In this document: positions 1 to 64,000 of the stretch, piece after piece
Numbering within the stretch: the first letter of the stretch is position 1
Layout: every line of letters starts with the position of its first letter
Translations under genes and position numbers: made by a program
The notes under the pieces: generated by a model
Database searches by the model: none
Seen by the model: the letters and a program-made list of their open reading frames with translations, nothing else
Told to the model about the DNA's origin: nothing
Source of the DNA: an uncultured Mycoplasmatota bacterium
GTDB lineage: Bacteria > Bacillota_I > Bacilli_A > RF39 > UBA660
NCBI GenBank assembly: GCA_949288035.1
Contig: CASEIJ010000031.1
Coordinates: 13,929 to 77,928 of the forward strand
Length of the DNA stretch: 64,000 nucleotides
Direction of reading: 5' to 3'

Positions 1-90
1 TAAAAAAAGAGTGGAAGAGAAAATACATAAGTTCAGTGTTGAATCTGAATTCTTATTTTAGAATATTCTCTTTCACCCATAATAAATCTT

Positions 91-717
91 CTATGGATTT
101 ATTGATATTAAATCTCCCATTACCAATTGGATAAAATATAGAATAACATTTATATTCTTTTCCATTGATTTTTTTATGAATTCTTTTTTCCGACATTGTG
201 AAACTGATATTTTTTCGTTAAGAAAAACTGTACTAACTTGGTTTTCAAATAAAATGATTACTTTAGGATTTACTATTTCTATCTCTTTCTCTAACAAACT
301 TAAGTATTGTTTATATACTTCGTTTTGAATAGGCCTAGCATCAAGTTGTGTACATTTACCTAAATTCGTGATAAAGATTTTATTTTTTTTCACTTTGTTA
401 TATACTTTTTCAGCAAATTCTTCATCCCATTCACTTGCTTTTTTATTCTTAATTACATGATATATGTCAATATCAAATAGATTCGTTACAACAAATAAGT
501 CCCAAATGTTTTTTGTTCCAATCCATGGGGCTCTAATACCATTCCAAGACGGATTTGAAGCAATATTTTTTGATGTTGGGTTCATAAAAACGAAGCAAAT
601 GTCTGGATTTTTATCACATCCACCAAAGTTAATTGATTTTAATGATTGATTTCCATAAACTTGTTGCATCTTCTCATATTCCTTTTTTAATTCTTCTAAG
701 CACATATCCGCCGCCAA
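91..717 (-). CDS. Uracil-DNA glycosylase superfamily protein (UDG/MUG-like)
   Basis: 208-aa ORF. Motif 'ICFVFMNPTSKN' resembles the MUG/UDG 'VFCGINPG' glycosylase motif. Family membership not verifiable without a search. Confidence 0.4.
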   Translation of the reverse strand: MAADMCLEELKKEYEKMQQVYGNQSLKSINFGGCDKNPDICFVFMNPTSKNIASNPSWNGIRAPWIGTKNIWDLFVVTNLFDIDIYHVIKNKKASEWDEEFAEKVYNKVKKNKIFITNLGKCTQLDARPIQNEVYKQYLSLLEKEIEIVNPKVIILFENQVSTVFLNEKISVSQCRKKEFIKKSMEKNINVILYFIQLVMGDLISINP

Positions 718-897
718 AATAACTTCTTTTCATACACATTATATCACACATCAGACTTTGCTTGGAATTACGTATAAAATTGAATGAGGTAATCAATTTC
801 TTATTGCTTTTATGAGTTCTTTGCAATCCAATCTGATTCAGAAGGCTCATTTGAAGAAAGAAGGTTAAATTTTTTTAGCTCTGTCATATCTCTGTCA

Positions 898-1893
898 TTA
901 CTCTGTCAATTTATATTTTTTATTGGGCGATTTTTCATTATTGTCAGTAGTTTCAATTTTCTTATCTTGAAGAAATTTTCTTAAAATTCTTCTGACTGTA
1001 CTGTCAGATAGTTCTGTTTGTTCAATAATATCTTTGGCTCCAATTATAACGTTTTTCTTAATGCATTCTAATACTTTTTGTTCGTTTTCAGAAAGCAATA
1101 ACATAGATTTGTCTTTCATTTCTTTTGAATTATTCATTTCGTCTATTGTATCGTTTATCATTTTTAGCATAAACTCTATAAATTCTGTTGAGTTCCCAGC
1201 ATTATTGCAATTTTGAATAGCAGTATAATATTTTTCTTGATTTTTCTTTATCATACTTTCAATAGGTAAATAAGTAAATGCTTTTTCCCAATGTGAAAGA
1301 ATTGCAGTTTGCCATAATCTGGCTGTTCTTCCATTTCCATCGTGAAATGGGTGTATAAATACAAATTCATAATGGAATATAGAAGATAAAATTAAAGGAT
1401 TTATTTCATCTTTAACCTCATTCATCCAATGAAATAGGTTATCCATTAAACTAGGTACTAATCTATGTGGTGGGCATGTAAAAATACATATATCTCCATC
1501 ATAAACACCTTCGCCATGATTTCTAAATTTACCTGCATCTTTTTCAATTAAAAAAGTTAGAGTTCCGTGTATTTTCTTTAAATCTTCTACAGAATATGGA
1601 TTTACTTTATCAATTTGCTCATAAGCATTATAAGCATTTTTCACTTCTTGAATATCTTTTTGTTCTCCAATTACAGGTTTTCCATTAATTACATCTTCAA
1701 CTTGAAATAATGATAATTGGTTATTTTCTATTGCTAAAGATGAATGTATTGACTTTATTCTTGATTTTCTTCTCAATTCTGGGTATCTATTTAGACTTTC
1801 AAAATAATTTGCTTCTCCAATTTTTTTCATTATATCTGACACATAATTTAACATTTTGTCGGTTATTGTGTATGGTGGGTATTTTACTTCCAT
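898..1893 (-). CDS. Fic family protein (class II, with intramolecular inhibitory motif)
   Basis: Fic active-site motif HPFHDGNGRTARLW. An upstream 'SLAIEN' fits the (S/T)xxxE(G/N) inhibitory helix. Basic C-terminus is HTH-like. Confidence 0.85.
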   Translation of the reverse strand: MEVKYPPYTITDKMLNYVSDIMKKIGEANYFESLNRYPELRRKSRIKSIHSSLAIENNQLSLFQVEDVINGKPVIGEQKDIQEVKNAYNAYEQIDKVNPYSVEDLKKIHGTLTFLIEKDAGKFRNHGEGVYDGDICIFTCPPHRLVPSLMDNLFHWMNEVKDEINPLILSSIFHYEFVFIHPFHDGNGRTARLWQTAILSHWEKAFTYLPIESMIKKNQEKYYTAIQNCNNAGNSTEFIEFMLKMINDTIDEMNNSKEMKDKSMLLLSENEQKVLECIKKNVIIGAKDIIEQTELSDSTVRRILRKFLQDKKIETTDNNEKSPNKKYKLTE

Positions 1894-2252
1894 TTGAAAC
1901 CTCCAATCATATATTTATTATATCACAAACTTTTTTAATATAACACAGGCTATTATTACTTTGAAGAACATTGTGATGATAAATGAGTTACTAAAGCTTC
2001 TGATTATTTAGATGTGTTTATAAAAGATAAATTATCAAATATATAGTAGATATATATTGATAAAGGTATTGACCATGGCGTAGGTTGGTGATAATATTTA
2101 TATTGATTGGTACTTATGAAACTTTCGAAGCTCCGAGCCAAATTTATATGTATTTGATATCACATTGATATAAAAACATTTAAAAGTACGATAGACAAAG
2201 AAAGAGTTTTAAATTCTTTCTTTTTTTTGATATACTAATACTAGGTGAGAGT

Positions 2253-4445
2253 ATGAAACAAGTGATTTTGAAAATCGGGGGAATGAGTTGTAGTGCTTGT
2301 TCTAATGGTTTAGAAAAATATTTAAATAAACAAGATAAAATAGAGAGTGCAACGGTGAATTTAGTACTCGCTCAAGCTAAGATTGTATATGATGATACAC
2401 TATCTATTTCTGATATCGAACAGATGGTAAAAGATTCTGGATTTGAAAGTTTAGGAGTCTATGATCCGAAAAAAGATGACAAAGAACAGAAAATTTCTAA
2501 ATCATTTTATATCTTTTTAGTTCTAGCACTCATTCTTTTATATATTTCTATGGCTCCAATGATTGGAATTCCAACTATAACATATTTGAATATGGCTTCC
2601 TATCCGAAAGTATATGGAATTGCTTTATTATTACTTACTATTCCATTTCTATGTTATGGAAAAGATTTATTTCAAAGTGGTATTAAAAATTTTATGTATC
2701 GTACCCCAAACATGGATACATTGGTAACAATTGGCGTTTTTAGTGGTTTTTTATATAGCTGTTACAGCTTATTACAAGTGTTTTTAGGAAACATGAGTGC
2801 AGTTCATCATCTTTATTTTGAATCATCTGCTATCGTTATTTTCTTTGTCAAAATGGGACGATTATTAGATGAGAAAAGTAAAGCCAAAACAAAAGAGGCG
2901 ATTCAAGAATTAGTTCAAATTACACCGGAAAAAGCAATACTTTTAACAGAACAAGGGGAGAAAGAAGTAACGATTGATGAAGTAAAAGTAGGTGATATCT
3001 TAATTGTTAAACCAGGAATGAAATTAGCTGTTGATGGCATTGTTATAAAAGGTAAATCTCATGTCGATGAATCATTTGTGACAGGAGAATCAAAACCAGT
3101 CACAAAAGAAAAAGGAAGTTCTGTTGTGGCTGGAAGTATGAACTATGATGGATATTTAGAATATGAAGCAAAACGGATTGGGAAAGATTCGACGATATCA
3201 GAAATTGTCAACTTAGTGATCGATGCAACCAATACCAAAGCCCCCATTGCGCGCATTGCTGATACGATTAGTAGTTATTTTGTACCAACTATTATCATGA
3301 TCGCCATAGTAACACTATTTGGTTATTTACTACTTGGCTTTCCACTTTCTGAAGCCGTTATTTCTTTTGTAACTGTGTTGGTTGTCGCTTGTCCATGTGC
3401 TTTAGGCTTGGCAACGCCACTTGCGATTGTGGTTAGTATGGGCACAAGCGCCAAACAAGGAATTTTGATTAAGACGAGTGAAACATTAGAAAATGCTCAC
3501 AAAGTAGATAAGATTGTCTTTGACAAAACAGGAACATTAACTTATGGAAATTTACGTATTTCTCATATGGTTACCAATATGGATGAACAAGAACTTCTTT
3601 CCATGGTGGGAAGCTTAGAAGAAAAATCCACTCATCCGATTTGTAATGCCTTTCTTTTAGAGCTAGAACAGAAAAAGTTAAAGAAAAAAGTAGTAGAAAG
3701 CTTTCAAAATATCGCAGGAATTGGATTATATGGTGTGATTGATGGAAAAGAAATCTATGTTGGAAATCAAAAACTATTTTCTAAATTGAAAATAGAAGAG
3801 AAATATAAACAAGAAAAAGAAGCATGGACGATGGAAGGAAATAGCTTAATATATGTATTTATCAATCATGAAGTGGTTGCTTTATTTGGGGTATCAGATA
3901 TCGTACGTGAGGATGCAAAAGATACCGTTCAGACATTAAAAAACTATGGAAAAGAAGTTGTCATGTTGACTGGAGATGATCAAGTAACAGCTTCGGTGAT
4001 TGCCAAGAAGTTGGGAATTACCCATGTGATTGCAGGTGTTATGCCCAAAGAAAAAACGAAAATGATTCGCACGTGGAAAGAAAAGAACGAAAAAGTAATG
4101 ATGGTAGGAGACGGGATTAATGATGCACCATCTTTAAGTGCCGCAACAATTGGGGTTAGTATTCATAGTGGTACAGATATTGCTATGAATTCTGCAGATG
4201 TGATTTTAATGAGAGATGATTTACAAGGACTGGTAACACTTTTAAAAATCAGTAAGCAAACATATCACAATATCAAACAAAATTTATTTTGGGCATTTTT
4301 CTATAACAGTCTTATGATTCCAATTGCTATTGGTTTTCTAAAACCATTCGGTATTACCATGAATCCTATGTTAGCAGGACTTGCCATGACATTTAGTAGT
4401 TTGACTGTGATTTTAAATGCACTGCGTTTAAAACATATCAAATAG
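2253..4445 (+). CDS. copA: Copper-translocating P-type ATPase
   Basis: N-terminal HMA 'GMSCSACS', TM 'CPC', 'DKTGTLT' phosphorylation motif, 'GDGINDAP' hinge, 730 aa. Confidence 0.85.
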
Positions 4446-4459
4446 AAAGAAGGAATAGA

Positions 4460-5149
4460 ATGATAAAATTAGTATTAGTAAGACATGGACAAAGTATTTG
4501 GAACTTAGAAAATCGCTTTACGGGATGGACAGATGTTCCATTATCAGAGCAAGGTGTAAAAGAAGCCAAAGAAGCAGGAATGATTTTAAAAGAACAAGGA
4601 TTTACATTTGATTTAGCGTTCACTTCTGTTTTAAAAAGAGCTGAAGATACACTAGACTATATTTTAAAAGAAATGAATTTAAGCAATATTGAAATTCGTC
4701 ACAGTTGGCGCTTAAATGAAAGACACTATGGAGCTTTACAAGGACTTAATAAAGATGATACAAAAAAGAAATATGGAGAAGAACAAGTAAAGTTATGGAG
4801 ACGTAGTGCGGATGTAAGGCCACCTGCTTTAACTAAAGAAGATGAACGTTATCCAGGACACGATCCAAAATATAAAGATTTAACAGACGAAGAATTACCA
4901 ACCACAGAGAATTTAATTGATACAATCAAACGTGTTATTATTTATTGGAATACAGATATCAAACAAGAATTGGAACAAGGAAAACAAGTTATCATTGTCG
5001 CTCATGGTAATAGTTTAAGAGGACTCATGAAGTATTTAGATAACATGAGTGATGAAGAAGTGATGAATTTAGAAATTGAAACGGGAAATCCTATTTGTTA
5101 TGAATTAAATGATGATTTAACACCAATTCGTCATTACTATTTAAAATAA
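4460..5149 (+). CDS. gpmA: 2,3-bisphosphoglycerate-dependent phosphoglycerate mutase
   Basis: '[18 protein letters not shown]' catalytic His motif, 229 aa. Followed by hairpin plus T-run. Confidence 0.9.
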
Positions 5150-5176
5150 GACACTTTATATAAAGTGTTTTTTTGT
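5150..5176 (+). terminator. Rho-independent terminator after gpmA
   Basis: 'acactttatataaagtgt' hairpin followed by a T7 run. Confidence 0.6.
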
Positions 5177-5211
5177 AATTATGTTATAATAAAGAAAAGT
5201 GAGGAATCAAG

Positions 5212-8200
5212 ATGGCTAAAAAAATTATGAGAAAAGAAGAGATAGTACGTGCTACTCGTAAATTTACAGATCGTGAACAACCACGACAAGTATTTTTTGA
5301 TAAATATGATGCATTAAAACAACAATTGCCAGATGTCGATGAGATTTATGTCATTACTTATTACGGGGTTGGAGGAATTGGAAAAAGTACACTTTTAAGA
5401 AAATTACAAGAAGAATTACAAGAAAAAGAGAAAAGCCCATATTATTTACACTATGACTTTGAAACAAGTCAAGATATGAAAACATCCTTGCAATTTATGA
5501 AAACAAAGTTAGAAAAAGATTACAAGTTTTCTTTTCACTTATTTGATCTTGCTCTTTATGCTTATTCTAATAAAATAGGGGATACTGTAGAGAAAAAAGA
5601 AGTACAGTCTTATGTAGAACAGAGTAGAACGCTAAGTTTTATCATGGATAGTATTGAAGATATTCCTTTGATTGGAATGGCATCTAAACTTGTGAAATTA
5701 GCAGATAGTGGGATTGCAGTATTAAAAAATATAACAAGTAATTATAAAAAAGAACTTTCTCAAATTGAACAAGATAGTGCTGAAGATATTTATCAAAATT
5801 TACCATATTATTTCTCTTTAGACTTAGAAGAAAATGTGAAGAAACTAAATCAACCACTTGTCATCTTTTTAGATACTTATGAGAAGTTAGTGAATGAAGT
5901 ACAAGATACTGGATATAGTATTTCTAAAGATTTATGGTTACGTGGAGAACGTGGACCGATTTTAAATGTTCCAGGAATTCTTTGGGTGATTGCCGGACGT
6001 GAAAAAATTAAATGGGGAGAAAGTGATAAAGATTGGGAAGATACATTAGATCAACATATCTTAGGAGATTTATCATGGAAAGATACACGTTCTTTTTTAA
6101 ACGAAGCAGGGATATCTGATGAAACACTTTGTAAAGAAATTTATGAATTAACACATGGAACACCTATTTACTTAGATATTTGTGTTAGTACCTATGAGAT
6201 TTTAAGTAGTCAAGGTCGTTCTATTACGATTGATGAATTTGGTAAGAATCCAGATGCTTTGATTGAACGATATATTCGTTATATGGATCATCAAAGTAGT
6301 GAAATGGTGTATTTACTCAGTCAAATTCCTTTATGGAATGATGACATGATTCACGAAGTAGGTCCTAAAATACTACCTGACTTTTCTTATGTTTTATATG
6401 AGAAAATAAAAAAGCTATCTTTTGTTTGTAACTTAGAAACATGGTCTTATATTCATAAAACCGTCAATGATGTTTTTAACGCGAACTGCCCTGAAATCAT
6501 AAGAAAAAAGAGTGTAGATATTTTATATCATTATTACTATGATTTCTTAGTAAATCATTCGCCAGTACATCCGAATTACTCTTATTACCTCGATGGTTTT
6601 TTACAAGTGAGTCTTGGTTATATTACGATGGAGAATGCCGAGGAAGTGTTAAACCATTGGAAAAAAATTCACGATATCTTGGATCATGCTTGTCTATATG
6701 AAAAAGATCATACTTTAATTCAAACGATTTATGAGAAATGGAATGACTCTTTTTCTCAAGTTGAGAATGGCTATCTCTTGAAGTTAATGCATGCATATAC
6801 TTTAAGAGATCGTAATCAAGAATTAGAACAGTTAGAAGAAGTATGGACAATGATCAAAGATAAAGAAATGAGTGATGTAACATTAGATGTAATTCAATCA
6901 CTTCGTGATCTTTATCAACAAGTTCATGTCAACCCTATGATAGCACGAGAAATTATCGATCGTTTAGAAACATCTAACCTCGATTCGGAAACGAAATATT
7001 ATTGGCTAGGTTTTTACTATTATTTGATTCATGATTTAGACTGTTGTAGTGAATGTTTTCAAATTATTTTATATGATAAAGATATTACGATTATCAAAAA
7101 AACACAAATACTTGGTTCCATCTCGATGATGATTCCATTATCCGAATTACGCGGTATACAGGGAAAAATATTGGAATTCGCAATTACTTATTCTGAAGAA
7201 ATTCAAAGTCAGAGAACAAAGTTATCTTTGCCAACAAGATTTCAATTTGATTTAAATATGGCAAGTTTGTTTTCCCATAATTCTTCTACCATCCATCTAG
7301 CACTTGATTATATCAATGATGCTGAAAAAATATACGAAGAAATATCGGATAGTAGTTTATATCATATTACAATGATTATATTAAAAATTGAAATTTTAAA
7401 AGAAATAGAACCGGAAAAAGTAAAAGCATATGCAGAAGAAAAACTACAGGCAATTATCAAAGAAGGAATGCCAGAACAATTAGATGACCAACTATTTGTA
7501 TTAAAACTTTATCATGCGAGTGAAATGACGAAAGAAGAAATTTCTTACGTAAAAGAACTGGCAAAAAAATATCAACATGATTTGGCAAGTTTCTATCAGA
7601 TTGTAAAAATTGCGATAGATGATGAACTCTTTGATATTTCGAATCCTTTGACAACGGAATTATTGGAGAAGGTAAAAAAAGAGGGAAAAGATGGTTTTAA
7701 AATATATGAAGATATCGTCTTAAATCTTGTTCCAATTGCTTATCAAGAAACATATAGAGATGAAATCATTGATACCTTTTATCAAACTTATAAAAAGGAA
7801 TATTTCAATCATCCTGATATACTTGCTCCTGTTCTTTATCGTTTGATGGATATTTATGCACAAGAACCCCTAAAAAAAGAGATTTATATGAAGGAATTAA
7901 TTCAACTTTACCATAGGAATCATCGACCAATGGAATGTGCAGAGGCTAGTATCTTATATGCAAAGTTTATAGGGGGTGCGGATTTAGAAAAAGCAATAGA
8001 ACTTACCACTGCTTCTATAGAAATATATGATACAGTCGACGGATACGATAGACAAAAACAAGAAGCGATGGTGTTACTAGGTGAACTTTATTTGAAAAAG
8101 GGGGAAGTAGAGAAAGCGATTCATGTATTAGATAAAGTGATTTCTAATTCTGATTATCCAGAATTTGGCGTTCAAGCTTTTAGATTAAAAGCAAAGTACA

Positions 8201-8961
8201 CAAAACCATCAGTAGAAACGATTCAATTGTTGCAAACGATGTATGAACAACATCAAAAGGCTTTTGGTAAGGGGAATGAGGAATCTTTAGAAGATCTCTA
8301 TTTATTAGCAAAACATACTTATTTATTAGATCAAAAAGATAAAGCAGTGAATTTGTTTCAAGATTTATTAGAAGATGCTTCTTATATCGATGGAAAAGCA
8401 AGTGAAAAATATTTGACATATTTTATTAAACTTGTCGATTTTCTCTCTGAACAAAAAGATTATAAAAGACAATGTCCACTTAGTAAAGAATTGTGCTTTA
8501 TTCTATTAGAACATGTACCAAATTCGGTTACAACCATCATAGATCAATTAACACAATATGGAGAAGCACTTGCTCATTTAAATGAAAAAGAAAAAGCTTA
8601 TCATATTATAGATATATTAAAACAGTATTTATCGGTACAGCCATCTAAGACAGAAGCAATTATTCTAGGAATGATTTCCATTGCGAATGGAATGGAAGAT
8701 TATGCAAACTGTCTTGATTATAGTAAAGAGTTATGTAATTACTATCGTGATAGTAAAGCACCAGAATCGGATTTTTATGAGGGATTAGATAGAGCTTCTA
8801 TCTTTCAACATTTATTAGGAAAATATGATTCTCATCTTTATGACATCGATAAAATCTTGTATGAATATTATATAAAACAAATGGATTTTGAATCGGCAGA
8901 AAATGTTATGATCCGTTTAGAACGCGATAAAAAATATTTAAAGGAAGAAAATAAAGGATAG
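5212..8961 (+). CDS. STAND-class P-loop NTPase (NB-ARC/NACHT-like) with C-terminal TPR/helical repeat region
   Basis: Walker A 'GVGGIGKSTLL' at residues ~53-63. Walker B-like 'LVIFLDTYE'. Sensor-1-like 'WVIAGRE'. GxP-like 'HGTPIYL'. About 850 aa of TPR-like helical repeats follow. Own promoter (tgttataat, 5183-5191) and own terminator. Confidence 0.7.
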   Translation: MAKKIMRKEEIVRATRKFTDREQPRQVFFDKYDALKQQLPDVDEIYVITYYGVGGIGKSTLLRKLQEELQEKEKSPYYLHYDFETSQDMKTSLQFMKTKLEKDYKFSFHLFDLALYAYSNKIGDTVEKKEVQSYVEQSRTLSFIMDSIEDIPLIGMASKLVKLADSGIAVLKNITSNYKKELSQIEQDSAEDIYQNLPYYFSLDLEENVKKLNQPLVIFLDTYEKLVNEVQDTGYSISKDLWLRGERGPILNVPGILWVIAGREKIKWGESDKDWEDTLDQHILGDLSWKDTRSFLNEAGISDETLCKEIYELTHGTPIYLDICVSTYEILSSQGRSITIDEFGKNPDALIERYIRYMDHQSSEMVYLLSQIPLWNDDMIHEVGPKILPDFSYVLYEKIKKLSFVCNLETWSYIHKTVNDVFNANCPEIIRKKSVDILYHYYYDFLVNHSPVHPNYSYYLDGFLQVSLGYITMENAEEVLNHWKKIHDILDHACLYEKDHTLIQTIYEKWNDSFSQVENGYLLKLMHAYTLRDRNQELEQLEEVWTMIKDKEMSDVTLDVIQSLRDLYQQVHVNPMIAREIIDRLETSNLDSETKYYWLGFYYYLIHDLDCCSECFQIILYDKDITIIKKTQILGSISMMIPLSELRGIQGKILEFAITYSEEIQSQRTKLSLPTRFQFDLNMASLFSHNSSTIHLALDYINDAEKIYEEISDSSLYHITMIILKIEILKEIEPEKVKAYAEEKLQAIIKEGMPEQLDDQLFVLKLYHASEMTKEEISYVKELAKKYQHDLASFYQIVKIAIDDELFDISNPLTTELLEKVKKEGKDGFKIYEDIVLNLVPIAYQETYRDEIIDTFYQTYKKEYFNHPDILAPVLYRLMDIYAQEPLKKEIYMKELIQLYHRNHRPMECAEASILYAKFIGGADLEKAIELTTASIEIYDTVDGYDRQKQEAMVLLGELYLKKGEVEKAIHVLDKVISNSDYPEFGVQAFRLKAKYTKPSVETIQLLQTMYEQHQKAFGKGNEESLEDLYLLAKHTYLLDQKDKAVNLFQDLLEDASYIDGKASEKYLTYFIKLVDFLSEQKDYKRQCPLSKELCFILLEHVPNSVTTIIDQLTQYGEALAHLNEKEKAYHIIDILKQYLSVQPSKTEAIILGMISIANGMEDYANCLDYSKELCNYYRDSKAPESDFYEGLDRASIFQHLLGKYDSHLYDIDKILYEYYIKQMDFESAENVMIRLERDKKYLKEENKG

Positions 8962-8980
8962 TCTTTTCTATCCTTTTTCC
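8956..8980 (+). terminator. Rho-independent terminator after STAND gene
   Basis: 'ggatagtcttttctatcc' hairpin plus 'ttttt'. Confidence 0.6.
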
Positions 8981-9033
8981 GTTGTAAAAACCATTGTTTT
9001 TTGATATGATAAAAAGGTAGAAAGTAGGAACTT

Positions 9034-10266
9034 ATGAGAAAGTATATATGGATCTTTTTTACGATTTTCTGTTTTTTTCCGGCTATTGTAATTGCTAGTG
9101 AAATACCTGAAGTTTCATCGGAAGCAGTTATTCTTTATCAGTTAAATGAAGATAAAGTAATCTATGAGAAAAATAGTGAAGAACAATTAGCACCCGCTAG
9201 TCTTACGAAAGTTATGACAACGTATGTCGCTTTAGAAAAAATCACGGATTTAGATCAAACAGTGACTCTAACAGATGAGATGTTTCAAGGACTTGTTGAG
9301 TCAAATGCCTCGGTTGCTGGTTTTTGTGTTGGAGAGACTGTGACATATCGTGATTTACTATATGGCTCTTTATTTCCTTCAGGAGGAGATGCGACCCAAG
9401 CCTTAGCCATTCTTCTATACGGTAATCAAGAAAACTTTGTTGCTAGGATGAATGAAAAAGCGGAAGAACTTGGTATGAAACAAACTCATTTTGAAAATGC
9501 GACAGGACTACCAGATGAGAATCATTATTCCACAGCTTCTGATATGGCATTACTTTTAAAGGAAGCACTTAAAAATAAAACGTTTTATGAATTATTTACA
9601 ACGGATGAATATACGACAAGTAATGGCAAACATACTTGGATTCCATCTTTTTTAAAAACGGCAAACACGTATGGTGTTTCTGTTGGTCCCATTTTAGGGG
9701 GAAAAACAGGATTTACCAATGAAGCTGGATACTGTTTAGCAAGTATCGCAACTTATGATGACGTCAATTACTTACTAGTTACATTACATGCTCCCACCGA
9801 TGGTAGTAGAGCAGGGGCTGTTATCAATAGTATGCGTATTTATAATTACTTTGGTACCAATTACGGATATCAAACCGTTGTTCAAAAAGATACACCTGTC
9901 TATACCGTAAAGACAAAGAAATATGCCGATAAAGATCAAGTTGCAGTGATACCACATGAAGCTATCTCATATTATTTACCAAATGATTTTCAAAAAGACC
10001 AATTAAAAATCTCTTATCAAGGTATAGAAGAAGCAACTTATGGAACTAAAAAAGGAAGTAAAGCAGGAACGGTTACATATGCTTATCAAGGTGAAACACT
10101 AGGTACAGTACCAGTTTATTTTTCACAAGATATTTCTTTTGATGGTGTGGCTTTTCTTACAATGAACTGGTATTGGATGGTTGGCGGATGTATTTTACTT
10201 GTTGTTATTTTGAAAATCACAAGAAAAAAACGCCGTAAAAAAAGACGTAAGAAACAGCGCAAATAA
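9034..10266 (+). CDS. D-alanyl-D-alanine carboxypeptidase (serine-type, PBP5-like)
   Basis: Signal peptide. 'SLTK' (SxxK), 'SGGD' (SxN-like) and 'KTGFT' (KTG) motifs. C-terminal TM helix plus poly-basic tail 'RKKRRKKRRKKQRK'. Confidence 0.8.
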   Translation: MRKYIWIFFTIFCFFPAIVIASEIPEVSSEAVILYQLNEDKVIYEKNSEEQLAPASLTKVMTTYVALEKITDLDQTVTLTDEMFQGLVESNASVAGFCVGETVTYRDLLYGSLFPSGGDATQALAILLYGNQENFVARMNEKAEELGMKQTHFENATGLPDENHYSTASDMALLLKEALKNKTFYELFTTDEYTTSNGKHTWIPSFLKTANTYGVSVGPILGGKTGFTNEAGYCLASIATYDDVNYLLVTLHAPTDGSRAGAVINSMRIYNYFGTNYGYQTVVQKDTPVYTVKTKKYADKDQVAVIPHEAISYYLPNDFQKDQLKISYQGIEEATYGTKKGSKAGTVTYAYQGETLGTVPVYFSQDISFDGVAFLTMNWYWMVGGCILLVVILKITRKKRRKKRRKKQRK

Positions 10267-10319
10267 TTGTTTGGATATAGAATTTGTGTTATACTAACAT
10301 GGAAAAAGAAGGGATTATT

Positions 10320-10922
10320 ATGAAATATTTAAATCGTATTTTAATTTTTTTATTCGTTGTCATAGATGCTTGGTATGTCTATGATCGATTAAGTCGTGGT
10401 GTTTATAATCGTTTAGAGATTGCTGCAGCTGTGATTCCAGTTTTACTAGGACCATGGTTGATTAAGAAAATCTTACATTATGAAATGTCAGAACCATTAA
10501 AATTTGTCTATTATTTATTTACATTTGCTTGTGTGATTTTAGGAAGTATTTTAAACTTATATAACATTCCAGAAACGATGTGGTTTGATAAAGTAACTCA
10601 TTTTATCTCAGGCTTTTTAACTTCTATCGTCGCTTTAATGTTGATTAAATATGGCAGGGTAACAGTAAAGAGCAAATGGTTTGTTCCAATCTTTATTATT
10701 ATATTTAGTATTGGAATTGCTGGATGTTGGGAATTTTTAGAGTATTTTATGGACATGATAACAGGAGGAGATACACAACATGTCTTAACAACTGGTGTCG
10801 ATGATTCCATGGGTGATATGTTAGTGGCAGCACTTGCCAGTATCATGTTTGCGATATATTATTACTATCAAGTATATTTCGCAAAAAAGAATCACATGGA
10901 AACATTAGTAGAACATTTATAG
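10320..10922 (+). CDS. Multi-pass membrane protein, unknown function
   Basis: About 6 predicted hydrophobic helices. Start chosen at ATG preceded by 'aaagaaggg'. Confidence 0.5.
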   Translation: MKYLNRILIFLFVVIDAWYVYDRLSRGVYNRLEIAAAVIPVLLGPWLIKKILHYEMSEPLKFVYYLFTFACVILGSILNLYNIPETMWFDKVTHFISGFLTSIVALMLIKYGRVTVKSKWFVPIFIIIFSIGIAGCWEFLEYFMDMITGGDTQHVLTTGVDDSMGDMLVAALASIMFAIYYYYQVYFAKKNHMETLVEHL

Positions 10923-10936
10923 AAAAGAGGCAGTAT

Positions 10937-11452
10937 ATGTTACAAGTAAAAAAGAATACCTTTCAAGTACAATATATAGATATGAATTTCAGACAAAGAG
11001 TATATGAAAATGAAAGCATTATTTCTATTATGATGGATATTTCTTTCTATCCTAGAGAATTAGATGGAGAAATTGTTTCAGGAACATTTTCAGTACTAGT
11101 CGATACCAATCAAATTAAAACAATCAAAGATTTAGAAAATAAAACATTTAATCAAGAAGTAAAAGTTTCGGCAGCAATATCTAGAAATGGAAGTTGGGAA
11201 CATTATGATGCTTATGATGGTATCTTAACTTTTATGAATTGCAATCATAATCAGATTGATTTTCATTTAGAAAGTAAGAAAAATGAACTAGAACTAGATG
11301 GTACAGCGACTATGATTAGTCTCTATTCAACCAGTAGTAATGAAGAAACATTAAAGAAATATTTTCAAATGGATGATTTTTATCCAACACCAATTAAGAA
11401 GAAAATACAAAATCGTGAAATTTTAAAATATTATGTAAAAAACGAAGCATAG
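10937..11452 (+). CDS. Hypothetical protein
   Basis: 171-aa ORF, soluble, no recognisable motif. Tight spacing with neighbours. Confidence 0.45.
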   Translation: MLQVKKNTFQVQYIDMNFRQRVYENESIISIMMDISFYPRELDGEIVSGTFSVLVDTNQIKTIKDLENKTFNQEVKVSAAISRNGSWEHYDAYDGILTFMNCNHNQIDFHLESKKNELELDGTATMISLYSTSSNEETLKKYFQMDDFYPTPIKKKIQNREILKYYVKNEA

Positions 11453-11468
11453 AAAAGCAGGTGTAATT

Positions 11469-12095
11469 ATGAGTCAAAGAATGAAGAAAACATTGTTGTT
11501 TGGTTCGATTGGATTGTTTTTATTATTGACTCTTTTCGTAGCACTGAAGTTAACAACACCAATTGATACAACTTTCTCAAAATGGGTGTTCCAACTTCAT
11601 AATCCTGTTTTCACTGCTTTTTTTCGTTTTATTACTGATTTTGGATATATTCAGATTTTACTAATATTATTAGTGATTATACTGATTGTATTTCACAAGT
11701 ATCGATTTGCTTATATTTTACCAATTCATGTCACTATCTCTGTTATTTTTAATATGATTTTAAAAAATATTTTCGCAAGACCTCGTCCTGAGATGATTCG
11801 TTTAATTGATGAAGTAGGTTTTAGTTTCCCATCAGGACATGCGATGGTAACGATGGTAGCTTATGGATATTTAATATATGTTGTACACCATTATATTCAA
11901 CAGAAATGGTTAAGATATAGTCTGATTGCTTTCCTAGTTTTTATTATTGTCTCAGTAGGTCTTTCCCGTATCTATTTAGGTGTTCATTATCTAACCGATG
12001 TATTAGCAGGATATAGTATTTCTCTTTTCTATTTGTTAGTTGTAACAAAAATGAAGATTTTTTCACTAGGTGATCATCATGAAAGTATGGATTGA
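11469..12095 (+). CDS. PAP2 family phosphatase (phosphatidic acid phosphatase type 2)
   Basis: PAP2 motifs 'KNIFARPRP', 'PSGH', 'SRIYLGVHYLTDV'. Confidence 0.85.
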   Translation: MSQRMKKTLLFGSIGLFLLLTLFVALKLTTPIDTTFSKWVFQLHNPVFTAFFRFITDFGYIQILLILLVIILIVFHKYRFAYILPIHVTISVIFNMILKNIFARPRPEMIRLIDEVGFSFPSGHAMVTMVAYGYLIYVVHHYIQQKWLRYSLIAFLVFIIVSVGLSRIYLGVHYLTDVLAGYSISLFYLLVVTKMKIFSLGDHHESMD

Positions 12096-12513
12096 TGGGG
12101 ATGCTTGTCCTGATATTTCTGATATTTTAGATTTATGTCATCATTATCAAACCCCGGTATGTATTGTTTGTGATGATTCTCATGAATTTCAAAATACAGA
12201 AGAACTAAAAATAGTTAGTACTGGATTTCAAAGTGCGGATATGTATCTTTTAAATCATATTGAAAATCATGACTTTGTCATTACAGGAGACTATGGAGTT
12301 GCTACCATTGCTCTAGCAAAGCAATGTACCACCTTACATCCCAATGGAACATTTTATACAAAAGATAATATGGACCAATTGTTATTTCAAAGACATATGT
12401 ATAGTAAAATGAGAAGACAAAATAAAAAGACACCACATAGTAAAAAACGCAGTTCTGATGTTCGTTTACAATTTTTAAATCAAATTGAATCTGTTTTAAA
12501 GATGAGTAGGTGA
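12079..12513 (+). CDS. YaiI/YqxD family protein (UPF0178)
   Basis: 'KVWIDGDACPD' and 'DFVITGDYGVA' match the UPF0178 YaiI family. Confidence 0.75.
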   Translation: MKVWIDGDACPDISDILDLCHHYQTPVCIVCDDSHEFQNTEELKIVSTGFQSADMYLLNHIENHDFVITGDYGVATIALAKQCTTLHPNGTFYTKDNMDQLLFQRHMYSKMRRQNKKTPHSKKRSSDVRLQFLNQIESVLKMSR

Positions 12514-12517
12514 TACG

Positions 12518-14176
12518 ATGAAAACAGATATTGAAATTACAGAAGCATATCAAGGAATTCCTATTTCCACATTAGCTCAAAAATTAGGTATAGAACCTTA
12601 CTTTGAACCCTATGGAAAATGGAAAGGGAAAATTGATTTATCGCTTTATGATCAGTTGCAAGAAAAAGAAGAGGGGAAATTAATTTTAGTGACGAGTACT
12701 TCTCCAACACCGATGGGAGAAGGAAAAACAACGATGGTAATCGGCTTACATGATGCTCTTTGTAAGTTAGGGTATCATAGTTTAGCAACCCTAAGAGAAC
12801 CTTCTCTAGGACCAGTTTTTGGTATTAAAGGAGGAGCTACAGGGGGAGGTTATGCCCAAGTATATCCGATGGATGAGATTAATCTTCATTTTACAGGAGA
12901 TATGCATGCGATAACGAGTGCGAATAATCTTCTATCAGCAGCAATTGATAATCATATTTATCAAGGAAATGAATTACACATTGACGAAAATAAAATTGTT
13001 CATACTCGTTGTCTTGATATCAATGATCGTAATTTAAGAGAGATTGAAGTAGGGTGTGGGAAACAAGGCATTCACCATCGTGAACAATTTGTGATTACTG
13101 TTGCAACAGAACTCATGGCAATCTTATGTCTTTCTGATTCTCTTGCTGATTTAAAGAGAAGAATTGGAAATATGTTAATTGCCTATGATGTAGAGAATCA
13201 ACCGATTTATGTATCTGACTTACATGTAGAAGATGCAATGACGATTTTATTAAAAGATGCTTTAAAACCAAATCTTGTACAAACCTTGGAAGGAAATCCA
13301 GTCCTTATTCATGGTGGTCCATTTGCGAATATCGCCCATGGTTGTAATTCTTTATTAGCGACCAAACTGGCTTTAAAACTATCCGATTATGTGGTGACAG
13401 AAGCTGGTTTTGGCAGTGATTTAGGAGCAGAAAAGTTCTTAGATATCAAATGCCCAAAAGGAAATTTAAAACCACATGTGATTGTTTTAAATATGACAAT
13501 TCGCAGTATGAAGTATCATGGTGGTGTTTCTAAAGATCAGTTGGCACAAGAAAATGTAAAAGCGTTAGAAAAGGGAATGACCAATTTAAAAGCACATTTA
13601 GAAAATATGAGAAAGTATACAAGTCATGTTGTCGTATGTATCAATCAATTTCCGACAGATAGCCATAAAGAACTTTCTTTTGTTAAGAAAGCATTAGAGA
13701 CATTACATGTTCCTTATGCATGTTCTACTGCCTATCAAGATGGAGGTAAGGGATCTGTTGAACTTGCGAAAACAGTCATTCAATTGTGTCAACAAGAACC
13801 TGATTTTCACCCGCTATATGAGATGAATTTATCTCTTACCAAAAAAATAGAAACCATTGCGACAGAAATCTATCACGCAAAGAAAGTATGTTATCAAGAT
13901 GGTGTGTTAGAAAAATTAAAAGAATATGAAAATATGGGGGCAACATCACAACCTGTTTGTATTGCAAAAACACAATACTCATTTAGTGATGATGCGAAAA
14001 AACTAGGTGATCCACGTGATTTTGTAGTAGAAGTAAAAGATGTAAAATGGAATCGTGGAGCAGAATTTGTAGTAGTATATATGGGAAACATTATGACAAT
14101 GCCAGGACTATCTAAAAAACCTGCTATGACATCTATGCATATTACAAATAATGGACATATTACGGGGTTGTTTTAG
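12518..14176 (+). CDS. fhs: Formate--tetrahydrofolate ligase
   Basis: 'PTPMGEGKTT' nucleotide-binding motif, 552 aa, colinear with Fhs. Confidence 0.9.
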   Translation: MKTDIEITEAYQGIPISTLAQKLGIEPYFEPYGKWKGKIDLSLYDQLQEKEEGKLILVTSTSPTPMGEGKTTMVIGLHDALCKLGYHSLATLREPSLGPVFGIKGGATGGGYAQVYPMDEINLHFTGDMHAITSANNLLSAAIDNHIYQGNELHIDENKIVHTRCLDINDRNLREIEVGCGKQGIHHREQFVITVATELMAILCLSDSLADLKRRIGNMLIAYDVENQPIYVSDLHVEDAMTILLKDALKPNLVQTLEGNPVLIHGGPFANIAHGCNSLLATKLALKLSDYVVTEAGFGSDLGAEKFLDIKCPKGNLKPHVIVLNMTIRSMKYHGGVSKDQLAQENVKALEKGMTNLKAHLENMRKYTSHVVVCINQFPTDSHKELSFVKKALETLHVPYACSTAYQDGGKGSVELAKTVIQLCQQEPDFHPLYEMNLSLTKKIETIATEIYHAKKVCYQDGVLEKLKEYENMGATSQPVCIAKTQYSFSDDAKKLGDPRDFVVEVKDVKWNRGAEFVVVYMGNIMTMPGLSKKPAMTSMHITNNGHITGLF

Positions 14177-14181
14177 AAAGG

Positions 14182-15060
14182 TTGAATGTCATGAATGATG
14201 AAATATGGAAAGAATTAGGATATATTTTAGAATATATGAAACAAGATATGATACAACTAATTATAAAATTGTATTCTAATTCAACTTATAAAGTTCCTAA
14301 AAAAAGACGTTCTATTTATTTAGAACAAGAAAATGCCGAACAGTTATTTTTAGACTTTTTAAGAGCAAAATTAGGAGAAGAATATTATCAAATTGGAAAA
14401 CAAGCTTTACAAGATTATATTTTTCGTACAAAAGATGAACATGGGAAAAATTTTAAACGTTCTGGTCTAGATTGGAGTAAAGAGTTCTATCAAATTGAAT
14501 TAAATTATAATTTATCTGATGTAATTACTTATGCCCATGAATATACGCATTATTTACAAAAAGAAGAAAATACGACGATATTTATGCTAGGAGAAGCACT
14601 TCCTATTTTTATAGAACAACTTGCTACAATCTATTTAAAAGAGCAATTTCCACATGAACCACGTGTTTATCTATGTGATTTTGAACGTTACAAGTGGAAT
14701 GAGAGTTATATTGATAACGAGTATATTTGTCTTTGTGAGGAACATCTTTATACACATTATTCTTTATTATCCATGAGATATATTTTAGGGTTATTAATTG
14801 CTTGTAAGTTGTATCACGATTATTTGTTATCACCAAAAAGATCATTAGAAGAAGCAAAAGCATTCTTTCTGGCAACAGAAAAAAATCATTTTAATGAAGC
14901 AATGCAGGCAATAGGCTTAAATGTACACTATAAAAATTATCAATTATATTATTCAGATGATGTTATCAATGAATTAGTTCGAGGATATCAACAACATTAT
15001 CAGCAAATATTTCAAGAGTATCACGATTTAAATGCCAAGCGTTTAAAATTTTGGAAATAG
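14182..15060 (+). CDS. Hypothetical protein with HExxH motif (putative zinc metallopeptidase-like)
   Basis: 'AHEYTHYLQ' HExxH motif. No signal peptide. Confidence 0.4.
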   Translation: MNVMNDEIWKELGYILEYMKQDMIQLIIKLYSNSTYKVPKKRRSIYLEQENAEQLFLDFLRAKLGEEYYQIGKQALQDYIFRTKDEHGKNFKRSGLDWSKEFYQIELNYNLSDVITYAHEYTHYLQKEENTTIFMLGEALPIFIEQLATIYLKEQFPHEPRVYLCDFERYKWNESYIDNEYICLCEEHLYTHYSLLSMRYILGLLIACKLYHDYLLSPKRSLEEAKAFFLATEKNHFNEAMQAIGLNVHYKNYQLYYSDDVINELVRGYQQHYQQIFQEYHDLNAKRLKFWK

Positions 15061-15109
15061 AAAGAAGCAGTTTTGTTTCTTTTTTGATTGTGGGAAATTA
15101 TGGGAATTG

Positions 15110-15165
15110 ATTGACATATGACAAGTTGTCATGTTAAAATGAACAAGTATGACAATTTGTCATAT
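15110..15165 (+). promoter_or_regulatory. Promoter with twin palindromic TetR-type operators
   Basis: -35 'ttgaca' at 15110. Palindrome 'atgacaaGttgtcat' at 15118-15132. -10 'taaaat'. Second palindrome 'atgacaaTttgtcat' at 15149-15163, just upstream of the TetR gene. Confidence 0.7.
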
Positions 15166-15186
15166 GCTAATAGATGAGGTGATACC

Positions 15187-15804
15187 GTGCCGACACAAAC
15201 ATTTTTTCATCTTCCTAAGGAAAAACAAAAAACACTATTGAAAGCAGCAATCAATGAATTTACACAACATTCTTTTGAAAATGCTTCCATCAATCAAATT
15301 ATTAAAGAAGCATCTATCCCACGTGGTAGTTTTTATATGTATTTTCGCGATAAAGAAGACTTATATTTTTACTTACTGGATCAATCAAATACACATTTTC
15401 AAAAGCAACTTTTAATTACCGTTGTAAAAGAGCAGGGTGATTTATTTCGGACGTTTGAATGTCTATTTGAAGTAATTGTCGATTACTGTTCTAAAAAGAG
15501 TCATCGTTTATTTTTTAAACAAGTATTTGCCAATATCAACAGTCGTTCTGAAAAACGGTTATTCCCTGTAAAACCAAATGTTTTTGAACCTCAAAATACA
15601 TATAAATTATTTTTAGAACAAATTGATGTAAGTAAATTAAATGTTCAATGTGAAGATGATTTAGAAGAAATCGTTGGTTTATTATTTGGTATGACACTTC
15701 ATACACTTGTTTCTTCTTTTACATCAGATAAGACAAAAGAAGAAATTATGATTTCTTATCGAAGAAAATTAACACTATTAAGAGATGGTATGGAAAAGAA
15801 ATAG
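15187..15804 (+). CDS. TetR/AcrR family transcriptional regulator
   Basis: GTG start. N-terminal HTH 'SINQIIKEASIPRGSFYMYFRDKEDLY'. Confidence 0.85.
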   Translation: MPTQTFFHLPKEKQKTLLKAAINEFTQHSFENASINQIIKEASIPRGSFYMYFRDKEDLYFYLLDQSNTHFQKQLLITVVKEQGDLFRTFECLFEVIVDYCSKKSHRLFFKQVFANINSRSEKRLFPVKPNVFEPQNTYKLFLEQIDVSKLNVQCEDDLEEIVGLLFGMTLHTLVSSFTSDKTKEEIMISYRRKLTLLRDGMEKK

Positions 15805-15819
15805 AAAGGATTAGAGGTT

Positions 15820-18060
15820 ATGGTTCGAATTATAAAACACTTATGTAAATATTGGTATTCGGTTTTGATTGTCATTGCTCTTTTATTCGTGCAAGCAGCA
15901 TGTGACTTATCATTACCAGAATATACTTCTCGTATTGTAAATACAGGTATTCAAGAAGGTGGTATTGAAGATAATACACCAGAAGCAATTACTAAAGAGA
16001 GTTTTGAAGATATCTTACTTTTCTTAAACGAAAAAGATAGTAAATTTGTTCAAAATCAATATGAAGTTGTCTCTAAAAAAGATGCGACAGAAGAACAGTT
16101 AGAAAGCTATCCAACAGTGGAAAAACAATATATTTATGTGTTAAAAGATATTTCTAAAGAAAATCATGAAAAATTAAATCAATTATTGCAAAAACCATTA
16201 ACATATTTATTATTATTTAGTGGTGATACTGAAGAAGGAGCAAAAATTGAAAAACAAATTATCAGTAAGCTACCGGAACAACTATCATCTATTCCTGATT
16301 TGACAGTCATGAAATTATTAGAAATGGTGCCACAAGAACAACGTCAGGAAATGATGAAACAATTAAATCAAAAAATGAAAGATATGCCAGACACAATGTT
16401 AGAACAAAGTGCCATTCAATTTGTGAAAACGGAGTATCAACGATTAGGAATGGATACCGATCGTATTCAGACGAATTATATTTTTGTATCTGGTTTAAAG
16501 ATGTTAGGTTTAGCACTCATCTCTATGTTTGCAACCGTCATGGTTGGATTCCTAGGTTCTCGTATTGCTGCTAGACTTGCACGTGATCTTAGAAATCAAG
16601 TATTTAAGAAAGTAGTTGATTTCTCAGAAAGCGAGATGAAACAATTCTCAACAGCTAGTTTAATTACACGTAGTACGAATGATATTCAACAAGTCCAAAT
16701 GTTGTTAGTATTCTTACTTCGTACAATCTTCTATGCACCAATTATCGCCATTGGAGGAGTTGTAAAAGTACTAGCAACAGGTACTGGTATGGCATGGATT
16801 ATTGCCGTAGCAGTTATGGCAATTGCGACACTTGTTATTATCTTATTTGCAATTGCTATGCCAAAATTCAAACGTGTTCAAAAATTAATCGACCGTTTAA
16901 ATTTAGTAACACGTGAAATTTTAACAGGACTTCCTGTTATCCGTGCTTTCGCTAAAGAAAAACACGAAGAAGCACGTTTTGATAAAGCCAATAAAGACTT
17001 AAAGAACAATCAATTATTTATCGTTCGTGTCATGGCAACCATGATGCCACTTATGATGTTTACAATGAATGCGATTGCCGTATTAATCGTGTGGGAAGCT
17101 GCCAAAGGAATTGATAGTGGTGTTATGCAAGTTGGTGACATGATGGCATTTATTCAATATACAATGCAAATTATTATGTCATTCTTAATGATTTCAATTG
17201 TATCAATTATGCTTCCACGTGCCATTGTCAGTATTGGACGTATTGATGCAGTATTAAAAACTCCATTTACAATTTTAAATCCAAAACAAAAAAAGGAGAC
17301 AACAGAAGTAGGAACAGTTGAATTCAAAGACGTTTCATTCCGTTATCCAGACTCTGATGGATATATGTTACATCATATTAACTTCAAAGCGAATAAAGGA
17401 GAAACAGTTGCCTTTATCGGATCAACTGGTAGTGGTAAATCAACATTAATTAACTTAATTCCACGTTTCTTTGAAGCAACAAAAGGAGAAGTATTAGTCG
17501 ATGGAGTCAACGTAAAAGACTTAGATCAAAAAGATTTACGTGATAAGATTGGATATGTTCCTCAAACCGGTGTACTATTCTCTGGTACCATTGCTTCTAA
17601 CTTACGTTATGGAAAAGAAGATGCCAGTGATAAAGAAATCCAAGAAGCATTAGATATTGCTCAAGCATCTGAATTTGTAAGTAAGTTACCAAAAGGACCA
17701 GAAAACCCAATCAGCCAAGGTGGTACGAATGTCAGTGGAGGACAAAAACAACGTTTATCCATTGCTCGTGCAGTAATCAAAAAACCAGAAATTTATATTT
17801 TTGACGATAGCTTCTCAGCACTAGATTTTAAAACAGATGCAGCACTTCGTAAGGCTTTAAGAGAAAAGACCAAAGGAAGTACTATGTTAATTGTCGCACA
17901 ACGTATTAGTACGATTATGAATGCAGATAAGATTGTCGTATTAGATGATGGTAATGTCGTTGGTACTGGTACACATCAAGAATTGTTAAAATCATGTGAT
18001 GTATACCGTGAAATCGCATTATCACAATTGTCAAAGGAGGAATTAGATTATGAAGGGTAA
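15820..18060 (+). CDS. ABC transporter ATP-binding/permease protein (exporter half-transporter A) with large extracytoplasmic insert
   Basis: 6 TM helices plus NBD with 'GSTGSGKST', 'LSGGQKQRLSIARA' and Walker B 'IYIFDD'. About 190 aa hydrophilic insert between TM1 and TM2. Confidence 0.85.
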   Translation: MVRIIKHLCKYWYSVLIVIALLFVQAACDLSLPEYTSRIVNTGIQEGGIEDNTPEAITKESFEDILLFLNEKDSKFVQNQYEVVSKKDATEEQLESYPTVEKQYIYVLKDISKENHEKLNQLLQKPLTYLLLFSGDTEEGAKIEKQIISKLPEQLSSIPDLTVMKLLEMVPQEQRQEMMKQLNQKMKDMPDTMLEQSAIQFVKTEYQRLGMDTDRIQTNYIFVSGLKMLGLALISMFATVMVGFLGSRIAARLARDLRNQVFKKVVDFSESEMKQFSTASLITRSTNDIQQVQMLLVFLLRTIFYAPIIAIGGVVKVLATGTGMAWIIAVAVMAIATLVIILFAIAMPKFKRVQKLIDRLNLVTREILTGLPVIRAFAKEKHEEARFDKANKDLKNNQLFIVRVMATMMPLMMFTMNAIAVLIVWEAAKGIDSGVMQVGDMMAFIQYTMQIIMSFLMISIVSIMLPRAIVSIGRIDAVLKTPFTILNPKQKKETTEVGTVEFKDVSFRYPDSDGYMLHHINFKANKGETVAFIGSTGSGKSTLINLIPRFFEATKGEVLVDGVNVKDLDQKDLRDKIGYVPQTGVLFSGTIASNLRYGKEDASDKEIQEALDIAQASEFVSKLPKGPENPISQGGTNVSGGQKQRLSIARAVIKKPEIYIFDDSFSALDFKTDAALRKALREKTKGSTMLIVAQRISTIMNADKIVVLDDGNVVGTGTHQELLKSCDVYREIALSQLSKEELDYEG

Positions 18061-19849
18061 AAAACAAGCACCAAGTTCTGATAAAGTAAAAGACTTTAAA
18101 GGAACTTTAAAGCAACTTGCACATTATCTATCTCCTTATAAATACTATATCTTTACAGTTGTTTTATTTGCTATATTAAGTGCAACCTTTTCAATTATTG
18201 GACCAAAAATCATGGGAAAAGCAACAACGGAGATATTTAATGGTTTAGTTAGTAAAATCAGTGGTGGAAGTGGAATCGATTTTTCTAAAATTGGTCGTAT
18301 TCTAATCTTCTTATTATGCTTATATGCTGTCAGTGCAGTATGTAATTTTGTTCAAAATTTTATTATGTCTGGAGTCAGTCAAAAGATTGCCTATGGACTA
18401 AGAAAGTCTATTAGTGAAAAATTAAATCGTTTACCAATGAAATATTTTGACCATAAAACACATGGAGAAATTCTAAGTAGAGTTACAAACGATGTCGATA
18501 CAGTAAGTTCTAACTTAGATCAATGTATGACACAGATGATTACTTCAATTACAACCTTAATCGGAGTTGTCGTCATGATGCTTACAATCTCTCCATTGAT
18601 GACATTAGCAGTCTTAGTAATTATTCCAATTGCTTTAATTTTACTGGCATTTATTGTCAGCCATTCTCAAAAATATTTCGAAAGACAACAAGAATATTTA
18701 GGCCACGTCAACGGAAAAGTAGAAGAAGTATATGGCGGGCATAACATTGTAAAAGCATTTAATGGAGAAGAAGAAGCAGTAGAAGAATTTAAAGAGTTAA
18801 ATCAAACACTTTATCGTTCTGCATGGAAGAGTCAATTCTTTTCAGGAATTATGATGCCTCTTATGAACTTCATTGGAAACTTAGGATATGTTGTCGTTTC
18901 TATTTTAGGTGGATATTTTGTAATTCAAAATAAAATCACTGTCGGAGATATTCAAAGTTTCATCCAATATGTTCGTAATTTTATGCATCCACTTTCTAAT
19001 GTTGCCCAAATTGTTAACTTAATCCAAGCAACGATTGCAGCAGCTGAAAGAGTATTTGAATTCTTAGGAGAAGAGGAAGAAGTGAAAGAAACAGAACATC
19101 CTGTATCTACAGAAAACTTAAATGGCAATGTAACTTTCTCTCATGTTCAATTTGGATATAATCCTGATAGAACAATTATCAAAGACTTTAATGCAACCGT
19201 AAAACAAGGTCAAAAAGTAGCTATTGTAGGTCCTACAGGAGCTGGAAAAACAACTATGGTAAAACTATTAATGCGTTTCTATGATGTCAATCATGGTAGC
19301 ATTCAAATCGATGGCCATGATATCAAAGACTTTAAACGTCAAGATTTAAGACGTATGTTTGGAATGGTATTACAAGATACTTGGCTATTTTCAGGTACAA
19401 TTGAAGATAATGTTAAATATGGTAAAATGGATGCGACATTTGAAGATGTAGAAAAAGCTTGCCGTGAAGCGCATGCTGATCATTTTATCAAAACACTTCC
19501 AGAAAGTTATCACATGGTAATTAATGAAGAAGGAAATAATATTAGCCAAGGACAAAAACAACTTTTAACCATTGCCCGTGTTATTCTTGCCGATCCTAAA
19601 ATCTTAATCTTAGATGAAGCAACGAGTAGTGTTGACACAAGAACAGAAGAATATATTCAAAAAGCAATGGATGAATTGATGAAAAATAGAACAAGTTTTA
19701 TCATTGCTCATAGATTATCAACGATTCGTAATGCAGATTTAATTTTAGTCATGGATCATGGTGATATTGTGGAACAAGGAAATCACGAAGAATTATTAAA
19801 GAAAAATGGTTTCTATGCGAAATTATATAACTCACAATTTGAAGAATAA
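18050..19849 (+). CDS. ABC transporter ATP-binding/permease protein (exporter half-transporter B)
   Basis: TMD plus NBD with 'GPTGAGKTT', 'SQGQKQLLTIAR' and 'ILILDEATS'. Overlaps the upstream gene, so a heterodimeric exporter. Confidence 0.85.
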   Translation: MKGKKQAPSSDKVKDFKGTLKQLAHYLSPYKYYIFTVVLFAILSATFSIIGPKIMGKATTEIFNGLVSKISGGSGIDFSKIGRILIFLLCLYAVSAVCNFVQNFIMSGVSQKIAYGLRKSISEKLNRLPMKYFDHKTHGEILSRVTNDVDTVSSNLDQCMTQMITSITTLIGVVVMMLTISPLMTLAVLVIIPIALILLAFIVSHSQKYFERQQEYLGHVNGKVEEVYGGHNIVKAFNGEEEAVEEFKELNQTLYRSAWKSQFFSGIMMPLMNFIGNLGYVVVSILGGYFVIQNKITVGDIQSFIQYVRNFMHPLSNVAQIVNLIQATIAAAERVFEFLGEEEEVKETEHPVSTENLNGNVTFSHVQFGYNPDRTIIKDFNATVKQGQKVAIVGPTGAGKTTMVKLLMRFYDVNHGSIQIDGHDIKDFKRQDLRRMFGMVLQDTWLFSGTIEDNVKYGKMDATFEDVEKACREAHADHFIKTLPESYHMVINEEGNNISQGQKQLLTIARVILADPKILILDEATSSVDTRTEEYIQKAMDELMKNRTSFIIAHRLSTIRNADLILVMDHGDIVEQGNHEELLKKNGFYAKLYNSQFEE

Positions 19850-19854
19850 GACTC

Positions 19855-19887
19855 AGAAGTACAACTGCCATGTTGTACTTCTTTTTC
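19855..19887 (+). terminator. Rho-independent terminator
   Basis: 'agaagtacaac'/'gttgtacttct' stem followed by 'ttttt'. Confidence 0.6.
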
Positions 19888-19932
19888 GTTCGTGTTACAA
19901 TAAGAATAGAGAAAATAAGAAGGGGTATTGAT

Positions 19933-20532
19933 ATGTTTCAAGGTCGTAATTATAAAGAACAAGAAGTAGAGATTCTTCATCCATATGAAATGGAAGATAT
20001 CGTAGAAGAAGATTCTACTATTACAAAAGAGAGTTCTAAAAGAGAACATAAATTGTTACTACCGGTCATTTTATTTTTATTAATTGTTGGAATTGGTGGT
20101 TATTTTATGTTAAATGCTTTTGGCTTTTTTGGTGTCAGTAAAACACTATGTACTAAACAAGAAACAAAAAATCACATATCAATCCAAGATCAATATCAAC
20201 TTTCTTTTGAAAACAACTTATTAACTTCTTTTACTTATGAAAACTCTATGCATTTACCAACATCTCCATCGGGGACAGATCGCTATCGTTTCGAGAGCCG
20301 TAAGACGGGGTTGGTGTTTCAGTCTAATAAAATTAAAAATCAATCTGGAGTTGATGTTTCTTCTGAAGTGTTTGATACTTCTTATCATTTACTGGTAAAA
20401 GTACGATTAAAACAAGTCAATAATGCAATGGTACCAATGATTGATCATGAAACAGATATGTTGGAAATGGATATGCAGAAAAAAGATGTTTTACAAATGA
20501 TGAAAGAAAATGGATATCACTGTCAAGGATAA
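19933..20532 (+). CDS. Hypothetical single-pass membrane protein
   Basis: ATG preceded by 'aaggggt'. One TM helix 'LLLPVILFLLIVGIGGYFML'. Confidence 0.45.
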   Translation: MFQGRNYKEQEVEILHPYEMEDIVEEDSTITKESSKREHKLLLPVILFLLIVGIGGYFMLNAFGFFGVSKTLCTKQETKNHISIQDQYQLSFENNLLTSFTYENSMHLPTSPSGTDRYRFESRKTGLVFQSNKIKNQSGVDVSSEVFDTSYHLLVKVRLKQVNNAMVPMIDHETDMLEMDMQKKDVLQMMKENGYHCQG

Positions 20533-20642
20533 TGATTAAAAATTGGTTGACACCTTTTTCTTTTTTTTGTGTCAATATAGGAAACAGATTTGAATAGAAT
20601 ATGGTATAATGTATTCGTTTACGACTTAGAGGAGATGGTATT

Positions 20643-21455
20643 ATGTTATATTTACAAGTCATTATTTTAGGAATTATACAAGGAATTGCAGAATTTTTGC
20701 CAATTTCTTCTAGTGCTCATTTAATTATATTCCGTGATATTTTTGGGATTGGTAGTTCTATGGGAGCAGATATTACAATGGCCTTTGATATTGCGCTTCA
20801 TTTAGGAACGTTACTAGCAATTGGTTTATTCTTTTTTAAAGACTTCATCAACATTTTAGTGAATGGATTTACCAAACCGAAAAGTAAAGATGGAAAATTG
20901 ATGTGGTTTATTTTACTTGCATGTATTCCAGCTGCTATTTTTGGTATTCTATTAGAAGAAACGATAGAGAATGCACTACGTGGTAATTTCGCATTAATTG
21001 CCTTTGCTCTGATCTTTATGGGAATTATTATATATTTATGTGACTATTATTTCAAACAGAAAAAAGGATTTGAAGAAATGACTTGGTTGGATGCTCTTGT
21101 CATCGGTTGTGCGCAGGTTTTCGCATTAATTCCGGGTTTTTCTCGCAGTGGAACTACCATTGCTGCAGCACGTGCTAGAGGAATGAATCGTGAAGATGCT
21201 GCTAAATTCTCATTTTATTTATCAGCACCAGTCGTAGCAGGAGCAGTATTACTTACATTTTTAAAAGATTCTACAATGACTTTGATTCAAGCCAATATAG
21301 GAATCTTTGTACTTGGTGTATTCATATCTTTCTTAGCTGGATTGATCTGTATTAAATTTTTATTAAAATATTTAAAATCACATGATTTTAAAATATTTAT
21401 GTGGTATCGAATTATTTTAGGTATTATCGTGTTACTTTGTTTATTGGTAATGTAA
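20643..21455 (+). CDS. uppP: Undecaprenyl-diphosphate phosphatase
   Basis: 'EFLPISSSAHL' and 'PGFSRSG' UppP/BacA motifs. Upstream extended -10 'tggtataat'. Confidence 0.9.
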   Translation: MLYLQVIILGIIQGIAEFLPISSSAHLIIFRDIFGIGSSMGADITMAFDIALHLGTLLAIGLFFFKDFINILVNGFTKPKSKDGKLMWFILLACIPAAIFGILLEETIENALRGNFALIAFALIFMGIIIYLCDYYFKQKKGFEEMTWLDALVIGCAQVFALIPGFSRSGTTIAAARARGMNREDAAKFSFYLSAPVVAGAVLLTFLKDSTMTLIQANIGIFVLGVFISFLAGLICIKFLLKYLKSHDFKIFMWYRIILGIIVLLCLLVM

Positions 21456-21521
21456 AACATGAATTTTTCATGTTTTATTTTTATAATTTATAGTATAATA
21501 AAAACAGGGTAGGAGATTATT

Positions 21522-22115
21522 ATGACAAATAAAACAAGACAGTATTTAAAAGAAAATTTCGATTCTAAATTATATATGAATCAACATTATATTAAAGATG
21601 AAAAAGCAATCATTCCCATTCATATTACAAATTTAGAAGAATTATATATTTCTTATGATCAAAAAAAGCAAGTTCTTCGTCCGGAGTTAATATCTTATAT
21701 AGAAGAGATTGCCTATTATGTTCCATATGATATTTCTATTGTGTTAGCATTTTCCGGTTATTCTTTTACACAAGAAGATAAAGTGAAATTAATGGAGAAT
21801 ATTACCAATCAATTTGGAATGAAAACACATGATATGGAAGTAGAACTAAATTACAATACAAAAAAAGCAATGAAATTATTTTTCATTGGTTCTATTGTAT
21901 TAGCCATTTCTTTTATGATTCGTGCGTTGCATTATATGGCTTATATTAGCGAGATATTATCAATCATTGGCACTTTTTCTATTTGGGAATTTGTCAATAC
22001 AATATGGTTTGAAAGAAAAGAAAAAAGAGTGAATAAATTGAATGCAGGTCAATTATCTGTATGTACTGTGATTTTTCAAGAAGAGGAACAAAATGAATCA
22101 GAAATTAAAAATTAA
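21522..22115 (+). CDS. Hypothetical membrane protein (upstream of metal ATPase)
   Basis: 197 aa, two C-terminal TM helices. Overlaps the start of the downstream P-type ATPase. Confidence 0.45.
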   Translation: MTNKTRQYLKENFDSKLYMNQHYIKDEKAIIPIHITNLEELYISYDQKKQVLRPELISYIEEIAYYVPYDISIVLAFSGYSFTQEDKVKLMENITNQFGMKTHDMEVELNYNTKKAMKLFFIGSIVLAISFMIRALHYMAYISEILSIIGTFSIWEFVNTIWFERKEKRVNKLNAGQLSVCTVIFQEEEQNESEIKN

Positions 22116-23955
22116 TTTGTGTCGCATTATTTTTTCACTTTTCTTATTAATCATAGTTTTATTCATTCACAACGATGGTTTTCTTTCAACTTATATATAT
22201 TTGATTGCTTATACGATAGTAGGATATGATGTTCTTTATAAAGCTATCAAACATCTGTTTACAGGACAATTATTTGATGAAAACTTTCTTATGTCTTTAG
22301 CTACTATTGGAGCACTTTTCTTAGGCGAATATTTAGAAAGTGTTATGGTAATGCTTTTATATCAAATAGGAGAATTATTTCAATCTTATGCGGTTGGAAA
22401 AAGTCGTACTTCTATTTCTTCATTAATGGATATTCGTGGTGATTATGCAAATATAGAAAAAGATGGGAAACTAGAAAAAGTAGATCCTAATGATATTCAA
22501 GTAGGAGATATGATTGTCGTAAGACCTGGTGAGAAAATTCCATTAGATGGAATTGTACAAGAAGGAGATAGTTATTTAGATACCTCTCGATTGACAGGGG
22601 AATCCGTTCCGTATCATGTGACAGTAAAGGATACTGTTTTAAGTGGGAGTGTCAATCAAAAGGGGTTACTAAAAATAGAAGTAACGAAAGAATTTGAGGA
22701 ATCTACCGCATCAAAAATATTAGACTTAGTAGAGAATGCAAGTAGTAGTAAAACTAAAACAGAAAATTTTATCACAAAATTTTCTCGATATTATACGCCA
22801 ATTGTTGTAATAAGTGCTTTATTACTAGCAACAATCCCACCTTTACTATTCCCTGGTTTGACATTTCAAGCATGTTTATCGAGAGCTTTTACCTTTCTTG
22901 TGATTTCGTGTCCATGTGCACTTGTTATATCGGTTCCTCTTGGTTTTTTTGGAGGTATAGGTGGTGCTTCTAGACGCGGGATTTTATTAAAGGGAAGTAA
23001 TTATTTAGAAGTGCTTTCGAGAGTAAAAACGATTGTTTTTGATAAAACTGGGACACTTACAAAAGGGACCTTTCAAGTGACAAAGGTTGTTACTAATCAT
23101 GTTTTAGAAAATGAGTTGTTAAAAAGGGCAGCAGAAGCAGAGTTATATTCTAATCATCCGATTGCAATTTCGATTAAAGAAAAATATGCTCATACCATTG
23201 ATCAAAACAATGTCCAACAAATTGAAGAGGTATCTGGTAAAGGGGTTCATGTTCGTGTTTTAAATGAAGATATTTATGCAGGAAACTACCAATATATGCA
23301 AGATTTAAATATGCATGTTCCAGAAGTTTTTGAAGGAACTGTTGTTTATGTTGTAAAAGGAAAAGTGTATTTAGGGTATGTTGTGATTTCTGATGAGATA
23401 AAGGAAAATGCGAAAGAGGCATTGGATGATTTAAAAAATCAACAAATTCATCAAATGGTTATGTTAACAGGTGATTCAGAAACGGTTGCGAAAAAAGTTG
23501 CAGAGAAGTTACCAATTGATTGTTATTATGCTTCTTTACTTCCACAAGATAAATTAGTTCATATTGAGTCAATGATGAAGGATGATCGTACTGGTGCGTT
23601 AGCGTTCGTAGGTGATGGTATGAATGATGCTCCCGTATTAGTAAGAGCAGATGTTGGAATTGCCATGGGCGGACTTGGCAGTGATGCTGCCATTGAAGCG
23701 GCGGATGTAGTGATTATGGATGATGATTTAAGTAAAATTGGCGAAGTAATTCGAATTTCTAAAAAAACGCTTCGTATTGTAAAACAAAATATTATCTTTG
23801 CCATTGCAATTAAAATATTCTTTTTGTTATTAGGAACTTTTGGCTTTGCTAATATGTTAGAAGCTGTTTTTGCTGATGTTGGAGTATCTGTACTAGCAAT
23901 TTTAAATTCTATGAGAACATTAAAAGTGAATCATAAAAAGAAAATGGATATTTGA
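22093..23955 (+). CDS. Heavy-metal translocating P1B-type ATPase (Zn/Cd-type, no N-terminal HMA)
   Basis: TM 'CPC', 'DKTGTLT', 'HP' motif 'SNHPIA', 'GDGMNDAP'. Confidence 0.75.
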   Translation: MNQKLKINLCRIIFSLFLLIIVLFIHNDGFLSTYIYLIAYTIVGYDVLYKAIKHLFTGQLFDENFLMSLATIGALFLGEYLESVMVMLLYQIGELFQSYAVGKSRTSISSLMDIRGDYANIEKDGKLEKVDPNDIQVGDMIVVRPGEKIPLDGIVQEGDSYLDTSRLTGESVPYHVTVKDTVLSGSVNQKGLLKIEVTKEFEESTASKILDLVENASSSKTKTENFITKFSRYYTPIVVISALLLATIPPLLFPGLTFQACLSRAFTFLVISCPCALVISVPLGFFGGIGGASRRGILLKGSNYLEVLSRVKTIVFDKTGTLTKGTFQVTKVVTNHVLENELLKRAAEAELYSNHPIAISIKEKYAHTIDQNNVQQIEEVSGKGVHVRVLNEDIYAGNYQYMQDLNMHVPEVFEGTVVYVVKGKVYLGYVVISDEIKENAKEALDDLKNQQIHQMVMLTGDSETVAKKVAEKLPIDCYYASLLPQDKLVHIESMMKDDRTGALAFVGDGMNDAPVLVRADVGIAMGGLGSDAAIEAADVVIMDDDLSKIGEVIRISKKTLRIVKQNIIFAIAIKIFFLLLGTFGFANMLEAVFADVGVSVLAILNSMRTLKVNHKKKMDI

Positions 23956-24013
23956 TCCCATTTTCTTTTTTTGTGATTTTTGTGATATAATCATATCGTT
24001 TGGAGTGGATGAT

Positions 24014-24835
24014 ATGAATCGAAAAGAACAAATTGAACATAGTATTATTACAAAATATCGTAAGAAAATATGGAGCCCATTTATGAAAGCGATTCGTGAT
24101 TTTGAACTTGTACAAGAAGGAGATAAGATTGCTGTATGTATTAGTGGAGGGAAAGATTCTATGTTACTTGCAAAATGCTTGGAGGAATTGCAAAAACATG
24201 GAAAGGTTTCATTTGATCTTGTTTATCTTGTGATGGATCCTGGATACCAGGAAAAAAATCTCAACCAGATTAAAAAGAATTTAGAAATACTTGGTATACC
24301 TGCTACGATTTTTCAAAATAATATTTTTCAAGTAGCTGATTCTTCTAGTAAAAAACGAAATGATAATCCGTGTTATTTATGTGCTAGAATGAGAAGAGGA
24401 GCTCTTTACGATAAAGCAAAATCATTAGGGTGTAATAAAATCGCACTTGGCCATCATATGAATGATGTAATAGAAACTGTATTATTGAATTTAATATGGA
24501 ATGGGCAAATATCTAGTATGATGCCTAAGTTACATAGCGATCATTTTGAAGGAATGGAATTAATTCGTCCACTTTACTATGTAAAAGAAAATTATATTAA
24601 ATCATGGGCAAGAAATAATGACTTAACATTTATTGATTGTGCTTGTTCTGTTACAAAAAAAGGAGATGGAAAGCGAATTGTTGTAAAACAATTAGTAGAA
24701 AAATTATGTGAGATTCATGAAGATGCGGATTTGAATCTTTTAACAGCAACCAAAAATGTGAATTTAAATACATTACTAGGATATAAAATAAGAAATGAGA
24801 TACATTCTTTTATGGAAGAATATGACAAAAAATAA
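24014..24835 (+). CDS. PP-loop ATPase, TtcA-like tRNA 2-thiocytidine synthetase family
   Basis: PP-loop 'CISGGKDS'. CxxC pair 'CYLCARM'. Confidence 0.6.
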   Translation: MNRKEQIEHSIITKYRKKIWSPFMKAIRDFELVQEGDKIAVCISGGKDSMLLAKCLEELQKHGKVSFDLVYLVMDPGYQEKNLNQIKKNLEILGIPATIFQNNIFQVADSSSKKRNDNPCYLCARMRRGALYDKAKSLGCNKIALGHHMNDVIETVLLNLIWNGQISSMMPKLHSDHFEGMELIRPLYYVKENYIKSWARNNDLTFIDCACSVTKKGDGKRIVVKQLVEKLCEIHEDADLNLLTATKNVNLNTLLGYKIRNEIHSFMEEYDKK

Positions 24836-25114
24836 TAATTATGTGAAAGCATGTGAAATCTATAAATCATATGAGAATGACTTTAAAAAAATAGGAAAGT
24901 ATGATATAATGAAATTGTCTAAAGGATAGGACCGATTTTAGAAAAACCTACTAAAGTAATGATTGGGAATCTAATTGGTAAATGGTGTTGAATACTTAAA
25001 TTTTGATTTAAGGATCCTAAAGTTTATCATGTGATGCCCACCTGGGAGATCAGGTTTTTGATCATTAGAGGTTCCCTTTGGACTTTTTTTATAAAGTTGA
25101 TAGGAGGCTTTTTT

Positions 25115-25474
25115 TTGAGTACGAAATTATGTAAAAATTGTGCTTCTAAAATCCCTGTGAATGCTCATCTTTGTCCATATTGCGGTTCTAAGGTAGATCA
25201 GGCCAATAAAATCGTTGATGAGGTAAAAGAAACAGAAGATAAGCAAGATTGGAGAGAAAATATTTTTGGATTTCAAAAAAGAGGCCCGTTTTATAAATGG
25301 ATTACCTTATTACTTGCTATATTCTTAGGTTGGTTAGGAATTCATAAATTTTATGAAAGAAAATTTTATATGGGACTTTTATATATGGTTACGGGTGGTT
25401 TTTGTGGCATCGGAGTTATATTGGATATATTGACTTTACTTGGAAAACCTAAAGTATACTATAATTATTATTAG
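25115..25474 (+). CDS. Zinc-ribbon plus TM2 domain membrane protein
   Basis: 'CKNCASKIP...CPYCGSK' zinc ribbon. TM2 signature 'LGWLGIHKFYERKFYMGLLYMVTGGFCGIG'. Putative TTG start after 'taggagg'. The frame is open back to GTG 25031, so the start is uncertain. Confidence 0.55.
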   Translation: MSTKLCKNCASKIPVNAHLCPYCGSKVDQANKIVDEVKETEDKQDWRENIFGFQKRGPFYKWITLLLAIFLGWLGIHKFYERKFYMGLLYMVTGGFCGIGVILDILTLLGKPKVYYNYY

Positions 25475-25589
25475 AACATGTAAGTGTTCTTTTTTTATGT
25501 TGTCAAGTTTTGTCATGATAGAAAGAAAGTGATATGTTTCTAATAAAAGTATGATATACTAAAAAAAATAGATAGTATGGTGAATTGAA

Positions 25590-26423
25590 ATGGAATATAA
25601 CTATGTAATCAACCAAGATATCGATGGAACGGATGTAACTTTAAGAAAATTACAGTTAGTATTATTGTCTATGTTGAAAGATATTGATAAAATATGTAAA
25701 AAACATCATATTAATTATCTTTTATTTTCTGGAAGTGTATTAGGAGCTATTCGTCATCACGGTTTTATACCATGGGATGATGATTTAGATATTGCGATTC
25801 ATCGTGATCAGTATACGCAATTATTGAAAGCCTTACAGGAAGATTTACCAGAAAAATATGCTGTTCAATGCTTTGATTTAGATGAACGTTATTTAGTTCC
25901 ATTTCCTGCTATGAAGATTCGATTAAAAAATACATATGTAGAAGAAGAAAATACCCTTTTAAAAAATAAATGTACAGATTGCAATGGTGTATTTATTGAT
26001 GTGTTTTTATTGAATTACGTATCAGAAGATAAAAAAATAGATTATCACTGGAGAATAAAAAACACTTGCCTTGCGACAGTGATTACAACATTAGAAAATA
26101 TGAATCAAAATCCTATTTCATTAAAAAAACAATTTTTACAGAATGCAATTGATTATGGAAATCAAAATCGTGATAGTAAATTAATCGGAGATGAAATTAC
26201 TTGGATTTATAACCCTCCAAGCAAACCATATGTTTATTACTATGATGATATTTTTCCTACTAAGCTGTACCAATTTGAAGATGGTATGTTTCCTGTTCCT
26301 AATCATCCAGAGGCATTCTTAAAAGCGCATTATGGAGAGCATTACATGGAATATCCAAAAGAAGATAAAAGAGAACCAAAACATATGAAATATGTTAGTT
26401 TGTTATCCGATCATAAAGTTTAA
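25590..26423 (+). CDS. LicD family (phospho)choline/ribitol-phosphate transferase
   Basis: 'LLFSGSVLGAIRHHGFIPWDDDLDIAI' LicD nucleotidyltransferase DxD motif. Confidence 0.7.
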   Translation: MEYNYVINQDIDGTDVTLRKLQLVLLSMLKDIDKICKKHHINYLLFSGSVLGAIRHHGFIPWDDDLDIAIHRDQYTQLLKALQEDLPEKYAVQCFDLDERYLVPFPAMKIRLKNTYVEEENTLLKNKCTDCNGVFIDVFLLNYVSEDKKIDYHWRIKNTCLATVITTLENMNQNPISLKKQFLQNAIDYGNQNRDSKLIGDEITWIYNPPSKPYVYYYDDIFPTKLYQFEDGMFPVPNHPEAFLKAHYGEHYMEYPKEDKREPKHMKYVSLLSDHKV

Positions 26424-26479
26424 ATCAATTTCTCAAGTAGTATAAAATGTTTTCATTGTAAACCAAGTGAGATTAGATA

Positions 26480-26928
26480 ATCATATGAGAAATTATTAAG
26501 ATGTTAGCAATGAGTGATCAAAAAATCCTGCTGGAGAAAAGATGTATCAATGGAGAGGAAAGACAGGTTTAATTAATGAAAGTGATTTATTACGTGCAAC
26601 AACCTATAAAGAATGTACATCCGCAACGGCGAGTTTTATGGATTTCTATAACAGGACTGCTTTAGAACTTTGTAATTCTTAATTATATACATTAGATGAT
26701 TCATATTGGGCAAGAACATATTGGACAATGAATCCGGTAGAATTGTTGAATGGTGATACTGCTGATACGAGAAATGTAGCTTTAGCCTCAAAGTTAGAGT
26801 ATATAGCGTATACGGAGATAGGTCCATCATCATCTGCTGAATCTGTAAGGCCAGTCTTGTTCTTAAAATATTCCATTCAAGTAACAATCGGAACTGGAAC
26901 TCAGTTAGATCCTTATATGATACAATAA
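26480..26928 (+). pseudogene. Frame-disrupted gene remnant (unknown surface-protein-like C-terminus)
   Basis: Two consecutive + strand reading frames: 'MYQWRGKTGLINESDLL...CNS*', then a shifted frame 'YWTMNPVELLNGDTADTRNV...TGTQLDPYMIQ*'. No start/RBS for the second frame. It sits against the IS left end. Confidence 0.3.
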
Positions 26929-26960
26929 AAGTGTTTATCAAATGGAGTATCCATTTTGAT

Positions 26961-28496
26961 ACTTCAGTTCTAAGGAGTGAAAATTAATTTTTACTCCTTT
27001 TATGTCAAAAAATAGAGAAGAAAAAAACTTTTTCGCAAAATTAGAATTATTGAAAAAAGCAAAACCAACAAAAAAAGATTCTGTAAACTCCCCAAAAAAC
27101 CAGAATTAGTATTTATTATTAGAAAAAAATGTTATATAATAAAAGTGTCGAACCTTAATTGAAAATTACGATTAAGAGAGACATTAATATGTGAGGAAAT
27201 AAGTTCGTTTAGTATGGCGAAACTTATTTCTTTTATTTTGCCTTGAAAAGGTTTTACTAAAGTAGATCCTAGATCTAATAATTGACGAATTGTATGAGCA
27301 AATTGAGTAAAGAAGTAATGCGCTTTCATAGCATTATAATTCAGTGAACACATATGAGAAATGTTAAATAAAATATTTTTTTGATTGTTGAAACCATTGT
27401 TTTCTATTTTCCATCTCTGTCGTCCCATCATAATTAAAGTTTTAACATTATTGTTTGTAACAGATAAACTAGTTGTAAAAGTAAATATTTTATCTTTTTT
27501 ACACTTTATATGTTCCACAAATCGAATGATATTAAATTTGTATTGATTGTATTGGTAATCATTCACAACGAAATAACCTTTATGATTAGAACCAGAGTTA
27601 ATTGAAATCAAACCATCAAAATCTTGATTGACTGTTTTTAATTTATCAGATTTCAAACGAAACATATAATCCCAATTGTTATTTAAACAAAGTTTGATAA
27701 AAGGACCAGAAGCATATAAAGCATCTCCAGTTATAATGAAAGAAAGTTTTGGGAAATTTTTCTTAAGTCTTACAGCCATTCTTTTGAAAGCCTTCATTTC
27801 ACAATCTTGCTTTTTAAGATTTACCACATTCGGATTTGGATTTTCAATAAATTCAGAATCAATGCTTAAAACAAAAGAACCAAAAATAAGTTTTGCTTCT
27901 AAAACTTGATGTTCATAGGAAAAATGACCATCCGAATGTTTTCTTACTAAACAGTGATCACAATGTTTTTGTTTGAAAAAAACTAATCCAGTGCCATCAA
28001 TTAGAAGTTGAAATTTACCATGATATCTAAATTTATCGAACATTTTAGATCGAATTAGAGTGTAAACAATATATTTTTGAATTTTACGAAGTTCTTCAAT
28101 GTTTAAATCATCAAAGACATCATTGATTGTATCGTAATGAGGAAGGTCATCAATTTTAGAATTCGTTATTTTTGCCAATGTTTCAATTGTTAATTCGTTG
28201 TTTAATTTGTTTGTCAAAGAATTCATGGTAGTAATACCACATAGAAGAGCAAATAACCGAGTAATACAAATTACTTTTATATCATAAGTAATTTTTCCCT
28301 ATTGTCGAATATCTGTTAAGTTTTCAAACATAATAAATAATTTTGGTAAATATTTATCTATGATATTATATAGATCACAAACTAATGATTTATCTTTTTT
28401 TAATTCTCTTTTTTCTTTTCTTGTCATACAATCAACCACCTTTTATATATTATATCAGATATTTGATTGCGAAAAAGTTTCACTCCTTAGAGCTGT
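26961..28496 (-). mobile_element. Insertion sequence (IS4/IS5-like DDE family) with 18-bp terminal inverted repeats
   Basis: Left end 'cagttctaaggagtgaaa' (26965-26982) is the reverse complement of right end 'tttcactccttagaGctg' (28479-28496) with 1 mismatch. Encloses the transposase frame. Confidence 0.75.
27132..28226 (-). CDS. DDE transposase (reading frame extends upstream to 28427 through an in-frame TAG)
   Basis: 'RWKIENNGF' motif typical of IS4/IS5-type DDE transposases. Upstream in the same frame, 'MTRKEKRELKKDKSLVCDLYNIIDKYLPKLFIMFENLTDIRQ' then TAG (28299-28301), then 'GKITYDIKVICITRLFALLCGITT' before this ATG. Confidence 0.7.
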   Translation of the reverse strand: MNSLTNKLNNELTIETLAKITNSKIDDLPHYDTINDVFDDLNIEELRKIQKYIVYTLIRSKMFDKFRYHGKFQLLIDGTGLVFFKQKHCDHCLVRKHSDGHFSYEHQVLEAKLIFGSFVLSIDSEFIENPNPNVVNLKKQDCEMKAFKRMAVRLKKNFPKLSFIITGDALYASGPFIKLCLNNNWDYMFRLKSDKLKTVNQDFDGLISINSGSNHKGYFVVNDYQYNQYKFNIIRFVEHIKCKKDKIFTFTTSLSVTNNNVKTLIMMGRQRWKIENNGFNNQKNILFNISHMCSLNYNAMKAHYFFTQFAHTIRQLLDLGSTLVKPFQGKIKEISFAILNELISSHINVSLNRNFQLRFDTFII

Positions 28497-28547
28497 TGAT
28501 ACTTCTTTTTCTTTGGTAAAATAACTTGTTTATGTTATAATAAAATA

Positions 28548-29252
28548 GTGGTGGATCGTATGAAAGAATTAACAAGGTTATCTTATTTAATTGAAAATGG
28601 AGTAGATAAATTAAAGCATAAAACAGTTCTTGTTTTAGGCCTTGGTGGAGTAGGTGGATATGTTGTGGAAGCACTTGTAAGAAGTGGGATTGGACATATT
28701 ATTTTAGTTGATTATGATCAAGTAGATATTACGAATATAAATCGTCAATTGATTGCTTTACAAGAAACAGTTGGGATTAATAAAACAGATGTTTGGGAAA
28801 GTCGGATTCAAAAAATACTACCTAGTTGTCAGGTGACAAAGATTACAGAAAAGATAACAATTGATAATATAGATATGTTATTTGATCATTCTATAGATTT
28901 TATCGTAGATGCCTGTGATACGATTACAGTTAAATGTTTATTAATTAAGAAATGTTTAGAAAAACACATTCCTTTTATCTCATCGATGGGAACTGCTAAT
29001 AAGTTAGATCCTACTAAGTTAGAAATAATAGATATTAGGAAAACAAGTTATGATCCTATCGCAAAAATGATTCGTAATTATGTCAAAAAAGAACATTTAA
29101 AGGGAAAGATTCCAGTTGTGTGTAGTAAGGAATCACCTATGAAGTTAGATGGTAAATTAGGAACGATTGTGACTGTTCCAGCTGTATGTGGTTTTTTACT
29201 TGCGCATTATACTTTGAATCAATTGTTAGAGGAGAATACTTATGATTTATGA
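28548..29252 (+). CDS. tcdA: tRNA threonylcarbamoyladenosine dehydratase (ThiF/MoeB-like E1 fold, TcdA/CsdL family)
   Basis: Rossmann 'VLVLGLGGVGGYVVEALVRSGIG', 234 aa. Matches TcdA size and layout. Confidence 0.65.
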   Translation: MVDRMKELTRLSYLIENGVDKLKHKTVLVLGLGGVGGYVVEALVRSGIGHIILVDYDQVDITNINRQLIALQETVGINKTDVWESRIQKILPSCQVTKITEKITIDNIDMLFDHSIDFIVDACDTITVKCLLIKKCLEKHIPFISSMGTANKLDPTKLEIIDIRKTSYDPIAKMIRNYVKKEHLKGKIPVVCSKESPMKLDGKLGTIVTVPAVCGFLLAHYTLNQLLEENTYDL

Positions 29253-29784
29253 GAAGAAGATAAATGATATCGCCAAACATTTAAAAGGTAGTATTATGGC
29301 CATTGGGATAGACTCTCAAAAAGTGATAGAAACTTTAGAAAATAATTCAGATATAGTAGAATGTGGGCTATTGGATTGTTTTGATACGATGCCAATTGAT
29401 GGCAAAAAACAAAAGAATAAAAAGATACCACTTAAAAAGTTACGTAAAAAGGTTGGTAAGAAACGCTTAGATACAATTCTTTGTCGGATTTGTAGTATTG
29501 ATGGTTATTGGCGTTATTTTATTCGTGATAGTATTTATATGACCAAAGACGAGATTATATATTATGGGAAAAAAGAGGAATTATCTTTAGAGAAAGAGGA
29601 GTTTCAAAAACGTTATCAACGTTATCGAAATGTGAAAATCACTTTTCATGAGGATCATGAAGGTATAATCATAAAAGTAAAGGTAAATGGTGCGAAAAGA
29701 CATATTATTCTCGATAAATTTTATTTTATTCGTGATTCTCTTCATCAAGGAGTGCAATTACTTGGTGATTATTTAGTACAGTAA
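29242..29784 (+). CDS. Hypothetical protein
   Basis: 180-aa ORF overlapping the tcdA stop. Lys-rich central segment. No motif recognised. Confidence 0.4.
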   Translation: MIYEKKINDIAKHLKGSIMAIGIDSQKVIETLENNSDIVECGLLDCFDTMPIDGKKQKNKKIPLKKLRKKVGKKRLDTILCRICSIDGYWRYFIRDSIYMTKDEIIYYGKKEELSLEKEEFQKRYQRYRNVKITFHEDHEGIIIKVKVNGAKRHIILDKFYFIRDSLHQGVQLLGDYLVQ

Positions 29785-29796
29785 GGTTGTGATAAC

Positions 29797-32754
29797 ATGT
29801 ATTTAAAACAAATTATTGCGCACGGATTTAAATCGTTTGCCGATAAGACAATATTGGAGTTTCATCCTGGTATTACAGGAATTGTAGGCCCAAATGGAAG
29901 TGGAAAAAGTAATGTTGTAGATGCAGTGAGATGGGTATTAGGAGAACAATCTATTAAATCATTACGTGGGGATGATAAGATGACGGATGTTATTTTTTCG
30001 GGTTCTAAATCTAGAAAAGCGATGAATGTGGCATCTGTGACTTTGATTTTTGATAATCAAGATCATTATTTAAATGTACCTTATGATGAAGTATCTATTA
30101 CGAGAAGAGTTTATAAAGATGGAAGTAATGAATATTTATTAAATCAAGAACGTTGTCGTTTAAAAGATATTTCAGAAGTACTGTTGGATACAGGAGTAGC
30201 GAAAGAGAGTTTTAATATTATTTCACAAGGTAAAATTGAGGAAATATTGTCTAGTAAGCCAGAAGATAGAAGAGTTATCTTCGAAGAAGCTGCTGGTGTA
30301 TTAAAGTATAAAAAAAGAAAAGAAGAAGCATTACGTAAATTAGATCGTACCAATGATAATATGGAGCGTGTTAAAGATATTATCGATGAATTAAAAGTAC
30401 AAGTAGAACCTTTAAAAGCACAAAAAGAAAAAGCTTGTTTATATAAAGAAAAGAAAGAAAAATTAGAACAAATAGAAATTTCAGTTATCACACATGATAT
30501 TCGTGAAATTCATACAAAGTATGAGACTTCTAAGCAAAGATTAGAGACTTTAAATGAAGAAATTTTATCGATTCGTACGAGTAATCAACAAAATGAAGTA
30601 ACAATTTCTAAGTATAAAAATGATCTTGATAAAATAGAAAAGGAAATGGAAAAGGTTCAAAGAGATTTATTAGATGCTTCAACTTTAGTGACAAAATTAA
30701 ATGGACAAAGACAGATGATTACAGAACGTAAAAAGTATGAAGTGGATGATCAAGCGTTATTAAATCAATCCATTTTACTAAAAGATGAAGCTATTCGATT
30801 AGATACGGAAATTCGTGTATTAGAAAAAGAATTGCAATATGAGAAAGAGCAATATCAAGTTATATTAAAAGAAGAACATGAATTACGTGATAAAGAGGGA
30901 AATTTACAAAAGACGAGAAATCAGAAAAATGATGAAATTCGTTCTTTGAATCATAAAATAGAACAATCAGAAAGAAAGATTAGAAATTTAGAAGAAGCAA
31001 TTGATACCTCATCTTCTTTACCACTTGCTGTTAGAAGTGTTTTAAATGAGCCTAGATTGAATGGAATTCATGATGCAGTCTCTAAGTTAATGGAAACGGA
31101 ACAACGTTATACAGAGGCTTTATCTGTAGCTTTAGGAGCAGGTTCTAATTATATTGTTGTCGATCATGAAAATGCTGCCAAAGAAGCCATTGAATATTTA
31201 AAAAGGAATCATTTAGGAAGAGCTACATTTTATCCATTAAATATTATCCAGAAAAAAGAATTAGATTCGGATATTTTTGCGCGTTTAAAAAAAGAATCTG
31301 GTTTTATTGGAATTGCCGCAGAATTAGTTTCTTATGCACCTATTTATGAATCTATATTTAAAAATTTACTTGGGCTTACTGTCGTTGTAGACTCGTTAGA
31401 CCATGCGAATCAGATTGCGAAGAAATTTCACCATCGTTTACGTATTGTCACTTTAACAGGTGAGTTATTACAGCCAGGAGGAGCTTTAACTGGTGGTAAT
31501 ACAAAGTATAATAATAATCCATTACGTGATAAGTTTGACTTAGAACAAGAAAAAAACACACTTCATTTATTAGAAAATGATAAACAGACAAAAGAAGAAG
31601 AAATCAATCGGATTGACCAAGATTTATCTGCCTTTTCTGATAAAATTTATTTAAAAGAGAAAGAAAAGATTTCTAAATCATTATTGATTGATGAAAAAGA
31701 GAATAAGTTAGAACATTTAAAAACAAGAAAAATACAAGGTTCTGAAGAATTACGTAGAACAGAACAAGTTCTTTCTAATACGTTATCTGAAGAAGAAGAA
31801 AGAACAATGAATGAATATTATGAAGCAGTGAAGAAAAAAGAAGAAATCGAAACAAAACAAAATTACTTAAAACAAGAACAATTAAAAGTAAAGAGTAGTT
31901 TAGATGATTTTGAATTCGCCCTAAAAAAAGAAAATAGTACGTTCCAATCTAAGAATAAAGAGATTCAAAGTTTAGAGATTGAATTAAATCGTATGGATGT
32001 AAAATTAGATAATTTATTAAATTCATTAACTGAAAATTATAGTATGACTTATGAGTATGCAAGTTATCATTATAATTTAGAGATGGATATTGCAAGTGCT
32101 AGAGATATGATTTCTAAATTAAAACGCGAATTGAAAGATCTTGGAGAAGTGAATTTAGGCGCGATTGAAGAATATGATCGTGTTAGTGTTCGTTATGAAT
32201 TTTTAATGAAACAAAAAGAAGATTTAGAAGAAGCAATTCAAGTACTTTTAGAAATTATTGATGAGATGGATACGGTTATGAAAGAAGAATTCATGAAGAC
32301 ATTTGAGGTTGTAAAAGATAATTTCAAAACGACATTTCAAGAATTATTTAGAGGCGGAGATGCAACGTTAAAACTTACAGATAAAGATAATATATTAGAA
32401 ACTGGAATTGAAATTATTGCTTCTCCTCCAGGGAAGAAATTAACAACCATTGGTCTTTTAAGTGGAGGAGAAAAAACATTTACAGCTATTAGTTTACTGT
32501 TTGCAATATTAAAATCAAGACCTGTTCCATTCTGTATCTTAGATGAAGTAGAAGCAGCTTTAGATGAAGTAAATGTTGATAGTTTTGGAAAGTATGTTCA
32601 AACATTAAAAAATAAAACACAATTTATTTTAATTACTCATAAGAAGAAAACCATGGAATACGCAGATGTGTTATATGGAATTACAATGCAAGAATCAGGA
32701 GTTAGTAAATTAGTAAGTGTGAAATTAGAAGATATGAAAGGACAACATGCATAA
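29797..32754 (+). CDS. smc: Chromosome segregation protein SMC (short, 985 aa)
   Basis: N-terminal 'GPNGSGKSNVVDAVRWVLGE'. Hinge 'GRATFYPLNII'. C-terminal 'LSGGEKTFTAISLLFAI' and 'ILDEVEAALD'. Confidence 0.85.
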   Translation: MYLKQIIAHGFKSFADKTILEFHPGITGIVGPNGSGKSNVVDAVRWVLGEQSIKSLRGDDKMTDVIFSGSKSRKAMNVASVTLIFDNQDHYLNVPYDEVSITRRVYKDGSNEYLLNQERCRLKDISEVLLDTGVAKESFNIISQGKIEEILSSKPEDRRVIFEEAAGVLKYKKRKEEALRKLDRTNDNMERVKDIIDELKVQVEPLKAQKEKACLYKEKKEKLEQIEISVITHDIREIHTKYETSKQRLETLNEEILSIRTSNQQNEVTISKYKNDLDKIEKEMEKVQRDLLDASTLVTKLNGQRQMITERKKYEVDDQALLNQSILLKDEAIRLDTEIRVLEKELQYEKEQYQVILKEEHELRDKEGNLQKTRNQKNDEIRSLNHKIEQSERKIRNLEEAIDTSSSLPLAVRSVLNEPRLNGIHDAVSKLMETEQRYTEALSVALGAGSNYIVVDHENAAKEAIEYLKRNHLGRATFYPLNIIQKKELDSDIFARLKKESGFIGIAAELVSYAPIYESIFKNLLGLTVVVDSLDHANQIAKKFHHRLRIVTLTGELLQPGGALTGGNTKYNNNPLRDKFDLEQEKNTLHLLENDKQTKEEEINRIDQDLSAFSDKIYLKEKEKISKSLLIDEKENKLEHLKTRKIQGSEELRRTEQVLSNTLSEEEERTMNEYYEAVKKKEEIETKQNYLKQEQLKVKSSLDDFEFALKKENSTFQSKNKEIQSLEIELNRMDVKLDNLLNSLTENYSMTYEYASYHYNLEMDIASARDMISKLKRELKDLGEVNLGAIEEYDRVSVRYEFLMKQKEDLEEAIQVLLEIIDEMDTVMKEEFMKTFEVVKDNFKTTFQELFRGGDATLKLTDKDNILETGIEIIASPPGKKLTTIGLLSGGEKTFTAISLLFAILKSRPVPFCILDEVEAALDEVNVDSFGKYVQTLKNKTQFILITHKKKTMEYADVLYGITMQESGVSKLVSVKLEDMKGQHA

Positions 32755-33448
32755 AAAAGATTATATTTCTCTTTTACATCAAATGGATTTAATCGCAAAA
32801 GGAAAGAGTAGTGGCTTTTTAAATTTACAAGAACAAAAGGTATTAAAACAATTACTTGATAAGAATCATGTTTCTTATCAAGTATATTCTTATTTTGGAC
32901 ATGTAGAGCGCGTGATCTATAGTAAAAATCGTCCTAAAATCGCATTATTAGAAATTCAAACAGATGATTTATTCACACATCAAATGTTATTAGGAAGTTT
33001 CTTTTCTTTGCAGATTGATTCTAAAATTCTCGGTGATTTTATCTCATATCATAACCACTATTATATGTATGTGGATGCGAAGTATAAAGATTATATTTTA
33101 GAAAATTTTCATCAAGTAGGAAGAAATCGTATTACTTTAAAAGAAGTCCATCATCATGTATTAAAGCAATATCAACCACAATTTGATAAAATGATAATCT
33201 TAGTTAGTAGTTATCGTTTAGATAGTATTGTTAGTAAAATTACAAACTATAGTCGTAGTAAAGTAAAAGAATTGTTTCATGATGAATGGATTCGTTATCA
33301 AGATGAAATTGTATATTCGGGAAGTATTATTGTAAAAGAATGTGATACATTTTCCATTAAAAAATTTGGTAAATATCAAGTAGGTATCTTAAAGGGAAAT
33401 ACCAAAAGTAATAAATACGTTTTAGAGATAAAAAAATATATATTTTAA
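32747..33448 (+). CDS. S4-domain RNA-binding protein (YlmH-like)
   Basis: C-terminal 'YRLDSIVSKITNYSRSKVKELFHDEWIRYQDEIV' fits the S4 fold. Confidence 0.45.
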   Translation: MHKKDYISLLHQMDLIAKGKSSGFLNLQEQKVLKQLLDKNHVSYQVYSYFGHVERVIYSKNRPKIALLEIQTDDLFTHQMLLGSFFSLQIDSKILGDFISYHNHYYMYVDAKYKDYILENFHQVGRNRITLKEVHHHVLKQYQPQFDKMIILVSSYRLDSIVSKITNYSRSKVKELFHDEWIRYQDEIVYSGSIIVKECDTFSIKKFGKYQVGILKGNTKSNKYVLEIKKYIF

Positions 33449-33536
33449 GAGAACTATGGTTCTTTTTTTATATATCGCAAGTGTTGCACCCTAAATATAT
33501 CTGTGATAAAATGGCAATATAGAAAGAGGAGATACC

Positions 33537-34517
33537 ATGAAAAAAATATTAACAGGTTTAAAACCTACAGGGGAATTAACATTAGGAAATTATATTGGAG
33601 CAATTAAACAGATGAAGCAATTACAAGATAATTATGAATCTTATTTATTTGTTGCTGATTTACATGCTCTTACAGTTCCACAAGATCCAAAGGAATTAAA
33701 AAGAAGAATTAAAGATTTTTTAGCGCTATATATTGCCTGTGGCATTGATCCAAAGAAAAATATCATTTATTTACAATCAGAAAACGAGTTTATTCCTGCT
33801 ATTTCATGGTTACTTGAATGTACGACATATCACGGCGAAGCAGCTAGAATGATCCAATTTAAAGAGAAATCAAAACAACATAAAAATTTTTCTGTTGGAT
33901 TACTTACATATCCTATTTTAATGGCTGCAGATATTTTATATGCTGATATTGATTTAGTTCCAGTTGGAATTGATCAAAAACAACATGTTGAACTTGCTCG
34001 TGATATTGCGATTCGTTTTAATAAGATGTATGGAGATACTTTTGTCGTTCCAGAACCATTGATTTCAGAAACTGGAACAAAAATAAAAGATTTAAAGAAT
34101 CCTACGAAGAAGATGAGTAAATCCGAAGAAAATCCAAATGGTGTAATTTTGCTCTTGGATGATGAAAAGAAAATTAGAAAGAAAATTATGGGGGCTACAA
34201 CTGATTCTGATATGAATATTCATTTTGATGAAGAAAATAAGCCTGGTATTTCTAATCTAATGAATATATATTCAGCTTTAACAGGAAATACGATAGAAGA
34301 GATAGAAAAAGAATTTGAAGGGGAAAACTATGGAACTTTTAAAAAGAAAGTTGCTGATGTAGTAGTAGATGTATTAACAAAGATTCAAGTAAGATATCAA
34401 GAATTAATGACCAGTGATGAGTTAGATCAAATTTTAGATGAAGGAATATCGAAATCTAGAGAATTAGCACGCAAAAAATATTTAGAAATGACAAAATTAA
34501 TGGGATTAGAAAGATAA
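33537..34517 (+). CDS. trpS: Tryptophan--tRNA ligase
   Basis: 'TGLKPTGELTLGNYIGA' (HIGH-like) and 'KMSKS' motifs, 326 aa. Confidence 0.9.
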   Translation: MKKILTGLKPTGELTLGNYIGAIKQMKQLQDNYESYLFVADLHALTVPQDPKELKRRIKDFLALYIACGIDPKKNIIYLQSENEFIPAISWLLECTTYHGEAARMIQFKEKSKQHKNFSVGLLTYPILMAADILYADIDLVPVGIDQKQHVELARDIAIRFNKMYGDTFVVPEPLISETGTKIKDLKNPTKKMSKSEENPNGVILLLDDEKKIRKKIMGATTDSDMNIHFDEENKPGISNLMNIYSALTGNTIEEIEKEFEGENYGTFKKKVADVVVDVLTKIQVRYQELMTSDELDQILDEGISKSRELARKKYLEMTKLMGLER

Positions 34518-34527
34518 TTGGTGAAAT

Positions 34528-35073
34528 ATGAAGAAGCAGATGAAAATTGTCATTGCAATCATTGCTGTTATCCTCGCCATTTTAGCAGGATTTTACATTT
34601 ACTTTCGTATGACATATATGAATAAAAATGAAATAAAAGAAACCATTGCGAATTATATGAACGATAAAGAAAATGATATCTTTTTTGAAAAGATGGAATT
34701 AGAATTGGATACAGGATTATACGAGGTAGAACTATATTATCAAAATCAAGATTATGATTTTAAAGTAGATGCGAAAAAGGGGAAGATTGTTAAAACAGAT
34801 TATCAAAAACAAAGTCAATCATCCAATAAGAGTGAACCATCAACACCTAGTACAGACAGTGAAATCACAGAAGAGGAAGCGAAGAATATCGCATTTACAG
34901 ATGCTAAAGTAACAGAAGCAGAAGTACAAAGATTACATATTCAAAAAGAATATGATGACCGTCGTCTTGTATATGAAGTTGATTTTGTATTTGCAGAGTA
35001 TGAATATGATTATAAAATACAAGCAAGTGATGGTAGTATTTTAGAGTATGATAAAGATAGTATTTACGACTAA
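34528..35073 (+). CDS. Membrane-anchored PepSY domain protein
   Basis: N-terminal TM helix. Two PepSY-like segments 'YEVELYYQNQDYDFKVDAKKGKIV' and 'YEVDFVFAEYEYDYKIQASDGSIL'. Terminator hairpin at 35076-35100. Confidence 0.6.
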   Translation: MKKQMKIVIAIIAVILAILAGFYIYFRMTYMNKNEIKETIANYMNDKENDIFFEKMELELDTGLYEVELYYQNQDYDFKVDAKKGKIVKTDYQKQSQSSNKSEPSTPSTDSEITEEEAKNIAFTDAKVTEAEVQRLHIQKEYDDRRLVYEVDFVFAEYEYDYKIQASDGSILEYDKDSIYD

Positions 35074-35171
35074 GAATCAATTGATTCTTAGTTTTTTTAT
35101 ACATAAAATAGATCTGTGATACTAAAGAGAGTAGGAGATTTGCAAATAAAAAAAGTAAGGATTACTCCTTA

Positions 35172-37100
35172 CTAGAATATAACATATTGATTTGTATTAT
35201 ATATTTTTCCATTTATTTTAATATAAATATATTTTTTACCATGAATATTTTCTGAATTAATATATTTTGTAACAGTAATTCCATTTTTCTTTTCTTCTTC
35301 ATTAAATACATCGACACACATTGCTGTATATGGATGTTTTGAAACTCTAAGTAAATAAGCTTTTTTATCAAAGATACTATCTAAGATAATTTCTACTTGA
35401 TCTCCTTTTTTAAATGTTCCTGTTACTACCAAACGATCAGATTCTTTGGTTATTTGTATCTCATGCCTTTTATATTCTTTATCCATTTTACGAGAGAATA
35501 ATACGCTTTTTGTTGTTCCATCTTTTTTTGTTTCTCCCATACTTCCTAATCTTTTACCAACGCCTAGTTTAAATACATTATTGGCATATAAATTCATTTT
35601 TTCAGCACGGTATAAGTTAGTAGGTAAGTTCATTTCAAAGATAACTTCATCGTTTTTGATTTCAGTTGTATAGGAATTTAGAGAATCAGAATTTTCTAGT
35701 CCTGCAGGTTCATTTCCGGGTTTACCATCCACAGTATTTACACCACCTGAATGAATTAAGTAATGATTTTCATCTAAGTAATCAACATCAGAAATATAAG
35801 GAGAGTAGTAGTCACTGCCTCTTTCTTTTCCATATTGCCATACTTGGGTAATAGTATGATCTACTTTATTAACACGGTAGATAACACCTCTTGAATAATT
35901 ATCACTCGCATCAATACTACCTTCTTTTGTTTTAGAACGGTTATTTCCATTATCGAAAATAAATACATCACCATTTGGTAAAATCATAGATGCATGTTGT
36001 GCCCATTGCCATTCAAAATCATCATTTGTTGGAGTTAAGAAATTTTTTTGATATTTTTTATCCCAACCATCAGGACTACCAATGATCCAATTAATTTCTA
36101 AACTATTATAATCGATATTAACGACTGCATCTTTATGTCTTCCAGATAATGTAATAGAATTGGTCTCACGATCATACCATACAGCATTATTATGGAACCA
36201 ATCATAATCTGTTGCCATTTGATTTCCACCGTGATCCGTCGGTAAAATTTCTTTTAAATCGATTGTTTTTACAATATTTCCTGTATCTCTTTCAATTTCT
36301 ACTACATAATCTTCTACCGTACCACTTTCGAAATCATCACTTGCTACTAATAAATTTCCATTTTCTAGTTCAAATACATCGTGATGATATCCTCCAGGTA
36401 AAACATATTCATAATATATCTTTCCTAACAAATCCATTTCTACTAATCCAGTTGTATAGTAAGGTGGATTAATTAGACGATTACTACTTAACATAATATT
36501 GCCATTTTGTAATCTTTGAATATCCCAAATCATATTTTCTGTTAAATACCAACGAACATCTCCATTTACATCATATGCTGCTGTATAGCCAGATGAAGAA
36601 GGAGTAACAAAATAAAGTTCATTCTCTAACTCATCTTTATTGGCTGTGATATCAGTCGGTAATACAAAATCATCTGGTAATGGTTCTGTTTGAATATGGA
36701 ATGTATAATCTTTTCCATTTAAAGTAATGATTACTTCATTATTTTTATCAGGGTATAATCCATAAATCGGTAAAATATGTTTTTTATTTGGGGTAAATGT
36801 TTTCTCATAAGTTGTGTTGTCATCTTTTCCCATGATTTTAACTGTTGGAGCTGTTAAATCTTTTGTTTCAAACATAATAAGAGCTGTTAATGGGGAAATT
36901 TCATATGGATTTAAGATAATTTTAGGATTATCGATTGTATTTTCTTCTGATGTTTTAAATTCTTTTTCTAAAGTTTCTTGATGTACTAAAATATCTTCTG
37001 ATGTTTTTACTGGTTGTACATTTTCAATACTCTCATAAATAAAGATAGAGAGTGCACAGGCAACCATAATTAGTAGCACAAATTTTGTTCTTGTTCTCAT
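35172..37100 (-). CDS. Secreted beta-propeller protein, arylsulfotransferase (ASST)-like
   Basis: N-terminal signal/TM. 642 aa with Trp/Asp/His-rich repeats and 'GGYHHDVFELENGN' HHD segment resembling the ASST family. Assignment tentative. Confidence 0.45.
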   Translation of the reverse strand: MRTRTKFVLLIMVACALSIFIYESIENVQPVKTSEDILVHQETLEKEFKTSEENTIDNPKIILNPYEISPLTALIMFETKDLTAPTVKIMGKDDNTTYEKTFTPNKKHILPIYGLYPDKNNEVIITLNGKDYTFHIQTEPLPDDFVLPTDITANKDELENELYFVTPSSSGYTAAYDVNGDVRWYLTENMIWDIQRLQNGNIMLSSNRLINPPYYTTGLVEMDLLGKIYYEYVLPGGYHHDVFELENGNLLVASDDFESGTVEDYVVEIERDTGNIVKTIDLKEILPTDHGGNQMATDYDWFHNNAVWYDRETNSITLSGRHKDAVVNIDYNSLEINWIIGSPDGWDKKYQKNFLTPTNDDFEWQWAQHASMILPNGDVFIFDNGNNRSKTKEGSIDASDNYSRGVIYRVNKVDHTITQVWQYGKERGSDYYSPYISDVDYLDENHYLIHSGGVNTVDGKPGNEPAGLENSDSLNSYTTEIKNDEVIFEMNLPTNLYRAEKMNLYANNVFKLGVGKRLGSMGETKKDGTTKSVLFSRKMDKEYKRHEIQITKESDRLVVTGTFKKGDQVEIILDSIFDKKAYLLRVSKHPYTAMCVDVFNEEEKKNGITVTKYINSENIHGKKYIYIKINGKIYNTNQYVIF

Positions 37101-37116
37101 AGCTTTCTCCTTTTTA

Positions 37117-37665
37117 TTATATTAATCTAATTTCATCATCTGAGTAGAATGGATGATCTTTATTAATTCTATCATAGAATAAAATACCGTCTAAATGGTC
37201 AATTTCATGTTGAAAGGCAAGCGCTAAATCTTCTCTGGCACGGACGCGAATTTTGTTTCCTTTTTCATCATATCCTTCTACTGTTACACGGGCATATCTA
37301 GCCACATGACCTTCTACTTCACGATTGACACTTAAACATCCTTCTCCTGTTTCAGCAGCTATCATTTCTTCTGAATGAGAGATGATGACTGGATTGATCA
37401 TCACATAATTATCAAAAACTTCATCATCTACTTCGTGAACAATTACGATAATACGTTTATTCTCTCCTAATTGCGGGAAAGCAAGTCCCATTCCAGGTCT
37501 TAAATCATATTTTTCAGCATATTCTTCAATTTGACTATATGTTAAATGTTTGATAATTTGTTGAATTGTTTGTTTATCTTCTTTTGATAGAGGAAATGTG
37601 ACATCTTTACTTTTCATTCTTAGATGTTTATCGCTTTCGTCTAAAATATTTAATTTCTTAAACAT
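37117..37665 (-). CDS. def: Peptide deformylase
   Basis: 'GLAFPQLG', 'EGCLSV' and 'QHEIDHLDG' motifs. RBS 'aaaggaggtg' upstream of the internal ATG. Confidence 0.9.
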   Translation of the reverse strand: MFKKLNILDESDKHLRMKSKDVTFPLSKEDKQTIQQIIKHLTYSQIEEYAEKYDLRPGMGLAFPQLGENKRIIVIVHEVDDEVFDNYVMINPVIISHSEEMIAAETGEGCLSVNREVEGHVARYARVTVEGYDEKGNKIRVRAREDLALAFQHEIDHLDGILFYDRINKDHPFYSDDEIRLI

Positions 37666-37776
37666 TTTATCACCTCCTTTATCCATTTTACCACAAAAAG
37701 TACTGAAAATAAAGGAACAATACCACCAATTTCCTTTTTCTGATACTTTGTGTTATACTGGTTATGAGGGGATAAG

Positions 37777-38475
37777 ATGAAAATAAAAAAGAAAACAATT
37801 CTGATGATTTTAGTGATCGTTGCGATACTTGTCTTAATTGCATTAGGAGGTTTCTTTGGCTATCAAAAATACCAAGAATATTTACTATCTAGAGAAACAG
37901 ATAAAATTGGTAATTTGGATATATTGAAAGATCAAGTAGATATGAAAATTTATACCACAGGGGATTATGCGGTGGTAGAAAAAACGATGAAAAATTATAT
38001 TGCGGATTATGGAAAAATTAGTCAACAAGTGATAACACTCATCGATGACGATACATTAAAAAATTTACTTACCGTAGAGAGAATTGAACAAGATGGAAAA
38101 GAATTTCATGATACATTAACTTATTTGCAAAAGAAAAAGACAGATATTGAAAAGGTTATGAATCAAATGATTACCATGACAAGTGATCAAGAGATTATGA
38201 ATGCAATCAAAAAAGAAAAGGTATCAGTTTCTTATCAAAATTTATATCGTAAAATGATGTTGGATTCTGATATTGCAGGAGCTTTAAAACAAGAGCAAAA
38301 TAATTTGATTGATACAAAAGAAAAGACGCTTGTTTTTATTGATAATTATATTAAGATATTTGAATTCTTAAAAGCAAATGGATCTAGTTATATGGTGTCT
38401 GATGGACAAATATTATTTCAAAATGAATCTCTTTATCAACAATATCAATCATTAGTAAGTAGTTTACAAAATTAG
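37777..38475 (+). CDS. Hypothetical membrane-anchored protein
   Basis: N-terminal TM 'ILMILVIVAILVLIALGGFFGY'. Hydrophilic remainder. Confidence 0.45.
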   Translation: MKIKKKTILMILVIVAILVLIALGGFFGYQKYQEYLLSRETDKIGNLDILKDQVDMKIYTTGDYAVVEKTMKNYIADYGKISQQVITLIDDDTLKNLLTVERIEQDGKEFHDTLTYLQKKKTDIEKVMNQMITMTSDQEIMNAIKKEKVSVSYQNLYRKMMLDSDIAGALKQEQNNLIDTKEKTLVFIDNYIKIFEFLKANGSSYMVSDGQILFQNESLYQQYQSLVSSLQN

Positions 38476-38484
38476 GAGGTAATT

Positions 38485-39126
38485 ATGTTAGATAAAAAAG
38501 CGTTATATCAAATTAGTTCAGGATTATATTTAGTCTCTAGTAAAGGGGAAGAGAAACAAGCAGGTTGTATTATTAATACACTGATGCAAGTAACAAGTCA
38601 ACCTGTACAAGTATCTATTACAATAAATAAAGATAATTATACAACCGATATGATTTTAAAAAGTAAAACATTTCATGTGACATCACTTTCAGAAAATGTC
38701 GATATGAATGTGATTGCTACATTTGGCTTTCAAAGTAGTAAAGAGATTGATAAATTTCAATCATTTGAAACAAAATATGATACATTAGATAACCCGTATA
38801 TTGTAGAGGGAATGAATGCTGGTTTTACTTGTAAAGTAGTTCATACCTTAGATGTGGGAAGTCATATCATAATTGTTGGAGAAGTAGTAGAAAGTGAAGT
38901 TTTAAATCAAGATAATAGTATGACTTATGCTTATTATCACGATGTAAAAAAAGGAACTTCTCCTAAAAAAGCACCAACCTATCAAGAAGAAGTAAAAACT
39001 GACAAGAAGACTAAATGGAGATGCAAAATATGTGGTTATATTTATGAAGGGGATGAACTTCCTGCTGATTTTATTTGTCCAATTTGTGGACAGCCAGCGA
39101 GTATGTTTGAAAAAGTAGAAAATTAA
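38485..39126 (+). CDS. Flavin reductase-like domain protein fused to C-terminal rubredoxin
   Basis: N-terminal flavin-reductase-like split barrel 'GLYLVSSKGEEKQAGCIINTLMQV'. C-terminal 'CKICGYIYEG...CPICGQP' rubredoxin CxxC pair. Confidence 0.7.
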   Translation: MLDKKALYQISSGLYLVSSKGEEKQAGCIINTLMQVTSQPVQVSITINKDNYTTDMILKSKTFHVTSLSENVDMNVIATFGFQSSKEIDKFQSFETKYDTLDNPYIVEGMNAGFTCKVVHTLDVGSHIIIVGEVVESEVLNQDNSMTYAYYHDVKKGTSPKKAPTYQEEVKTDKKTKWRCKICGYIYEGDELPADFICPICGQPASMFEKVEN

Positions 39127-39191
39127 TTCTACTTTTTTTGCATATCTCCTTACTTTTTACATATAGTGAAAAGTAATTGGAGGAAATATAT

Positions 39192-39470
39192 ATGAAAAGA
39201 AAAGAGTGGATCAAACAATATCAGAGTTTAAAACAAGAATTATTATTATCACAAGAAAAGAGAAATAATATACTTACTTCAAATGCAGTTTCTACGATTG
39301 TTTCTGCTACCATTTTCGGAATGAATGAAGCATTTGAAGGAAATGATTTAATTTCTTGTTGTTCTATTTTTAATATGATTCTTTTATTAAGTAATGATAT
39401 ATGGATTTGGACGGAAAACCGGAAATGGAATGAAGATTGTAAAGTATTTATGAAAAAGAGAAAGAAGTAG
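39192..39470 (+). CDS. Small hypothetical protein
   Basis: 92-aa ORF with strong RBS 'ggagga' 8 nt upstream. No homology recognised. Confidence 0.3.
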   Translation: MKRKEWIKQYQSLKQELLLSQEKRNNILTSNAVSTIVSATIFGMNEAFEGNDLISCCSIFNMILLLSNDIWIWTENRKWNEDCKVFMKKRKK

Positions 39471-39518
39471 GGTTTTTTCACAAAATATGATATTATGGAT
39501 AGTGAAAGCGGTGATAGT

Positions 39519-40187
39519 ATGTATCAGATTTTAATTGTTGAGGACGATGTGATTATGCAACAAAGTTTAAAAACATTATTAGAAGAACATGGTTATCAAG
39601 TTTTTATTTTAAAAGATTTTGAACATGCATATGATGAATTTCAAGCTCACTATCAAGATGTCGATTTAATTTTATTAGATATTCAAGTTCCATATATGAA
39701 TGGAGAATTACTGTTGAAAGAGATTCGTAAGAATAATAATATTCCAGTCATTATGGTTACCAGTCGTAATAATGAGTTAGATGAGATGTTATCAATGAGT
39801 TATGGAGCAGATGATTATGTTACCAAGCCATATAATCCAAGTATCTTACTGCTTCGTATTGAAGCGATCTTAAGAAGAAGTAAAAAAGAAGTACAAACCC
39901 TTACTTATCATCATATTCGATTTAATTTACAAAAGGGGCAATTAGAAACAGCAAATAAAGTCATTCCATTATCGAAAAATGAAATGCGTATCTTTCACTT
40001 TTTACTACAACATCAAGGAGAGATTGTATCACGAGAAGATATTATGAAATATTTATGGGATACAGAAGAATTTATCGATGATAATACATTAACTGTCAAT
40101 ATTAGTCGGATTAGAAAAAGATTACAAGAAGCGGGAATTGAAAATGCCATTGAAACAAAAAAAGGATTAGGATATATTTTATTATGA
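39519..40187 (+). CDS. OmpR-family response regulator (BceR-like)
   Basis: Receiver 'ILIVEDD...LLDIQVPYMNG'. Winged-helix C-terminus 'LTVNISRIRKRL'. Confidence 0.85.
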   Translation: MYQILIVEDDVIMQQSLKTLLEEHGYQVFILKDFEHAYDEFQAHYQDVDLILLDIQVPYMNGELLLKEIRKNNNIPVIMVTSRNNELDEMLSMSYGADDYVTKPYNPSILLLRIEAILRRSKKEVQTLTYHHIRFNLQKGQLETANKVIPLSKNEMRIFHFLLQHQGEIVSREDIMKYLWDTEEFIDDNTLTVNISRIRKRLQEAGIENAIETKKGLGYILL

Positions 40188-41206
40188 AAAGAATAGAATA
40201 TTTAAAAGATCGCTTCTTTTATCTTTTTAGTATTTTTCTCTTTCTCATATTCATGATATGGTTATTTTATATTTTTAAAATTAATTTCTTATGTGCCTTT
40301 TTAATTATTTTTTTCTTCTTATTTATCTTTGTTTTTTGGCTTTTCTACGATTATTGGAAGCGTAAACAATTTTACGATGGTGTAATGGACAAGTTAAATC
40401 GCTTACCACAAAAGTATTTATTGGTAGAATTAATGGAACAACCTTCTTTTTTAGAAGGAGAATTATTATATCGAATTTTAATAGAAACAGATAAAGATAT
40501 GAATGAACATATTAAAACTTATGAAAGAAAATTAAAACAATTTAAAGAATATTTAGAAATGTGGGTTCATGAAGTAAAGACACCACTTGCTCGTAGTTTT
40601 TTATTATTACCGAAAAATGAGAAATTAAAAGAATTAGAAAAAGCATTGGTAGAGATTGAAAATAATGTAGATCAAGTGTTATACTATGCTCGTTCAGAAG
40701 TTACTGAGAAAGACTATTATATTCATCCCACTCATTTACAAACAGTGGTAAATAAGGTGATGGTTAAAAATCAAGATGCTTTTATTTATGGAAAAGTACA
40801 ATTGGAATTAAAAGATCTAGATATTACTGTCAATACGGATTCAAAATGGTTAGAATTTATCTTAAATCAATTCATTCAAAATAGTTTAAAATATCGTAAA
40901 GAAAAAGGGACTCGTATTAAAATATCACAAGAAAAACATAAAGATGAGATTTATTTATCAGTATGGGATAATGGCATTGGTATTAAAAAGTCTGAACTTC
41001 CAAGAGTATTTGATCAAAGTTTTACAGGGAGTAATGGACGATTGGGAAAAGCGTCAACTGGTATGGGACTTTATATTTGTAAAAACTTATGTGAAAAATT
41101 AGGACATCAAATTATGATTACCTCAAAAGAAAATGAATATACAAAAGTTACGATTATATTTGGTAAAAATAATTATTATGATGTATTAGAAAGAGGGAAA
41201 TTATGA
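40184..41206 (+). CDS. Intramembrane-sensing histidine kinase (BceS-like)
   Basis: Two N-terminal TM helices with minimal loop. H-box 'WVHEVKTPLA'. ATPase 'DNGIGI' and 'GMGLYICK'. Confidence 0.85.
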   Translation: MKRIEYLKDRFFYLFSIFLFLIFMIWLFYIFKINFLCAFLIIFFFLFIFVFWLFYDYWKRKQFYDGVMDKLNRLPQKYLLVELMEQPSFLEGELLYRILIETDKDMNEHIKTYERKLKQFKEYLEMWVHEVKTPLARSFLLLPKNEKLKELEKALVEIENNVDQVLYYARSEVTEKDYYIHPTHLQTVVNKVMVKNQDAFIYGKVQLELKDLDITVNTDSKWLEFILNQFIQNSLKYRKEKGTRIKISQEKHKDEIYLSVWDNGIGIKKSELPRVFDQSFTGSNGRLGKASTGMGLYICKNLCEKLGHQIMITSKENEYTKVTIIFGKNNYYDVLERGKL

Positions 41207-41694
41207 AACAGATTATTTACGATAGTAATACAGGAAATACAGAGTTATTAGCCACTAAGATCTATCAATTATATCCAGATAGTATCATTTCTCGTATCGA
41301 TCAAACAAAAGAAGTCATTGGCGATATCTTATATTTAGGTAGTTGGTGTGATAAAGGAAATATGACAGAAGCCATGCAGCATTTGGTACATACTTTACAC
41401 CATAAAAAGATATTTGTATTTGGAACTTGTGGGTTTGGTAAAGATCAAAATTACTTTGATATGATTGCTAAAAGAATGATATCTTCTATTCCAAATGATA
41501 ATGAAGTAATTGGTTATTTTATTTGTCAAGGAAAAATTGATCCGAAGTTTCAAAAGAAATACGAAGACATGTTAAAGGATGAGAAAACAAGAAAACAAGC
41601 TGAGATCATGTTAGATAACTTTAAGCTTGCTGAATCACACCCTGATCATGATGATTTGCAAGCTTTAGAAAATAAATTAAAAACATATGAATAA
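41203..41694 (+). CDS. Flavodoxin-like fold protein
   Basis: 'MKQIIYDSNTGNTELLA' resembles the flavodoxin N-terminal phosphate-binding loop (T/S-x-T-G-x-T). 163 aa. Confidence 0.5.
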   Translation: MKQIIYDSNTGNTELLATKIYQLYPDSIISRIDQTKEVIGDILYLGSWCDKGNMTEAMQHLVHTLHHKKIFVFGTCGFGKDQNYFDMIAKRMISSIPNDNEVIGYFICQGKIDPKFQKKYEDMLKDEKTRKQAEIMLDNFKLAESHPDHDDLQALENKLKTYE

Positions 41695-43858
41695 TGATTT
41701 AATGATCATTAAGAAGTATTATGGTGAGAAAATGAGTCATTTATGTCGGACTCTTTTTCCTACTATATTAGAAGAAAAGGGGTTATTACCACAGTTATTA
41801 TTCAGTCATTTTCATCCAAGTAGATTTTTATATCATGATATCGTAAAACAAAAGAAAGAAACTGCATTTCAATTATTTATAAACGAACAATTACCGCAGA
41901 ATTATATTCAAAAGAAAACGATGACTAAAACACCTAAAGAATTATTAAACGAAGTAGGTTACGATTTGTTTGAATGTCATAGTGAAGAAGAGATACAATC
42001 ATTTCGTAAATACTATCAGCCAGGAGAAGAATTGTGTACGTTTGCTGGAGGTAGATTAAAAAATTGTTATGTCTTTTTTGCTGTGAAACAAGATGTTGAT
42101 GATATCAAAAGAGAAGATTTTATTCATCCAGAAAGAGATGATTTATATGGTACTTCTGTTTTAAGTATTCAATTTACTAGAAATGATGCGCACTGTCTTT
42201 CTATTAAAAATCGATATAATGATATCGTTAAAAATCCTGACGCTACATTTTCCAATAATTTAGATTATATTATACCAGGATTAACAGAAAGCTTTGCGGA
42301 TACTTATGGTATGGTTCAAAAAAGTTTTCATTCAGCATTTGATTTAGAAGGCTATGTCATAGCAGAAGATGGAAAGTTTTATAAATATAATTATGAGATT
42401 AATAATACTTATTATTGTACAGATAATATTATAATTGATGGCAATCGAAAAGTAATTCACTATCCGAAAGAACGTTATATCATTTTTGATTACTTTATTT
42501 TAGATATGAAAGAAAAGAAAATCGAATTATTTGATTCACGAATACAGGATAGTTTGATTCATACAATTGGGATATTTGATAAAGTGGAGGTTCAAAATCA
42601 ACAAGACGGTAAAATACTTTCTTTTTATCAAAATAATCATGAAAAGATAAAGATTCAGTTAAATGAAACACAAAATCTTATATTTTATCAAAATTTATTA
42701 CAAACGGAATTAGATGATTGGTTCTTGTATTATGATCTTTCTTTGGAAGAAATGAATTGTCCCAATGTAGAAAAGATCGGAAATAAAGTTTTGACGAATA
42801 ATCGTGGTTGTAAGTCATTATCTTTTCCTAAATTAATTTCAGTTGGGAATCATTTTATGAGTGAAAATCATATTTTGAAATCTTTTCAAGCATTGAGATT
42901 AGAATCGGTAGGGGATTACTTCTTGCAAAGTAATTTTAAATTAGAATCATTATCTTTTCCTAATTTAGAATATATTGGGAATCGCTTTTTAATATATCAT
43001 TACAAGTTTAAGGAATTATCTTTTCCATCCCTTCGTGAAGTAGGGGATAATTTTATGAATTCTAGTTATTTAGTTGAAAGAGTTAATATGCCTCATATTG
43101 TACGTATTGGCAATAAGTTTTTAGCTCATAATACGGAATTAAAGGATATGTATGCACCTATGTTGTGCAACATCGGTAATAACTTCTTAGATCAAATTAA
43201 AGCCATGAATGAGGTATCATTCCCTAAATTAGAACGTGTAGGAAATTCTTTTCTCGAACAATTAGAAACTACAAATATGCTAGTTTTACCAAGTCTTATA
43301 TCTATGGGGAATCAATGCTTGAAAGAGTTAAAGAAACCTCAAATTACTTCCTTTCCAGAATTAAAGAAAGTAGGGAATCACTTTTTATATGGCTCTAAAA
43401 TAATTTCTATAGATGCTCCAAAACTAGAAATAGTAGGAAACAATGTACTCACTTTCGCAACGCAATTACAAGTATTAAAAACTCCATTATTAACTGTAGT
43501 AGGAGACCATTTTTGTAAGTATTCTACTTCTTTAATGAATACAGACTTTTCAAGTTTACATCAAGTAGGAGATCATTTTATGGACGCAAATACAGTGTTG
43601 TGTCTCTTATATTGTCCACAATTAGAATATGTTGGTAGTTATTTTTTATCTCATAATAAAAGACTTGAAGATGTATATATTCCAGAATTACTCTTTCACG
43701 GGCAACATTTCTTAGAACAATTTTTATATGATGATTCGGTATCTAATATTGAAGAAAAATCAGCTTATCATACAATGTATGGTTATTCTATCATTGATAT
43801 CGAAGATAAAGTGCATACAGAGAAAAAATATATCAAGACGTTTTCAAAACAGAAATAA
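41687..43858 (+). CDS. Cytoplasmic protein with about 18 tandem 22-aa leucine-rich (BspA/LRR_5-like) repeats
   Basis: C-terminal half is periodic: 'SFPNLEYIGNRFLIYHYKFKEL / SFPSLREVGDNFMNSSYLVERV / NMPHIVRIGNKFLAHNTELKDM ...' (consensus xFPxLxxVGNxFLxxNxxLxxh). No signal peptide. N-terminal ~350 aa unknown. Confidence 0.6.
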   Translation: MNNDLMIIKKYYGEKMSHLCRTLFPTILEEKGLLPQLLFSHFHPSRFLYHDIVKQKKETAFQLFINEQLPQNYIQKKTMTKTPKELLNEVGYDLFECHSEEEIQSFRKYYQPGEELCTFAGGRLKNCYVFFAVKQDVDDIKREDFIHPERDDLYGTSVLSIQFTRNDAHCLSIKNRYNDIVKNPDATFSNNLDYIIPGLTESFADTYGMVQKSFHSAFDLEGYVIAEDGKFYKYNYEINNTYYCTDNIIIDGNRKVIHYPKERYIIFDYFILDMKEKKIELFDSRIQDSLIHTIGIFDKVEVQNQQDGKILSFYQNNHEKIKIQLNETQNLIFYQNLLQTELDDWFLYYDLSLEEMNCPNVEKIGNKVLTNNRGCKSLSFPKLISVGNHFMSENHILKSFQALRLESVGDYFLQSNFKLESLSFPNLEYIGNRFLIYHYKFKELSFPSLREVGDNFMNSSYLVERVNMPHIVRIGNKFLAHNTELKDMYAPMLCNIGNNFLDQIKAMNEVSFPKLERVGNSFLEQLETTNMLVLPSLISMGNQCLKELKKPQITSFPELKKVGNHFLYGSKIISIDAPKLEIVGNNVLTFATQLQVLKTPLLTVVGDHFCKYSTSLMNTDFSSLHQVGDHFMDANTVLCLLYCPQLEYVGSYFLSHNKRLEDVYIPELLFHGQHFLEQFLYDDSVSNIEEKSAYHTMYGYSIIDIEDKVHTEKKYIKTFSKQK

Positions 43859-43885
43859 AACCTTACAATTTTGTAAGGTTTTGTT
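43857..43885 (+). terminator. Rho-independent terminator
   Basis: 'aaaccttacaa'/'ttgtaaggtttt' hairpin plus T-run. Confidence 0.6.
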
Positions 43886-43946
43886 ATATCAATGAATGGT
43901 AAAATAAAAGTGAAATGTTTATACTGAAAGCAGAAAGGGTGATTTT

Positions 43947-44714
43947 ATGGAATCTGTTTTAAAAATAGAACATATTGAAAAATATTATGGAAATAAAGGA
44001 AACTTAACAAAAGCGATTGATGATATATCGTTTGATGTTGAAAAACAAGAATTTGTTGCGATTATGGGAGCAAGTGGAAGTGGTAAAACAACACTTTTGA
44101 ATTGTATTTCAACGATCGATCGTGTTACTAGTGGACACATTTATATGAACGGAGAAGATATTACAAAATTAAAAGGGAATGCTTTAAATCGTTTTCGCCG
44201 TGAAGAATTAGGATTTATATTTCAAGACTTCAATTTACTTGATACTTTAACTGCTTATGAGAATATCGCTCTAGCTTTAACCATTCAAGGAGAGAAAAGT
44301 AAAAATATTGAAAAGAAAGTATTGGCGATTGCTAAAAAATTGAATATTGTTGATGTATTGAAAAAATATCCATATCAAATGAGTGGGGGACAAAAACAGA
44401 GAGTAGCAAGCGCTAGAGCAATGATTACAAATCCAATGTTAGTACTTGCTGATGAACCAACAGGAGCATTAGATAGTAAATCAGCACGTATGTTACTTGA
44501 AAATTTTGAATATTTAAACAAAGAATTAAAAGCAACTATTTTAATGGTAACTCATGATGCTTTTACAGCGAGTTATGCTTCCCGTGTTATTTTTATTAAA
44601 GATGGCAAATTATTTCATGAATTACGTCGTGGAGATGATACAAGAAAAGAATTTTTCGATAAAATTATCGATGTTGTTACCCTCTTAGGAGGTGACTTAA
44701 ACGATGTTATTTAA
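43947..44714 (+). CDS. ABC transporter ATP-binding protein (BceA-like)
   Basis: 'GASGSGKTT', 'MSGGQKQRVASARA' and 'LADEPTGALD'. Confidence 0.85.
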   Translation: MESVLKIEHIEKYYGNKGNLTKAIDDISFDVEKQEFVAIMGASGSGKTTLLNCISTIDRVTSGHIYMNGEDITKLKGNALNRFRREELGFIFQDFNLLDTLTAYENIALALTIQGEKSKNIEKKVLAIAKKLNIVDVLKKYPYQMSGGQKQRVASARAMITNPMLVLADEPTGALDSKSARMLLENFEYLNKELKATILMVTHDAFTASYASRVIFIKDGKLFHELRRGDDTRKEFFDKIIDVVTLLGGDLNDVI

Positions 44715-46770
44715 ACTATCTATAAAAAATATGAAAAAAAGTATGAAAGATTATGCAATATACTTTTTTACATTGATCTTAGGTGTTTCTATTTTCTATA
44801 TTTTTAATTCCATGGAAACACAAACGGTATTTTTAAATGTAACATCTAGTACGAGAGAAATTATTCAACTCATGATTGGAATGTTATCTGGTGTGAGTGT
44901 ATTTGTATCTTTTATATTAGGATTTTTAATTATATATGCAAATCAATTTTTAATGAAACGAAGAAAAAAAGAATTTGCTATTTATATGACTTTAGGAATG
45001 AGTAAGAGAAAAATATCTCAAGTATTATTAATTGAAACTCTTTTAATTGGTACGATATCATTAATTATCGGATTATTTTTAGGAGTAGGATTGTCCCAAT
45101 TTATGTCTGTATTGGTCGCTAATTTATTTGAAGCAGATCTATCAGAATTTACTTTTGTTTTTTCACAAGAAGCAATGTTAAAAACACTTGTTTATTTTGG
45201 TATCATGTATCTATTAGTCATGGTATTTAATACAATTTCAGTCGGTCGTTGCAAATTAATTGATTTATTGCAGGCAAATAAAAAGAGTGAAAAAGTAAAG
45301 TTAAAAAATCCGATTATATGTACGATTTTGTTCATACTATCTGTAGGTGCTTTAGCATACTGTTATTACCAAGTTACAGCCAATGCTATGACATTAAATA
45401 TTTCAAGTATTGGTAAATTAATGATTGTGGGAGCTATATCAACATTCTGTTTATTCTGGTCTTTATCTGGTATTTTATTAAAAATATTGATGTCTCTGAA
45501 ACGTCTGTATTATAAAAATTTAAATATGTTTGTATTAAGACAATTAGCTAGTAAAGTAAATACAACTGTATTTTCAATGACAGTAATTTCCCTGATGTTA
45601 TTTTTAACGATAGGTATTTTATCTAGTGCCTTATCATTAAAAAATTCTATGACAGCTAATTTAAAAGAATTAGCACCAATTGATTTTCAAGCTTCTAAAG
45701 AATGGGATTTATATCATATTCCTGCTGATAATCAACGACAATATGTTTATACAGAAGAAGAAAAACAAGATTCTTTAGTTCCTATCACAGAGACTTTTAA
45801 GAAATTAAATATCAAAGAATCATACTTTAAAGACGTGGTTGTCTCTCATTATTATGGAACAGATGAAGTAACATATGAAGAGACTTTAGGAACAAAAAGA
45901 GAATATGTCTCACAAAATTTTCCAGCAATCCATTGGGATTATCGTGAATTAATGATGTCAATTAGTGAATATAATGAGCTAGCTAAATTATTGGGAAGTC
46001 CAACTTATCAATTAAAGAATGATGAGTATATTGTAATTGCTGATTTTGATCAGATGGTATCAATTCGAGATGAAATTTTAAAGGAAAAACCTGATTTAAC
46101 GTTTGGTGGTAAAACGTATCATTCAAAATATGATCATACTGTAGAAGGGTTTACAGAAATGAGTTCTAACCATATTAATACAGGAATTTATATTGTTCCA
46201 GATGATGCAGTCAATCAATCTATGTTAATGGAAGAAATCTTTTCAGCAAACTATCATGCCGATACGAAAGAAGGAAAATATGAGATTGAAAATGCCATTC
46301 AAGAACCAGCAGGAGAAGGATATGATGAAGGACTTACAACATTAAATGCAACTAGTAAAATATCTATCTATGAAGCAAGTGTAGGACTTGGAGCAATGGT
46401 TACCTTTATTGGTTTATATCTAGGAATTATCTTCTTGATATCGAGTGCTGCAATTCTAGCTTTGAAGGAATTATCTGAAAGCTCTGATAATAAAGATCGT
46501 TATATGATTCTAAGAAGAATTGGTACAGATGAAAAGATGATACGTCATGCTTTGTTTTTACAGATTGCATGTTTCTTCCTATTACCATTGATTGTGGCAA
46601 TGATACATTCAATTTTCGGAATTCAATTCGCCAATATTATCTTATCAACTTTTGGAGATGAACAACTTTTACCATCTATTATTATGACAGCAATTTTCTT
46701 AGTGGCCATTTATGGTGGATATTTTATGATTACTTATTTCTGTAGCAAAAATATTATTAAAGAAAAATAA
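44704..46770 (+). CDS. ABC transporter permease, FtsX-like (BceB-like, 10 TM with large extracellular loop)
   Basis: 688 aa. 4 TM, then a ~200 aa hydrophilic loop, then 6 TM. Overlaps the ATPase gene. Confidence 0.8.
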   Translation: MLFKLSIKNMKKSMKDYAIYFFTLILGVSIFYIFNSMETQTVFLNVTSSTREIIQLMIGMLSGVSVFVSFILGFLIIYANQFLMKRRKKEFAIYMTLGMSKRKISQVLLIETLLIGTISLIIGLFLGVGLSQFMSVLVANLFEADLSEFTFVFSQEAMLKTLVYFGIMYLLVMVFNTISVGRCKLIDLLQANKKSEKVKLKNPIICTILFILSVGALAYCYYQVTANAMTLNISSIGKLMIVGAISTFCLFWSLSGILLKILMSLKRLYYKNLNMFVLRQLASKVNTTVFSMTVISLMLFLTIGILSSALSLKNSMTANLKELAPIDFQASKEWDLYHIPADNQRQYVYTEEEKQDSLVPITETFKKLNIKESYFKDVVVSHYYGTDEVTYEETLGTKREYVSQNFPAIHWDYRELMMSISEYNELAKLLGSPTYQLKNDEYIVIADFDQMVSIRDEILKEKPDLTFGGKTYHSKYDHTVEGFTEMSSNHINTGIYIVPDDAVNQSMLMEEIFSANYHADTKEGKYEIENAIQEPAGEGYDEGLTTLNATSKISIYEASVGLGAMVTFIGLYLGIIFLISSAAILALKELSESSDNKDRYMILRRIGTDEKMIRHALFLQIACFFLLPLIVAMIHSIFGIQFANIILSTFGDEQLLPSIIMTAIFLVAIYGGYFMITYFCSKNIIKEK

Positions 46771-46785
46771 GAGGGGAGTGAAAGC

Positions 46786-47907
46786 ATGGATAGTTATCTA
46801 GAAGCAATTCAAACATCAGTATTATTTTTCCCATTGATTGCATTGTTATTTACAACTCCCTATATGATTAGTCAGTACCATAAGTATGGAGCAATCCATA
46901 CTTTTCGTACTTTGATTATTTATTCCTTTATTTTATATTTATTAACTGCTTATTTTTTAGTTATTTTACCACTACCAACCATTTCAGAAGTAGCACAATT
47001 AACAACACCACGTACACAGCTTATTCCTTTTTCTTTTATTGCTGATTTTATCACACATACCTCATTTCAATGGAATGATCCAAGTACTTATTTACAAGCA
47101 TTGAAAGAACCTTATTTTTATCAAGTAATTTACAATTTAATATTAACGATTCCCTTTGGAATTTATTTACGTTATTATTTTAAGTGTAATTTCAAAAAGA
47201 CTGTATTATTTACATTTTGTTTAACCTTATTTTTTGAAGTAACACAACTTACTGGTTTATATGGAATTTATCCTAGAAATTATCGTTTATTTGATGTTGA
47301 TGATTTAATGATTAATACATTAGGAGGAGTAGTTGGTTATTTTCTAGCTGGTATGTTACAGAAAGTTATTCCGACACGTGATCGAATTGATATAGAGTCA
47401 TATCAACTTGGAAAACATGTATCTCCATTACGTCGTATGATTACTTTTGGTTGTGATAGTTTCCTTTATTTTATATTTGTAATTGGATACACAATTGGTA
47501 TGAATCCAAGACATAGTTTTCTAATTATGTTTTTGGTTTATTATTTTATATTACCATTGTGTTTAAACGGACAAACTATTGCTGAAAAATTTTTTCATTT
47601 ACAAATTGTCACTACAGATCACTTAGAAGTCGTAAAGAAAAATTGGATACTTCGTCGTATTTTATTTTATCTTTTATATTTTGTTTTCACATTTTTACTA
47701 GCATTTTTATATGTTCAAATTACTGATTTCTTTAAGATGACAAATATGGTTTCTTGGGCATTTGGTTTTTGTTGTATGATGATTATAGTCGTATTTTATT
47801 GTTATTCTTTCATTCGCTTTTTCTTTTTTCACAAACCTCTTTTATATGAGACAATGAGTCATACAGCATACAAAAGTACAATTCCAGTCGAAGAAGATAA
47901 CACATAA
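46786..47907 (+). CDS. VanZ-like family membrane protein (with extra C-terminal TM domain)
   Basis: 'GLYGIYPRNYRLFDVDDLMINTLGGVVGYFLA' VanZ signature. Additional C-terminal multi-TM region. Confidence 0.6.
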   Translation: MDSYLEAIQTSVLFFPLIALLFTTPYMISQYHKYGAIHTFRTLIIYSFILYLLTAYFLVILPLPTISEVAQLTTPRTQLIPFSFIADFITHTSFQWNDPSTYLQALKEPYFYQVIYNLILTIPFGIYLRYYFKCNFKKTVLFTFCLTLFFEVTQLTGLYGIYPRNYRLFDVDDLMINTLGGVVGYFLAGMLQKVIPTRDRIDIESYQLGKHVSPLRRMITFGCDSFLYFIFVIGYTIGMNPRHSFLIMFLVYYFILPLCLNGQTIAEKFFHLQIVTTDHLEVVKKNWILRRILFYLLYFVFTFLLAFLYVQITDFFKMTNMVSWAFGFCCMMIIVVFYCYSFIRFFFFHKPLLYETMSHTAYKSTIPVEEDNT

Positions 47908-47927
47908 AAAAAGACATAGTATGTCTT

Positions 47928-48365
47928 TTATAAAAACTTTTTCAATGCCTTGATATTGTCTTGTTGAAATTGATAAAAATCTTTCGCCCATTTCATGTTT
48001 TCTTTGTCAACATTATCTTTATATACATCTATTTTCTTTTCCATATCGATACTTCCCATACTAATACCTTTGATTAACATATCAGCAATAGAAGCATCAC
48101 TATTATCAGCCATTACTTCTTTTGTAATTCCCATTTTAGCGCCCATTTTAGCCATCAATCCTTCTTCTTTTAAATCTCCATCTAATGTTAATATTTTTTC
48201 TTTTGTTTCATCACGATAACGTTCATATCCTTTTAAAATATCTTCACATGGTTTTATGATTTTATTATCTTTTCCGTTTAATTTTGAGAGTAGTTCTTCT
48301 AATGTATAAGAAGCCATGGAAGCGTCTTTATAAATGTATTCTAATAGTTTAATGTTTTCATTCAT
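47928..48365 (-). CDS. Hypothetical protein
   Basis: ATG preceded by 'aaaggaa'. Soluble, Lys/Asp-rich. Shares a bidirectional terminator at 47906-47931. Confidence 0.45.
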   Translation of the reverse strand: MNENIKLLEYIYKDASMASYTLEELLSKLNGKDNKIIKPCEDILKGYERYRDETKEKILTLDGDLKEEGLMAKMGAKMGITKEVMADNSDASIADMLIKGISMGSIDMEKKIDVYKDNVDKENMKWAKDFYQFQQDNIKALKKFL

Positions 48366-48467
48366 ATTCTCATTCCTTTCTTTGATATTATGTGAAAAGA
48401 ATGATAAATTATACAAAATAGAACATGAAAAAAATAGATTGTGAAAATCTATTTTTTAATATTTATA

Positions 48468-48635
48468 CTAATGTTGGTTACAACCGCCGCAGGCACGAGC
48501 ACCGATAACGATTACTAATAAAATAAATAATACTAAAATAATTGCTGCACCATATCCAGTACCGTAACCGCCACCGTATCCTCCGCCATATGGAGCACCA
48601 CAGCCATAACCTTGATATCCGCCATAGTAGTACAT
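48468..48635 (-). CDS. Tiny Gly/Tyr-rich membrane protein, YjcZ-family sporulation-type protein (55 aa)
   Basis: Translation 'MYYYGGYQGYGCGAPYGGGYGGGYGTGYGAAIILVLFILLVIVIGARACGGCNQH'. RBS 'ggaggt' 6 nt upstream. Below the 60-aa ORF-track cutoff. Confidence 0.65.
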   Translation of the reverse strand: MYYYGGYQGYGCGAPYGGGYGGGYGTGYGAAIILVLFILLVIVIGARACGGCNQH

Positions 48636-48758
48636 TATTCATACCTCCTTTACTATATTTTACTCATCTTAGGTCATTTTGTTTATGATTAATACCCAAT
48701 TTTCAGATAAATAGATGAACTCTTTTCAAAAGTATGGTAAAATGATAAAAGGATAGAG

Positions 48759-49931
48759 GTGAGTACAATGAGATTAAAACGATTTATTTCTGATATGGAT
48801 AAACCGCTTTTATTTGCAACGATCTTTCTTTTTATTTTTGGTCTTTTAAATATTGTAACCGCCTCTAGTAGTGAAGCAGTGACTTCTGCAGTCCCACTTT
48901 ATTATTATTTTTACCGCCATTTAGCCATGATAGGTGCTGGTTTTATCCTTACAATCATTGTTTTAAATATGAAGACAAATAGATATAAACCATGGGCTAT
49001 TATAGGGTATGTTGCGATTGTTATGTTGCTAGCATATCTTAGTATGTATGGATCAGATCACCGTGGTAGTCGAAATTGGATTAATTTAGGATTTATGCAA
49101 TTCCAACCGAGTGAATTTGCAAAACCTGTTTTAATTGTTTGTTTAGCTTTGTTATTTGAAAAATATTATTATCGTTTACGAAGTAAAAAATATAAACATT
49201 GGGATATGATTGCAAAAATCGTTGTCATTGGTGGATTAATTCCTTTTATTGTATTTACCCAAAAAGACTTAGGGACGATGTTTATTTTATTTTCTATCTT
49301 TGCTGTTATGTTTTGGGTGAGTCCAATCTTGCCAAAAGAAAAGTTAAAAACGATTGGTCTAGTTTTAATTATTATCATTGTTGCAGTATGTGCGAAAATA
49401 GCAGTTTCTGGTCATATTTTATCAGATGCGCAAAAAAGTCGTTTTGATTTTTTTAATCCATGTAGTAAATATGAAACTGGAGGTTATCAAATTTGTAATG
49501 GTATTATTGCTATTAATGATGGTGGTTTAATGGGATTAGGAGCAGGGAAGAGCAAACAAAAGTATTCTTATATTCCTGAACCTCATACCGATAGTGTCTT
49601 TGCTATTATTGCAGAAGAAGAAGGGTTTTTAAAATGTAGTATTGTTTTCTTATTATATATTATCGTTTTATACCGTATTTTAAACTTGTCTGCGAAAGCA
49701 AATACTGTTCGTGGTAGATATATTTGTATTGGTGTAGCAATTTATATTTTTATGCATATATTTTTAAACTTAGGTGGTCTTTTTGGTGTCATTCCATTAA
49801 CCGGAGTACCATTACCATTTTTATCCTATGGAGGATCTTTTACCATTTCATTAATGGTTGCACTCGCAATGGTACAACGTGTCAGTGTTGAAACAAAAAG
49901 AGAAAAAATAAAAATTCCAACCTTAAAGTAG
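48759..49931 (+). CDS. FtsW/RodA/SpoVE family peptidoglycan glycosyltransferase
   Basis: 10-TM SEDS protein with 'GYQICNG', 'EPHTDSVFA' and 'PLPFLSYGGS' motifs. Confidence 0.85.
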   Translation: MSTMRLKRFISDMDKPLLFATIFLFIFGLLNIVTASSSEAVTSAVPLYYYFYRHLAMIGAGFILTIIVLNMKTNRYKPWAIIGYVAIVMLLAYLSMYGSDHRGSRNWINLGFMQFQPSEFAKPVLIVCLALLFEKYYYRLRSKKYKHWDMIAKIVVIGGLIPFIVFTQKDLGTMFILFSIFAVMFWVSPILPKEKLKTIGLVLIIIIVAVCAKIAVSGHILSDAQKSRFDFFNPCSKYETGGYQICNGIIAINDGGLMGLGAGKSKQKYSYIPEPHTDSVFAIIAEEEGFLKCSIVFLLYIIVLYRILNLSAKANTVRGRYICIGVAIYIFMHIFLNLGGLFGVIPLTGVPLPFLSYGGSFTISLMVALAMVQRVSVETKREKIKIPTLK

Positions 49932-49969
49932 CAGGACTTCCTACTACTTTTTTTGTATATAAAAAGTAG
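49928..49969 (+). repeat. 42-bp direct repeat copy 1 (terminator hairpin)
   Basis: 'gtagcaggacttcctactactttttttgtatataaaaagtag', identical to 50488-50529. Contains a GUAGCAGGA/UCCUACUAC hairpin plus U-run. Confidence 0.85.
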
Positions 49970-50002
49970 TAGGAAAACGGAAGGGGATGATATGATGTCC
50001 CA

Positions 50003-50377
50003 ATGACTGTTGTAGGAATGTTTGATATTTCTAAGTATACAAATAAAACGTGTTCTTCAACTGAAGTTATTTTATTTTTAGAAAGAAAGCAACATATTTT
50101 AGAACACCATCCAGAAGTTGCTAATTATCTTAATTGTATTCCTAATATATTAAAATACCCTGATTGTATATTTTGGGAGATAAATCGTGAATCCACGATT
50201 TGGTTAGTTAAGAAATTTGATAAAAATATTAAATTAACTGTAAAGCTTAATTTTTCTCAAAATAAGAATTTGAAAAATTCTATTATTCAAATGCAGATTA
50301 TGAGAGAGAGCGAAGTTGATAGAAATATTCGAAATGGTAATATTATAAAATTGTTTGATAAAAATAATCCCATATAG
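50003..50377 (+). CDS. Hypothetical 124-aa protein inside a direct-repeat-flanked insert
   Basis: ORF with RBS 'aaggggatga'. No recognisable motif. Confidence 0.45.
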   Translation: MTVVGMFDISKYTNKTCSSTEVILFLERKQHILEHHPEVANYLNCIPNILKYPDCIFWEINRESTIWLVKKFDKNIKLTVKLNFSQNKNLKNSIIQMQIMRESEVDRNIRNGNIIKLFDKNNPI

Positions 50378-50487
50378 TATACTATTAGTAGGAGAGGTGG
50401 ACAATTTCGGCACGTCCACACACCTTATGGGTCAAAAGAGATGAGGGAGAATGTGCCGCCCTCCTCCTAAAAAATATTTTTTATTTT

Positions 50488-50529
50488 GTAGCAGGACTTC
50501 CTACTACTTTTTTTGTATATAAAAAGTAG
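50488..50529 (+). repeat. 42-bp direct repeat copy 2
   Basis: Perfect copy of 49928-49969. Provides the RBS context for comEA. Confidence 0.85.
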
Positions 50530-50541
50530 AGGAGGGAAAAT

Positions 50542-51183
50542 ATGAAAAAAATATCTATTTTATTATTACTTTGTTTATTTGTTATATCTTGTTCGAAGTC
50601 TGAAGATACAATTTCTTTGCAAGAGAAAAATGTACCATCAAAAGAAGAGAAGCAAGAAGAAAAAATGATTGCTGTTGATGTGAAAGGTGCTGTTTTAAAT
50701 CCTGGTGTATATGAGTTTTCTAAGGGGACTGTATTGGATGCGATTACGAAAGCAGGAGGACTTTTAGAAAATGCAGATACCAATTATTTAAATTTAAGTA
50801 AAAAATTAAAAGATGAAATGGTAATTTTAATTTATACAAAAGAAGAAATTGCTGATTTTGAAAATGGAAATCAGTTACAATTACCAATTGAAACTTGTGT
50901 TTGTCCAGAAATAAAAAACGATGGATGTCTAAAAGAAGAAGACGTGGTTACGAACCGAAAAGAAGAAGAAACTGTCACAGTAGAGGAAGGGCCACATGTG
51001 ATATCCATCCTAACTGCTACGAAAGAAGAATGGATGTTACTTCCAGGAATTGGAGAAACAAAAGCAAATGCGATTATTGAATATCGTAATACCAATGGTT
51101 TTCAAAGTATTGAAGATTTAAAAAATGTAAAAGGAATTGGCGATAGTACCTTTGAGAAAATTAAAGAATATCTTACTATGTAG
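50542..51183 (+). CDS. comEA: Competence protein ComEA (lipoprotein, SLBB plus helix-hairpin-helix)
   Basis: Lipobox 'LFVISCS'. C-terminal HhH 'LLPGIGETKANAIIEYRNTNGFQSIEDLKNVKGIGDSTFEKI'. Confidence 0.8.
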   Translation: MKKISILLLLCLFVISCSKSEDTISLQEKNVPSKEEKQEEKMIAVDVKGAVLNPGVYEFSKGTVLDAITKAGGLLENADTNYLNLSKKLKDEMVILIYTKEEIADFENGNQLQLPIETCVCPEIKNDGCLKEEDVVTNRKEEETVTVEEGPHVISILTATKEEWMLLPGIGETKANAIIEYRNTNGFQSIEDLKNVKGIGDSTFEKIKEYLTM

Positions 51184-53182
51184 TATATTATTTACTACTT
51201 GTATTGTTGTATATACTTGTTTAAAGCAAGGGTGGAATGTTCCTAAAGAAGAAGTAAATCAAGCTCGTATTATCGATTTTGAAATAACTGGTGATACATT
51301 AAAACTAGAATTAAAACAAAATCAAAACTATATCGCATATTATCAAATTAAAAGTTTACAAGAAAAGAAATGGTTAAGTAAAAATTTAGAATATGAAATG
51401 ATTATTTCTTTTCAAGGTGAATATCAATTACCAAGTACAAATACTAATTTTTATCAATTCTCATATCGTAATTATTTAAAAAGTCAAAATATTCACTGGC
51501 AAATTCAAATCGAAAAAATTAAAGCTTTAAAGCGTAATCACTCGTTTAAATCAATTGTTAAAAACGGGATTCAAAAAAGAATTGATCATATTCATTCAAA
51601 TGATACCTATTTAAGTTTATTTTTATTAGGGAGTAAGAAAAACTATGATGATGAAATTTATATGAAGCTTGGCGTTAGTCATTTGTTTTGTATTTCTGGA
51701 ATGCATTTTTCTTTCTTTTTAACTTTTTTTCTTTGCTTTTTTAAAGATCGTAAGAAAGCACAATTATATGCGTTTCCGGTGATGTTATTTTATGCTTGGC
51801 TCATTGGTTTTTCTATCTCTGTCATTCGTGTATTAGGTTCTATTTTGTTTTCACTATGTCATGGAAAGAAGTATTTATCTCTTCATGAATTTTATATGGT
51901 ATTTTTCTGTATATTGTTGTGTCTTAATCCATATCGTATTTACGATATTGGCTTTTTATATAGTTTTGTAGTAAGTGATGCTTTAATTATAAGTGCGTGT
52001 TACTTTCAAAAGAAAAAAACATTATCTAAAATGTTCATGATGTCTTTGATTAGTTTTATTGCGAGTATTCCTATTACTTTAACAAGTCAATACGAGTTAC
52101 AATTCACAAGTATATTATGGAATCTAATTTATATTCCTTTTGTCAGTTATATATTATTTCCACTTTCTTTTTTCGTACTGATTTTTCCTATTTGTTTTCC
52201 TATCTTTTCATTTCTCATATCTATTTTAGAGTATGGAAATCAAATCGCCGAAAAAATATTACCAAGTGCTGTTATTTTTAGAAAGCCAGACATTTGTTTT
52301 TATATCTTATTTATATGTTGTTTTTATTCTAAAAAATCTCTTCGTTATAAAACGATTATGATTGTTTGTTTATTATGTATTTTAAAAGTGACAACTTATT
52401 TTTATCCAAATGAATTGGTTATGTTTGATGTTGGACAAGGAGATAGTTTTTTGATTCGAGGGAAAAAAACAATTCTTGTGGATACCGGTGGCAAGTTTAA
52501 TTATCAAAAAGAAAACTGGCAATTGAAAAAAACAAGTTCTTATGCTGAAAGAGTCATTATTCCATACTTAAAAGCAACTGGAATTATAAAAATTGATCAT
52601 TTGATTCTTACACATGGTGATTATGATCATATGGGTGAAAGTATTAATTTAGTAAATAACTTTAAAGTAGAGAAAGTAATATTCAATTGTGGGCCACATA
52701 ATGATTTAGAACAAGAATTAATTAAAGTATTACATAAAAAGAAAATACCATATTACAGTTGTATCAAAGAATTAAATATAGATGATAATAAATTATACTT
52801 TTTAAATAATAAAGATTATGGTAATGAAAATGATAATTCAAGTGTAATTTATACAGAACTCAATAAACATAAATTTCTATTTATGGGAGATGCTGGTGTA
52901 GAAGTAGAAGATGATTTAATAGAAAAATATAATTTACAAAATATAGATGTATTAAAAGTAGGACATCATGGAAGTAAAACAAGTTCAAGTGAAGAATTCA
53001 TAGGTGAGATAAATCCAAAATATTCAGTAATTAGTGTTGGAAAGAACAATAGATATGGTCATCCAAATGATAGTGTATTAGAAAATTTAGAAGATAGTAA
53101 AATTTATAGAACAGATGAAGATGGAAGTATTATGTTTAAAATTGATAATGATAAATTAAAAATTAAAACATGTGCACCATAG
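51137..53182 (+). CDS. comEC: DNA internalization competence protein ComEC/Rec2 (complete, with C-terminal metallo-beta-lactamase domain)
   Basis: Multi-TM competence domain. MBL motifs 'HLILTHGDYDHMGE' and 'VGHHGSKTSSS'. TTG start uncertain (overlaps comEA). Confidence 0.8.
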   Translation: MAIVPLRKLKNILLCSILFTTCIVVYTCLKQGWNVPKEEVNQARIIDFEITGDTLKLELKQNQNYIAYYQIKSLQEKKWLSKNLEYEMIISFQGEYQLPSTNTNFYQFSYRNYLKSQNIHWQIQIEKIKALKRNHSFKSIVKNGIQKRIDHIHSNDTYLSLFLLGSKKNYDDEIYMKLGVSHLFCISGMHFSFFLTFFLCFFKDRKKAQLYAFPVMLFYAWLIGFSISVIRVLGSILFSLCHGKKYLSLHEFYMVFFCILLCLNPYRIYDIGFLYSFVVSDALIISACYFQKKKTLSKMFMMSLISFIASIPITLTSQYELQFTSILWNLIYIPFVSYILFPLSFFVLIFPICFPIFSFLISILEYGNQIAEKILPSAVIFRKPDICFYILFICCFYSKKSLRYKTIMIVCLLCILKVTTYFYPNELVMFDVGQGDSFLIRGKKTILVDTGGKFNYQKENWQLKKTSSYAERVIIPYLKATGIIKIDHLILTHGDYDHMGESINLVNNFKVEKVIFNCGPHNDLEQELIKVLHKKKIPYYSCIKELNIDDNKLYFLNNKDYGNENDNSSVIYTELNKHKFLFMGDAGVEVEDDLIEKYNLQNIDVLKVGHHGSKTSSSEEFIGEINPKYSVISVGKNNRYGHPNDSVLENLEDSKIYRTDEDGSIMFKIDNDKLKIKTCAP

Positions 53183-53198
53183 AAAGGAGAACAAAAAA

Positions 53199-54029
53199 AT
53201 GAATGAAATAAAAGAATATACAGAAAAATTATTTGAAAATATAAAACATATAGATGAAAATGGCAATGAGTATTGGTTGGCTAGAGAATTAATGCCATTA
53301 CTTGAGTACAACAAATGGGAGAGATTTTCTAATGCAATAGAATATGCAAAAACATCTTGTATAAAAAGTGGTTATAATGTTAGTGACCATTTTCCCGAGG
53401 TTGGGAAATTGGTTCAAATAGGTTCAAAAACAAACAGAAAATTGAAAGATTATAAACTATCAAGATATGCATGTTATTTAATAGTACAAAATGGTGATTC
53501 AAGAAAAGAAGCAATAGCTTTAGGTCAAACTTATTTTGCGATTCAAACTAGAAAACAAGAGTTAAATGAAAAAGAATATAGTAAGCTTACTGAAGATGAG
53601 AAAAGATTTTATCAAAGAGATTTAACTAGAAAAGGAAATTATTCTTTGAATATTGCTGCTAGAAATGCTGGAGTAAAGAACTTCGATAAATTTCATAATT
53701 CAGGTTATAAAGGATTATATAATGGAGAAACAGCAAATGATATTGCAAGAAGAAAGAAACTTAGATATAGAGAAGATATTTTGGATAACATGGGCAGTGA
53801 TGAATTAATTGCAAATTTATTTAGAATCTCTCAAACAGAACAAAAATTAAAGAATGAAAATATAAATTTAGAAAGTAAAGCAAATGAAACTCATTTTGAA
53901 GTTGGAAAGGAAATCAGAAATACAATTAAGAAACTTGGTGGAACAATGCCGGAAGATTTGCCAACTCCAGATAAAAGTTTGAAAGAGTTGGAAAAAGAGA
54001 ACAAAACATTAAATGTAAAAAATGTATGA
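53199..54029 (+). CDS. dinD: DNA-damage-inducible protein D homolog
   Basis: Colinear similarity to E. coli DinD: 'YWLARELMPLLEYNKWERF', 'LSRYACYLIVQNGD', 'GQTYFAIQTRKQEL', 'HMGSDELIANLFRISQTEQKLK', 'THFEVGKEIRNTIKKLGGTMPEDLPTP'. Confidence 0.8.
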   Translation: MNEIKEYTEKLFENIKHIDENGNEYWLARELMPLLEYNKWERFSNAIEYAKTSCIKSGYNVSDHFPEVGKLVQIGSKTNRKLKDYKLSRYACYLIVQNGDSRKEAIALGQTYFAIQTRKQELNEKEYSKLTEDEKRFYQRDLTRKGNYSLNIAARNAGVKNFDKFHNSGYKGLYNGETANDIARRKKLRYREDILDNMGSDELIANLFRISQTEQKLKNENINLESKANETHFEVGKEIRNTIKKLGGTMPEDLPTPDKSLKELEKENKTLNVKNV

Positions 54030-54058
54030 TATAATGTATATATAGGATGTGATAAATT

Positions 54059-54631
54059 ATGTTAATAGTTGAAGTTGGGTTTAAATTAGATAAGACTTTA
54101 GAATACTATGATAAAATTTTAAAAATGCATGGATTAGAAAATGATTTTAATTGTGAAACACATGATATATATTATACAAAAGATAATTTAAATGAATTAA
54201 CAGAAAATGAAATGAAACAAAAGTGTATTCGCTTAAGAAATGTAAATTTTAAAGAAGGATATAAAGTAGAAAATAAATTGTTAGATTCATTGAATATTGA
54301 TTTTGTTAATGAAAATGAACTTCTTGATTTTGAAAACAAATTAAAAGAAAATGGATATTTAAAAGTTTTCGATACTAAAAAGAAAGATCATCATTATTAC
54401 AAAGAAGGAATGAACACTAAAGTACAATTACAGGAAATTGACGATATAGGGTTACTTGTATATTTAGATAATTCAAACTATTATGAATTACCTTTAGAGG
54501 AACAAAGAAATAAATTAATTGATGAATTAAATAGTTATGGATTTGATTTTAAATATACGGATTTAGGATTAGATAAACTTAGGACATTATATTATCAAGA
54601 AAAAAAATATAGTAAAAATCAAAATGGTTAA
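54059..54631 (+). CDS. Hypothetical 190-aa protein co-located with dinD
   Basis: ORF 30 bp after dinD. No confident motif; faint resemblance to CYTH/triphosphate-tunnel fold elements ('HDIYYT', 'IRLRN'). Confidence 0.45.
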   Translation: MLIVEVGFKLDKTLEYYDKILKMHGLENDFNCETHDIYYTKDNLNELTENEMKQKCIRLRNVNFKEGYKVENKLLDSLNIDFVNENELLDFENKLKENGYLKVFDTKKKDHHYYKEGMNTKVQLQEIDDIGLLVYLDNSNYYELPLEEQRNKLIDELNSYGFDFKYTDLGLDKLRTLYYQEKKYSKNQNG

Positions 54632-54705
54632 AGCAGAACTACATAAATGTAGTTTTTTCTTTGGAAATAAAGTGTTTTACTCGACTTACTTTTTGACAAT
54701 CAGTA

Positions 54706-55275
54706 CATGGCGATTATGATCATATGGGGGAGAGTATTTCATTTGTAGAACATTTTCCAGTTAAAAATGTTATATTGAATCATGATACTTATAATGATTT
54801 AGAACAAGAATTAATTTTTCTTTTAAAAGAGAAAGGGATTAATTATTTGCAGAATGTAACATCCATTTCTGCAGCAGATTTACAATTACAATTCTTAAAT
54901 CATACAATGTATGATAATGAAAATGATAATTCAAATGTGATATATTTTGGGTTTGGTAAGTTAAACACTTTACTTATGGGAGATGTTAGTAACAAAGTAG
55001 AGACAGATTTATTAGAACAATATCAATTTTCTCATATTGATATCTTAAAAGTAGGACATCATGGTAGTAAAACTAGTACATCAGAGCAATTGATTGAAGC
55101 GATTACTCCACAATATGCATTTATCTCGGTTGGGAAAAATAATCGTTATGGACATCCTAGTAAACAAGTTTTAAATCATTTGAGACAATCCAAAGTTTAT
55201 AGAACAGATGAACATGGAAGTGTTGTTATAAGAAATGTTTATGACCATTATGTGATGAAAACTTGTATCTATTAG
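54706..55275 (+). pseudogene. Relic duplicate of comEC 3' end (metallo-beta-lactamase domain fragment, no start)
   Basis: Encodes 'HGDYDHMGESISFVEHF...VGHHGSKTSTSEQ...KNNRYGHPSKQVL...KTCIY', about 55% identical to residues from 'HGDYDHMGE' to the end of the intact ComEC. In-frame stop immediately upstream; no N-terminal part. Confidence 0.75.
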
Positions 55276-55432
55276 AAAGTAATTTATTACAAGAATATTT
55301 TATGGCAAACTGTATATATTAAAAATAGGAAATGTAACATAGATTGCATTTTAGAATAAAATAAAGCAGATATGTATTTATAGGATATGCTTTCCTGATG
55401 CGCGCTAATTGCATTTAGCGTTTATATAGATA

Positions 55433-55458
55433 GACTGTGAGTAATCACAGTCTTTTTA
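55433..55458 (+). terminator. Rho-independent terminator
   Basis: 'gactgtgagtaatcacagtc' hairpin plus 'ttttt'. Confidence 0.6.
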
Positions 55459-55608
55459 GTAAGAGTGAAGTTATGTACGACAAAAAGATTGAAATTCTTT
55501 CAGAAAATGGTACAATAGTACTGTTTTTTAAAAAAAATGAAAAAATTTGTAAGAAAAAAAGGAATTTGCAAAGTTTTGCAGTATATTAATTAATGAGGGG
55601 GTGTTCTA

Positions 55609-57363
55609 GTGATTGATCAAGAAGAATTACAACAGTTACGAGAGCAAGTGGACATTGTCGATGTAATCTCTAGTTATATCCCATTAACACAAAAAGGAAG
55701 AAATTTCTTTGGGGTGTGTCCTTTTCACGATGATAATCATCCATCGATGAGTGTTTCTAGGGAGAAACAAATTTATACGTGTTTTGCCTGTGGAGCATCT
55801 GGCAATGTATTTAAATTTATTATGGATTATGAACACGTATCTTTTAAAGAAGCGGTTCATAAAGTTGCTATGATAGCTGGAGTAGAGATGAATTTACACT
55901 TGCCAACACATCAGATTTCTTCTAGATATCAAAACTTATATGATTGTTATTCTTTTGCCAGTAAGTTATATCAGAATAATTTACATACGAAATTAGGACA
56001 AGGTGCTTTGGCATATTTAAAGAATCGACAAATTGACGATACTTGTATAAAAGAGTTTGGTATTGGTTATTCTTTAAAGGATGGGCATACATTGACAGAT
56101 TTATTGTTAAAGAAAAATTATGAGAAAAATGTACTGATAAGAAGTGGACTTGTGGTGGAAAATAGTTATGGGTTATCTGATATTTATATAGATCGTGTGA
56201 TGTTTCCACTATGGGATTTAGAAGGACGTGTTGTTGGTTTTTCAGGACGTTTATATAACGATGAAAAACAATTTAAGTATATCAATAGTAAAGAGTCAGA
56301 AATCTTTAAAAAAGGGGAACTCTTATATAATTATCACCGCGCGAAAGAAGAAGCAAGAAAGAAAAAACAAATTATTTTAATGGAAGGTTTTATGGATGTG
56401 ATTCGTGCTTATACGGTTGGTATCAAACATGTTGTTGCAACCATGGGAACCGCAGTGACAAAAGAGCAGGCGAGTCACTTAAAAAGATTATCCAATGAAA
56501 TTATTATTTGTTTTGATGGGGATCAAGCAGGAGCCAAAGGAACAGCGAGTTGTATTGAAGAATTACTAAAACTTGGTGTTACACCGAAAGTGGTCCGCTT
56601 AGAAAACGATTTAGACCCAGATGAATATATCCGTAAATATGGTGCTGAGGCTTTTCAAAAAAAGCTGGACAATCCTATGAGTACGATGGATTTTAAATTA
56701 GCATATTATAAAAAGAATAAAGACTTAAGTGATAGCGCTGATTTAACGCATTATGTGAAAGAAGTCATTCAAGAACTTTCAAAAATACCAGATGATATTA
56801 TGCGTGAAGTAACATTAAAAAAAGTTCATGATGAAAGTGGATTAGATATCTCTTTTTTGAAAGAACAATTGGACAAGTTCCAAACGGAAACCGAAAAGAA
56901 AATGATTGTCCCACCTAGAGTTGTGAAAGAGAAAAAACGTGAGACAAAGTACGAAAAAGCCGAAAAAGGATTGCTTTATTATATGTTAAGAAGTGAACAA
57001 GCAATTCAGGTATATGAAGAAAAAGTGACATTTATGCCAACCAAAGCTTATCGTAATTTAGCACGTGAAATTCGTCTGTTTTATCGTGAATATGGTAAAA
57101 TAGAACTCGCTGATTTTATGACTTATGTCAGTGATAATGAAGTGATGCAAGAAGCACTTTCAGACATTGTAGCACTTAATTTAAAAGAAGAAGCAAGTCT
57201 TGAAGAATTAAATGATTATGCGAGAGTGATTCGTGAATATACAATTAAAGAAGAAATTAAAAGATTACAAAAAGAAATGGAAGGAGCTAGTCTAGAAGAA
57301 AAAACAAAGCTGGCTACTCGTATTGTTGAATTAAAGTTAGGGGATAGAAAATATGATAAATGA
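55609..57363 (+). CDS. dnaG: DNA primase
   Basis: GTG start with RBS 'gagggggtg'. Zinc ribbon '[13 protein letters not shown]...CFACG'. TOPRIM 'ILMEGFMDV...CFDGDQAG'. Confidence 0.9.
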
Positions 57364-58456
57364 AATTAAAACATTTGATGTTAGAAAAAAAGAATTAGTA
57401 GAGGAAGGAAAGAAAAAGGGGTATATTACTTATGAAACACTTGCGAATGCATTAAAAGGTTTAGAGTTAGACTCTGATTCGTTAGATGATTTATATACTA
57501 CATTTAGTGAGAATCATATTCCAATTTTATCAGAAGATGAAGCAAATGGTAATAAAGATGGAGAGATGAAAGAAAAAGAACCAGAGAAATTAATTTTAGA
57601 TGATGAGGCAATTACAAAAGATCTTACCATTAATGATCCAGTTCGTATGTATTTAAAAGAGATTGGACAGATTAAATTATTAACAATGGAAGAAGAGTTA
57701 GAACTTGCAGATCGTATTAATTCAGGAGATGAAAGTGCGAAAAATACCCTTGCCGAAGCAAACTTACGTTTAGTAGTTAGTATTGCGAAACGTTATGTTG
57801 GACGTGGTATGTTATTTTTGGATTTAATTCAAGAAGGAAATATTGGTCTTATGAAAGCTGTCGATAAGTTTGATGTGACAAAGGGTTATAAATTTTCTAC
57901 GTATGCAACATGGTGGATTCGTCAAGCAATTACACGTGCGATTGCTGATCAAGCAAGAACAATTCGTGTTCCAGTTCACATGGTTGAAACGATCAATAAA
58001 TTAGCCCGTATTCAACGTCAATTAACACTAGAGTTAAATCGTGAACCAACGGAAGAAGAACTTGCTAAAAAAATGAATTTATCAGTTGAAAAAATACGTG
58101 ATATTTATAAGATTAGTCAAGAACCAGTTAGTTTAGAAACACCAATTGGTGAAGAGGATGATTCTCATTTAGGAGATTTTGTACCTGATGAAAGAAATAT
58201 GAGTCCTGAAGATTATGCTACGAATGAAATGTTAAAAGATGAAATTTCTGAAGTGTTACTTACTTTAACAGAACGTGAAGAAAGAGTGATTCGCTTACGT
58301 TTCGGTTTAGAGGATGGAAAGAGTAGAACACTTGAAGAAGTTGGACAAATGTTTGGTGTTACTCGTGAACGTATTCGTCAAATAGAAGCGAAAGCATTGC
58401 GTAAATTACGTCATCCATCACGTAGTCGTAAATTAAAAGATTATATGGGTGATTAA
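57353..58456 (+). CDS. sigA: RNA polymerase primary sigma factor
   Basis: Region 2 '[18 protein letters not shown]', '[13 protein letters not shown]', region 4 '[28 protein letters not shown]'. Confidence 0.9.
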
Positions 58457-59100
58457 TGAAATTATCAAACCGTTTAAAAACGATTGCTGATATGGTAAGA
58501 ACCACATCTGTGATTGATGTTGGTTGCGATCATGGACTACTAGATGTTTATTTAGCACAAGAAAAACATATACCTTGTATTGCGAGTGATATTAGTGAGA
58601 ATGCTTTAAAACAAGCAAGAGAAAATATTGATAAATATCAAGTACAAGATTTTGTAAAAGTAATTTGTACGAATGGTCTTCAAGGTATACATGTTTCTAG
58701 TGAAGATACAGTGATCTTATCTGGTATGGGAACGCATACAATTATCAATATTTTAAAAGGAAGAGATGATGTAAAGCATTGTATCATTAGTGCTCATACA
58801 GATATCCCTTATTTAAGAAGATGGATGATATCTCATGGCTATGCCATTGTAGAGGAACAGATCATTGAAGAGAAAAATATATTATATATTGTAATTTCGT
58901 TTGAAAAAAGACAAAGTACTTATCAAGAAATAGACTATGTAGTAGGTCCATATTTAAAATATAATCAAACTTATTTAAAACAATTATTAAAACAAGAACA
59001 AACATTATTACAAAAAATACCTGGAACTCATAAAGCAAAAAGGAAAGAAAAAGAAAGATTGATATCACTATTATTAGAAGCCATCAAAAAAGCCAATTGA
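58456..59100 (+). CDS. trmK: tRNA (adenine22-N1)-methyltransferase
   Basis: 'IDVGCDHGLL' SAM-MTase motif. Position immediately after sigA as in the Bacillus yqfN/trmK. Confidence 0.7.
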   Translation: MKLSNRLKTIADMVRTTSVIDVGCDHGLLDVYLAQEKHIPCIASDISENALKQARENIDKYQVQDFVKVICTNGLQGIHVSSEDTVILSGMGTHTIINILKGRDDVKHCIISAHTDIPYLRRWMISHGYAIVEEQIIEEKNILYIVISFEKRQSTYQEIDYVVGPYLKYNQTYLKQLLKQEQTLLQKIPGTHKAKRKEKERLISLLLEAIKKAN

Positions 59101-59108
59101 TGGCTTTT

Positions 59109-59444
59109 TTATAAAAAGAAAGTAGGACCAGATTCGGTATTGCTTTCTTGTCTTGTACTTGTATTTATATTGACTGTTTCTGTATTACTGGTAGTTTGAC
59201 TAGGAGTATTTGTACGATTAAATTCATTCATAACACGAAACATAGTACGTGCATTTCTAACCATAGGTGAAATTTGTTTTACAGCCGGAATTGCCTGGTT
59301 GATAATATTTAAAGTACGTTGTGTATTATTTAGTATATTGCTCCAATTTATACTACGAAGTCCAGTTGTTAAATTCGAGAACAGTCCTTGTCTAGTTGGC
59401 ATAGATATATATGGGTATAAAGAATATGGATTATAAAAATTCAT
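59109..59444 (-). CDS. Hypothetical Asn/Thr-rich protein
   Basis: RBS 'aaaggagt'. 111 aa. Convergent with trmK, shared hairpin terminator at 59088-59112. Confidence 0.45.
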   Translation of the reverse strand: MNFYNPYSLYPYISMPTRQGLFSNLTTGLRSINWSNILNNTQRTLNIINQAIPAVKQISPMVRNARTMFRVMNEFNRTNTPSQTTSNTETVNINTSTRQESNTESGPTFFL

Positions 59445-59548
59445 GATATACTCCTTTCTAATTTATTGTATGCAACCATACAAAAAATGTTTTACTTGTT
59501 TTTATTTGTATGGTATAATGAGATTATAAAAGAATAGGGGATGCAAGC

Positions 59549-61291
59549 ATGAAACATTGGAGCTCAATTTTTTTATGGCCATGTATTATGGTATATCATT
59601 TTATTCACTATATTTTAATGGGTCTAGCTACCATTTGTTATTGTATATATTTATTGATTGAATTGATTTTTATTAGAATTCCAGCTTATGCTTGGACTGG
59701 TGTTTTAGCGTTCTTTATCTGGATTCAAATCGGATTAGAGTCTATTCGTCGTCTGTTTAGACCATATATGAGAAAACGTGAAGCTAAAAGAGAGGCGAAA
59801 GCTCGTGCTGCTAAAAGAGAAGAGCAAAAAGTAATTGAGGCGGCTAAATCAGTTAGTGCGAAAAAGGTAGAAGCAGCAAAAGCGGAATTACGTAAACAGA
59901 CATTAGGAAAGCAAGAGAAAAAAGAACATAAAAATTCACTTGTGAATCGTTTTAAAACAGTGGTTCAAAATTCACCATTATTACATAGTATGAGAAATCA
60001 AAGAGATGTAAAACGTCAAGAAATGTTAATTGATTATAATGGTGCTGATGCTGAAAAAAGTGATGTTAAGATTATGTATGAATATGAAGCTTGTACTCCT
60101 GAAGGTAAAGTGATCAAAGGATATATGGATGCTTATTCAAAAGTAGAAGTTCATTCATTTTTACTAAGTGAAGGTTATCAAGTATATAGTATTAAAACAA
60201 GCCGTTGGATTAGTTTATTTCACGGAAGTAGTGGTAGTGCTCATGTGAAAATAAAAACAAAAGATTTAATTTTCTTTTTAACACAGTTATCTACATATTT
60301 AAAAGCAGGAATTACATTGATTGATGCATTACATATCTTAGCAAGACAGTATGCGAAAAATAAGGGATATAATCGTGTATTTAAAGAGATGTTGTATGAT
60401 TTATCAACAGGGCTAGAATTTAGTGATGCGTTAGCAAGACAACAAAAAGCTTTTCCGAAATTGCTTGTAAATATGGTAAAATCTAGTGAAATGACAGGAG
60501 AGCTTCCAGAGGTATTGGATGATATGGCAGAGTATTATACTGAAATAGATCGTACTCGTAAACAAATGATTACAGCGATGATGTATCCAGCAATTGTATT
60601 TGTACTTTCTATGGGTGTATTTGCTTTCATGCTTTTATTTATTGTTCCACGATTTGTAGAAATCTTTGAAAGTATGGATGCTACGAAAATACCTGGTATC
60701 ACATTAGCAATTATGGCACTCTCTGATTTCTTAAAGAAATATTTTATATTAATCATGATTGCAATTATTTTATTCATTGTTGTATTTTACTTATGTTATA
60801 AAAATATTCAACCATTTAAAAGAGCTGTTCAATCATTTATCATGCATCTTCCAATATTTGGTAATGTTCTGATTTATAACGAAGTTACAACATTTACGAA
60901 AACGTTATCTAGTTTAATGGAGCACAATGTATTTATCACAGATAGTATGGAAATATTGGAACGAATTACAGATAATGAGATCTATAAAGAATTAATTCGT
61001 AGTACAATTGATAATTTATCACGTGGAGAGAAAATATCTGCTGCATTTGCTAATCATTGGGCTTTTCCTATTCCAGCTTATGAGATGTTAGTGACAGGAG
61101 AAAAAACTGGAGAATTGCCAGAAATGATGAAAAAAGTATCAGATTATTATCAAGAAATGCATAAACAAGCTGTTACACGTATTAAAACTTTTATTGAACC
61201 AGCGATGATTATTATGTTAACTGGAATTGTTGGTGTTATTATTCTTGCAATTGTTGTTCCAATGTTCACATTATACGACACAGTTATGTAG
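59549..61291 (+). CDS. Type II secretion/type IV pilus platform protein (GspF/PilC family) with ~170-aa N-terminal membrane plus charged extension
   Basis: Canonical PilC N-domain begins 'MYEYEACTPEGKVIKGYMDAYSKVEVHSFLLSEGYQVYSIK' at residue ~175. Two GspF repeats follow. RBS 'aggggatg' upstream of ATG 59549. Confidence 0.75.
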   Translation: MKHWSSIFLWPCIMVYHFIHYILMGLATICYCIYLLIELIFIRIPAYAWTGVLAFFIWIQIGLESIRRLFRPYMRKREAKREAKARAAKREEQKVIEAAKSVSAKKVEAAKAELRKQTLGKQEKKEHKNSLVNRFKTVVQNSPLLHSMRNQRDVKRQEMLIDYNGADAEKSDVKIMYEYEACTPEGKVIKGYMDAYSKVEVHSFLLSEGYQVYSIKTSRWISLFHGSSGSAHVKIKTKDLIFFLTQLSTYLKAGITLIDALHILARQYAKNKGYNRVFKEMLYDLSTGLEFSDALARQQKAFPKLLVNMVKSSEMTGELPEVLDDMAEYYTEIDRTRKQMITAMMYPAIVFVLSMGVFAFMLLFIVPRFVEIFESMDATKIPGITLAIMALSDFLKKYFILIMIAIILFIVVFYLCYKNIQPFKRAVQSFIMHLPIFGNVLIYNEVTTFTKTLSSLMEHNVFITDSMEILERITDNEIYKELIRSTIDNLSRGEKISAAFANHWAFPIPAYEMLVTGEKTGELPEMMKKVSDYYQEMHKQAVTRIKTFIEPAMIIMLTGIVGVIILAIVVPMFTLYDTVM

Positions 61292-61304
61292 AAGAGTTGA
61301 TATT

Positions 61305-62072
61305 ATGGAATTATATTATATTGTATGTTTATTTGTATTTGGTACGATTTTTGGTTCATTTTTTAATGTAGTGGGTTCAAGACTTGCCCATAATGAATCT
61401 ATTATCTATCCAAGTAGTCATTGTACTTATTGTAAACATAAATTGGGGGCCAGTGAATTGATCCCCATTTTATCGTATTTTATACAAGGCGGAAAATGTA
61501 AATGGTGCAAAAAAAAATTATCGTTTTATTATCCTCTCAGTGAATTTTTAACAGGAGTTTGTTTTTCTCTTTGTTATGTTGTTTTTGGATTTACTTGGCA
61601 ATTTCTTATTGGAATCATCTTTATTTCTTTTCTTATTATGATTGTATCCAGTGATATAGAAGATATGATTATTCCAGATGAGTTATTGATTATAGGATCA
61701 ATCCTTATTATTTTATTACAGATTCCTGCGTATGGGGTTTCATATATGTTGTCTCATTTATTACAAGGAATTTGTGCATTCTTCTTTATGTGGATTTTAA
61801 AAATATTTGGTGATCATTTATTTCATAAGGAATCTATGGGAGGAGGGGATATTAAGTTACTATTCTTTTTTGGTTTAGTACTTGGTTTTCCTCTAGCTGT
61901 TTTATCTATTTTTGTAGGATCCGTGATTGGACTTCCAATTTCAGCTGCTTTTCAATTAAAGAACAGTCATGTTGTTCCTTTTGGACCGTACTTGTGTATT
62001 GGAGCGATTAGTTTATTATTTTTAAATATCCCATTCGATCAATTATTAGATATGATGATATTGATTCCATAG
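61305..62072 (+). CDS. Prepilin peptidase (A24 family)
   Basis: N-terminal zinc-binding 'CTYCKHKL...CKWCKK'. Multi-TM. 'ESMGGGDIKLLFFFGLVLG' catalytic-region signature. Terminator at 62072-62096. Confidence 0.8.
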   Translation: MELYYIVCLFVFGTIFGSFFNVVGSRLAHNESIIYPSSHCTYCKHKLGASELIPILSYFIQGGKCKWCKKKLSFYYPLSEFLTGVCFSLCYVVFGFTWQFLIGIIFISFLIMIVSSDIEDMIIPDELLIIGSILIILLQIPAYGVSYMLSHLLQGICAFFFMWILKIFGDHLFHKESMGGGDIKLLFFFGLVLGFPLAVLSIFVGSVIGLPISAAFQLKNSHVVPFGPYLCIGAISLLFLNIPFDQLLDMMILIP

Positions 62073-62124
62073 ACAGGTGAGAGCCTGTCTTTTTTGTATA
62101 AAAAAACAAGCAATGATATGCTTG

Positions 62125-63465
62125 TTAAAATAATGGTTCAGCATCAATTGTATTTTCTTTTTTATCTTCCGCAATAATTTGTTCTTTTAACTGATTTAAT
62201 TCATTTGTCTCATTATTTTCACGAGACATATTAATTTCTTCCATAGAATCTTTTAAATTTAATTCTCCTTCTTCTTGGACATCATCTACGTCTAATTCAA
62301 TTAATTTTAAGATTTCTTCAATTGTTGTATCTCCATTTAAAGCTTTTTCTAATCCATCTTGTAATAATGTTTCAGTACCAGCATAGACAAGTTTTCTTAA
62401 GTCATCCTTTTTCATACCATTACTGATCGCATCTCTAATTTCTTGATTAACACGTAATACTTCATGAATTGCTAAACGACCACGATATCCATTTTGACAT
62501 TCGTCACATCCTACAGCTGTCCATGTTTCTTGTAAATCAACATTTAATGTCTTTTTAATTAATTCTTTTTCATAGTCATTGGCTGGTCTTTTTTTCTTAC
62601 ACTTTGGACAAAGACGACGTGCTAATTTCTGAGAGATAATTCCTTCCAAAGAAGAAGCAAGTAAATATTTTTCAACTCCCATATCCGTTAAACGTTCAAT
62701 TGTATTCAATGAGTTATTGGTATGGACAGTAGATAATACTAAGTGTCCTGTAATAGAAGCACGAACGGCAATTTGTGCTGTTTCGGTATCACGAATCTCC
62801 CCAATCATAATAATATTTGGGTCTTGACGTAAAATAGAACGTAGGGCAGAAGCAAAGGTAAGACCAATTTCTGAATTTACTTGTACTTGGTTAATTCCTT
62901 CAATTTCCATTTCTACTGGATCTTCAACTGTAATAATATTGGTTTCAGGTATATTTAATTTTTGTAACATAGAATACACGGTTGTTGATTTACCACTACC
63001 AGTCGCACCAGTGACAAGAATAATTCCATTTGGAATCTTCATCATTTCTAATACTTTTTTATAATTAATCTCATTTAAATCCAATGATTCTAATCCATTT
63101 AAACTTCGGCTGTAATCCAAAATACGAATTACAACTTTTTCTCCTTGATTGGTAGGTAAACTAGATACACGCAAATCCAGGTTAATATCACGTAATTTAA
63201 TTTTAATCGCACCATCTTGTGGTAATCGAGACTCAGTAATATTCATACCAGCAATAATCTTGATACGGGTTGTTAAGTTCTTTTCAACATCTGTAGGTAC
63301 TTCCGCATAATCTTGTAATAAACCATCAATACGAATACGTATCTGCATATAATGATCTCTTGGATCAAAATGGATATCTGAAGCTCCACGTTTTGCAGAA
63401 TCATATAAAATTTCATTTACAACATCGACAATTGGCATTTTATGAAAGTCAAATACACGTATCAT
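62125..63465 (-). CDS. GspE/PilB-family secretion ATPase (ComGA-like, with acidic C-terminal tail)
   Basis: Walker A 'GATGSGKSTT'. 'CPKC...CDEC' tetracysteine. N2-domain start 'ASDIHFDP'. Confidence 0.8.
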   Translation of the reverse strand: MIRVFDFHKMPIVDVVNEILYDSAKRGASDIHFDPRDHYMQIRIRIDGLLQDYAEVPTDVEKNLTTRIKIIAGMNITESRLPQDGAIKIKLRDINLDLRVSSLPTNQGEKVVIRILDYSRSLNGLESLDLNEINYKKVLEMMKIPNGIILVTGATGSGKSTTVYSMLQKLNIPETNIITVEDPVEMEIEGINQVQVNSEIGLTFASALRSILRQDPNIIMIGEIRDTETAQIAVRASITGHLVLSTVHTNNSLNTIERLTDMGVEKYLLASSLEGIISQKLARRLCPKCKKKRPANDYEKELIKKTLNVDLQETWTAVGCDECQNGYRGRLAIHEVLRVNQEIRDAISNGMKKDDLRKLVYAGTETLLQDGLEKALNGDTTIEEILKLIELDVDDVQEEGELNLKDSMEEINMSRENNETNELNQLKEQIIAEDKKENTIDAEPLF

Positions 63466-63576
63466 TTTGTCAACCTCTTTCTAATTCTCTTCTTTTTTAT
63501 TTGTTTGACTAGTATTTAGTCTAAATATATTATATAATAGAATTAGTAGAATTACAATAATAAAGGAGCTATGTTA

Positions 63577-64000
63577 TGCGAAAAAATAATAAGGGGTTTG
63601 TACTAGTTGAAACATTATTAGTATCTGTTTTTATATTGACGACATTAATTTTTTTGTTTATTCAATTTCGTACTGTAAAACAGAGTTTTGATCGTAGTTT
63701 TCGTTATAATACAGTAACTGGAATGTATGCAGCTAGTAATTTTTCAACATATATTAAAGAAAATAGTTATGGTACATTAGTAGATACATTAAATAGTGAA
63801 TGTGAGGGCCAAAGTGGTTGCACGAAAAAATATTATTTGGACTTATCAGCTTGTCCAGCCCAATTATTAGATGAACCAACTTATTGTTCTAGATTAAAAG
63901 AAACATTGAATGTTGATCATATATATTTTACAGCGGAAGACTTAACGTTTTTGATTCATTATTTGGATAGTGATGCCTATTTAAATGCATCTAAAAATAA
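63577..64000 (+). CDS. Type IV prepilin/pseudopilin (3' partial, runs off window)
   Basis: Class III signal 'MRKNNKG|FVLVETLLVSVFIL' with Glu at +5. Promoter ttgact/tatataat and RBS 'aaaggag' upstream. No stop before window end. Confidence 0.7.

Follow-up and report, generated by a model that had tools for sequence, protein, structure and literature searches.

The open reading frame at positions 5212..8961 on the plus strand of the window (the whole stretch of DNA analysed, 64,000 nucleotides) runs from an ATG start to a TAG stop codon over 1249 amino acids and is a real, intact gene encoding both a switch ATPase and a long helical-repeat sensor. Very probably, it is a functional accessory STAND gene of a clade not described before. 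Our preferred explanation goes further and is roughly an even call: the gene is a functional member of an uncharacterised STAND clade built from switch and sensor only, and its role would most likely be that of a sensor in conflicts with phages or mobile elements, with the output delivered in trans.

From residue 1 onwards the AF2 model has a canonical STAND core with an AAA+-like fold. This NOD core (residues 1-427, 5212..6492, plus strand) consists of a nucleotide-binding domain (NBD), a helical domain and a winged-helix domain (WHD). It carries, all on the plus strand, the Walker A motif or P-loop GVGGIGKSTLL (residues 52-62, 5365..5397), the Walker B motif LVIFLDTYE (residues 216-224, 5857..5883), the sensor-1 strand WVIAGRE (residues 258-264, 5983..6003) and the GxP motif of the helical domain, HGTPIYL (residues 315-321, 6154..6174). 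These four motifs had been named in the first-pass annotation, and all of them were located; they are not chance matches, because their key residues (G52, G55, G57 and K58 of Walker A, D221, T222, Y223 and E224 of Walker B, W258, G262, R263 and E264 of sensor-1, G316 and P318 of GxP) are invariant across 35 family members. An MHD-like motif, SYIHKTVNDVF (residues 412-422, 6445..6477, plus strand), lies just after the beta-hairpin wing of the WHD, which is formed in the AF2 model by strands E405-408 and E411-414 and followed by a helix. The equivalent of its His415 is found in 31 of the 35 members and, judging from Apaf-1 and other NB-ARC proteins, may contact the beta-phosphate of ADP. Between strand beta2 and the Walker B strand, the AF2 secondary structure has a helical insertion of about 120 amino acids (residues ~89-210, 5476..5841, plus strand) with seven helices and a pLDDT of 53-69 at residues 130-170 and higher values elsewhere. 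By analogy with PH0952 (PMC6468293) this insertion might represent an expanded ISM-like region.

The protein combines several features that characterise the STAND superfamily, namely a P-loop NBD with Walker A and B motifs, a GxP helical domain with a His-bearing WHD, and a C-terminal repeat sensor, and the structure models and fold searches agree with the earlier proposal of a STAND-type NTPase with a helical-repeat sensor. The NOD fold is about equally close to ORC/Cdc6, MalT, PH0952, plant NLRs and Avs3/5, with MalT as the best match among STAND proteins. A narrower assignment to an NB-ARC/NACHT-type module did not hold up: neither name can be assigned, since the Pfam NTPase matches are weak and confined to the P-loop region. 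NB-ARC (PF00931) scored 22.4 bits with the full protein and 23.9 bits with the N-terminal fragment (cutoff 23.5), aligning only at positions 5-52 of the 248 in the profile, and weak NB-ARC matches occur in 25 of 30 family members. The Pfam NACHT module reached 18.0 bits against a cutoff of 26.7, with weak matches in 13 of the 30 members. When the PDB was searched with a profile built from full-length homologues, TPRs of kinesin light chains dominated the output; searches with the NTPase alone and with an NTPase-only profile returned nothing significant (best match DnaI, E 0.004). In Pfam, NCBIfam and PADLOC no convincing family match was found for the window protein.

The remainder of the protein (residues 428-1249, 6493..8958, plus strand) consists of an arm and a TPR-like alpha-solenoid sensor with about 41 helices in roughly 20 hairpins. 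For residues 441-1249 the AF2 model has a pLDDT of 89, 41 helices and no beta structure, and TPR helices continue to the C-terminus. The about 850 amino acids of TPR-like repeats read from the sequence earlier are therefore borne out as an all-helical solenoid of about 810 amino acids, and Pfam TPR matches stay below threshold, at residues 936-1054. The solenoid fold is most similar to TPR proteins that bind peptides or proteins (Rap, PlcR, LGN, KLC), and the closest sensor folds include the Firmicute peptide receptors RapH, RapI and PlcR. The sensor diverges strongly: compared with the closest relatives outside the species cluster, P0003 and P0004, which sit in unrelated contexts, the NOD is 67-69% identical and the sensor only 26-28%. 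A homology search with the sensor only, asking whether it is fused to other modules elsewhere, returned only two clusters, both from the same species.

The gene is located between gpmA (4460-5149; NCBIfam PRK14115, E 1.4e-112) upstream and an S11 DD-carboxypeptidase gene, dac (9034-10266; Peptidase_S11 1.8e-52 and PBP5_C), downstream, so that both neighbours named by the first-pass annotation were confirmed by family matches; its description as a monocistronic unit with its own promoter and a terminator on either side is supported as well. Directly 3´ of the gpmA stop codon, RNA folding revealed a terminator-like hairpin with a U-tract (5148..5174, stem 5148-5171, plus strand; -7.9 kcal/mol, z -3.05), which belongs to the DNA that is extra compared with the sister species L002 and is missing from the gap there. 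It is followed by an element read from the sequence as an extended -10, TGTTATAAT (5182..5190, plus strand), which probably acts as the promoter, and by a Shine-Dalgarno sequence GAGG (5201..5204, plus strand) 7 nt before the ATG. A second terminator-like hairpin, followed by a U5 run (8953..8978, stem 8953-8976, plus strand; -10.3 kcal/mol, z -4.97), contains the TAG stop codon within its stem; when aligned with the gap, it occupies a position homologous to that of the gpmA terminator in the sister species. A consensus scanner, whose thresholds were not reached, called neither the upstream hairpin nor the promoter, the latter because there is no good -35, and for the downstream hairpin it made a call only on the minus strand.

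Comparison with the sister species identified the gene as accessory. There, the order copA-gpmA-dac-DUF2238-PAP2-FTHFS is kept and only about 106 bp are present at the position of the STAND gene; the gap between gpmA and dac, which the first-pass annotation had proposed to inspect in relatives, is empty in this syntenic genome. One syntenic sister species was compared, and the pattern fits gain as well as loss. The GC content of the gene does not stand out from that of its flanks, and a search around the insertion revealed neither flanking direct or inverted repeats nor tRNA or mobility genes. The gene is under purifying selection: dN/dS is 0.06 for the NTPase/NOD, 0.21-0.32 for the repeats and 0.13-0.19 overall, compared with 0.08-0.19 for neighbouring genes. 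No net positive selection was detected in the sensor, where no window of 100 codons approaches a dN/dS of 1. An orphan-like sensor sequence and the lack of a recognisable output domain could suggest a decaying or selfish remnant without current function. We find this hardly credible, given an ORF of 3.75 kb that remains uninterrupted in six independent samples from one species cluster, a NOD dN/dS as low as that of gpmA and copA, catalytic motifs that are all invariant, the gene's own promoter, RBS and terminator, and its retention in what is probably a small genome.

The family to which the protein belongs comprises 568 clusters at E<=1e-30 from anaerobes of gut, rumen and digesters. Among the matches listed, the NTPase starts at residue 1 in 120 of 120 and is N-terminal in 150 of 150, and the longest members add TPRs only. 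No extra effector domain was found in the window protein (Pfam, AF2) or in the 120 or 150 closest representatives, and an HTH or LuxR-type DNA-binding domain is absent from the window protein according to Pfam, NCBIfam and the C-terminus of the AF2 model, in agreement with the earlier observation that it has neither an N-terminal effector nor a C-terminal DNA-binding domain. As a rule, a STAND protein has one or more effector domains at its ends (PMC6468293). The earlier judgement that an effector-less protein is atypical is thus right for STANDs in general but not within its own family, where this architecture is invariant, and therefore the window copy is neither degenerate nor odd. A small subgroup ends in a C-terminal FtsK-gamma winged helix (wHTH), a hint that its outputs may be directed at DNA rather than being immune. 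The distribution of the family is patchy and crosses phyla, tandem paralogue pairs occur, and an IS element interrupts one member. No relatives were found in IMG/VR viral contigs and GenBank phages; plasmids contain only relatives with 21-25% identity, and in these distant relatives a HEPN or zeta-toxin gene is located immediately upstream.

The gene neighbourhoods suggest a possible link to defence. About 4-5 of about 26-32 independent family loci, including the one in the window, adjoin defence systems: Cas12a and a WYL regulator are located directly upstream in L089, a Type I R-M system directly downstream in L103/L114, RmuC directly upstream in L130, which also has a complete type II R-M system, and a C5-MTase is present in L082. 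The binomial P for this proximity is about 1e-3 to 5e-5 against a null of 0.0153 (PMC13581612), from a small sample analysed post hoc and with PADLOC and Pfam calls set against a null derived from DefenseFinder; for Avs, the enrichment criterion is P<=1e-4 against the same null. Roughly 80-85% of the family loci have housekeeping neighbours only. Context thus hints at a defence role without establishing it. When all flanking ORFs of 45 loci were clustered, no conserved neighbour or partner gene emerged beyond redundant samplings of the same locus, and no conserved pro-peptide gene, small ORF or regulated operon was found beside family members.

Several individual neighbours were considered as partners and rejected. 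ORFs of about 100 amino acids downstream in L089, L123 and L102 are mutually unrelated. PIN_3 genes flanking the STAND gene in L092 and L098 are independent, only about 30% identical and too weak a case for an effector; in L098, about 100 bp separate the end of the PIN gene from what is probably the true start of the STAND gene. The sigma-70 genes that follow P0003 and P0004 resemble normal sporulation sigma loci, with SpoIIGA adjacent in L085. In the window itself, a SoFic-like Fic/wHTH gene (898-1893, minus strand) is located 3.3 kb from the STAND gene and is also missing from the sister species. Since the STAND protein has no effector of its own, the two might form a system in which STAND is the sensor and Fic the AMPylating effector. 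We consider this highly improbable: the conserved genes copA and gpmA lie between the two, which are on opposite strands, no Fic gene recurs beside other family members, and SoFic is a validated stand-alone system (PMC12249575). The linkage is largely refuted by the strains L081 and L084, which have the STAND gene and no Fic gene.

We propose the following mechanism for the switch-and-sensor protein, by analogy with characterised STANDs. In the resting state, ADP would be held in a closed NOD which, as in solved STAND structures, would be autoinhibited by His415 of the WHD and by the arm and TPR region. Binding of a protein or peptide ligand to the lineage-specific solenoid would open the NOD, ADP would be exchanged for ATP and the protein would oligomerise. 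Because no nuclease, NADase, protease or HTH is fused in the family, the output would have to be delivered in trans, by an unlinked or host-encoded partner recruited to the oligomer; alternatively, the bound ligand might simply be sequestered. The ligands would be proteins of phages or mobile elements, and the gene would have been acquired as an accessory conflict or defence sensor. In favour of such a role we count the divergence of the sensor relative to the NOD, the lack of outside relatives of the sensor, the tandem paralogues and the member split by an IS element. Whether the role is in defence or conflict at all could, in our estimate, go either way.

The main competitor is a STAND protein for non-immune signalling or scaffolding, in which the TPR region senses an endogenous peptide, protein or metabolite in the manner of MalT or RNPP proteins and the oligomer regulates by protein-protein interaction. 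We consider this a real possibility, although somewhat below even. It would fit the housekeeping surroundings of most family loci, the resemblance of the sensor to RapH, RapI and PlcR and of the NOD to MalT, the members ending in an FtsK-gamma wHTH, the strong purifying selection and the absence of the family from the phages searched and its near absence from plasmids; moreover, some two thirds of STAND clades show no association with defence (PMC13581612). However, it accounts poorly for a gene that one of two sister species has and the other lacks where the locus is the same in all other respects, for a sensor unrecognisable between relatives with such similar NODs, for tandem paralogues and a patchy cross-phylum distribution, for a closeness to defence genes above background, and for the lack of a conserved adjacent pro-peptide gene or regulated operon. 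A more speculative and rather unlikely variant is that the family represents a new 'sensor-only' STAND class without a dedicated effector, which would confer immunity by oligomerising around an invader protein and sequestering it or by using an abundant host factor as a co-opted effector, comparable to EF-Tu in Avs7, or would be an NTP-gated peptide receptor, that is, an RNPP-like TPR on a STAND switch, in gut anaerobes.

In the current view of bacterial STAND/NLR-like immunity, a sensor and a switch are combined with a fused effector. Here, a tightly conserved switch and a hypervariable sensor are shared by hundreds of clusters that all lack an effector and are missed by every current family library. 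A defensive family would mean that STAND proteins can exert their output wholly in trans or through sequestration; otherwise, the family would represent a sizeable STAND clade outside immunity. The window species and its sister species form a clean natural presence/absence pair for studying gene acquisition in reduced-genome gut Bacilli.

Among the known systems, PH0952 and MalT (PDB 6MFV, 8BOB; PMC6468293) are likewise STAND proteins with a TPR sensor. Sequence-level similarity to the window protein is absent, the window protein has a far larger helical insert in its NBD, and the N-terminal ArsR-type DNA-binding effector of PH0952 and the C-terminal LuxR-type effector of MalT have no counterpart in the window protein or its family. 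With the NB-ARC/AP-ATPase NLRs (Apaf-1, CED-4, plant NLRs) the protein shares GxP, the MHD-like His after the wing of the WHD and fold matches to NRC2, RPP1, ZAR1, CED-4 and DARK; the Pfam match scores at the cutoff or close to it and is confined to about 48 residues in the P-loop region, Walker B reads hhhhDTYE instead of hhhhDD, and the CARD, TIR or CC domain is absent. RNPP receptors (Rap, PlcR, NprR) have about 300-400 amino acids and no NTPase; their output domain, an HTH or a three-helix bundle, is N-terminal, and a pro-peptide gene lies next to theirs. The window protein has 1249 amino acids and an NTPase at the N-terminus, and no such gene is conserved beside its family members; the likeness of the sensor is at the level of the generic TPR fold.

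The first-pass annotation had compared the architecture with that of Avs and bNACHT proteins. Membership is unsupported, as PADLOC gave no Avs or bNACHT match (best VakA, E 0.011, and mad8, E 0.016), and we judge it very unlikely that the protein is a divergent member of a described antiviral STAND family (Avs1-21 or bNACHT) missed by HMMs. Avs3 and Avs5 are among the fold matches and the layout of NTPase and large TPR-like sensor is the same, but ORC, MalT and plant NLRs score at least as well as Avs in the fold comparison, and the best PADLOC matches are to unrelated models. In addition, Avs proteins need their N-terminal effectors (nucleases, SIR2, proteases and others) for activity, and every characterised Avs became inactive once its effector was deleted (PMC13581612); the window protein has none. 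Because it has no fused effector, the family lies outside the effector criterion for defensive STAND clades (PMC13581612), and its enrichment in defence contexts is only suggestive. The family resembles Avs1-21 (PMC13581612) in that one gene encodes a large STAND protein whose long sensor is TPR-like. An accessory distribution, a sensor diverging much faster than the NTPase and the location of some loci in defence neighbourhoods are also common to both.

The first-pass annotation had claimed a 1249-aa ORF between gpmA and a DD-carboxypeptidase gene, and both the ORF and its neighbours are real. The STAND NTPase-TPR gene starts with ATG and occupies 5212-8961 on the plus strand, flanked by gpmA (4460-5149; NCBIfam PRK14115, E 1.4e-112) and an S11 DD-carboxypeptidase gene with a PBP5_C domain (dac, 9034-10266); the P-type copper ATPase gene copA (2253-4445) lies upstream of gpmA. 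The terminators and promoter said to flank the gene can likewise be recognised. A hairpin and then a U-tract follow the gpmA stop (5148-5171; RNA fold -7.9 kcal/mol, z -3.05), and an extended -10, TGTTATAAT (5182-5190), as well as a Shine-Dalgarno GAGG 7 nt upstream of the ATG were read from the sequence. The TAG stop lies inside a second hairpin, which is followed by U5 (8953-8976; -10.3 kcal/mol, z -4.97). The regulatory function of these signals is a prediction, since a consensus scanner at its thresholds called neither the upstream hairpin nor the promoter and assigned the downstream hairpin solely to the minus strand.

All four motifs quoted for the NTPase were located: the P-loop GVGGIGKSTLL (residues 52-62), the Walker B LVIFLDTYE (216-224), WVIAGRE (258-264) and the GxP motif HGTPIYL (315-321). 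They are not chance matches, because their key residues (G52, G55, G57, K58, D221, T222, Y223, E224, G262, R263, E264, G316 and P318) do not vary across 35 aligned family members. The Pfam NB-ARC model, whose cutoff is 23.5 bits, scored 22.4-23.9 and covered only profile positions 5-52 of 248. Other sub- or near-threshold Pfam matches (ATPase_2, AAA_22, NACHT, NPHP3_N, KAP and nSTAND6) were confined to the P-loop region, and TPR matches at residues 936-1054 were below cutoff. NCBIfam and PADLOC scans of the protein returned nothing meaningful, and no solved structure was found with the single sequence or an NTPase-only family profile.

The predicted structure of residues 1-460 (pLDDT 81) opens with a P-loop NBD, in which a helical insertion of about 120 aa separates beta2 from the Walker B strand, and continues with a helical domain bearing the GxP motif and then a winged-helix domain. 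The latter is predicted to contain a beta-hairpin (405-414) followed by the motif SYIHKTVNDVF, in which His415 is kept in 31 of the 35 family members; we take this residue to be the positional counterpart of the MHD/LHD histidine in NB-ARC proteins. Foldseek matched the predicted structure to Avs3 (E 1.5e-4). The protein has a complete STAND switch, whose catalytic motifs are all intact, and a large solenoid of the ligand-binding type.

A search with the full-length protein returned P0001 (96% identity, 159 member sequences) and P0002 (91%), both clusters from the same species, as well as P0003 and P0004, which are related over the full length at 41-44% identity. More than 290 further proteins match the N-terminal 35-40% only, at 40-47% identity; those that have a name are 'tetratricopeptide repeat protein' entries from Clostridia, Fibrobacter and Synergistaceae. 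When 1.84 billion representatives were searched exhaustively with phmmer, the N-terminal core (NOD; NBD, HD and WHD, residues 1-427) yielded 568 clusters at E<=1e-30, 1,269 at <=1e-10 and 1,976 at <=1e-3. The NTPase starts at or near residue 1 in all of the best 120 and best 150 matches, and the longest family members (1,347-1,887 aa) owe their extra length to TPRs only. The lack of an effector, correctly noted before for the window protein, is therefore a trait of the whole family. Apart from TPRs, the only addition found in the family is an FtsK-gamma winged helix at the C-terminus of the homologue P0013 (residues 940-999; Pfam scan), also listed among the precomputed Pfam domains of P0015 and P0018; this DNA-binding C-terminus marks the three as a small subgroup. 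At the sensitivity used, the family was not found in IMG/VR or GenBank phages.

In the NOD, P0003 and P0004 share 67-69% identity with the window protein, but only 26-28% in the solenoid (residues 428-1249), and a sensor-only search returned only the same-species clusters. Evolution is much faster in the sensor than in the switch. In comparisons with three alleles of the same species, the NOD had a dN/dS of 0.06-0.07 and the solenoid one of 0.21-0.32, with no 100-codon window near 1; the neighbours gave 0.08-0.10 (gpmA and copA) and 0.05-0.19 (FTHFS and dac). As far as sequence can tell, the STAND gene is functional. Across the gene and its flanks (2253-14176), dS forms a mosaic relative to three loci of the same species. 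Against L081 and L001, it is 0.2-0.5 over copA, gpmA and the first ~500 STAND codons and falls to ~0.03-0.09 downstream of about codon 600, dac and FTHFS included; against L084, the pattern is reversed. This mosaic indicates homologous recombination, with breakpoints inside the STAND gene.

The host belongs to an uncultured gut 'Tenericutes/Acholeplasmataceae/Bacilli' lineage, and 80 gpmA-anchored loci from species-representative genomes were compared. The gene is present in L001 (UMGS2016), which belongs to the same species. The sister species L002 (ERR321581-bin.27; amino acid identity 95% for gpmA, 89% for copA and FTHFS, 79% for dac) has the same order, copA-gpmA-dac-DUF2238-orf171-PAP2-FTHFS, with a gpmA-dac gap of only ~106 bp and no STAND gene; in more distant relatives, synteny is entirely lost. 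The 171-aa ORF in this order (10937-11452, plus strand) is without a Pfam family and is 87% identical to its L002 counterpart. P0002 occupies the same site as the window gene, and P0003, P0004, P0006 and others lie in unrelated genomic places. With the syntenic gap empty and relatives located elsewhere, accessory status, as suggested earlier, is supported, and a core-gene pattern was looked for and not seen; with one sister species, gain versus loss is not polarised. In the junction alignment, the dac promoter and RBS, together with the terminator now 3' of the STAND gene, correspond to the gpmA terminator region of L002, and the extra DNA consists of a new terminator, a promoter and the STAND ORF. 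The hairpin containing the stop codon (8953-8978) aligns with the L002 gpmA terminator (10717-10740), so the 5' arm of the ancestral terminator appears to be the exact point at which the segment was joined. No repeats flanking the insertion and no tRNA or mobility genes were found.

A second variable, defence-type insertion lies 3.3 kb from the STAND gene. This Fic/DOC and wHTH gene (898-1893, minus strand) matches nearly the whole length of the PADLOC model for SoFic (E 2e-51), which has been validated as an abortive-infection system (PMC12249575). The window, L001 and L090 carry the Fic gene, and it is missing from L081, L084 and L002, where UDG abuts copA. L081 and L084 have the STAND gene without it, which largely rules out a joint system. 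The UDG-superfamily gene (91-717, minus strand) is kept in L001, L090 and L002 and missing in L081, which has a GntR-ABC transporter cluster ahead of copA; strains thus differ in what lies upstream of copA.

Clustering of all ORFs flanking family members at 45 loci revealed no conserved partner. The neighbours are a heterogeneous set; those of the housekeeping kind include ETF, NrdDG, POR, MinE, ABC transporters and two-component systems. Defence genes lie near 4-5 of ~26-32 independent loci, a suggestive enrichment over the null of 0.0153 (PMC13581612), with P values of ~1e-3 to 5e-5 that are post hoc and rough. As for defence or mobile-element neighbours, L089 has a WYL regulator directly upstream, along with Cas12a, a GIY-YIG gene and an integrase; L103/L114 have a type I R-M system directly downstream; in L130, RmuC of the DRT type lies 10 bp upstream, and a complete type II R-M is present too; L082 has a C5-MTase nearby; and L092 and L098 have RelB/PIN_3 and PIN_3 modules. 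At L089 (4938-11199), the family member overlaps two ORFs of unknown kind (102 and 452 aa), followed by the GIY-YIG nuclease, with Cas12a and an integrase/DUF927 element adjoining; the system may exist here in a multi-gene form. At L122 (69-4330), a DDE transposase splits a member into NTPase fragment, IS element and TPR remainder. Tandem paralogues, 42-58% identical, occur in L096, L101 (7959-13580), L103-105 (L103, 5108-10730) and L116. The upstream copy in L101/L103-105 carries a conserved acidic P-loop substitution, G[IM][DE]GIGKS, and these pairs are reminiscent of sensor/helper NLR pairs.

Distant relatives (21-25% identity) are found on Priestia and Streptomyces plasmids. The former (L132, NZ_CP026738, 4520-8853; ~21%) is preceded on the same strand, after a gap of 33 bp, by a HEPN-domain gene and has a restriction endonuclease nearby, and the latter (L133, NZ_CP108475, 3463-8346; ~21%) has a zeta-toxin family gene immediately upstream on the same strand. 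This is a precedent within the wider clade and suggests that effectors are provided there in trans.

The gene is accessory, the sensor has diverged to an extreme degree, paralogues form arrays, the family is scattered patchily across phyla, and defence genes lie nearby more often than the background predicts. All of this points in one direction and leads us to rate a conflict or defence role as an even call. Signalling unrelated to immunity is a possible but more tentative role, and each remaining reading is highly improbable. By analogy with MalT, PH0952, Apaf-1 and Avs, the resting protein would be an ADP-locked monomer autoinhibited by its arm/sensor; a protein or peptide ligand would open it, allowing exchange of ADP for ATP and then oligomerisation. 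Since no member of the family has a fused output domain, the signal would be passed on in trans or by sequestration.

The kind of architecture is familiar, and uncharacterised STAND clades are numerous. The family-wide absence of an output domain is a real mechanistic gap, which the natural presence/absence pair makes testable. The protein matches no family model, and its family may well be one of the 589 STAND clades in PMC13581612. Most alike in working are the TPR-sensor STANDs MalT and PH0952, from which the window protein differs in having no DNA-binding domain, and the Avs proteins, from which it differs in having no immune effector; the most fitting description is that of a STAND NTPase-TPR variant, not described before, that lacks an effector.

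Follow-up and report, generated by a model that had tools for sequence, protein, structure and literature searches.

We analyzed a 64,000-nucleotide stretch of DNA (hereafter the window) from an uncultured gut bacterium of low GC content that belongs to the Bacilli and whose nearest genome bears the label Acholeplasmataceae. It carries a chromosomal gene cluster with the makeup of a textbook Bce-type module for peptide-antibiotic detoxification. The cluster lies on the plus strand and begins with a BceR-type response regulator (RR) of the OmpR family (39519–40187; Response_reg and Trans_reg_C domains), for which an upstream ATG at 39495 is likewise open, and a BceS-type, intramembrane-sensing histidine kinase (HK; 40184–41206; HATPase_c). 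A flavodoxin of 163 residues (Fld; 41203–41694; PF12641) and a 723-residue protein with LRR_5 repeats in its C-terminal half (41687–43858) come next. They are followed by a BceA-type ABC ATPase (43947–44714; ABC_tran), a BceB-type permease of 688 residues (44704–46770; FtsX domain), and a 373-residue VanZ-domain membrane protein (46786–47907; PF04892, 91 bits), the last gene of the predicted regulated ABC operon. All of the reading frames described in an initial annotation of this DNA are present, and its assignment to the Bce type agrees with the domains and topology of the RR, HK, BceA/BceB and VanZ proteins.

The Bce-type module and its upstream region

Hydropathy places transmembrane (TM) segments of the HK at residues 7–25 and 35–53 and none besides. 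These N-terminal helices are joined by a loop of about nine residues, and the kinase is without an extracytoplasmic sensor domain. Of the NCBIfam models, SapS fits it best, with 213 bits against an equivalog cutoff of 550; because the score falls below that cutoff, we class the HK as related to the characterized kinases without being orthologous to any of them. In the permease, at the level of hydropathy only, about seven TM segments come first, then a hydrophilic domain spanning some 255 residues (313–568), and finally three more TM segments. Among the 13 module lineages that we compared, the BceA-type ATPase is 73–100% identical.

A sensor-less two-TM HK, an OmpR-family RR, BceA together with BceB, and a palindromic operator are all found here. 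The module in the window is therefore like the BceRS-BceAB modules of the Firmicutes, for which our comparison set was B. subtilis BceRS-AB and PsdRS-AB, E. faecalis SapRS-AB, and L. paracasei PsdRSAB/ApsRSAB. The likeness extends to a permease of about 690 residues, in which a large loop separates TM7 from TM8, and to an operator 5′ of the ABC genes that fits AnnTTACnAnnnnGTnAG (PMC10858260). Unlike these modules, the one in the window has two extra cytoplasmic genes fused 3′ of the RR-HK unit and a VanZ gene after the permease. The VanZ protein has several TM segments by hydropathy, and its gene lies 3′ of BceB in 8 lineages, down to 52% HK identity. In its VanZ domain, its multiple TM segments and its encoding alongside a BceAB-type transporter, it resembles YsaA of the L. 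lactis YsaDCB/TCS-G system, a multi-TM VanZ-domain protein of 354 residues (PMC7438565).

The RR and HK genes overlap by 4 bp, the HK and Fld genes by 4 bp (ATGA), and the Fld and 723-aa genes by 8 bp, in line with the 4–8 bp coupling reported initially. Because these stop and start codons overlap, with no intergenic gap, the RR, HK, Fld and 723-aa genes are probably co-transcribed, and the two non-canonical genes would belong to the RR-HK transcription unit, to which these overlaps join them.

Adjoining this two-component system (TCS) operon on its 5′ side is a gene that fuses Flavin_Reduct and rubredoxin domains (38485–39126), with an AT-rich hairpin and T-run at its end (39110–39137). On the plus strand, TTGCAT-N18-TATAGT at 39138–39167 can be read as a promoter candidate of the sigma-70 type for the TCS operon; a promoter scan is uninformative in DNA this AT-rich (87 sites versus 72 expected). 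A plus-strand open reading frame for 92 residues (39192–39470), preceded by a GGAGGA ribosome-binding site, ends 48 nt 5′ of the RR gene. Its product has no matches in Pfam, PADLOC or PHROG, is restricted to the nearest lineages, and evolves fast (64% identity where the HK retains 87%).

A putative operator upstream of the ABC genes

The initial annotation ended the TCS operon at a terminator (43857–43885). RNA folding indicates that the hairpin is real (43854–43885; −15.5 kcal/mol, z = −4.4), but terminator is not its best label. The segment ACCTTACAATTTTGTAAG (43860–43877) matches exactly AnnTTACnAnnnnGTnAG, the published binding consensus of Bce-like response regulators (PMC10858260). This match is unique in the 64-kb window, where 0.2 would be expected, and marks a palindromic BceR-type operator at 43860–43879, with the core CTTACAATTTTGTAAG at 43862–43877. 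The operator lies 84–94 nt 5′ of the ABC start codon in 12 of the 13 module lineages, whatever stands upstream, and some relatives have a separate terminator 5′ of it. Because the window's site matches the consensus exactly and its distance from the ABC start is conserved, we read the hairpin region primarily as the operator of the ABC promoter; as RNA, the hairpin may also bring about partial termination of the TCS transcript. Candidate −10 elements of the regulated promoter are found on the plus strand (43897–43926) as TGgTAAAAT (43897–43905) and TATACT (43921–43926), the latter aligning to a perfect TATAAT in lineage L040. No second operator was found in the window, including the region 5′ of the TCS genes, and the TCS transcript is probably not autoregulated.

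An old flavodoxin associated with the kinase

The product of the third gene had been called flavodoxin-like, and it scores well above threshold on the Flavodoxin_3 profile (156 bits; cutoff 27.5). Its FMN phosphate loop, S8-N-T10-G11-N12-T13 (S/T-x-T-G-x-T), is conserved in 11 homologs, its gene has a Shine-Dalgarno (SD) sequence of its own (AGAGGGA), and hydropathy gives neither a TM segment nor a signal peptide. The protein also passes the NCBIfam model for BilS (173 bits; cutoff 155), a Flavodoxin_3 protein that partners the bilirubin reductase BilR and for which a role in electron transfer is proposed (PMC10769871). Neither the operon nor any of the 30 larger ORFs scanned in the window gave a bilR, bilQ or other Old-Yellow-Enzyme gene, and no Old-Yellow-Enzyme or BilR gene was found in any related locus. 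Because we found no BilR partner and, unlike BilS, this flavodoxin has a histidine kinase as its genomic partner, the model probably over-extends the BilS name to it.

Fld occupies the slot between HK and the ABC genes in 7 of the 13 module lineages. It is present at HK identities of 100, 94, 87, 86, 84, 64 and 52% and absent at 71, 65, 50, 50, 50 and 47.5%. The 71% and 65% lineages, which are nested, are thus without it, as are all lineages more distant than 52%, and a plain RR-HK-BceAB arrangement is what is seen at 47–50%. Where the gene is present, it diverges in step with the kinase (Fld/HK identities of 89/94, 87/87, 76/85, 61/64 and 48/52), and its dN/dS is close to that of the HK (0.089 and 0.093). 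The Fld start overlaps the HK stop by 4 bp in the window and in lineages L089, L080 and L094, with a gap of 2–8 nt elsewhere, and this overlap persists down to 48% identity. A stop/start overlap that is kept over long divergence is a classic sign of functional coupling. The adjacency of Fld and HK alone is weak evidence, because the wide synteny of this clade is conserved anyway.

Not one of the 141 HK positions that are invariant in Fld-bearing kinases is changed in both Fld-less lineages (controls, 0–4). Outside these modules, the nearest homolog of Fld is paired with a hydrolase. A role for Fld as an accessory signaling component, as first proposed, is conceivable given the conservation of the operon and is weakened by the loss in two nested lineages. 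The initial annotation would have counted that proposal as refuted if the gene proved to be common and conserved in this HK subfamily with a known function; the first half of this outcome, a common and conserved gene, is what we see (7 of the 13 lineages, with identities as low as 48%).

A 723-residue repeat protein from a large family

The LRR-like assignment of the fourth gene is well founded. The C-terminal half of its product (residues 346–723) passes the Pfam LRR_5 model by itself (62 bits; cutoff 27.7) and contains 15 repeats with a period of almost exactly 22 residues (residues ~355–680; 42749–43726, plus strand). Profile searches match the protein to 4fs7 (E = 6.6e-24), 4gt6, 4h09 and TpLRR 6mlx, and in Foldseek the full model matches 4fs7, 4fdw, 4cp6 (PcpA), 4h09 and 6mlx with a probability of 1.00. 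These repeats are of the BspA/TpLRR type (LRR_5), with a solenoid fold predicted by the model.

The repeats are preceded by an N-terminal domain of ~300–345 residues (41687–42721, plus strand). In alignments it holds about 50 residues that are invariant across the family, among them C20, R21, C97, C117, R142, R150, D152, YGTSV154-158, SIKNRYN172-178 and C244. It is predicted by AF2 with a pLDDT of 86.6 and has no Pfam match; Foldseek returned nothing significant (best E = 0.14 in PDB and 0.017 in BFVD). In a simple hydropathy test the whole protein has no TM segment or signal peptide, its maximum 19-residue value (1.32) falling under the threshold.

We compared this protein with Tannerella BspA, T. 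pallidum TpLRR, PcpA from pneumococci, Bacteroides surface LRR proteins, and the families that have expanded in Trichomonas vaginalis and ‘Ca. Mycoplasma girerdii’. It shares their repeat type and solenoid fold. BspA/TpLRR surface proteins carry a signal peptide, lipid anchor or C-terminal TM segment, whereas the 723-aa family has none of these by hydropathy and begins instead with the conserved ~300-residue domain, for which we found no Pfam, PDB or BFVD relative. As in ‘Ca. Mycoplasma girerdii’, which has 26 BspA-type copies (PMC4206474), there is a strong expansion of LRR paralogs in a small-genome, host-associated organism. Homologs number more than 2,700 and group into 1,164 clusters at 50% identity; in each of the 150 representatives listed, the conserved domain is N-terminal. 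The genes can stand in arrays, with as many as 11 copies in 22 kb. The flanking genes are mostly housekeeping, with 142 Pfam families among 115 flanks, and there is no consistent partner gene. Only 1 of about 70 independent family loci adjoins a TCS (L040).

Probable recent insertion and loss of the 723-aa gene

Among the 13 module lineages, the 723-aa gene is found in one shallow clade and one distant lineage. The closest relative, L089 (HK 94%, permease 98%; 13 contigs), does not have it, and there the 28 nt 5′ of the operator match the 3′ end of the window’s LRR gene at 21 of 28 positions. On the same scale, true LRR gene ends match at 20–23 and other LRR-less loci at 6–14, while random 28-mers average 8.2 and reach at least 21 in 0.02% of 5,000 cases. 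Judging from this remnant, L089 has deleted the gene and kept a 3′ scar. A lineage with 84% HK identity (12 contigs) has a 55-aa ORF in its place, another at 64% lacks it in otherwise identical synteny, and in L001 it is frameshifted in a G-run. No SD sequence was found for the gene, and its dN/dS of 0.16 (0.20 in the repeats) is the highest in the locus. The pattern points to a recent, dispensable insert. We therefore do not retain the proposal that the LRR protein is a signaling or adaptor component: besides these absences and the lack of an SD sequence, its multi-copy family otherwise occurs in unrelated housekeeping contexts.

A second arrival in the same slot has to be weighed against this. 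In L040, whose HK is 50% identical, two tandem family members stand exactly between HK and BceAB. They rank 25th and 37th of 159 by kinship to the window’s copy and are not its nearest relatives, and two seemingly separate arrivals in one slot could reflect selection instead of chance. The intact gene also remains under purifying selection, as its dN/dS indicates.

Discussion

Our preferred reading, to which we assign a probability of about 0.6, is that the locus is a Bce-type module of canonical form that detoxifies peptide antibiotics, with Fld and the 723-aa gene as passengers and not as signaling parts. By inference from characterized Bce systems, the BceAB-type transporter would detect the antibiotic and activate the sensor-less intramembrane kinase, which would phosphorylate the OmpR-type regulator; bound at the palindrome (43860–43879), the regulator would then turn on bceA-bceB-vanZ. 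The Fld and 723-aa genes would travel on the RR-HK transcript. Fld would be the old passenger, an FMN electron carrier that has descended with the kinase across a sizeable clade, has been kept functional, and most likely serves a redox partner whose gene lies elsewhere. The young one would be the 723-aa gene, which belongs to a large, mobile family that amplifies in tandem. It would have entered between Fld and the ABC operator in an ancestor shared by a shallow clade and would now be undergoing loss. Neither protein, as we see it, is likely to have a signaling role.

Known systems offer a precedent for another view of Fld. In the S. aureus GraXRS-VraFG system, GraX is co-transcribed with graRS and needed for signaling, GraXRS mutants are hypersensitive to oxidative stress, and the TCS operon is not autoregulated (PMC3128592). 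There, as in the window, a cytoplasmic protein with a cofactor- or nucleotide-binding type of fold is encoded in the RR-HK unit directly 5′ of a BceAB-type transporter. GraX, however, is sugar-epimerase-like and encoded 5′ of graRS, whereas Fld is a Flavodoxin_3 protein encoded 3′ of HK, and some sister lineages of the window’s module have lost it. We rejected Fld as a GraX homolog, given its family and its lack of any epimerase-family match. The L. lactis YsaDCB/TCS-G module with YsaA and B. subtilis YxdJK-LM-YxeA are likewise Bce-like modules with lineage-specific extra genes, and YsaD is a small accessory protein that modulates signaling (PMC7438565). YsaD and YxeA are small, secreted, and encoded in the transporter operon, while the extras of the window are cytoplasmic and belong to the TCS operon.

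With GraX and YsaD as precedents (PMC3128592, PMC7438565), Fld might be a true third TCS component, a cytoplasmic FMN protein that binds the sensor-less kinase and tunes it by redox or flavin status, which would tie the oxidative or metabolic state to envelope-stress resistance. The conserved slot directly 3′ of HK, co-divergence down to 48% identity, a dN/dS equal to that of the kinase, the SD sequence and the FMN loop all suit this idea. It has to contend with the loss of Fld at 71% and 65% HK identity from modules that are seemingly intact, where none of the 141 invariant kinase positions is altered in both lineages, and with its absence from all sampled kinases at about 50% identity. Moreover, the protein shares no homology with GraX, synteny in the clade is conserved regardless, and the nearest homolog outside the modules goes with a hydrolase. 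We consider the idea rather unlikely. Much less probable, and the least likely of the readings considered, is that Fld forms a small oxidative-stress electron-transfer unit with the upstream flavin-reductase/rubredoxin gene, its TCS association being purely positional. The reductase fusion (38485–39126) does co-occur with Fld in the window, L089, L004, L078 and L080, and lies 3 kb upstream in L095, and flavodoxins of the BilS type are thought to partner reductases in electron transfer (PMC10769871). Lineage L105, however, retains the flavin reductase (77%) without a flavodoxin, and the hairpin and T-run of the reductase gene mark it as a separate transcription unit.

Scarcely more probable is that the 723-aa protein is a functional adaptor or scaffold on the kinase or BceAB, recruited independently in the window’s clade and in L040. 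Two lineages only 50% alike in HK hold it in the HK-BceAB slot as copies that are not mutually closest, selection on it is purifying, and its gene overlaps that of Fld by 8 bp. At other loci of the family, 3 of 117 flanking genes also encode FtsX-type ABC permeases, compared with 1 of 603 genes that do not flank it (p = 0.015 without correction). Merging orthologous loci leaves only about two independent events behind this signal, and ABC ATPases show no enrichment among the flanks (p = 0.13). Deletion with a scar in the closest relative, absence from two close lineages, a frameshift in a fourth and the missing SD sequence all argue against an adaptor. The remaining ~70 loci have unrelated housekeeping neighbors or form long arrays, and among the 74 LRR loci examined one chance Bce neighbor is unsurprising.

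It is rather unlikely, somewhat more so than a signaling role for Fld taken by itself, that Fld is a redox or flavin sensor docked on a BceS-type kinase and that the 723-aa family is an undescribed class of binding proteins that can be wired into such modules. If this were true, Fld would be a flavodoxin-based counterpart of GraX, and the Bce module of a clade of gut Bacilli would join redox state with antibiotic flux. A kinase cofactor of this kind would be a second case, unrelated to GraX, of cytoplasmic control of a sensor-less Bce-type kinase, and it would link redox state to peptide-antibiotic resistance in abundant uncultured gut bacteria.

On our preferred reading, that of a canonical module with passengers, the gap between a constitutive TCS operon and a regulated ABC operon would be a landing site for passenger genes. 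We saw five fillings of it: nothing, Fld, Fld with the 55-aa ORF, Fld with LRR, and LRR with LRR. The more interesting by-product is the large uncharacterized family that joins an N-terminal domain without detectable fold relative to BspA-type repeats. Its members, tandemly amplified and signal-peptide-less, fall into about 1,160 clusters. The arrays that they form and the Cys, Arg and Asp residues that are invariant among them merit a study of their own.

Architecture of the module

Reading of the ORFs between 39.1 and 47.9 kb confirmed the gene coordinates of the initial annotation and its overlaps of 4, 4 and 8 bp. An OmpR-type response regulator (RR; 39519-40187), a histidine kinase (HK; 40184-41206), a 163-aa flavodoxin (Fld; 41203-41694) and a 723-aa LRR protein (41687-43858) are followed by an ABC ATPase (43947-44714), a 688-aa permease (44704-46770) and a 373-aa VanZ-domain protein (46786-47907), all on the + strand. 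Pfam and NCBIfam searches upheld the domain assignments across the module. By hydropathy, HK has two TM helices within its first 55 residues, with the rest cytoplasmic, and the permease contains a hydrophilic domain of ~255 aa flanked by ~7 and 3 TM segments. Together, these topologies indicate a BceS/BceB architecture and, with the domain matches and the regulator consensus palindrome described below, they bear out the reading of the locus as a Bce-type module. The VanZ-domain gene is the conserved final gene of the regulated operon, and in most lineages with an HK identity of 52% or more it comes after the permease. Its product is about twice the minimal VanZ length, with additional C-terminal TM segments, and a weak RDD-family match is on record for the L094 homolog.

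Two further genes precede the two-component system (TCS) operon. A 92-aa ORF (39192-39470, + strand), which has a strong RBS, sits just ahead of RR; it has no match in any library searched, is restricted to the closest lineages and diverges rapidly, with 64% identity where HK has 87%. Directly upstream of the operon, a fusion of flavin-reductase and rubredoxin-like domains (38485-39126) carries its own hairpin and T-run, and this gene co-occurs with Fld in most lineages, not all. The surrounding DNA is ordinary chromosome of uniform GC content (27-31%), with genes for SMC, a tRNA synthetase, FTHFS, DnaG, RpoD, ComEC, FtsW/RodA and UppP. It also contains a Fic/DOC-domain protein gene (898-1893, - strand), a 1,249-aa ORF (5212-8961) with no Pfam match at E <= 1e-5 and, among housekeeping genes, the DDE transposase of an IS element (27132-28226, - strand).

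The hairpin ahead of the ABC genes

The hairpin at 43857-43885, initially labeled a terminator, is real (RNA folding, -15.5 kcal/mol, z = -4.4). The core, ACCTTACAATTTTGTAAG, is an exact match to AnnTTACnAnnnnGTnAG, the consensus reported for promoters under Bce-like regulators (PMC10858260), and this consensus is matched once in the 64 kb against 0.2 expected. Related loci have the same palindrome 84-94 nt upstream of the ABC start codon, regardless of whether it is preceded by the stop codon of the LRR gene or of Fld, by a distinct canonical terminator in L084 or by a further hairpin in L078. Given the consensus match and a position that is fixed whatever precedes it, the palindrome (43860-43879) is primarily the regulator's binding site, and we replaced the terminator label with that of an operator. 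The hairpin may in addition terminate transcription weakly. An Rfam search of the sequence gave only a sub-threshold isrJ match on this hairpin (43787-43882, 29.7 bits vs 37), which is almost certainly spurious, and no other RNA elements.

By analogy with characterised Bce systems (PMC7438565, PMC10858260), the antibiotic would be sensed by BceAB, which would signal to the kinase; the phosphorylated regulator would then bind 43860-43879 and induce bceA-bceB-vanZ. Transcription of the RR-HK-Fld-LRR unit probably begins at a promoter near 39138-39167, a placement made from sequence; a promoter and terminator consensus scan was uninformative in DNA of 28% GC. No second copy of the operator lies upstream of the TCS operon or elsewhere in the window (three matches with up to two mismatches vs 3.6 expected), which gives no support to a wider regulon or autoregulation within this stretch and fits a TCS operon that would not be autoregulated. 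In this respect the unit resembles the graXRS operon, which has been shown to be non-autoregulated (PMC3128592). A BacA/UppP gene (20643-21455; undecaprenyl-pyrophosphate phosphatase, bacitracin resistance) is located 23 kb away and has no Bce-type operator ahead of it.

Variation between kinase and operator

Comparison loci were collected with the LRR protein (genome contigs), the kinase (metagenome contigs and protein search) and the flavodoxin, and presence or absence was scored in all of them with a single tblastn table, yielding 13 kinase lineages. Expressed by kinase identity to the window HK, the slot between HK and BceAB holds Fld and the LRR gene in the window and L002 (100%), in L004 and L099-L101 (87%) and in L001 (86%), where a G-run carries a frameshift. 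Fld stands there by itself in L089-L093 (94%; 13 contigs, two of them >1 Mb), in L080 (64%), whose synteny is otherwise identical on both sides, and in L094-L096 (52%), where it overlaps HK by 4 bp. It is accompanied by an unrelated 54-55-aa ORF in L078 and L102-L104 (84-85%), L105 (71%) and L084 (65%) have nothing in the slot, and L040 (50%) has two tandem LRR-family genes without Fld. Three further lineages (47.5-50%) are plain RR-HK-BceAB. The gap between HK and the operator has thus been found with five different fillings in related genomes, and it therefore behaves as a permissive landing site. In the 84-85% lineage, the small ORF lies between Fld and the operator and is followed by a hairpin (L078 11575-11742; L102 and L103 6573-6740; L104 6579-6743).

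The LRR gene had been proposed to encode a signaling or adaptor component, and the comparison does not support this role. The closest relative, L089, lacks the gene, and the 28 nt ahead of its operator match the 3' end of the window LRR gene at 21 positions. True LRR gene ends score 20 (L001) and 23 (L004) in the same comparison, other LRR-less loci score 6-14, and 5,000 random 28-mers gave a mean of 8.2, with 21 or more in 0.02%. Judged from this match, L089 7505-7560 (also L090-L093) is a deletion scar, in which ~25 nt of the LRR 3' end remain before the operator. In L001 (7763-8001) a frameshift within a GGGGG run breaks the gene into ORFs of 39 and 644 aa, which may reflect a pseudogene, phase variation or misassembly. 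Because of this frameshift, its absence from the 84% and 64% HK lineages, its lack of an SD and a dN/dS of 0.16 that is the highest in the locus (0.20 within the repeats), the LRR gene looks like a recent, dispensable insert. Where intact, it is still a functional gene.

The sole fact that supports a link between LRR genes and the module is L040, where two tandem copies (9089-12462) occupy the same slot, between HK and BceAB, in a locus with neither Fld nor VanZ. However, one coincidence among the 74 LRR loci inspected is not compelling. The N-domain identities among copies are all 50-62% and star-like, with the L040 copies ranking 25th and 37th in nearness to the window copy; at this poor resolution, the ranks do not support orthology. 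FtsX permeases make up 3/117 of the genes that flank LRR-family genes vs 1/603 of non-flanking genes (verified queries, p = 0.015), an enrichment that reflects about two independent events and is not robust, and ABC ATPases are not enriched beside these genes (p = 0.13).

The flavodoxin

Fld is a bona fide flavodoxin (PF12641, 156 bits) whose FMN phosphate loop, S-x-T-G-N-T, is kept in 11 homologs. Although it passes the NCBIfam BilS model (173 bits, cutoff 155), what defines BilS is that it partners the reductase BilR (PMC10769871). We found no BilR gene in the operon, the related loci or the 30 larger window ORFs scanned, and for this reason Fld was not filed as BilS.

The suggestion that Fld is an accessory signaling component met with mixed evidence. 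One such role would be that of a GraX-like cofactor of the kinase, a precedent with which its features are compatible (PMC3128592). The identities of Fld and HK fall in step (89/94, 87/87, 76/85, 61/64 and 48/52%), their dN/dS values are equal (0.089 and 0.093), Fld has its own SD (AGAGGGA), and the ATGA overlap with the HK stop is kept in several lineages. However, Fld has been lost in two lineages nested within the flavodoxin-bearing clade, and these losses left no signal of released constraint in the kinase: of the 141 HK positions that are invariant in Fld-bearing kinases, none changed in both Fld-less lineages (controls 0-4). Adjacency to HK is itself weak evidence because the whole neighbourhood is syntenic in the clade, and the nearest Fld homolog outside the module is paired with a hydrolase. 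We consider a GraX-like role unlikely and treat Fld as a long-resident passenger.

The LRR protein family

The whole 723-aa protein has no Pfam match, and its C-terminal half alone, with 15 repeats of 22 aa, passes LRR_5 (BspA type, 62 bits). The family profile matches the BspA-type structures 4fs7, 4gt6, 4h09, 4fdw and TpLRR, as does an AF2 model of the protein (pLDDT 86.7) with a probability of 1.00. Neither this protein nor Fld has a hydrophobic segment by hydropathy. The family comprises >2,700 homologs (1,164 clusters at 50% identity), with >575 loci in species-representative genomes of uncultured gut Bacilli, Mollicutes and Tenericutes MAGs, and several uncultured Bacilli MAGs carry head-to-tail arrays of 8-11 paralogs in ~22 kb (L016, L021, L026, L034). 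Host-associated organisms, a mycoplasma among them, are known to have expanded families of the BspA type (PMC4206474), but those proteins are membrane-anchored and lack the N-domain. Members of the present family span ~360-860 aa, have no signal peptide and always carry the N-domain at the N terminus.

The 115 flanks of LRR-family genes contain 142 Pfam families, mainly housekeeping (PcrA/UvrD, RpoD, GyrB). L067:11622-14693, L075:3976-7077 and a recurrent 699-aa neighbour are UvrD/PcrA helicases, and most cases of this adjacency trace to a single conserved PcrA synteny; in one clade, 12 nt separate the end of PcrA/UvrD from the LRR gene that follows it. An ORF of ~95 aa, unmatched in Pfam, is found repeatedly ~30-80 nt downstream of family members (L009 12222-12512 and equivalents in L012, L015, L017, L024, L031, L032, L050, L075 and L076). 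A defence origin was discarded, as PADLOC gave no match for the LRR, Fld or VanZ proteins or for the small ORF, and so was a phage origin, with PHROGs matches limited to one generic flavodoxin.

Family alignments show that the N-domain (~300 aa; 41687-42600, residues 1-305) is far more conserved than the repeats, with ~50 invariant positions that include C20, C97, C117, C244, R21, R123, R142, R150, D152 and the motifs YGTSV and SIKNRYN. From this conservation pattern, the invariant residues look like a metal or active site rather than a scaffold. The N-domain model is confident (pLDDT 86.6), and Foldseek searches of PDB and BFVD gave no significant match; the best viral matches, suggesting a PcfJ-like relation, were weak (E = 0.03, TM 0.2) and were not relied on. 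We conclude that the locus is a variant, not previously known, of a well-known system, with modest interest, and that among the by-products of the analysis the uncharacterised N-domain/LRR family stands out as the most intriguing.

Follow-up and report, generated by a model that had tools for sequence, protein, structure and literature searches.

A phage-derived PBECR3-type domain and a skipping-rope RNA on an exchangeable cassette between ftsW and comEA: a tentative toxin and RNA antidote pair

The window, i.e., the whole 64-kb stretch of DNA analyzed here, carries between an ftsW/rodA-family gene and comEA a short insertion bounded by two copies of the 42-mer GTAGCAGGACTTCCTACTACTTTTTTTGTATATAAAAAGTAG (Table 1). 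Exactly two copies of this sequence are present in the window, with 0 mismatches, and 0 matches were obtained in 100 shuffles, which bears out the perfect direct repeats reported by a previous sequence-only reading. Folding of each copy gave a hairpin with a T-run behind it (-6.9 kcal/mol; the stem has one C.A mismatch), in line with the earlier assignment of the repeat to the ftsW terminator. The ftsW stop codon TAG (49929-49931) falls within the left repeat. The repeat is 46 bp long in close relatives as compared to 42 bp in the window, where it is shorter because an extra T at 49970 separates GTAG from AGGA; the AGGA that extends the left repeat in relatives has its counterpart at 49971-49974, past the extra T. 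Neither tRNA nor tmRNA genes were found within the 64-kb window.

Table 1. Features of the cassette and its flanks, given as positions within the window.
Feature	Position	Strand	Basis or remarks
ftsW/rodA-family gene	48759..49931	+	Pfam FTSW_RODA_SPOVE, E 1.5e-80
Left repeat, attL-like	49928..49969	+	ftsW terminator hairpin 49928-49947, T-run, GTATATAAAAAGTAG
ORF leader	49979..50006	+	SD-like GGAAGGGGA 49979-49987; 4-codon uORF MMSQ* 49992-50006; read from sequence
124-aa PBECR3-family (BECR/RelE-like fold) predicted endoRNase domain	50003..50377	+	Pfam, homologues, AlphaFold2, Foldseek
Sigma-70-type promoter of the RNA	50355..50383	+	TTGATA-17-TATACT, 10/12 match, best in region
Skipping-rope RNA (Rfam RF02924)	50387..50471	+	51.3 bits vs. 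gathering score 36.7
A/T-rich spacer, RNA to right repeat	50472..50487	+	belongs to transferred unit; 100% identical between window and L027, flanks differing
Right repeat, attR-like	50488..50529	+	hairpin and T-run, terminator of the RNA
comEA RBS AGGAGGG	50530-50536		directly after right repeat
comEA (SLBB and HhH domains), downstream flank of insertion site	50542..51183	+	Pfam

The 124-aa ORF is genuine, as had been assumed from the letters: its score for Pfam PBECR3 (PF18812) is above the curated cutoff, if marginally (32.4 vs. 30 bits), and its AlphaFold2 model reached a pLDDT of 95.5. The score for PBECR2 lay under the cutoff of that family. A total of 100 homologues were found, and relatives also matched PBECR3 or PBECR2. 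In the PBECR core as described (Iyer et al., 2017; PMC5512222), four to five strands come after an N-terminal helix that bears the active-site His, and a Ser/Thr is found toward the C-terminus. The ORF shows the same succession of an N-terminal helix with His, strands and a C-terminal Ser/Thr: the model has helices at residues 26-35 and 37-51 with strands thereafter, and an alignment of 23 sequences revealed an invariant His31 and a nearly invariant Ser93. In Foldseek, the model matched BrnT, a toxin of a Salmonella toxin-antitoxin (TA) system, MuF-C and a minor capsid protein of a phage. Among solved structures the best matches were BrnT and TA toxins; among viral entries the minor capsid protein ranked first (TM 0.82). 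Moreover, the full-length homologues are Phage_min_cap2 or Phage_Mu_F proteins bearing the PBECR domain at their C-terminus, and their genes are located between portal and capsid genes. A PDB profile search with the ORF gave no match, and no PADLOC model matched the protein, so that a known defence-system protein was rejected as its identity. Taken together, the ORF is a stand-alone PBECR3-type domain. Its endoribonuclease activity and toxicity are predicted, the toxin role being suggested by the fold alone, and the literature, too, treats the endoribonuclease activity of PBECR domains as a prediction; the toxin- or immunity-like cargo suspected earlier would accordingly be a putative RNase toxin domain of the PBECR3 family. 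Among close alleles of the ORF, synonymous codon changes exceeded non-synonymous ones (4 to 3, 6 to 4, 8 to 1 and 10 to 3).

The RBS of its own that had been claimed for the ORF stands in part: the SD-like GGAAGGGGA is present, but it lies 15 nt upstream of the ATG, and the stop codon of a short uORF overlaps the start codon (ATGA). This leader arrangement is kept in L001-L003 and L027, and the uORF may limit translation of the ORF. No promoter was evident for the ORF, whereas a strong one precedes the RNA.

The structured segment that follows the ORF is the skipping-rope RNA RF02924, not a generic structured RNA or terminator. The covariance-model match spans positions 1-80 of the 80 in the model, and the three complementary pairs noticed previously belong to this one RNA: P1 (50389-50395 with 50463-50469; aggagagg/cctcctcct), P2 (50397-50401 with 50415-50419; gtggac/gtccac), after which come P3 and P4, and a loop-loop pseudoknot (cggcac 50408-50413 with gtgccg 50453-50458). 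In an alignment of 15 sequences comprising 27 pairs, 99% of cells were paired and 10 pairs had changed on both sides, a level attained by 0/500 shuffles; the pseudoknot helix has 2 covarying pairs. Conserved segments of the RNA include CAAAAGAGAUG and ACACACC. Minimum free energy folding of the segment alone was unimpressive (z = -1.8) because the pseudoknot is left out of the folding model. Since P1 covaries as a helix and has a different sequence in L024, its CCUCCUCC strand was no longer considered for an anti-Shine-Dalgarno role. The -35 box of the RNA promoter lies within Phe-Asp-Lys codons of the ORF and its -10 box abuts the stop codon, with transcription predicted to start at ~50390; in nearly all related loci a promoter TTGATA-17-TATAAT overlaps the last ORF codons. 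The hairpin and T-run of the right repeat provide a Rho-independent terminator 17 nt downstream of the RNA, and phage copies possess their own hairpin and T-run, as is typical of the motif (Weinberg et al., 2017; PMC5737381). A plain terminator at 50385-50470 is ruled out by the Rfam match, the covariation and the RNA's own promoter. In a search for relatives in cultured phages, neither blastn of the RNA nor tblastn of the ORF against 50,697 GenBank phage records yielded a match.

Empty sites with a single repeat copy between ftsW and comEA were located in related lineages via FtsW homologues; a metagenome scan for the repeat, likewise seeking empty sites, returned only one filled site. Within one FtsW lineage, four contigs (L211-L214) are empty with one 46-bp copy each and a fifth (L027) is filled, the two flank alignments overlapping by 46 bp. 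The insertion of a miniature element is thereby supported, and the empty site that the sequence-only reading had suggested looking for exists. In L027 the left copy carries the resident hairpin and the right copy the donor-type hairpin, which differs by 3 substitutions and is of the window type; in L009, too, the hairpins of the left (resident) and right (imported) copies differ. Since the right copy of L027 is of the donor type, the second repeat arrived with the cassette, and the target-site duplication originally envisaged has to be abandoned. Furthermore, identity between the window and L027 was 86.6% for ftsW and 88.8% for comEA as compared to 97.6% for the ORF and 100% for the RNA, the spacer and the right repeat, and the ends of the transferred tract in the identity profile coincide with the repeats. 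The cassette is polymorphic for presence and absence, imports its second repeat and is horizontally exchanged. A one-copy empty site, a two-copy filled site and one copy brought by the element are the marks of an att-flanked cassette, and a 46-bp repeat with a donor-type right copy does not fit a transposon or MITE. No terminal inverted repeats were seen on reading both cassette ends, and no recombinase is encoded in the cassette. Judging from these sequence comparisons, the repeat appears to act as an attachment site and not to be a transposition footprint.

It is very improbable that the 42-bp copies represent a transposase target-site duplication or a local tandem duplication and that the structured segment is the intrinsic terminator of the ORF. 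Such an origin would suit the perfect identity of the window copies and the T-rich tract after the structured segment, but the right copy of L027 differs from the L211-L214 site at 3 hairpin positions, where it is of the window type and thus imported, and the comparison of L027 with L211 rejects a transposase-type duplication. Usual transposase duplications are far shorter than 46 bp. As for the terminator, the segment matches RF02924 with 51 bits, contains a covarying pseudoknot and has no T-run directly after its helices, and a consensus terminator scan found none there. Hardly any credence at all can be given to the idea that the repeat corresponds to a dif-like Xer site located at the replication terminus, with the cassette exploiting Xer recombination in the manner of an IMEX: the repeat contains ACTTCCTA, which we take to match the beginning of dif in Bacillus subtilis, and the locus lies ~52% along the 1.26-Mb MAG, but the remainder of the repeat is unlike dif, genes run on the same strand on both sides, and the GC skew remains positive from one end of the window to the other and does not switch around 50 kb, on which ground the dif/Xer site was rejected. 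Relatives do not uniformly carry the two-copy arrangement, nor is the structured segment a plain terminator, the two observations that the sequence-only reading had named as contrary to its proposal.

The association of the two partners was followed across further loci. Starting from the protein, the RNA adjoined the PBECR domain on the same strand in 69/69 loci and directly followed the domain in 68/69, numbers that overstate the independent lineages (roughly 10-15) because the samples are dominated by few closely related phage families. In the first protein-first set, the RNA was on the same strand in 16/16 loci, starting 4-12 nt past the stop codon in 15 and lying upstream in one, and a MuF-type PBECR query added 53 loci, all 53 with the RNA. 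Scans with two other divergent PBECR domains gave no confirmed loci, and no PBECR of the same clade without the RNA was found among the protein-first loci. Linkage from the protein to the RNA is strict. A universal association from the RNA to PBECR was, by contrast, not found: no PBECR was nearby in 42 of the 72 phage RNAs found independently of the protein, whole loci having been searched. The RNA also occurs upstream of terminase, beside DUF3800 and after a tail-completion gene, some phages with the RNA have a minor capsid protein without PBECR domain, and some loci hold two tandem RNA copies. Three independent chromosomal captures have kept exactly the domain and the RNA (window; L013/L014, beside CRISPR-Cas9 and Fic; L019), and the RNA is intact despite loss of the ORF start (L009), a frameshift (L019) or absence of the ORF (L029/L030). 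Proteins of 42-60% identity adjoin nearly the same RNA, the conservation of which far exceeds that of the protein. The cassette is of phage origin.

These occurrences might mean that the linkage is merely positional, i.e., that skipping-rope serves phages as a small RNA in its own right, for instance a regulator or an anti-defence decoy, and that the cassette is a prophage remnant without joint function. This is an unlikely account: the 42/72 phage RNAs without PBECR within reach, their varied contexts, the RNA's own promoter and terminator and the RNA-only chromosomal loci are in line with it, whereas the retention of precisely domain and RNA in three independent captures, a promoter interleaved with conserved C-terminal codons, the excess of synonymous changes in the ORF, the exchange of a polymorphic cassette as a unit with no decay in place and the lack of RNA-free PBECR of the same clade among the protein-first loci argue against it. 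We consider it similarly improbable that PBECR has in the RNA an obligatory cofactor, guide or substrate, the two forming a ribonucleoprotein enzyme in which the RNA would activate or target the RNase and not inhibit it. The strict 69/69 linkage would be the same, conserved, complex and pseudoknotted RNA architecture has been tied to sophisticated biochemical function (Weinberg et al., 2017; PMC5737381), and the RNA also lies beside DUF3800, nuclease-like with a predicted RNase H-like fold (PMC10910872). Contrarily, a dedicated cofactor is expected to decay along with its enzyme, yet truncation, frameshift or deletion of the protein gene (L009, L019, L029) has left the RNA intact and nearly unchanged, and the RNA is present in phages whose minor capsid protein has no such domain.

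The reading we favor, to which we give not quite an even chance, is that of a phage-derived toxin and RNA-antidote module on a mobile cassette. The cassette, of about 558-560 bp and derived from a phage head-gene region, carries two partners: a stand-alone PBECR3-type domain, a predicted RNase, which in phages is the C-terminal toxin-like domain of a minor-capsid/MuF protein, and the skipping-rope RNA, which would be expressed from the strong promoter inside the ORF end and terminated at the right repeat. The RNA may bind and neutralize the RNase, as a type III-like antitoxin or an immunity RNA would, and the RNA alone could protect against RNases of the PBECR family arriving from outside. We infer this antidote role from the genomic linkage together with the asymmetry between the partners: persistence of the RNA without the ORF, orphan RNAs and tandem copies are expected of a toxin and its antidote. 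A nearly constant RNA beside divergent proteins is unusual for a specific TA pair unless the RNA mimics a conserved substrate, and the RNA may work independently of PBECR because many copies sit in other phage contexts. The cassette sits in a 46-bp sequence made up of ftsW terminator and comEA leader and brings its own copy. As for the mechanism, which we infer likewise, recombination within the 3' portion of the repeat would place the cassette between the two flanking genes and leave both undisrupted, either by a single crossover of a circular form or by two very short crossovers, and excision would presumably proceed via a crossover between the two repeats. Homology of 26-46 bp is short for RecA-dependent recombination, which counts against this proposal.

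Skipping-rope is a structurally complex orphan bacterial RNA, and the present locus cuts the problem down to two parts in 560 bp: it names the protein partner of the RNA, a predicted RNase toxin domain, and the minimal pairing offers an idea of its role, that of an RNase antidote. The RNA-only site, the alleles with damaged ORF and the empty sites serve as natural controls. If the RNA is an antidote, the very large BECR/RelE toxin superfamily would come within the range of RNA-antitoxin systems, the tolerance of phages toward an RNase domain on their own capsid protein during virion assembly would be explained, and a new kind of exchangeable immunity RNA would take part in phage-host conflicts in the gut. 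A broader generalization, which we regard as rather doubtful, is that skipping-rope constitutes the RNA immunity or antitoxin for BECR-fold RNases of phage MuF/minor-capsid proteins, a new type III-like class in which orphan RNAs are portable immunity and the 558-bp cassette, integrating at a terminator hairpin, is the minimal mobile form. Apart from this, the cassette illustrates cleanly how a mobile unit the size of a gene uses a terminator together with a leader as its attachment site.

Compared with known systems, the RNA of this locus shares with the described skipping-rope motif (RF02924) the helices, the pseudoknot, the terminator that follows and the presence of a specific protein nearby (Weinberg et al., 2017; PMC5737381). 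The protein-RNA arrangement in that study was looser; here, the partner is identified as a PBECR domain, a predicted RNase, ORF and RNA stand in a fixed order with the ORF first, the promoter and the end of the ORF are interleaved, and the whole forms a tiny mobile cassette. Self-cleavage was tested and none was found, and no hypothesis was put forward for these RNAs (Weinberg et al., 2017; PMC5737381); in the literature searched, skipping-rope has been the subject of no later functional study. With the PBECR domains of phage MuF/minor-capsid and polyvalent proteins (Iyer et al., 2017; PMC5512222) the ORF has family, fold, His and Ser/Thr in common, its full-length relatives being fusions with MuF or minor capsid 2 that are encoded in head-gene clusters. 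Downstream of MuF polymorphic toxin genes there is usually a small immunity gene (Jamet et al., 2017; PMC5576092), whereas the present domain is on its own in a bacterial chromosome, and the downstream position expected for an immunity ORF holds the gene of a structured RNA in place of a protein gene. In the type III-like reading, a single pseudoknotted RNA, perhaps a substrate mimic, would replace the protein immunity gene of polymorphic toxins. Type III TA systems (ToxIN, CptIN, TenpIN; PMC3401426, PMC5086642) resemble the cassette in combining an endoRNase-type protein (predicted here) with an adjacent pseudoknotted RNA, in tandem RNA copies at some loci and in their links to phages. Their antitoxin is an upstream array of short repeats with a terminator before the toxin gene and is processed by the toxin, whereas the present RNA, which has a promoter of its own, comes after the ORF as one unit of ~85 nt and forms no array, at most two tandem copies occurring in some phage loci; the fold, moreover, is BECR/RelE-like and not ToxN/AbiQ-like, in accordance with the lack of a PADLOC match. 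Work on ToxIN and phage TE reportedly indicates that phages can carry the RNA alone. Finally, cis-mobilizable elements of streptococci are small integrative cassettes with att-like repeats that have no recombinase of their own. The present cassette resembles att-flanked cassettes in its direct repeats of the target, one of them brought by the element, in leaving the flanking genes undisrupted and in being polymorphic for presence and absence; it differs in measuring only 0.56 kb, in having yielded neither a recombinase nor a parental element and in its site, which is a terminator hairpin joined to the leader of the downstream gene.

The insert between ftsW and comEA, described in the sequence-only reading as bounded by direct repeats, is real: the 42-mer GTAGCAGGACTTCCTACTACTTTTTTTGTATATAAAAAGTAG has exactly two copies in the window, was found in 0 of 100 shuffles and is the sole long direct repeat of the region. 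In each copy a hairpin (-6.9 kcal/mol), its stem weakened by a C.A mismatch, precedes a T-run; the stop codon of the FtsW/RodA-family gene lies inside the left copy, and the right copy is followed by the ribosome-binding site AGGAGGG and the comEA start. The repeat measures 46 bp in close relatives as compared to 42 bp here, a difference due to an additional T at 49970 in the window. Upstream of ftsW, a 55-aa ORF (MYYYGGYQGYGCGAPYGGGYGGGYGTGYG...) whose N-terminus has Tyr/Gly repeats and whose tail is hydrophobic matched no Pfam family; a small gene of 51-67 aa occupies the same place in the relatives examined.

Coordinates of the features discussed, in the window or in related loci (L-numbers)
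Feature	Sequence	Position	Strand
6S RNA	window	24913-25088	+
55-aa ORF	window	48468-48635	-
Left repeat	window	49928-49969	
uORF MMSQ*	window	49992-50006	
PBECR ORF	window	50003-50377	
RNA promoter	window	50355-50383	
Predicted RNA start	window	~50390	
Skipping-rope RNA	window	50387-50471	
Right repeat	window	50488-50529	
Bro-N gene and ComEC copy (island)	window	53172-55266	
Second ComEC C-terminal copy	window	54706-55266	
PBECR ORF and RNA after CRISPR array	L013	3428-5469	
PBECR ORF and RNA after CRISPR array	L014	3539-5469	
Tandem RNA pair	L039	2452-2642	
Tandem RNA pair	L158	1895-2092	
RNA (and neighbours), no PBECR nearby	L057	7895-7978	
RNA region, no PBECR nearby	L060	4903-6402	
RNA, no PBECR nearby	L089	1935-2011	

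The segment noted from the sequence as structured and RNA-like belongs to the Rfam family skipping-rope (RF02924), matched over the full model with 51.3 bits (gathering score 36.7), and the three complementary pairs seen there correspond to helices P1 and P2 and a loop-loop pseudoknot. Across 15 related sequences, pairing holds in 99% of cells, and compensatory changes are present at 10 pairs, pseudoknot pairs among them; no shuffle and no slid register approaches the observed value. Apart from it, 6S RNA (RF00013, 57.9 bits) was the sole Rfam family detected in the window. The strongest sigma-70 match of the region (TTGATA-17-TATACT) has its -35 box within Phe-Asp-Lys codons near the C-terminus of the ORF and its -10 box abutting the ORF stop codon, with the predicted RNA start at the first base pairs of P1. 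The same layout, i.e., tttgataaaa, 17 nt, ta[ag]tataat and the RNA 4-12 nt past the stop, was observed in nearly all related loci and is kept even with proteins only 42-60% identical. The right-hand repeat provides the terminator of the RNA in the window. The skipping-rope RNA and the ORF are separate but interleaved genes.

The ORF itself matches Pfam PBECR3 (phage-Barnase-EndoU-ColicinE5/D-RelE like nuclease 3) with a marginal score of 32.4 bits (cutoff 30). An exhaustive HMMER search returned 100 relatives, many of them proteins of 450-550 aa with the domain at the C-terminus, which are Phage_min_cap2 or Phage_Mu_F head proteins. The AlphaFold2 model, built on 23 sequences, was confident (pLDDT 95.5): among solved structures it is closest to the RNase toxin BrnT and to a Salmonella TA toxin (probability 0.97-0.99), and among viral proteins to a minor capsid protein (TM 0.82, E 1.6e-9), with MuF-C domains from polyvalent proteins also scoring among the best. 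The family alignment shows an invariant His31, located in the first helix, and a nearly invariant Ser93, a layout that is the active-site arrangement given for PBECR domains by Iyer et al. (PMC5512222). No promoter of its own was evident for the ORF, which is placed behind the weakened hairpin of the left repeat. Moreover, the TGA of a four-codon upstream ORF, MMSQ*, overlaps the ATG of the PBECR ORF (ATGA); this uORF is conserved in the related loci L001-L003 and L027 and is missing from L009, where the start codon of the PBECR ORF is lost too.

The phage origin of the cassette is regarded as settled. The prophage-like locus L012 shows the order terminase, portal, minor capsid 2::PBECR, skipping-rope RNA and downstream ORFs, and short or stand-alone PBECR forms accompanied by the RNA were found at three or more kinds of chromosomal site, namely between ftsW and comEA in the window, immediately past a type II CRISPR array with a Fic gene downstream (L013/L014), and after yqeY (L019), the domain and the RNA being kept as a unit in each. 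At the CRISPR loci the order is cas9-cas1-cas2, an unassigned ORF, an array with a 66-nt period, a 204-aa PBECR ORF with the RNA directly after the last repeat, and the Fic/DOC gene; Iyer et al. (PMC5512222) speculated that CRISPR RNAs might be targets of PBECR RNases.

Orthologous loci were located through FtsW homologues. In lineages with FtsW 81-84% and 67% identical, ftsW is directly followed by comEA, and in L038 a single homologue of the repeat is present, made up of hairpin, T-run and RBS. The decisive evidence comes from the P0103 lineage (FtsW 95% identical to the window protein): four contigs (L211-L214) are empty and read ...CTTAA[GTAGCAGGAGTTTCTGCTACTTTTTTTGTATATAAAAAGTAGAGGA]GGGATTATATG, whereas L027, with the same FtsW as far as its contig covers it, is filled; its two flank alignments with L211 overlap by exactly 46 bp. 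The left copy in L027 retains the resident hairpin and the right copy has the window-type hairpin (3 substitutions) and then resident-type comEA sequence, which shows that the second repeat copy arrived with the cassette. Duplication of the target during insertion, as suggested from the sequence alone, is therefore excluded; overall, that interpretation was largely right in spirit, and the insertion itself is real and polymorphic. The arrangement is what a crossover in the shared 3' portion of the repeat (TTTTTTTGTATATAAAAAGTAGAGGA) would give. L009 is chimeric like L027, with a perfect left hairpin and a right copy that joins the imported hairpin to a resident-type 3' variant. Identity between the window and L027 is 86.6% for ftsW, 97.6% for the ORF, 100% for the RNA, 100% for spacer and right repeat and 88.8% for comEA; for L009 it is 89.7% for ftsW, 82% for the ORF, 97.6% for the RNA, 97.6% (1 mismatch) for the right repeat and 97.0% for comEA, the spacer being only partly alignable. 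The history of the cassette is thus decoupled from that of its flanks, and the cassette is exchanged horizontally. Furthermore, L029, L030 and L031 encode an identical FtsW protein and diverge immediately past its stop codon: in L029 and L030 (lineage with FtsW 80%) ftsW is followed by just the RNA with its -10 box and one terminator, in L030 then by unrelated sequence, and L031 has unrelated cargo and another terminator. These differences mark the ftsW 3' junction as a recombination hotspot. The insertion, its polymorphism, the import of the repeat and the identity of both parts are regarded as settled.

Elsewhere in the window, the end of comEC overlaps a gene with a Bro-N domain, after which comes a second, diverged copy of the ComEC C-terminal part that shares 54.5% identity with ComEC residues 493-679. 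L009 does not have this island, its dnaG directly following comEC, and L028 has a DUF1016/YhcG gene in place of the island.

When loci were sampled by the protein, RF02924 was found on the same strand in 9/9 genome and 7/7 viral loci, directly past the stop codon in 15 of these 16; in the exception, L019, the RNA is just upstream and the ORF is frameshifted. A second sample, obtained with a MuF-type PBECR query, had the RNA directly downstream in 53/53 loci (a subset confirmed with Rfam's own thresholds), both samples holding large families of near-identical phages, with independent lineages nearer 10-15 than 69. Tandem RNA pairs directly follow the PBECR gene in L158 and L039, all copies exceeding Rfam's gathering score. 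Sampling by the RNA, via a sequence-pattern scan of viral contigs, gave at least 120 stretches; among the 80 loci listed, 72 were confirmed by the covariance model, and just 30 of these 72 have a PBECR-family domain nearby. Dependence in this sample is one-way: the protein never occurs without the RNA, but the RNA often occurs without the protein. Its other settings are upstream of terminase, beside a DUF3800 gene or after a tail-completion gene, and several PBECR-free phages carrying the RNA encode a minor capsid protein devoid of the C-terminal domain. The L057 copy is flanked by the terminase gene and by a gene whose product has an AcrIC5-like C-terminus; the L060 copy has a Bro-N anti-repressor on one side and a DUF3800 gene on the other, and the phage contig L089 also bears a RAGATH-21 RNA and a tRNA.

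We infer with moderate confidence that the ORF protein and the skipping-rope RNA work together. Neutralisation of the predicted RNase by the RNA is considered more likely than the alternatives; the RNA might act as a type III-like antitoxin or as an RNA counterpart of the small immunity ORF that follows most MuF toxin genes (PMC5576092). Such an antidote role is suggested by the one-way dependence, by the persistence of the RNA at loci whose ORF is damaged or missing, by the tandem copies at some loci, by a strong RNA promoter as opposed to weak expression signals of the ORF, and by the excess of synonymous changes in the ORF. Against it count the far greater conservation of the RNA than of the protein and the many contexts without a PBECR, in view of which the RNA may instead have an independent or a cofactor role.

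Both components are already known, the RNA as a member of RF02924 and the protein as a member of the PBECR family. Weinberg et al. (PMC5737381) describe skipping-rope as compellingly associated with a nearby protein, report that self-cleavage was not found, and see no obvious specific functional hypothesis for the related DUF3800-associated motifs; no later work on skipping-rope function was found in the literature searched. Type III TA systems combine an upstream repeat array with a ToxN-like toxin fold, an architecture from which this locus departs, so that, should the RNA prove to be an antidote, the locus would represent a new variant. In this cassette an RNA-protein pairing that is known but unexplained takes a new, minimal and mobile form, and through it the question of skipping-rope RNA function becomes a direct two-component experiment.

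Follow-up and report, generated by a model that had tools for sequence, protein, structure and literature searches.

A cassette without an integrase in comEC of an uncultured gut bacterium supplies a replacement gene end and terminates in a phage attP-like half-site

Elements that use serine recombinases integrate within genes and disrupt them, according to a review (PMC5704250). Cis-mobilizable elements (CIMEs) accrete in tandem at att sites, as in the islands related to ICESt1 and ICESt3 that occupy the fda 3' end of Streptococcus thermophilus (PMC5704250). Prophages with a large serine recombinase (LSR) that split host genes include the phi1207.3/phi10394.4-type phages of streptococci (in comEC), the Listeria comK phage and SPbeta (in spsM). 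At tRNA genes of Prochlorococcus, tycheposons and cargo-only satellites form cargo arrays that are split by partial copies of the target, and some of these are recombinase-free. Here we describe a comEC locus that combines a recombinase-free insert with a half-site of a phage serine integrase. It lies in a 64-kb window, as we call the whole stretch of DNA that was analysed.

Insertion within comEC and its empty site

The comEC gene of the window, from the His codon of its HGDYDH motif (52613) onward, consists of insert sequence and is not native (Table 1). In a near-identical strain (L002), comEC is followed directly by dnaG and there is no cassette; the alignment of the window with this empty site stops at about 52612 and restarts at 54706. 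The host-derived part of comEC is 98% identical to the empty-site allele (P0002/L002). The L002 tail is 89% identical to the downstream relic, but just 53% identical to the intact replacement tail. Nucleotide homology between the two tails of the window sets in abruptly at ACATGG. The promoter-like site across the attR junction takes its -35 element from the phage-type arm and its -10 element from the comEC core; with 11 of 12 matches, it is the best such site within 50300-55700.

Table 1. Features of the comEC locus (positions within the window)
Feature	Position	Strand	Remarks
comEA	50542..51183	+	opens the DNA-uptake operon; Pfam SLBB and HHH_3/HHH
comEC, complete ORF	51137-53182	+	chimera of host part and cassette-supplied tail
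comEC, host-derived part	51137..52612	+	Pfam DUF4131 and Competence, plus ~60 N-terminal residues of the metallo-beta-lactamase (MBL) domain
Mobile cassette	52613..54705	+	2,093 bp; clean gap against the empty site L002
Left crossover dinucleotide CA	52613..52614	+	bases 1 and 2 of the His codon in HGDYDH
Replacement comEC tail from the cassette	52613..53182	+	189 aa; covers most of the MBL nuclease domain and continues the host reading frame
dinD-like gene	53199..54029	+	276 aa, ATG start; NCBIfam NF008573, Pfam Bro-N, PHROG 8036, PADLOC PDC-S13
Extended -10 element TGATATAAT	54027..54035	+	ahead of orfX; read from the sequence
orfX	54059..54631	+	190 aa; variable second cassette gene; predicted CYTH/triphosphate-tunnel-metalloenzyme-like fold
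Terminator-like hairpin and U-run	54635..54661	+	cassette 3' end; RNA fold -9.9 kcal/mol, z = -2.97
Cassette-end motif CTCGACTTACTTTTTGACAATCAGTA	54680..54705	+	26 nt; P-type left half-site, type T1, of an LSR attP
Promoter-like site TTGACA-N16-TATGAT	54693..54720	+	spans the attR junction, directed into the relic
Right crossover dinucleotide CA	54706..54707	+	attR-type junction of P-left arm and native tail
Relic (displaced native comEC tail)	54706..55275	+	frame still open
Native comEC terminator	55432..55453	+	

An earlier note on this DNA had proposed that the comEC tail occurs twice around a DinD homolog and a 190-aa ORF, and that an element had entered the 3' part of comEC with a replacement end. 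Both proposals hold, the second being supported by the foreign proximal tail and by L002, a relative lacking the insert of the kind named there as a check. The two tails share 102 of 187 residues without gaps (55%, the figure proposed; E = 2e-70), and the homology of the downstream fragment to comEC is clear. That fragment is start-less as described, with an in-frame TGA at 54694-54696 and no comEC sequence upstream. The first copy begins one base earlier than the 52614 given, and dinD is as close to comEC as claimed, although the spacer is 16 nt and not 17 bp. A terminator expected near 55433 is in place. The note was also correct that no integrase remains: a tblastn search of the whole 64-kb window with the phage LSR returned no match, and no recombinase domain was found in the window ORFs scanned with Pfam, those of the cassette included. 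Beyond these claims, the 2.09-kb unit is itself mobile, carries half of a phage LSR attP and belongs to a large cassette family. In our preferred reading, to which we give a probability of about 0.7, this 2,093-bp integrase-less cassette entered comEC by site-specific recombination, and such cassettes are moved in trans by a phage LSR.

Spread of the cassette and the phage attachment site

We found the cassette in several other hosts. Positions 52611-54703 of the window differ from locus L001 by one SNP and one indel, while the flanks are unrelated, and the cassette is also present in L005, L006, L098 and L101-L106. The exact DinD protein occurs in 377 indexed blocks; it stands directly after comEC in 10 of the 10 places shown, which represent at least four host backgrounds. 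The replacement tail is 99-100% identical among hosts whose ComEC N-parts are only ~30-39% identical, and ComEC tail identity is generally ~80% regardless of N-part identity (20-60%), although some pairs reach 99-100% in the tail at 34-39% in the N-part. These alignments show that the same cassette moved recently between distant hosts.

Comparison of related loci places the window cassette in a family of stackable cassettes that is widespread among uncultured gut bacteria. Stacks of 2-6 tail cassettes occur at 38 of the 62 related species loci with enough downstream DNA. The cassettes share a plan, in which the tail is followed usually by DinD or YhcG, then by a variable gene and the P-left arm. 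The median length of 54 tail cassettes is 2,090 nt with a tight size distribution (units span 1-4 kb), and their first gene is DinD in 24, YhcG (a PD-(D/E)XK nuclease) in 20 and neither in 10. The non-coding 26-nt end motif exists in two types, T1 and T2, which are conserved across unrelated cargo. The array loci contain 62 P-left half-sites before CATGG (40 T1 and 22 T2), and the tail comes next at 75 of 81 additional T1 sites in metagenomes. No recombinase was found in the array loci, except for an unrelated partial LSR in L054, or among the scanned representatives of the cargo clusters. At three loci (L149, L187 and L189), the P-left arm of a cassette meets a P-right arm at CA, the integrase being absent; a tail-less mini-cassette with neither DinD nor YhcG follows, and then a junction of P-left arm and tail. 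Separately, we observed a second, mirror-image array system. It occupies the 5' end of a gene for an rbgA/ylqF-like GTPase and encodes a 406-aa serine recombinase of its own, with DinD-like genes directly beside this recombinase in either order.

Could the cassette instead descend from something larger and self-mobile, either a prophage or an integrative mobilizable element (IME), that entered comEC with an integrase of its own and was then reduced to its two ends, with no movement of the small unit as such? Integrase-less elements flanked by att sites classically arise in this way, as CIMEs exemplify (PMC5704250). Streptococcal satellite phages carry DinD homologs near their ends, and decay is visible at five loci (L003, L097, L099, L100 and L105), where orfX is shortened to 68-75 codons and the relic is deleted. 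However, the same 2,093-bp unit, with both end points shared and 1-2 differences, is found in at least four host backgrounds, and independent decay would not yield identical limits. The tight sizing of the 54 cassettes around 2.09 kb and their common plan also argue against independent decay, and our scans found no integrase-bearing element with a comEC tail. We thus consider a decayed remnant unlikely.

We then compared the end motif with phage attachment sites. Its 11-nt outer motif lies 15 nt from the central CA, and in the window the half-site matches the attP arm TTCGACTTACTTTTTGACAATCACCA of phages L085 and L089 at 23 of 26 positions, the three mismatches including the conserved CCA beside the centre. 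The attP of these phages, TTCGACTTACT-N15-CA-N15-AGTAAGTCGAA, adjoins the 3' side of the LSR gene, which encodes a 473-aa protein with Resolvase, Recombinase and Zn_ribbon_recom domains, and comprises two perfect 11-bp inverted repeats that sit 15 nt to either side of CA. This geometry is common to four related phages, and five related phage attPs are each symmetric around the same CA, which is also the crossover dinucleotide of the cassette. The end motif therefore corresponds to the left arm of the phage attP (a P-type half-site) in the correct register. The LSR-bearing elements are temperate siphophages that integrate at this CA: comEC is split there by gut phages L085 and L088, L088 representing an attL with a comEC-type left arm, while L084 and L021 are phage right ends that terminate in the motif, joined in L021 to a comEC tail. 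A viral scan for the tail revealed no phage genome with a tail cassette, megablast of the cassette against phage records gave no match, and phage cargo has nothing in common with cassette cargo.

The position of the breakpoints bears on a further alternative, natural transformation with RecA-dependent homologous recombination alone, in which the comEC core and tails would serve as homology arms without any site-specific recombinase. The hosts retain comEA, comEC and genes of the competence-pilus type, every cargo segment lies between tails, and the relic is a mosaic between strains. In L101 and L106, the tail is only 73-74% identical, yet dinD, orfX and the arm are 100% identical. Left breakpoints differ among copies: some coincide with CA, others fall near +36 nt or where the tail ends; homologous recombination therefore contributes too. 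On the other hand, the right breakpoint is CA in every cassette copy compared, with host-specific sequence directly beyond, and the identity shared by copies in unrelated hosts begins at CATGG. The left junction at 52613 is attB-like, consisting of the host left arm and the cassette tail, and core SNPs at positions 6, 24 and 27 are cassette-type at the left junction and native-type at the right one. The left crossover of the window, L001 and L005 maps to the 5-7 nt at CATGG and not to the adjacent 17-nt identical run. The host flanks have no usable shared homology, and homology alone does not predict an end motif of two types that matches a phage attP arm with the correct spacing over unrelated cargo. 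Transformation as the sole cause is very improbable in our judgement.

Cargo and possible movement of the cassettes

The dinD-like protein matches the NCBIfam model for DNA damage-inducible protein D (NF008573) with 356 bits over residues 3-272 (cut-off 242), and Bro-N is its sole match in Pfam. The gene abuts comEC, with an RBS (AAAGGAG) at 53183-53189 and no space for an operator of its own. Co-transcription of dinD with comEC is plausible because of the short spacer and the lack of an intervening terminator; orfX, however, has its own extended -10 element. The same block recurs before orfX homologs in L107 and L109 and before the next gene in L112. A role of DinD as a RecA modulator during competence is speculation. 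The orfX protein has no match in Pfam, NCBIfam, PHROG or PADLOC, and none of its 683 homologs has a Pfam domain. Its AlphaFold2 model (pLDDT 93.8) was compared with the PDB by Foldseek, which returned 7nsf (E 2.6e-8, TM 0.56) as the best hit and placed triphosphate tunnel metalloenzymes (TTM) and class IV adenylyl cyclases at the top of the matches. The product is thus predicted to be a tunnel-shaped beta-barrel with a CYTH/TTM-like fold. Where the CYTH family carries its N-terminal ExExK motif, the sequence is VEVGFK; E5 is invariant, as are R58, R60, K108 and D110. Other cassettes have an equivalent of the terminator-like hairpin ahead of the end motif.

In 44 of the 54 cassettes the leading gene encodes DinD or YhcG, while the second gene varies freely, a bias that a purely passive-cargo model leaves unexplained. 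One might assume that DinD/YhcG itself provides a mobility or homing function, by cutting or marking a naive comEC or as a directionality factor. Bro-N is a DNA-binding domain (Pfam), and DinD-like genes adjoin the 406-aa serine recombinase in the second array system. Against this, both genes are missing from 10 of the 54 tail cassettes and from the L149, L187 and L189 mini-cassettes, and no recombinase or transposase domain was detected in either protein. DinD and YhcG are known as the PADLOC defence candidates PDC-S13 and PDC-S02, respectively, and homing cannot account for transfer between hosts without shared flanks, so that we place little credence in this possibility. Two homologous tails in the same orientation 2.1 kb apart might raise the suspicion that the comEC 3' end was simply duplicated in tandem and diverged on the spot, or that the assembly is at fault. 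Both ideas are refuted by the empty-site allele in the same species and by a proximal tail that is foreign (identical to tails in unrelated hosts) beside a native distal one; the arrangement also recurs in a circular HiFi genome (L003, OZ006994.1) and in hundreds of independent assemblies.

Under the preferred reading of site-specific entry, the crossover lies within the catalytic HGDYDH motif, at the CA of its His codon, and the cassette brings the last 189 codons of comEC. With this replacement tail supplied, comEC stays whole and an attB-like site is regenerated at the cassette head; the native tail is pushed downstream as a relic, making the junction before it an attR. A phage LSR may move the cassettes in trans by two routes. 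In the first, a phage would excise via the distal attR, taking the cassette along. In the second, a cassette circle with an attR-type site would recombine with the attL of a comEC-splitting element, and the gene would thereby be repaired. Homologous recombination between tails could then reshuffle tails and cargo. By generally accepted LSR rules, excision of a cassette by attB x attR and insertion of an attR-type circle into attB are both non-canonical; the route would therefore require a prophage attL or a co-excision step.

More tentatively, and with somewhat less than even odds, uncultured gut Bacilli may harbour a phage-integrase-driven cassette system centred on comEC. Temperate phages and tail-less mini-elements would split comEC at the catalytic His codon, and tail cassettes would restore it by means of the same serine integrase acting in trans. 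Each restoration would deposit defence-type genes and regenerate the attachment site, and repeated rounds would build integron-like stacks. If so, the system would be analogous to the integron but based on a serine recombinase, it would preserve the conflict between transformation and prophages in physical form, and the mirror-image rbgA/ylqF-like system with its 406-aa serine recombinase would be a second instance.

Comparison with known systems

The cassette DinD matches E. coli DinD (NF008573) over its full length above the curated cut-off. Unlike the E. coli gene, which is a chromosomal SOS gene, the cassette gene leads a mobile unit and is probably expressed by read-through from comEC; among its relatives are defence candidates of PADLOC and genes that satellite phages carry as accessories.

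The gene-splitting LSR prophages use the same enzyme class, and the streptococcal comEC phages hit the same gene and motif as the cassettes. In phi29961, the HTDTDH codons contain the annotated attB 3' end (CCGATAC), only a few bases away from the cassette crossover position. These prophages, however, are whole phages, and the split gene is restored by excision only, whereas the cassette is recombinase-free and leaves comEC whole.

Tail cassettes resemble integrons in their co-oriented arrays of small, promoter-poor cassettes, with the newest at the head beside an expressed gene, in the defence-type genes among their cargo and in the recombination site that ends each cassette. They differ in that no IntI tyrosine recombinase flanks the arrays and that linear serine-integrase half-sites take the place of attC hairpins; in addition, each cassette bears a gene end, and T1 junctions form a promoter-like site. 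Tycheposons are larger elements with tyrosine recombinases and a tRNA target, whereas the tail cassettes target a protein-coding catalytic motif and carry serine-integrase sites.

CIMEs are the closest counterpart. Like tail cassettes, they are integrase-less, att-bounded and stacked at one site, the target gene is kept whole by a supplied end, and mobilisation is presumed to occur via an integrase-bearing element of the same specificity. The window cassette likewise has att sites at both ends without an integrase, namely an attB-like head and an attR-type tail junction. Joint movement with an integrase-bearing neighbour is hinted at indirectly by the phage end that adjoins a tail in L021 and by the junctions of P-left and P-right arms in L149, L187 and L189. 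Known CIMEs, however, are decayed ICEs or IMEs with tyrosine integrases, while tail cassettes are uniform units of 1-4 kb with a common gene plan, have only the P-type half-site of a phage serine integrase and substitute 570 nt of coding sequence within an enzyme domain. Judged by their architecture, the comEC cassettes can be regarded as a new form of the accretion of cis-mobilizable elements at att sites.

Two comEC tails and an empty site in the same species

The earlier note had reported that the comEC tail (the last 189 codons, from the H of HGDYDH) is present twice, the second copy being start-less behind an in-frame stop, and that a DinD homolog and a 190-aa ORF (orfX) lie in between; the ORF map and the sequence confirmed this observation. 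The in-frame TGA is at 54694-54696, and no comEC resemblance was found upstream of the second copy. The alignment of the two tails is gapless, with 55% identity (E = 2e-70), in agreement with the figure first proposed, and the nucleotide alignment shows that DNA homology between them starts abruptly at ACATGG. The DinD-family gene scores 356 bits against NCBIfam NF008573 (cut-off 242), with Pfam giving Bro-N only, and orfX has no family match in Pfam, NCBIfam, PHROG or PADLOC.

Features of the comEC region of the window
Feature	Position	Strand	Remarks
55-aa ORF, Gly/Tyr repeats then hydrophobic segment (MYYYGGYQGYGCGAPYGGGYGGGYGTGYG...)	48468-48635	-	called gene in L002 and L097-L105, conserved
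PBECR3 gene (phage-Barnase-EndoU-ColicinE5/D-RelE-like nuclease), 124 aa	50003-50377		between FtsW/RodA gene and comEA
comEC	51137-53182	+	ORF map; Pfam DUF4131, Competence channel domain, MBL domain at residues 431-635
Proximal (intact) tail, H of HGDYDHMGE to stop	52613-53182	+	read from sequence
DinD-family gene, 276 aa	ATG at 53199	+	16 nt past comEC stop, preceded by AAAGGAG
Extended -10 element TGATATAAT	54027-54035	+	precedes orfX
Second tail copy (relic)	54706-55275	same orientation as first	read from sequence

ComEC hits from a full-length search were scored separately against the N-part (the rest of ComEC, host-derived), the intact tail and the relic. For P0002, the ComEC of contig L002, identity is 98% over the N-part, 89% over the relic and 53% over the intact tail. 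In L002, dnaG directly follows comEC, and the contig matches the window to about 52612 and then again from 54706. Thus, the distal tail is native and the proximal one foreign, and the same species also has an empty site; this supports the interpretation of an insertion into comEC with a replacement 3' end. P0035 and P0036 show the converse, with an N-part of 36% and an intact tail of 100% identity, and dozens of further proteins have N-parts 33-40% and tails 78-88% identical. As L002 has the PBECR3 gene too, this gene does not belong to the cassette.

A mobile cassette and its stacked relatives

The 2,093-bp cassette is an inserted and mobile unit. In locus L001, the DNA running from ACACATGG to ...GACAATCAG is the same as window 52611-54703 except for one SNP and one indel in an A-run; the flanks are unrelated, and the host ComEC N-part is about 32-39% identical to that of the window, the value varying with the alignment. 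The cassette is also present in L005, L006 and L098, and in L101 and L106 the dinD-orfX-arm segment is shared with the window behind a different tail. The exact DinD protein occurs in 377 indexed blocks of the collection; among the matches listed, it is found in 10 places, all directly 3' of comEC, and in at least four host backgrounds. Overall, the spread of cassettes covers hosts with ComEC N-parts about 30-39% identical. Within the window's species we found the empty state (L002), the full state (the window, L103 and L102) and a decayed state (L003, L097, L099, L100 and L105), in which orfX is shortened to 68-75 codons and the relic has been lost by deletion.

Judging by SNPs in the shared core, crossing-over took place within CATGG. 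On the right, all copies compared break at the CA of the next core. The left breakpoint is variable: besides the CA itself, it lies some 36 nt to the right of it in L006 and L098 and at the tail end in L101 and L106, which points to later homologous exchange between tails. Within the relic, 54740-54900 is mosaic among same-species strains: L103 has a patch of 75-86% identity and is 100% identical in the rest, and L102 has the reverse pattern. Such patches suggest ongoing recombination among tail copies.

We then scanned one genome per species for the tail and obtained 579 stretches matching the peptide pattern, at least 500 of which encode tail relatives. The best 79 loci (77-100% identical) are all from uncultured gut Bacilli, 'Tenericutes' or Erysipelotrichaceae MAGs, and their N-parts are 26-47% identical to that of the window, except in the window's own species (L003, 95%). 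Tail identity is about 80% across loci irrespective of N-part identity, which is partly a selection effect of the search; pairs with tails 99-100% and N-parts 34-39% identical are not explained by this effect. At least two tandem tails exist in 38 of the 62 loci with sufficient downstream DNA, and as many as six copies or fragments of the tail occur in some loci. Median cassette length is 2,090 nt (n=54, range 1,048-4,262), and the cassettes follow a common plan, in which the tail is followed by a first gene, a variable second gene, a hairpin and a conserved end motif. The first gene encodes DinD in 24 of 54 cassettes and a YhcG/DUF1016 PD-(D/E)XK nuclease in 20, which match the PADLOC defence candidates PDC-S13 and PDC-S02, respectively. 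Either is found with freely varying second genes, such as those for orfX, CutA-like, WDGH, FGase, NUDIX, peptidase S51, HD and DUF488-like proteins. Neither integrase nor transposase families were detected in the cassette cargo; the earlier note had remarked that no integrase remains, and indeed recombinase genes are lacking in all cassettes.

A second, mirror-image array system was found in L107-L120 (for example, L112 4860-8220 and L116 5000-10100). Here, co-oriented small genes (DinD-like, RhuM, GNAT, peptidase S51, NUDIX, orfX-like) are stacked 5' of a gene for an rbgA/ylqF-like GTPase. A serine recombinase of 406 aa (P0245, P0339) is resident in the system and shows only 23% identity to the large serine recombinase (LSR) of the comEC phages described below. 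Relics of the 5' start of this GTPase gene (ATGAGTAATGAAGAAAAAAGT...TTAACTGG, up to the junction) occur repeatedly, so these cassettes appear to replace the 5' end of the gene. In L107-L111, a decayed recombinase lies between the DinD-like and orfX-like genes.

The end motif, a phage attachment site and the route of movement

A 26-nt motif of one of two types, T1 (TTCGACTTACTTTTTGACAATCACCA, followed by CATGG) or T2 (TTCGTATGCATAAACGTATGTCACCA, followed by CATGG), precedes each internal tail. In a scan of viral contigs, T1 was found in two. The attP of the phage L085/L089, TTCGACTTACT-N15-CA-N15-AGTAAGTCGAA, has perfect 11-bp inverted repeats, each 15 nt from the central CA, and lies directly downstream of a gene for a 473-aa protein in which Resolvase, Recombinase and Zn_ribbon_recom domains are recognised. 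With its tail, holin, M23 lysin, methylase and GmrSD genes, L084 represents the right end of a prophage of siphovirus type and terminates in T1 and CATGG; in L021 a comEC tail is joined to the same phage end, and L088 is the matching attL, with a comEC-type left arm and a phage right arm. The attPs of four related recombinase phages (65-74% identical) are symmetric around the same CCA-CA-TGG centre with differing outer repeats, and the phage arm of L090 resembles T2.

Window 54680-54705 (CTCGACTTACTTTTTGACAATCAGTA) matches the phage arm at 23 of 26 positions. It is thus a P-type left half-site in the correct register; the junction before the relic is an attR and that at 52613 is attB-like. In the array loci of the genome scan, the half-sites before CATGG comprise 40 T1 and 22 T2, with no right arm. 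A metagenome scan for T1 gave 101 stretches and returned 80 loci with 81 T1 sites having enough following sequence; the canonical tail core comes next in 75 of these and a diverged tail in three more. The same kind of scan with the right-end sequence of the T1 phage found none in metagenomes. The viral-contig scan found no T2 arm and so did not recover the exact T2 phage, but only the related arm in L090. We consider the link to a phage integrase strong. A tyrosine-recombinase/Xer-type site, attC-like hairpins and a transposase target-site duplication were all dropped after the 54-bp symmetric LSR attP was found. At L054 (109-4047), a comEC tail with yet another left-junction sequence is preceded, at a distance of 2.4 kb, by two XRE-type regulators and a different serine recombinase, which is truncated at the contig end and shares 30% identity with the T1 phage LSR. 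Thus, at least one further recombinase lineage seems to use the same CA.

As the cassettes have no recombinase of their own, the most economical reading is that a phage LSR moves them in trans. Two routes can be proposed, both limited to reactions accepted for LSRs. In route a, a phage would integrate at the attB-like head of an array and excise through a distal attR, carrying a cassette off; in a new host, integration by attP x attB would be followed by departure of the phage by its own attR. In route b, a cassette circle with an attR-type site would recombine with the attL of a comEC-splitting element, restoring the gene. In L149, L187 and L189, the T1 arm of a cassette meets a phage-type right arm at CA; there is no integrase behind this right arm, which is followed by a one- or two-gene, tail-less mini-cassette and then a junction of P-left arm and tail. 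These junctions appear to be the product expected of route b. The mini-cassettes (L149 5592-7480, L187 1365-2010, L189 677-1500) encode esterase-like, XRE regulator plus membrane, and histidine-phosphatase-like proteins. Each has a phage-type right arm at one end and a left arm at the other, so a circular form would hold a complete attP without an integrase.

We found no phage carrying a cassette and no circle junction. The tail protein gave no confirmed match in the viral-contig scan, a tblastn comparison of the whole cassette cargo with the phage loci found nothing in common, and megablast of the cassette against 50,697 phage records gave no match. Two comEC-tail-like matches were followed up and dropped: that of Coprococcus phage NatCom_24345 lies inside a full 533-aa protein and is not an attachment-site tail, and the other is in the unannotated phage record MT835845. 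Alternatively, DinD and YhcG, given their strong first-position bias, might conceivably have a role in mobility or directionality; however, both genes are absent from 10 of the 54 cassettes and from the mini-cassettes. We infer the exact route, as well as the functions of the cargo, while favouring a phage LSR acting in trans.

Expression, significance and known systems

Since there is no terminator between comEC and dinD, read-through into dinD from the comEA-comEC operon is likely. That DinD might act on RecA during competence, as the earlier note supposed, is speculative. A hairpin and U-run lie 3' of orfX. The best promoter-like site in the region is TTGACA-N16-TATGAT at 54693-54720, which spans the T1 arm and the comEC core: the perfect -35 comes from the phage-type arm and the -10, 16 nt apart, from the core. 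Every T1 attR junction would thereby form a near-consensus promoter toward the displaced tail; transcription from this promoter is predicted to enter the relic and, where the array is longer, also the next cassette. The T2 arm forms no such promoter. The high-confidence predicted fold of orfX is a CYTH/triphosphate-tunnel-like barrel. DinD homologs with 55-57% identity occur as accessory genes toward the ends of streptococcal satellite phages. In the phage records H31-H44 (Streptococcus satellite phages 'Javan'), where identity is 54-57%, many have the homolog 1.3-2.2 kb from the record end, and Javan416 has it at 3.6-4.4 kb. An origin of the dinD-orfX pair from a dinD-LSR-orfX ancestor by deletion of the LSR is not claimed, as the block shared by the two contexts is only about 20 nt around the promoter element TGATATAAT, which is too little to support it.

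Competence genes are knocked out by mobile elements, which is thought to guard the elements against curing by transformation. One comEC site serves both gene-splitting phages and small gene-preserving cassettes, and the locus thus records both sides of the phage-competence conflict and offers a testable system for it. Serine-integrase sites can support an integron-like build-up of small cassettes even where no integrase is resident; many of the cassettes are defence candidates. The chimeric ComEC proteins indicate that the last 189 residues of the nuclease domain are exchangeable between very distant proteins. The phage integrases, with a mapped 54-bp attP and a natural attB, are candidate tools for engineering genomes of this uncultured group.

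We found no description of such cassettes in the searchable literature. The closest known concept is that of cis-mobilizable elements (CIMEs) and tandem accretion at att sites (PMC5704250), and the closest relatives by enzyme and target are serine-recombinase phages splitting comEC, comK or spsM. In streptococci, phages of the phi1207.3 type use two serine recombinases to integrate into the same comEC motif, a few bases away, and disrupt the gene. While serine-recombinase elements are described as gene-disrupting in a review (PMC5704250), the cassettes supply a 570-nt replacement of part of an enzyme domain. They do not fall under the definition of integrons, having neither IntI nor attC, and differ from known systems in that they are uniform 2 kb, integrase-less units that keep only a P-type half-site and form integron-like stacks across many species.
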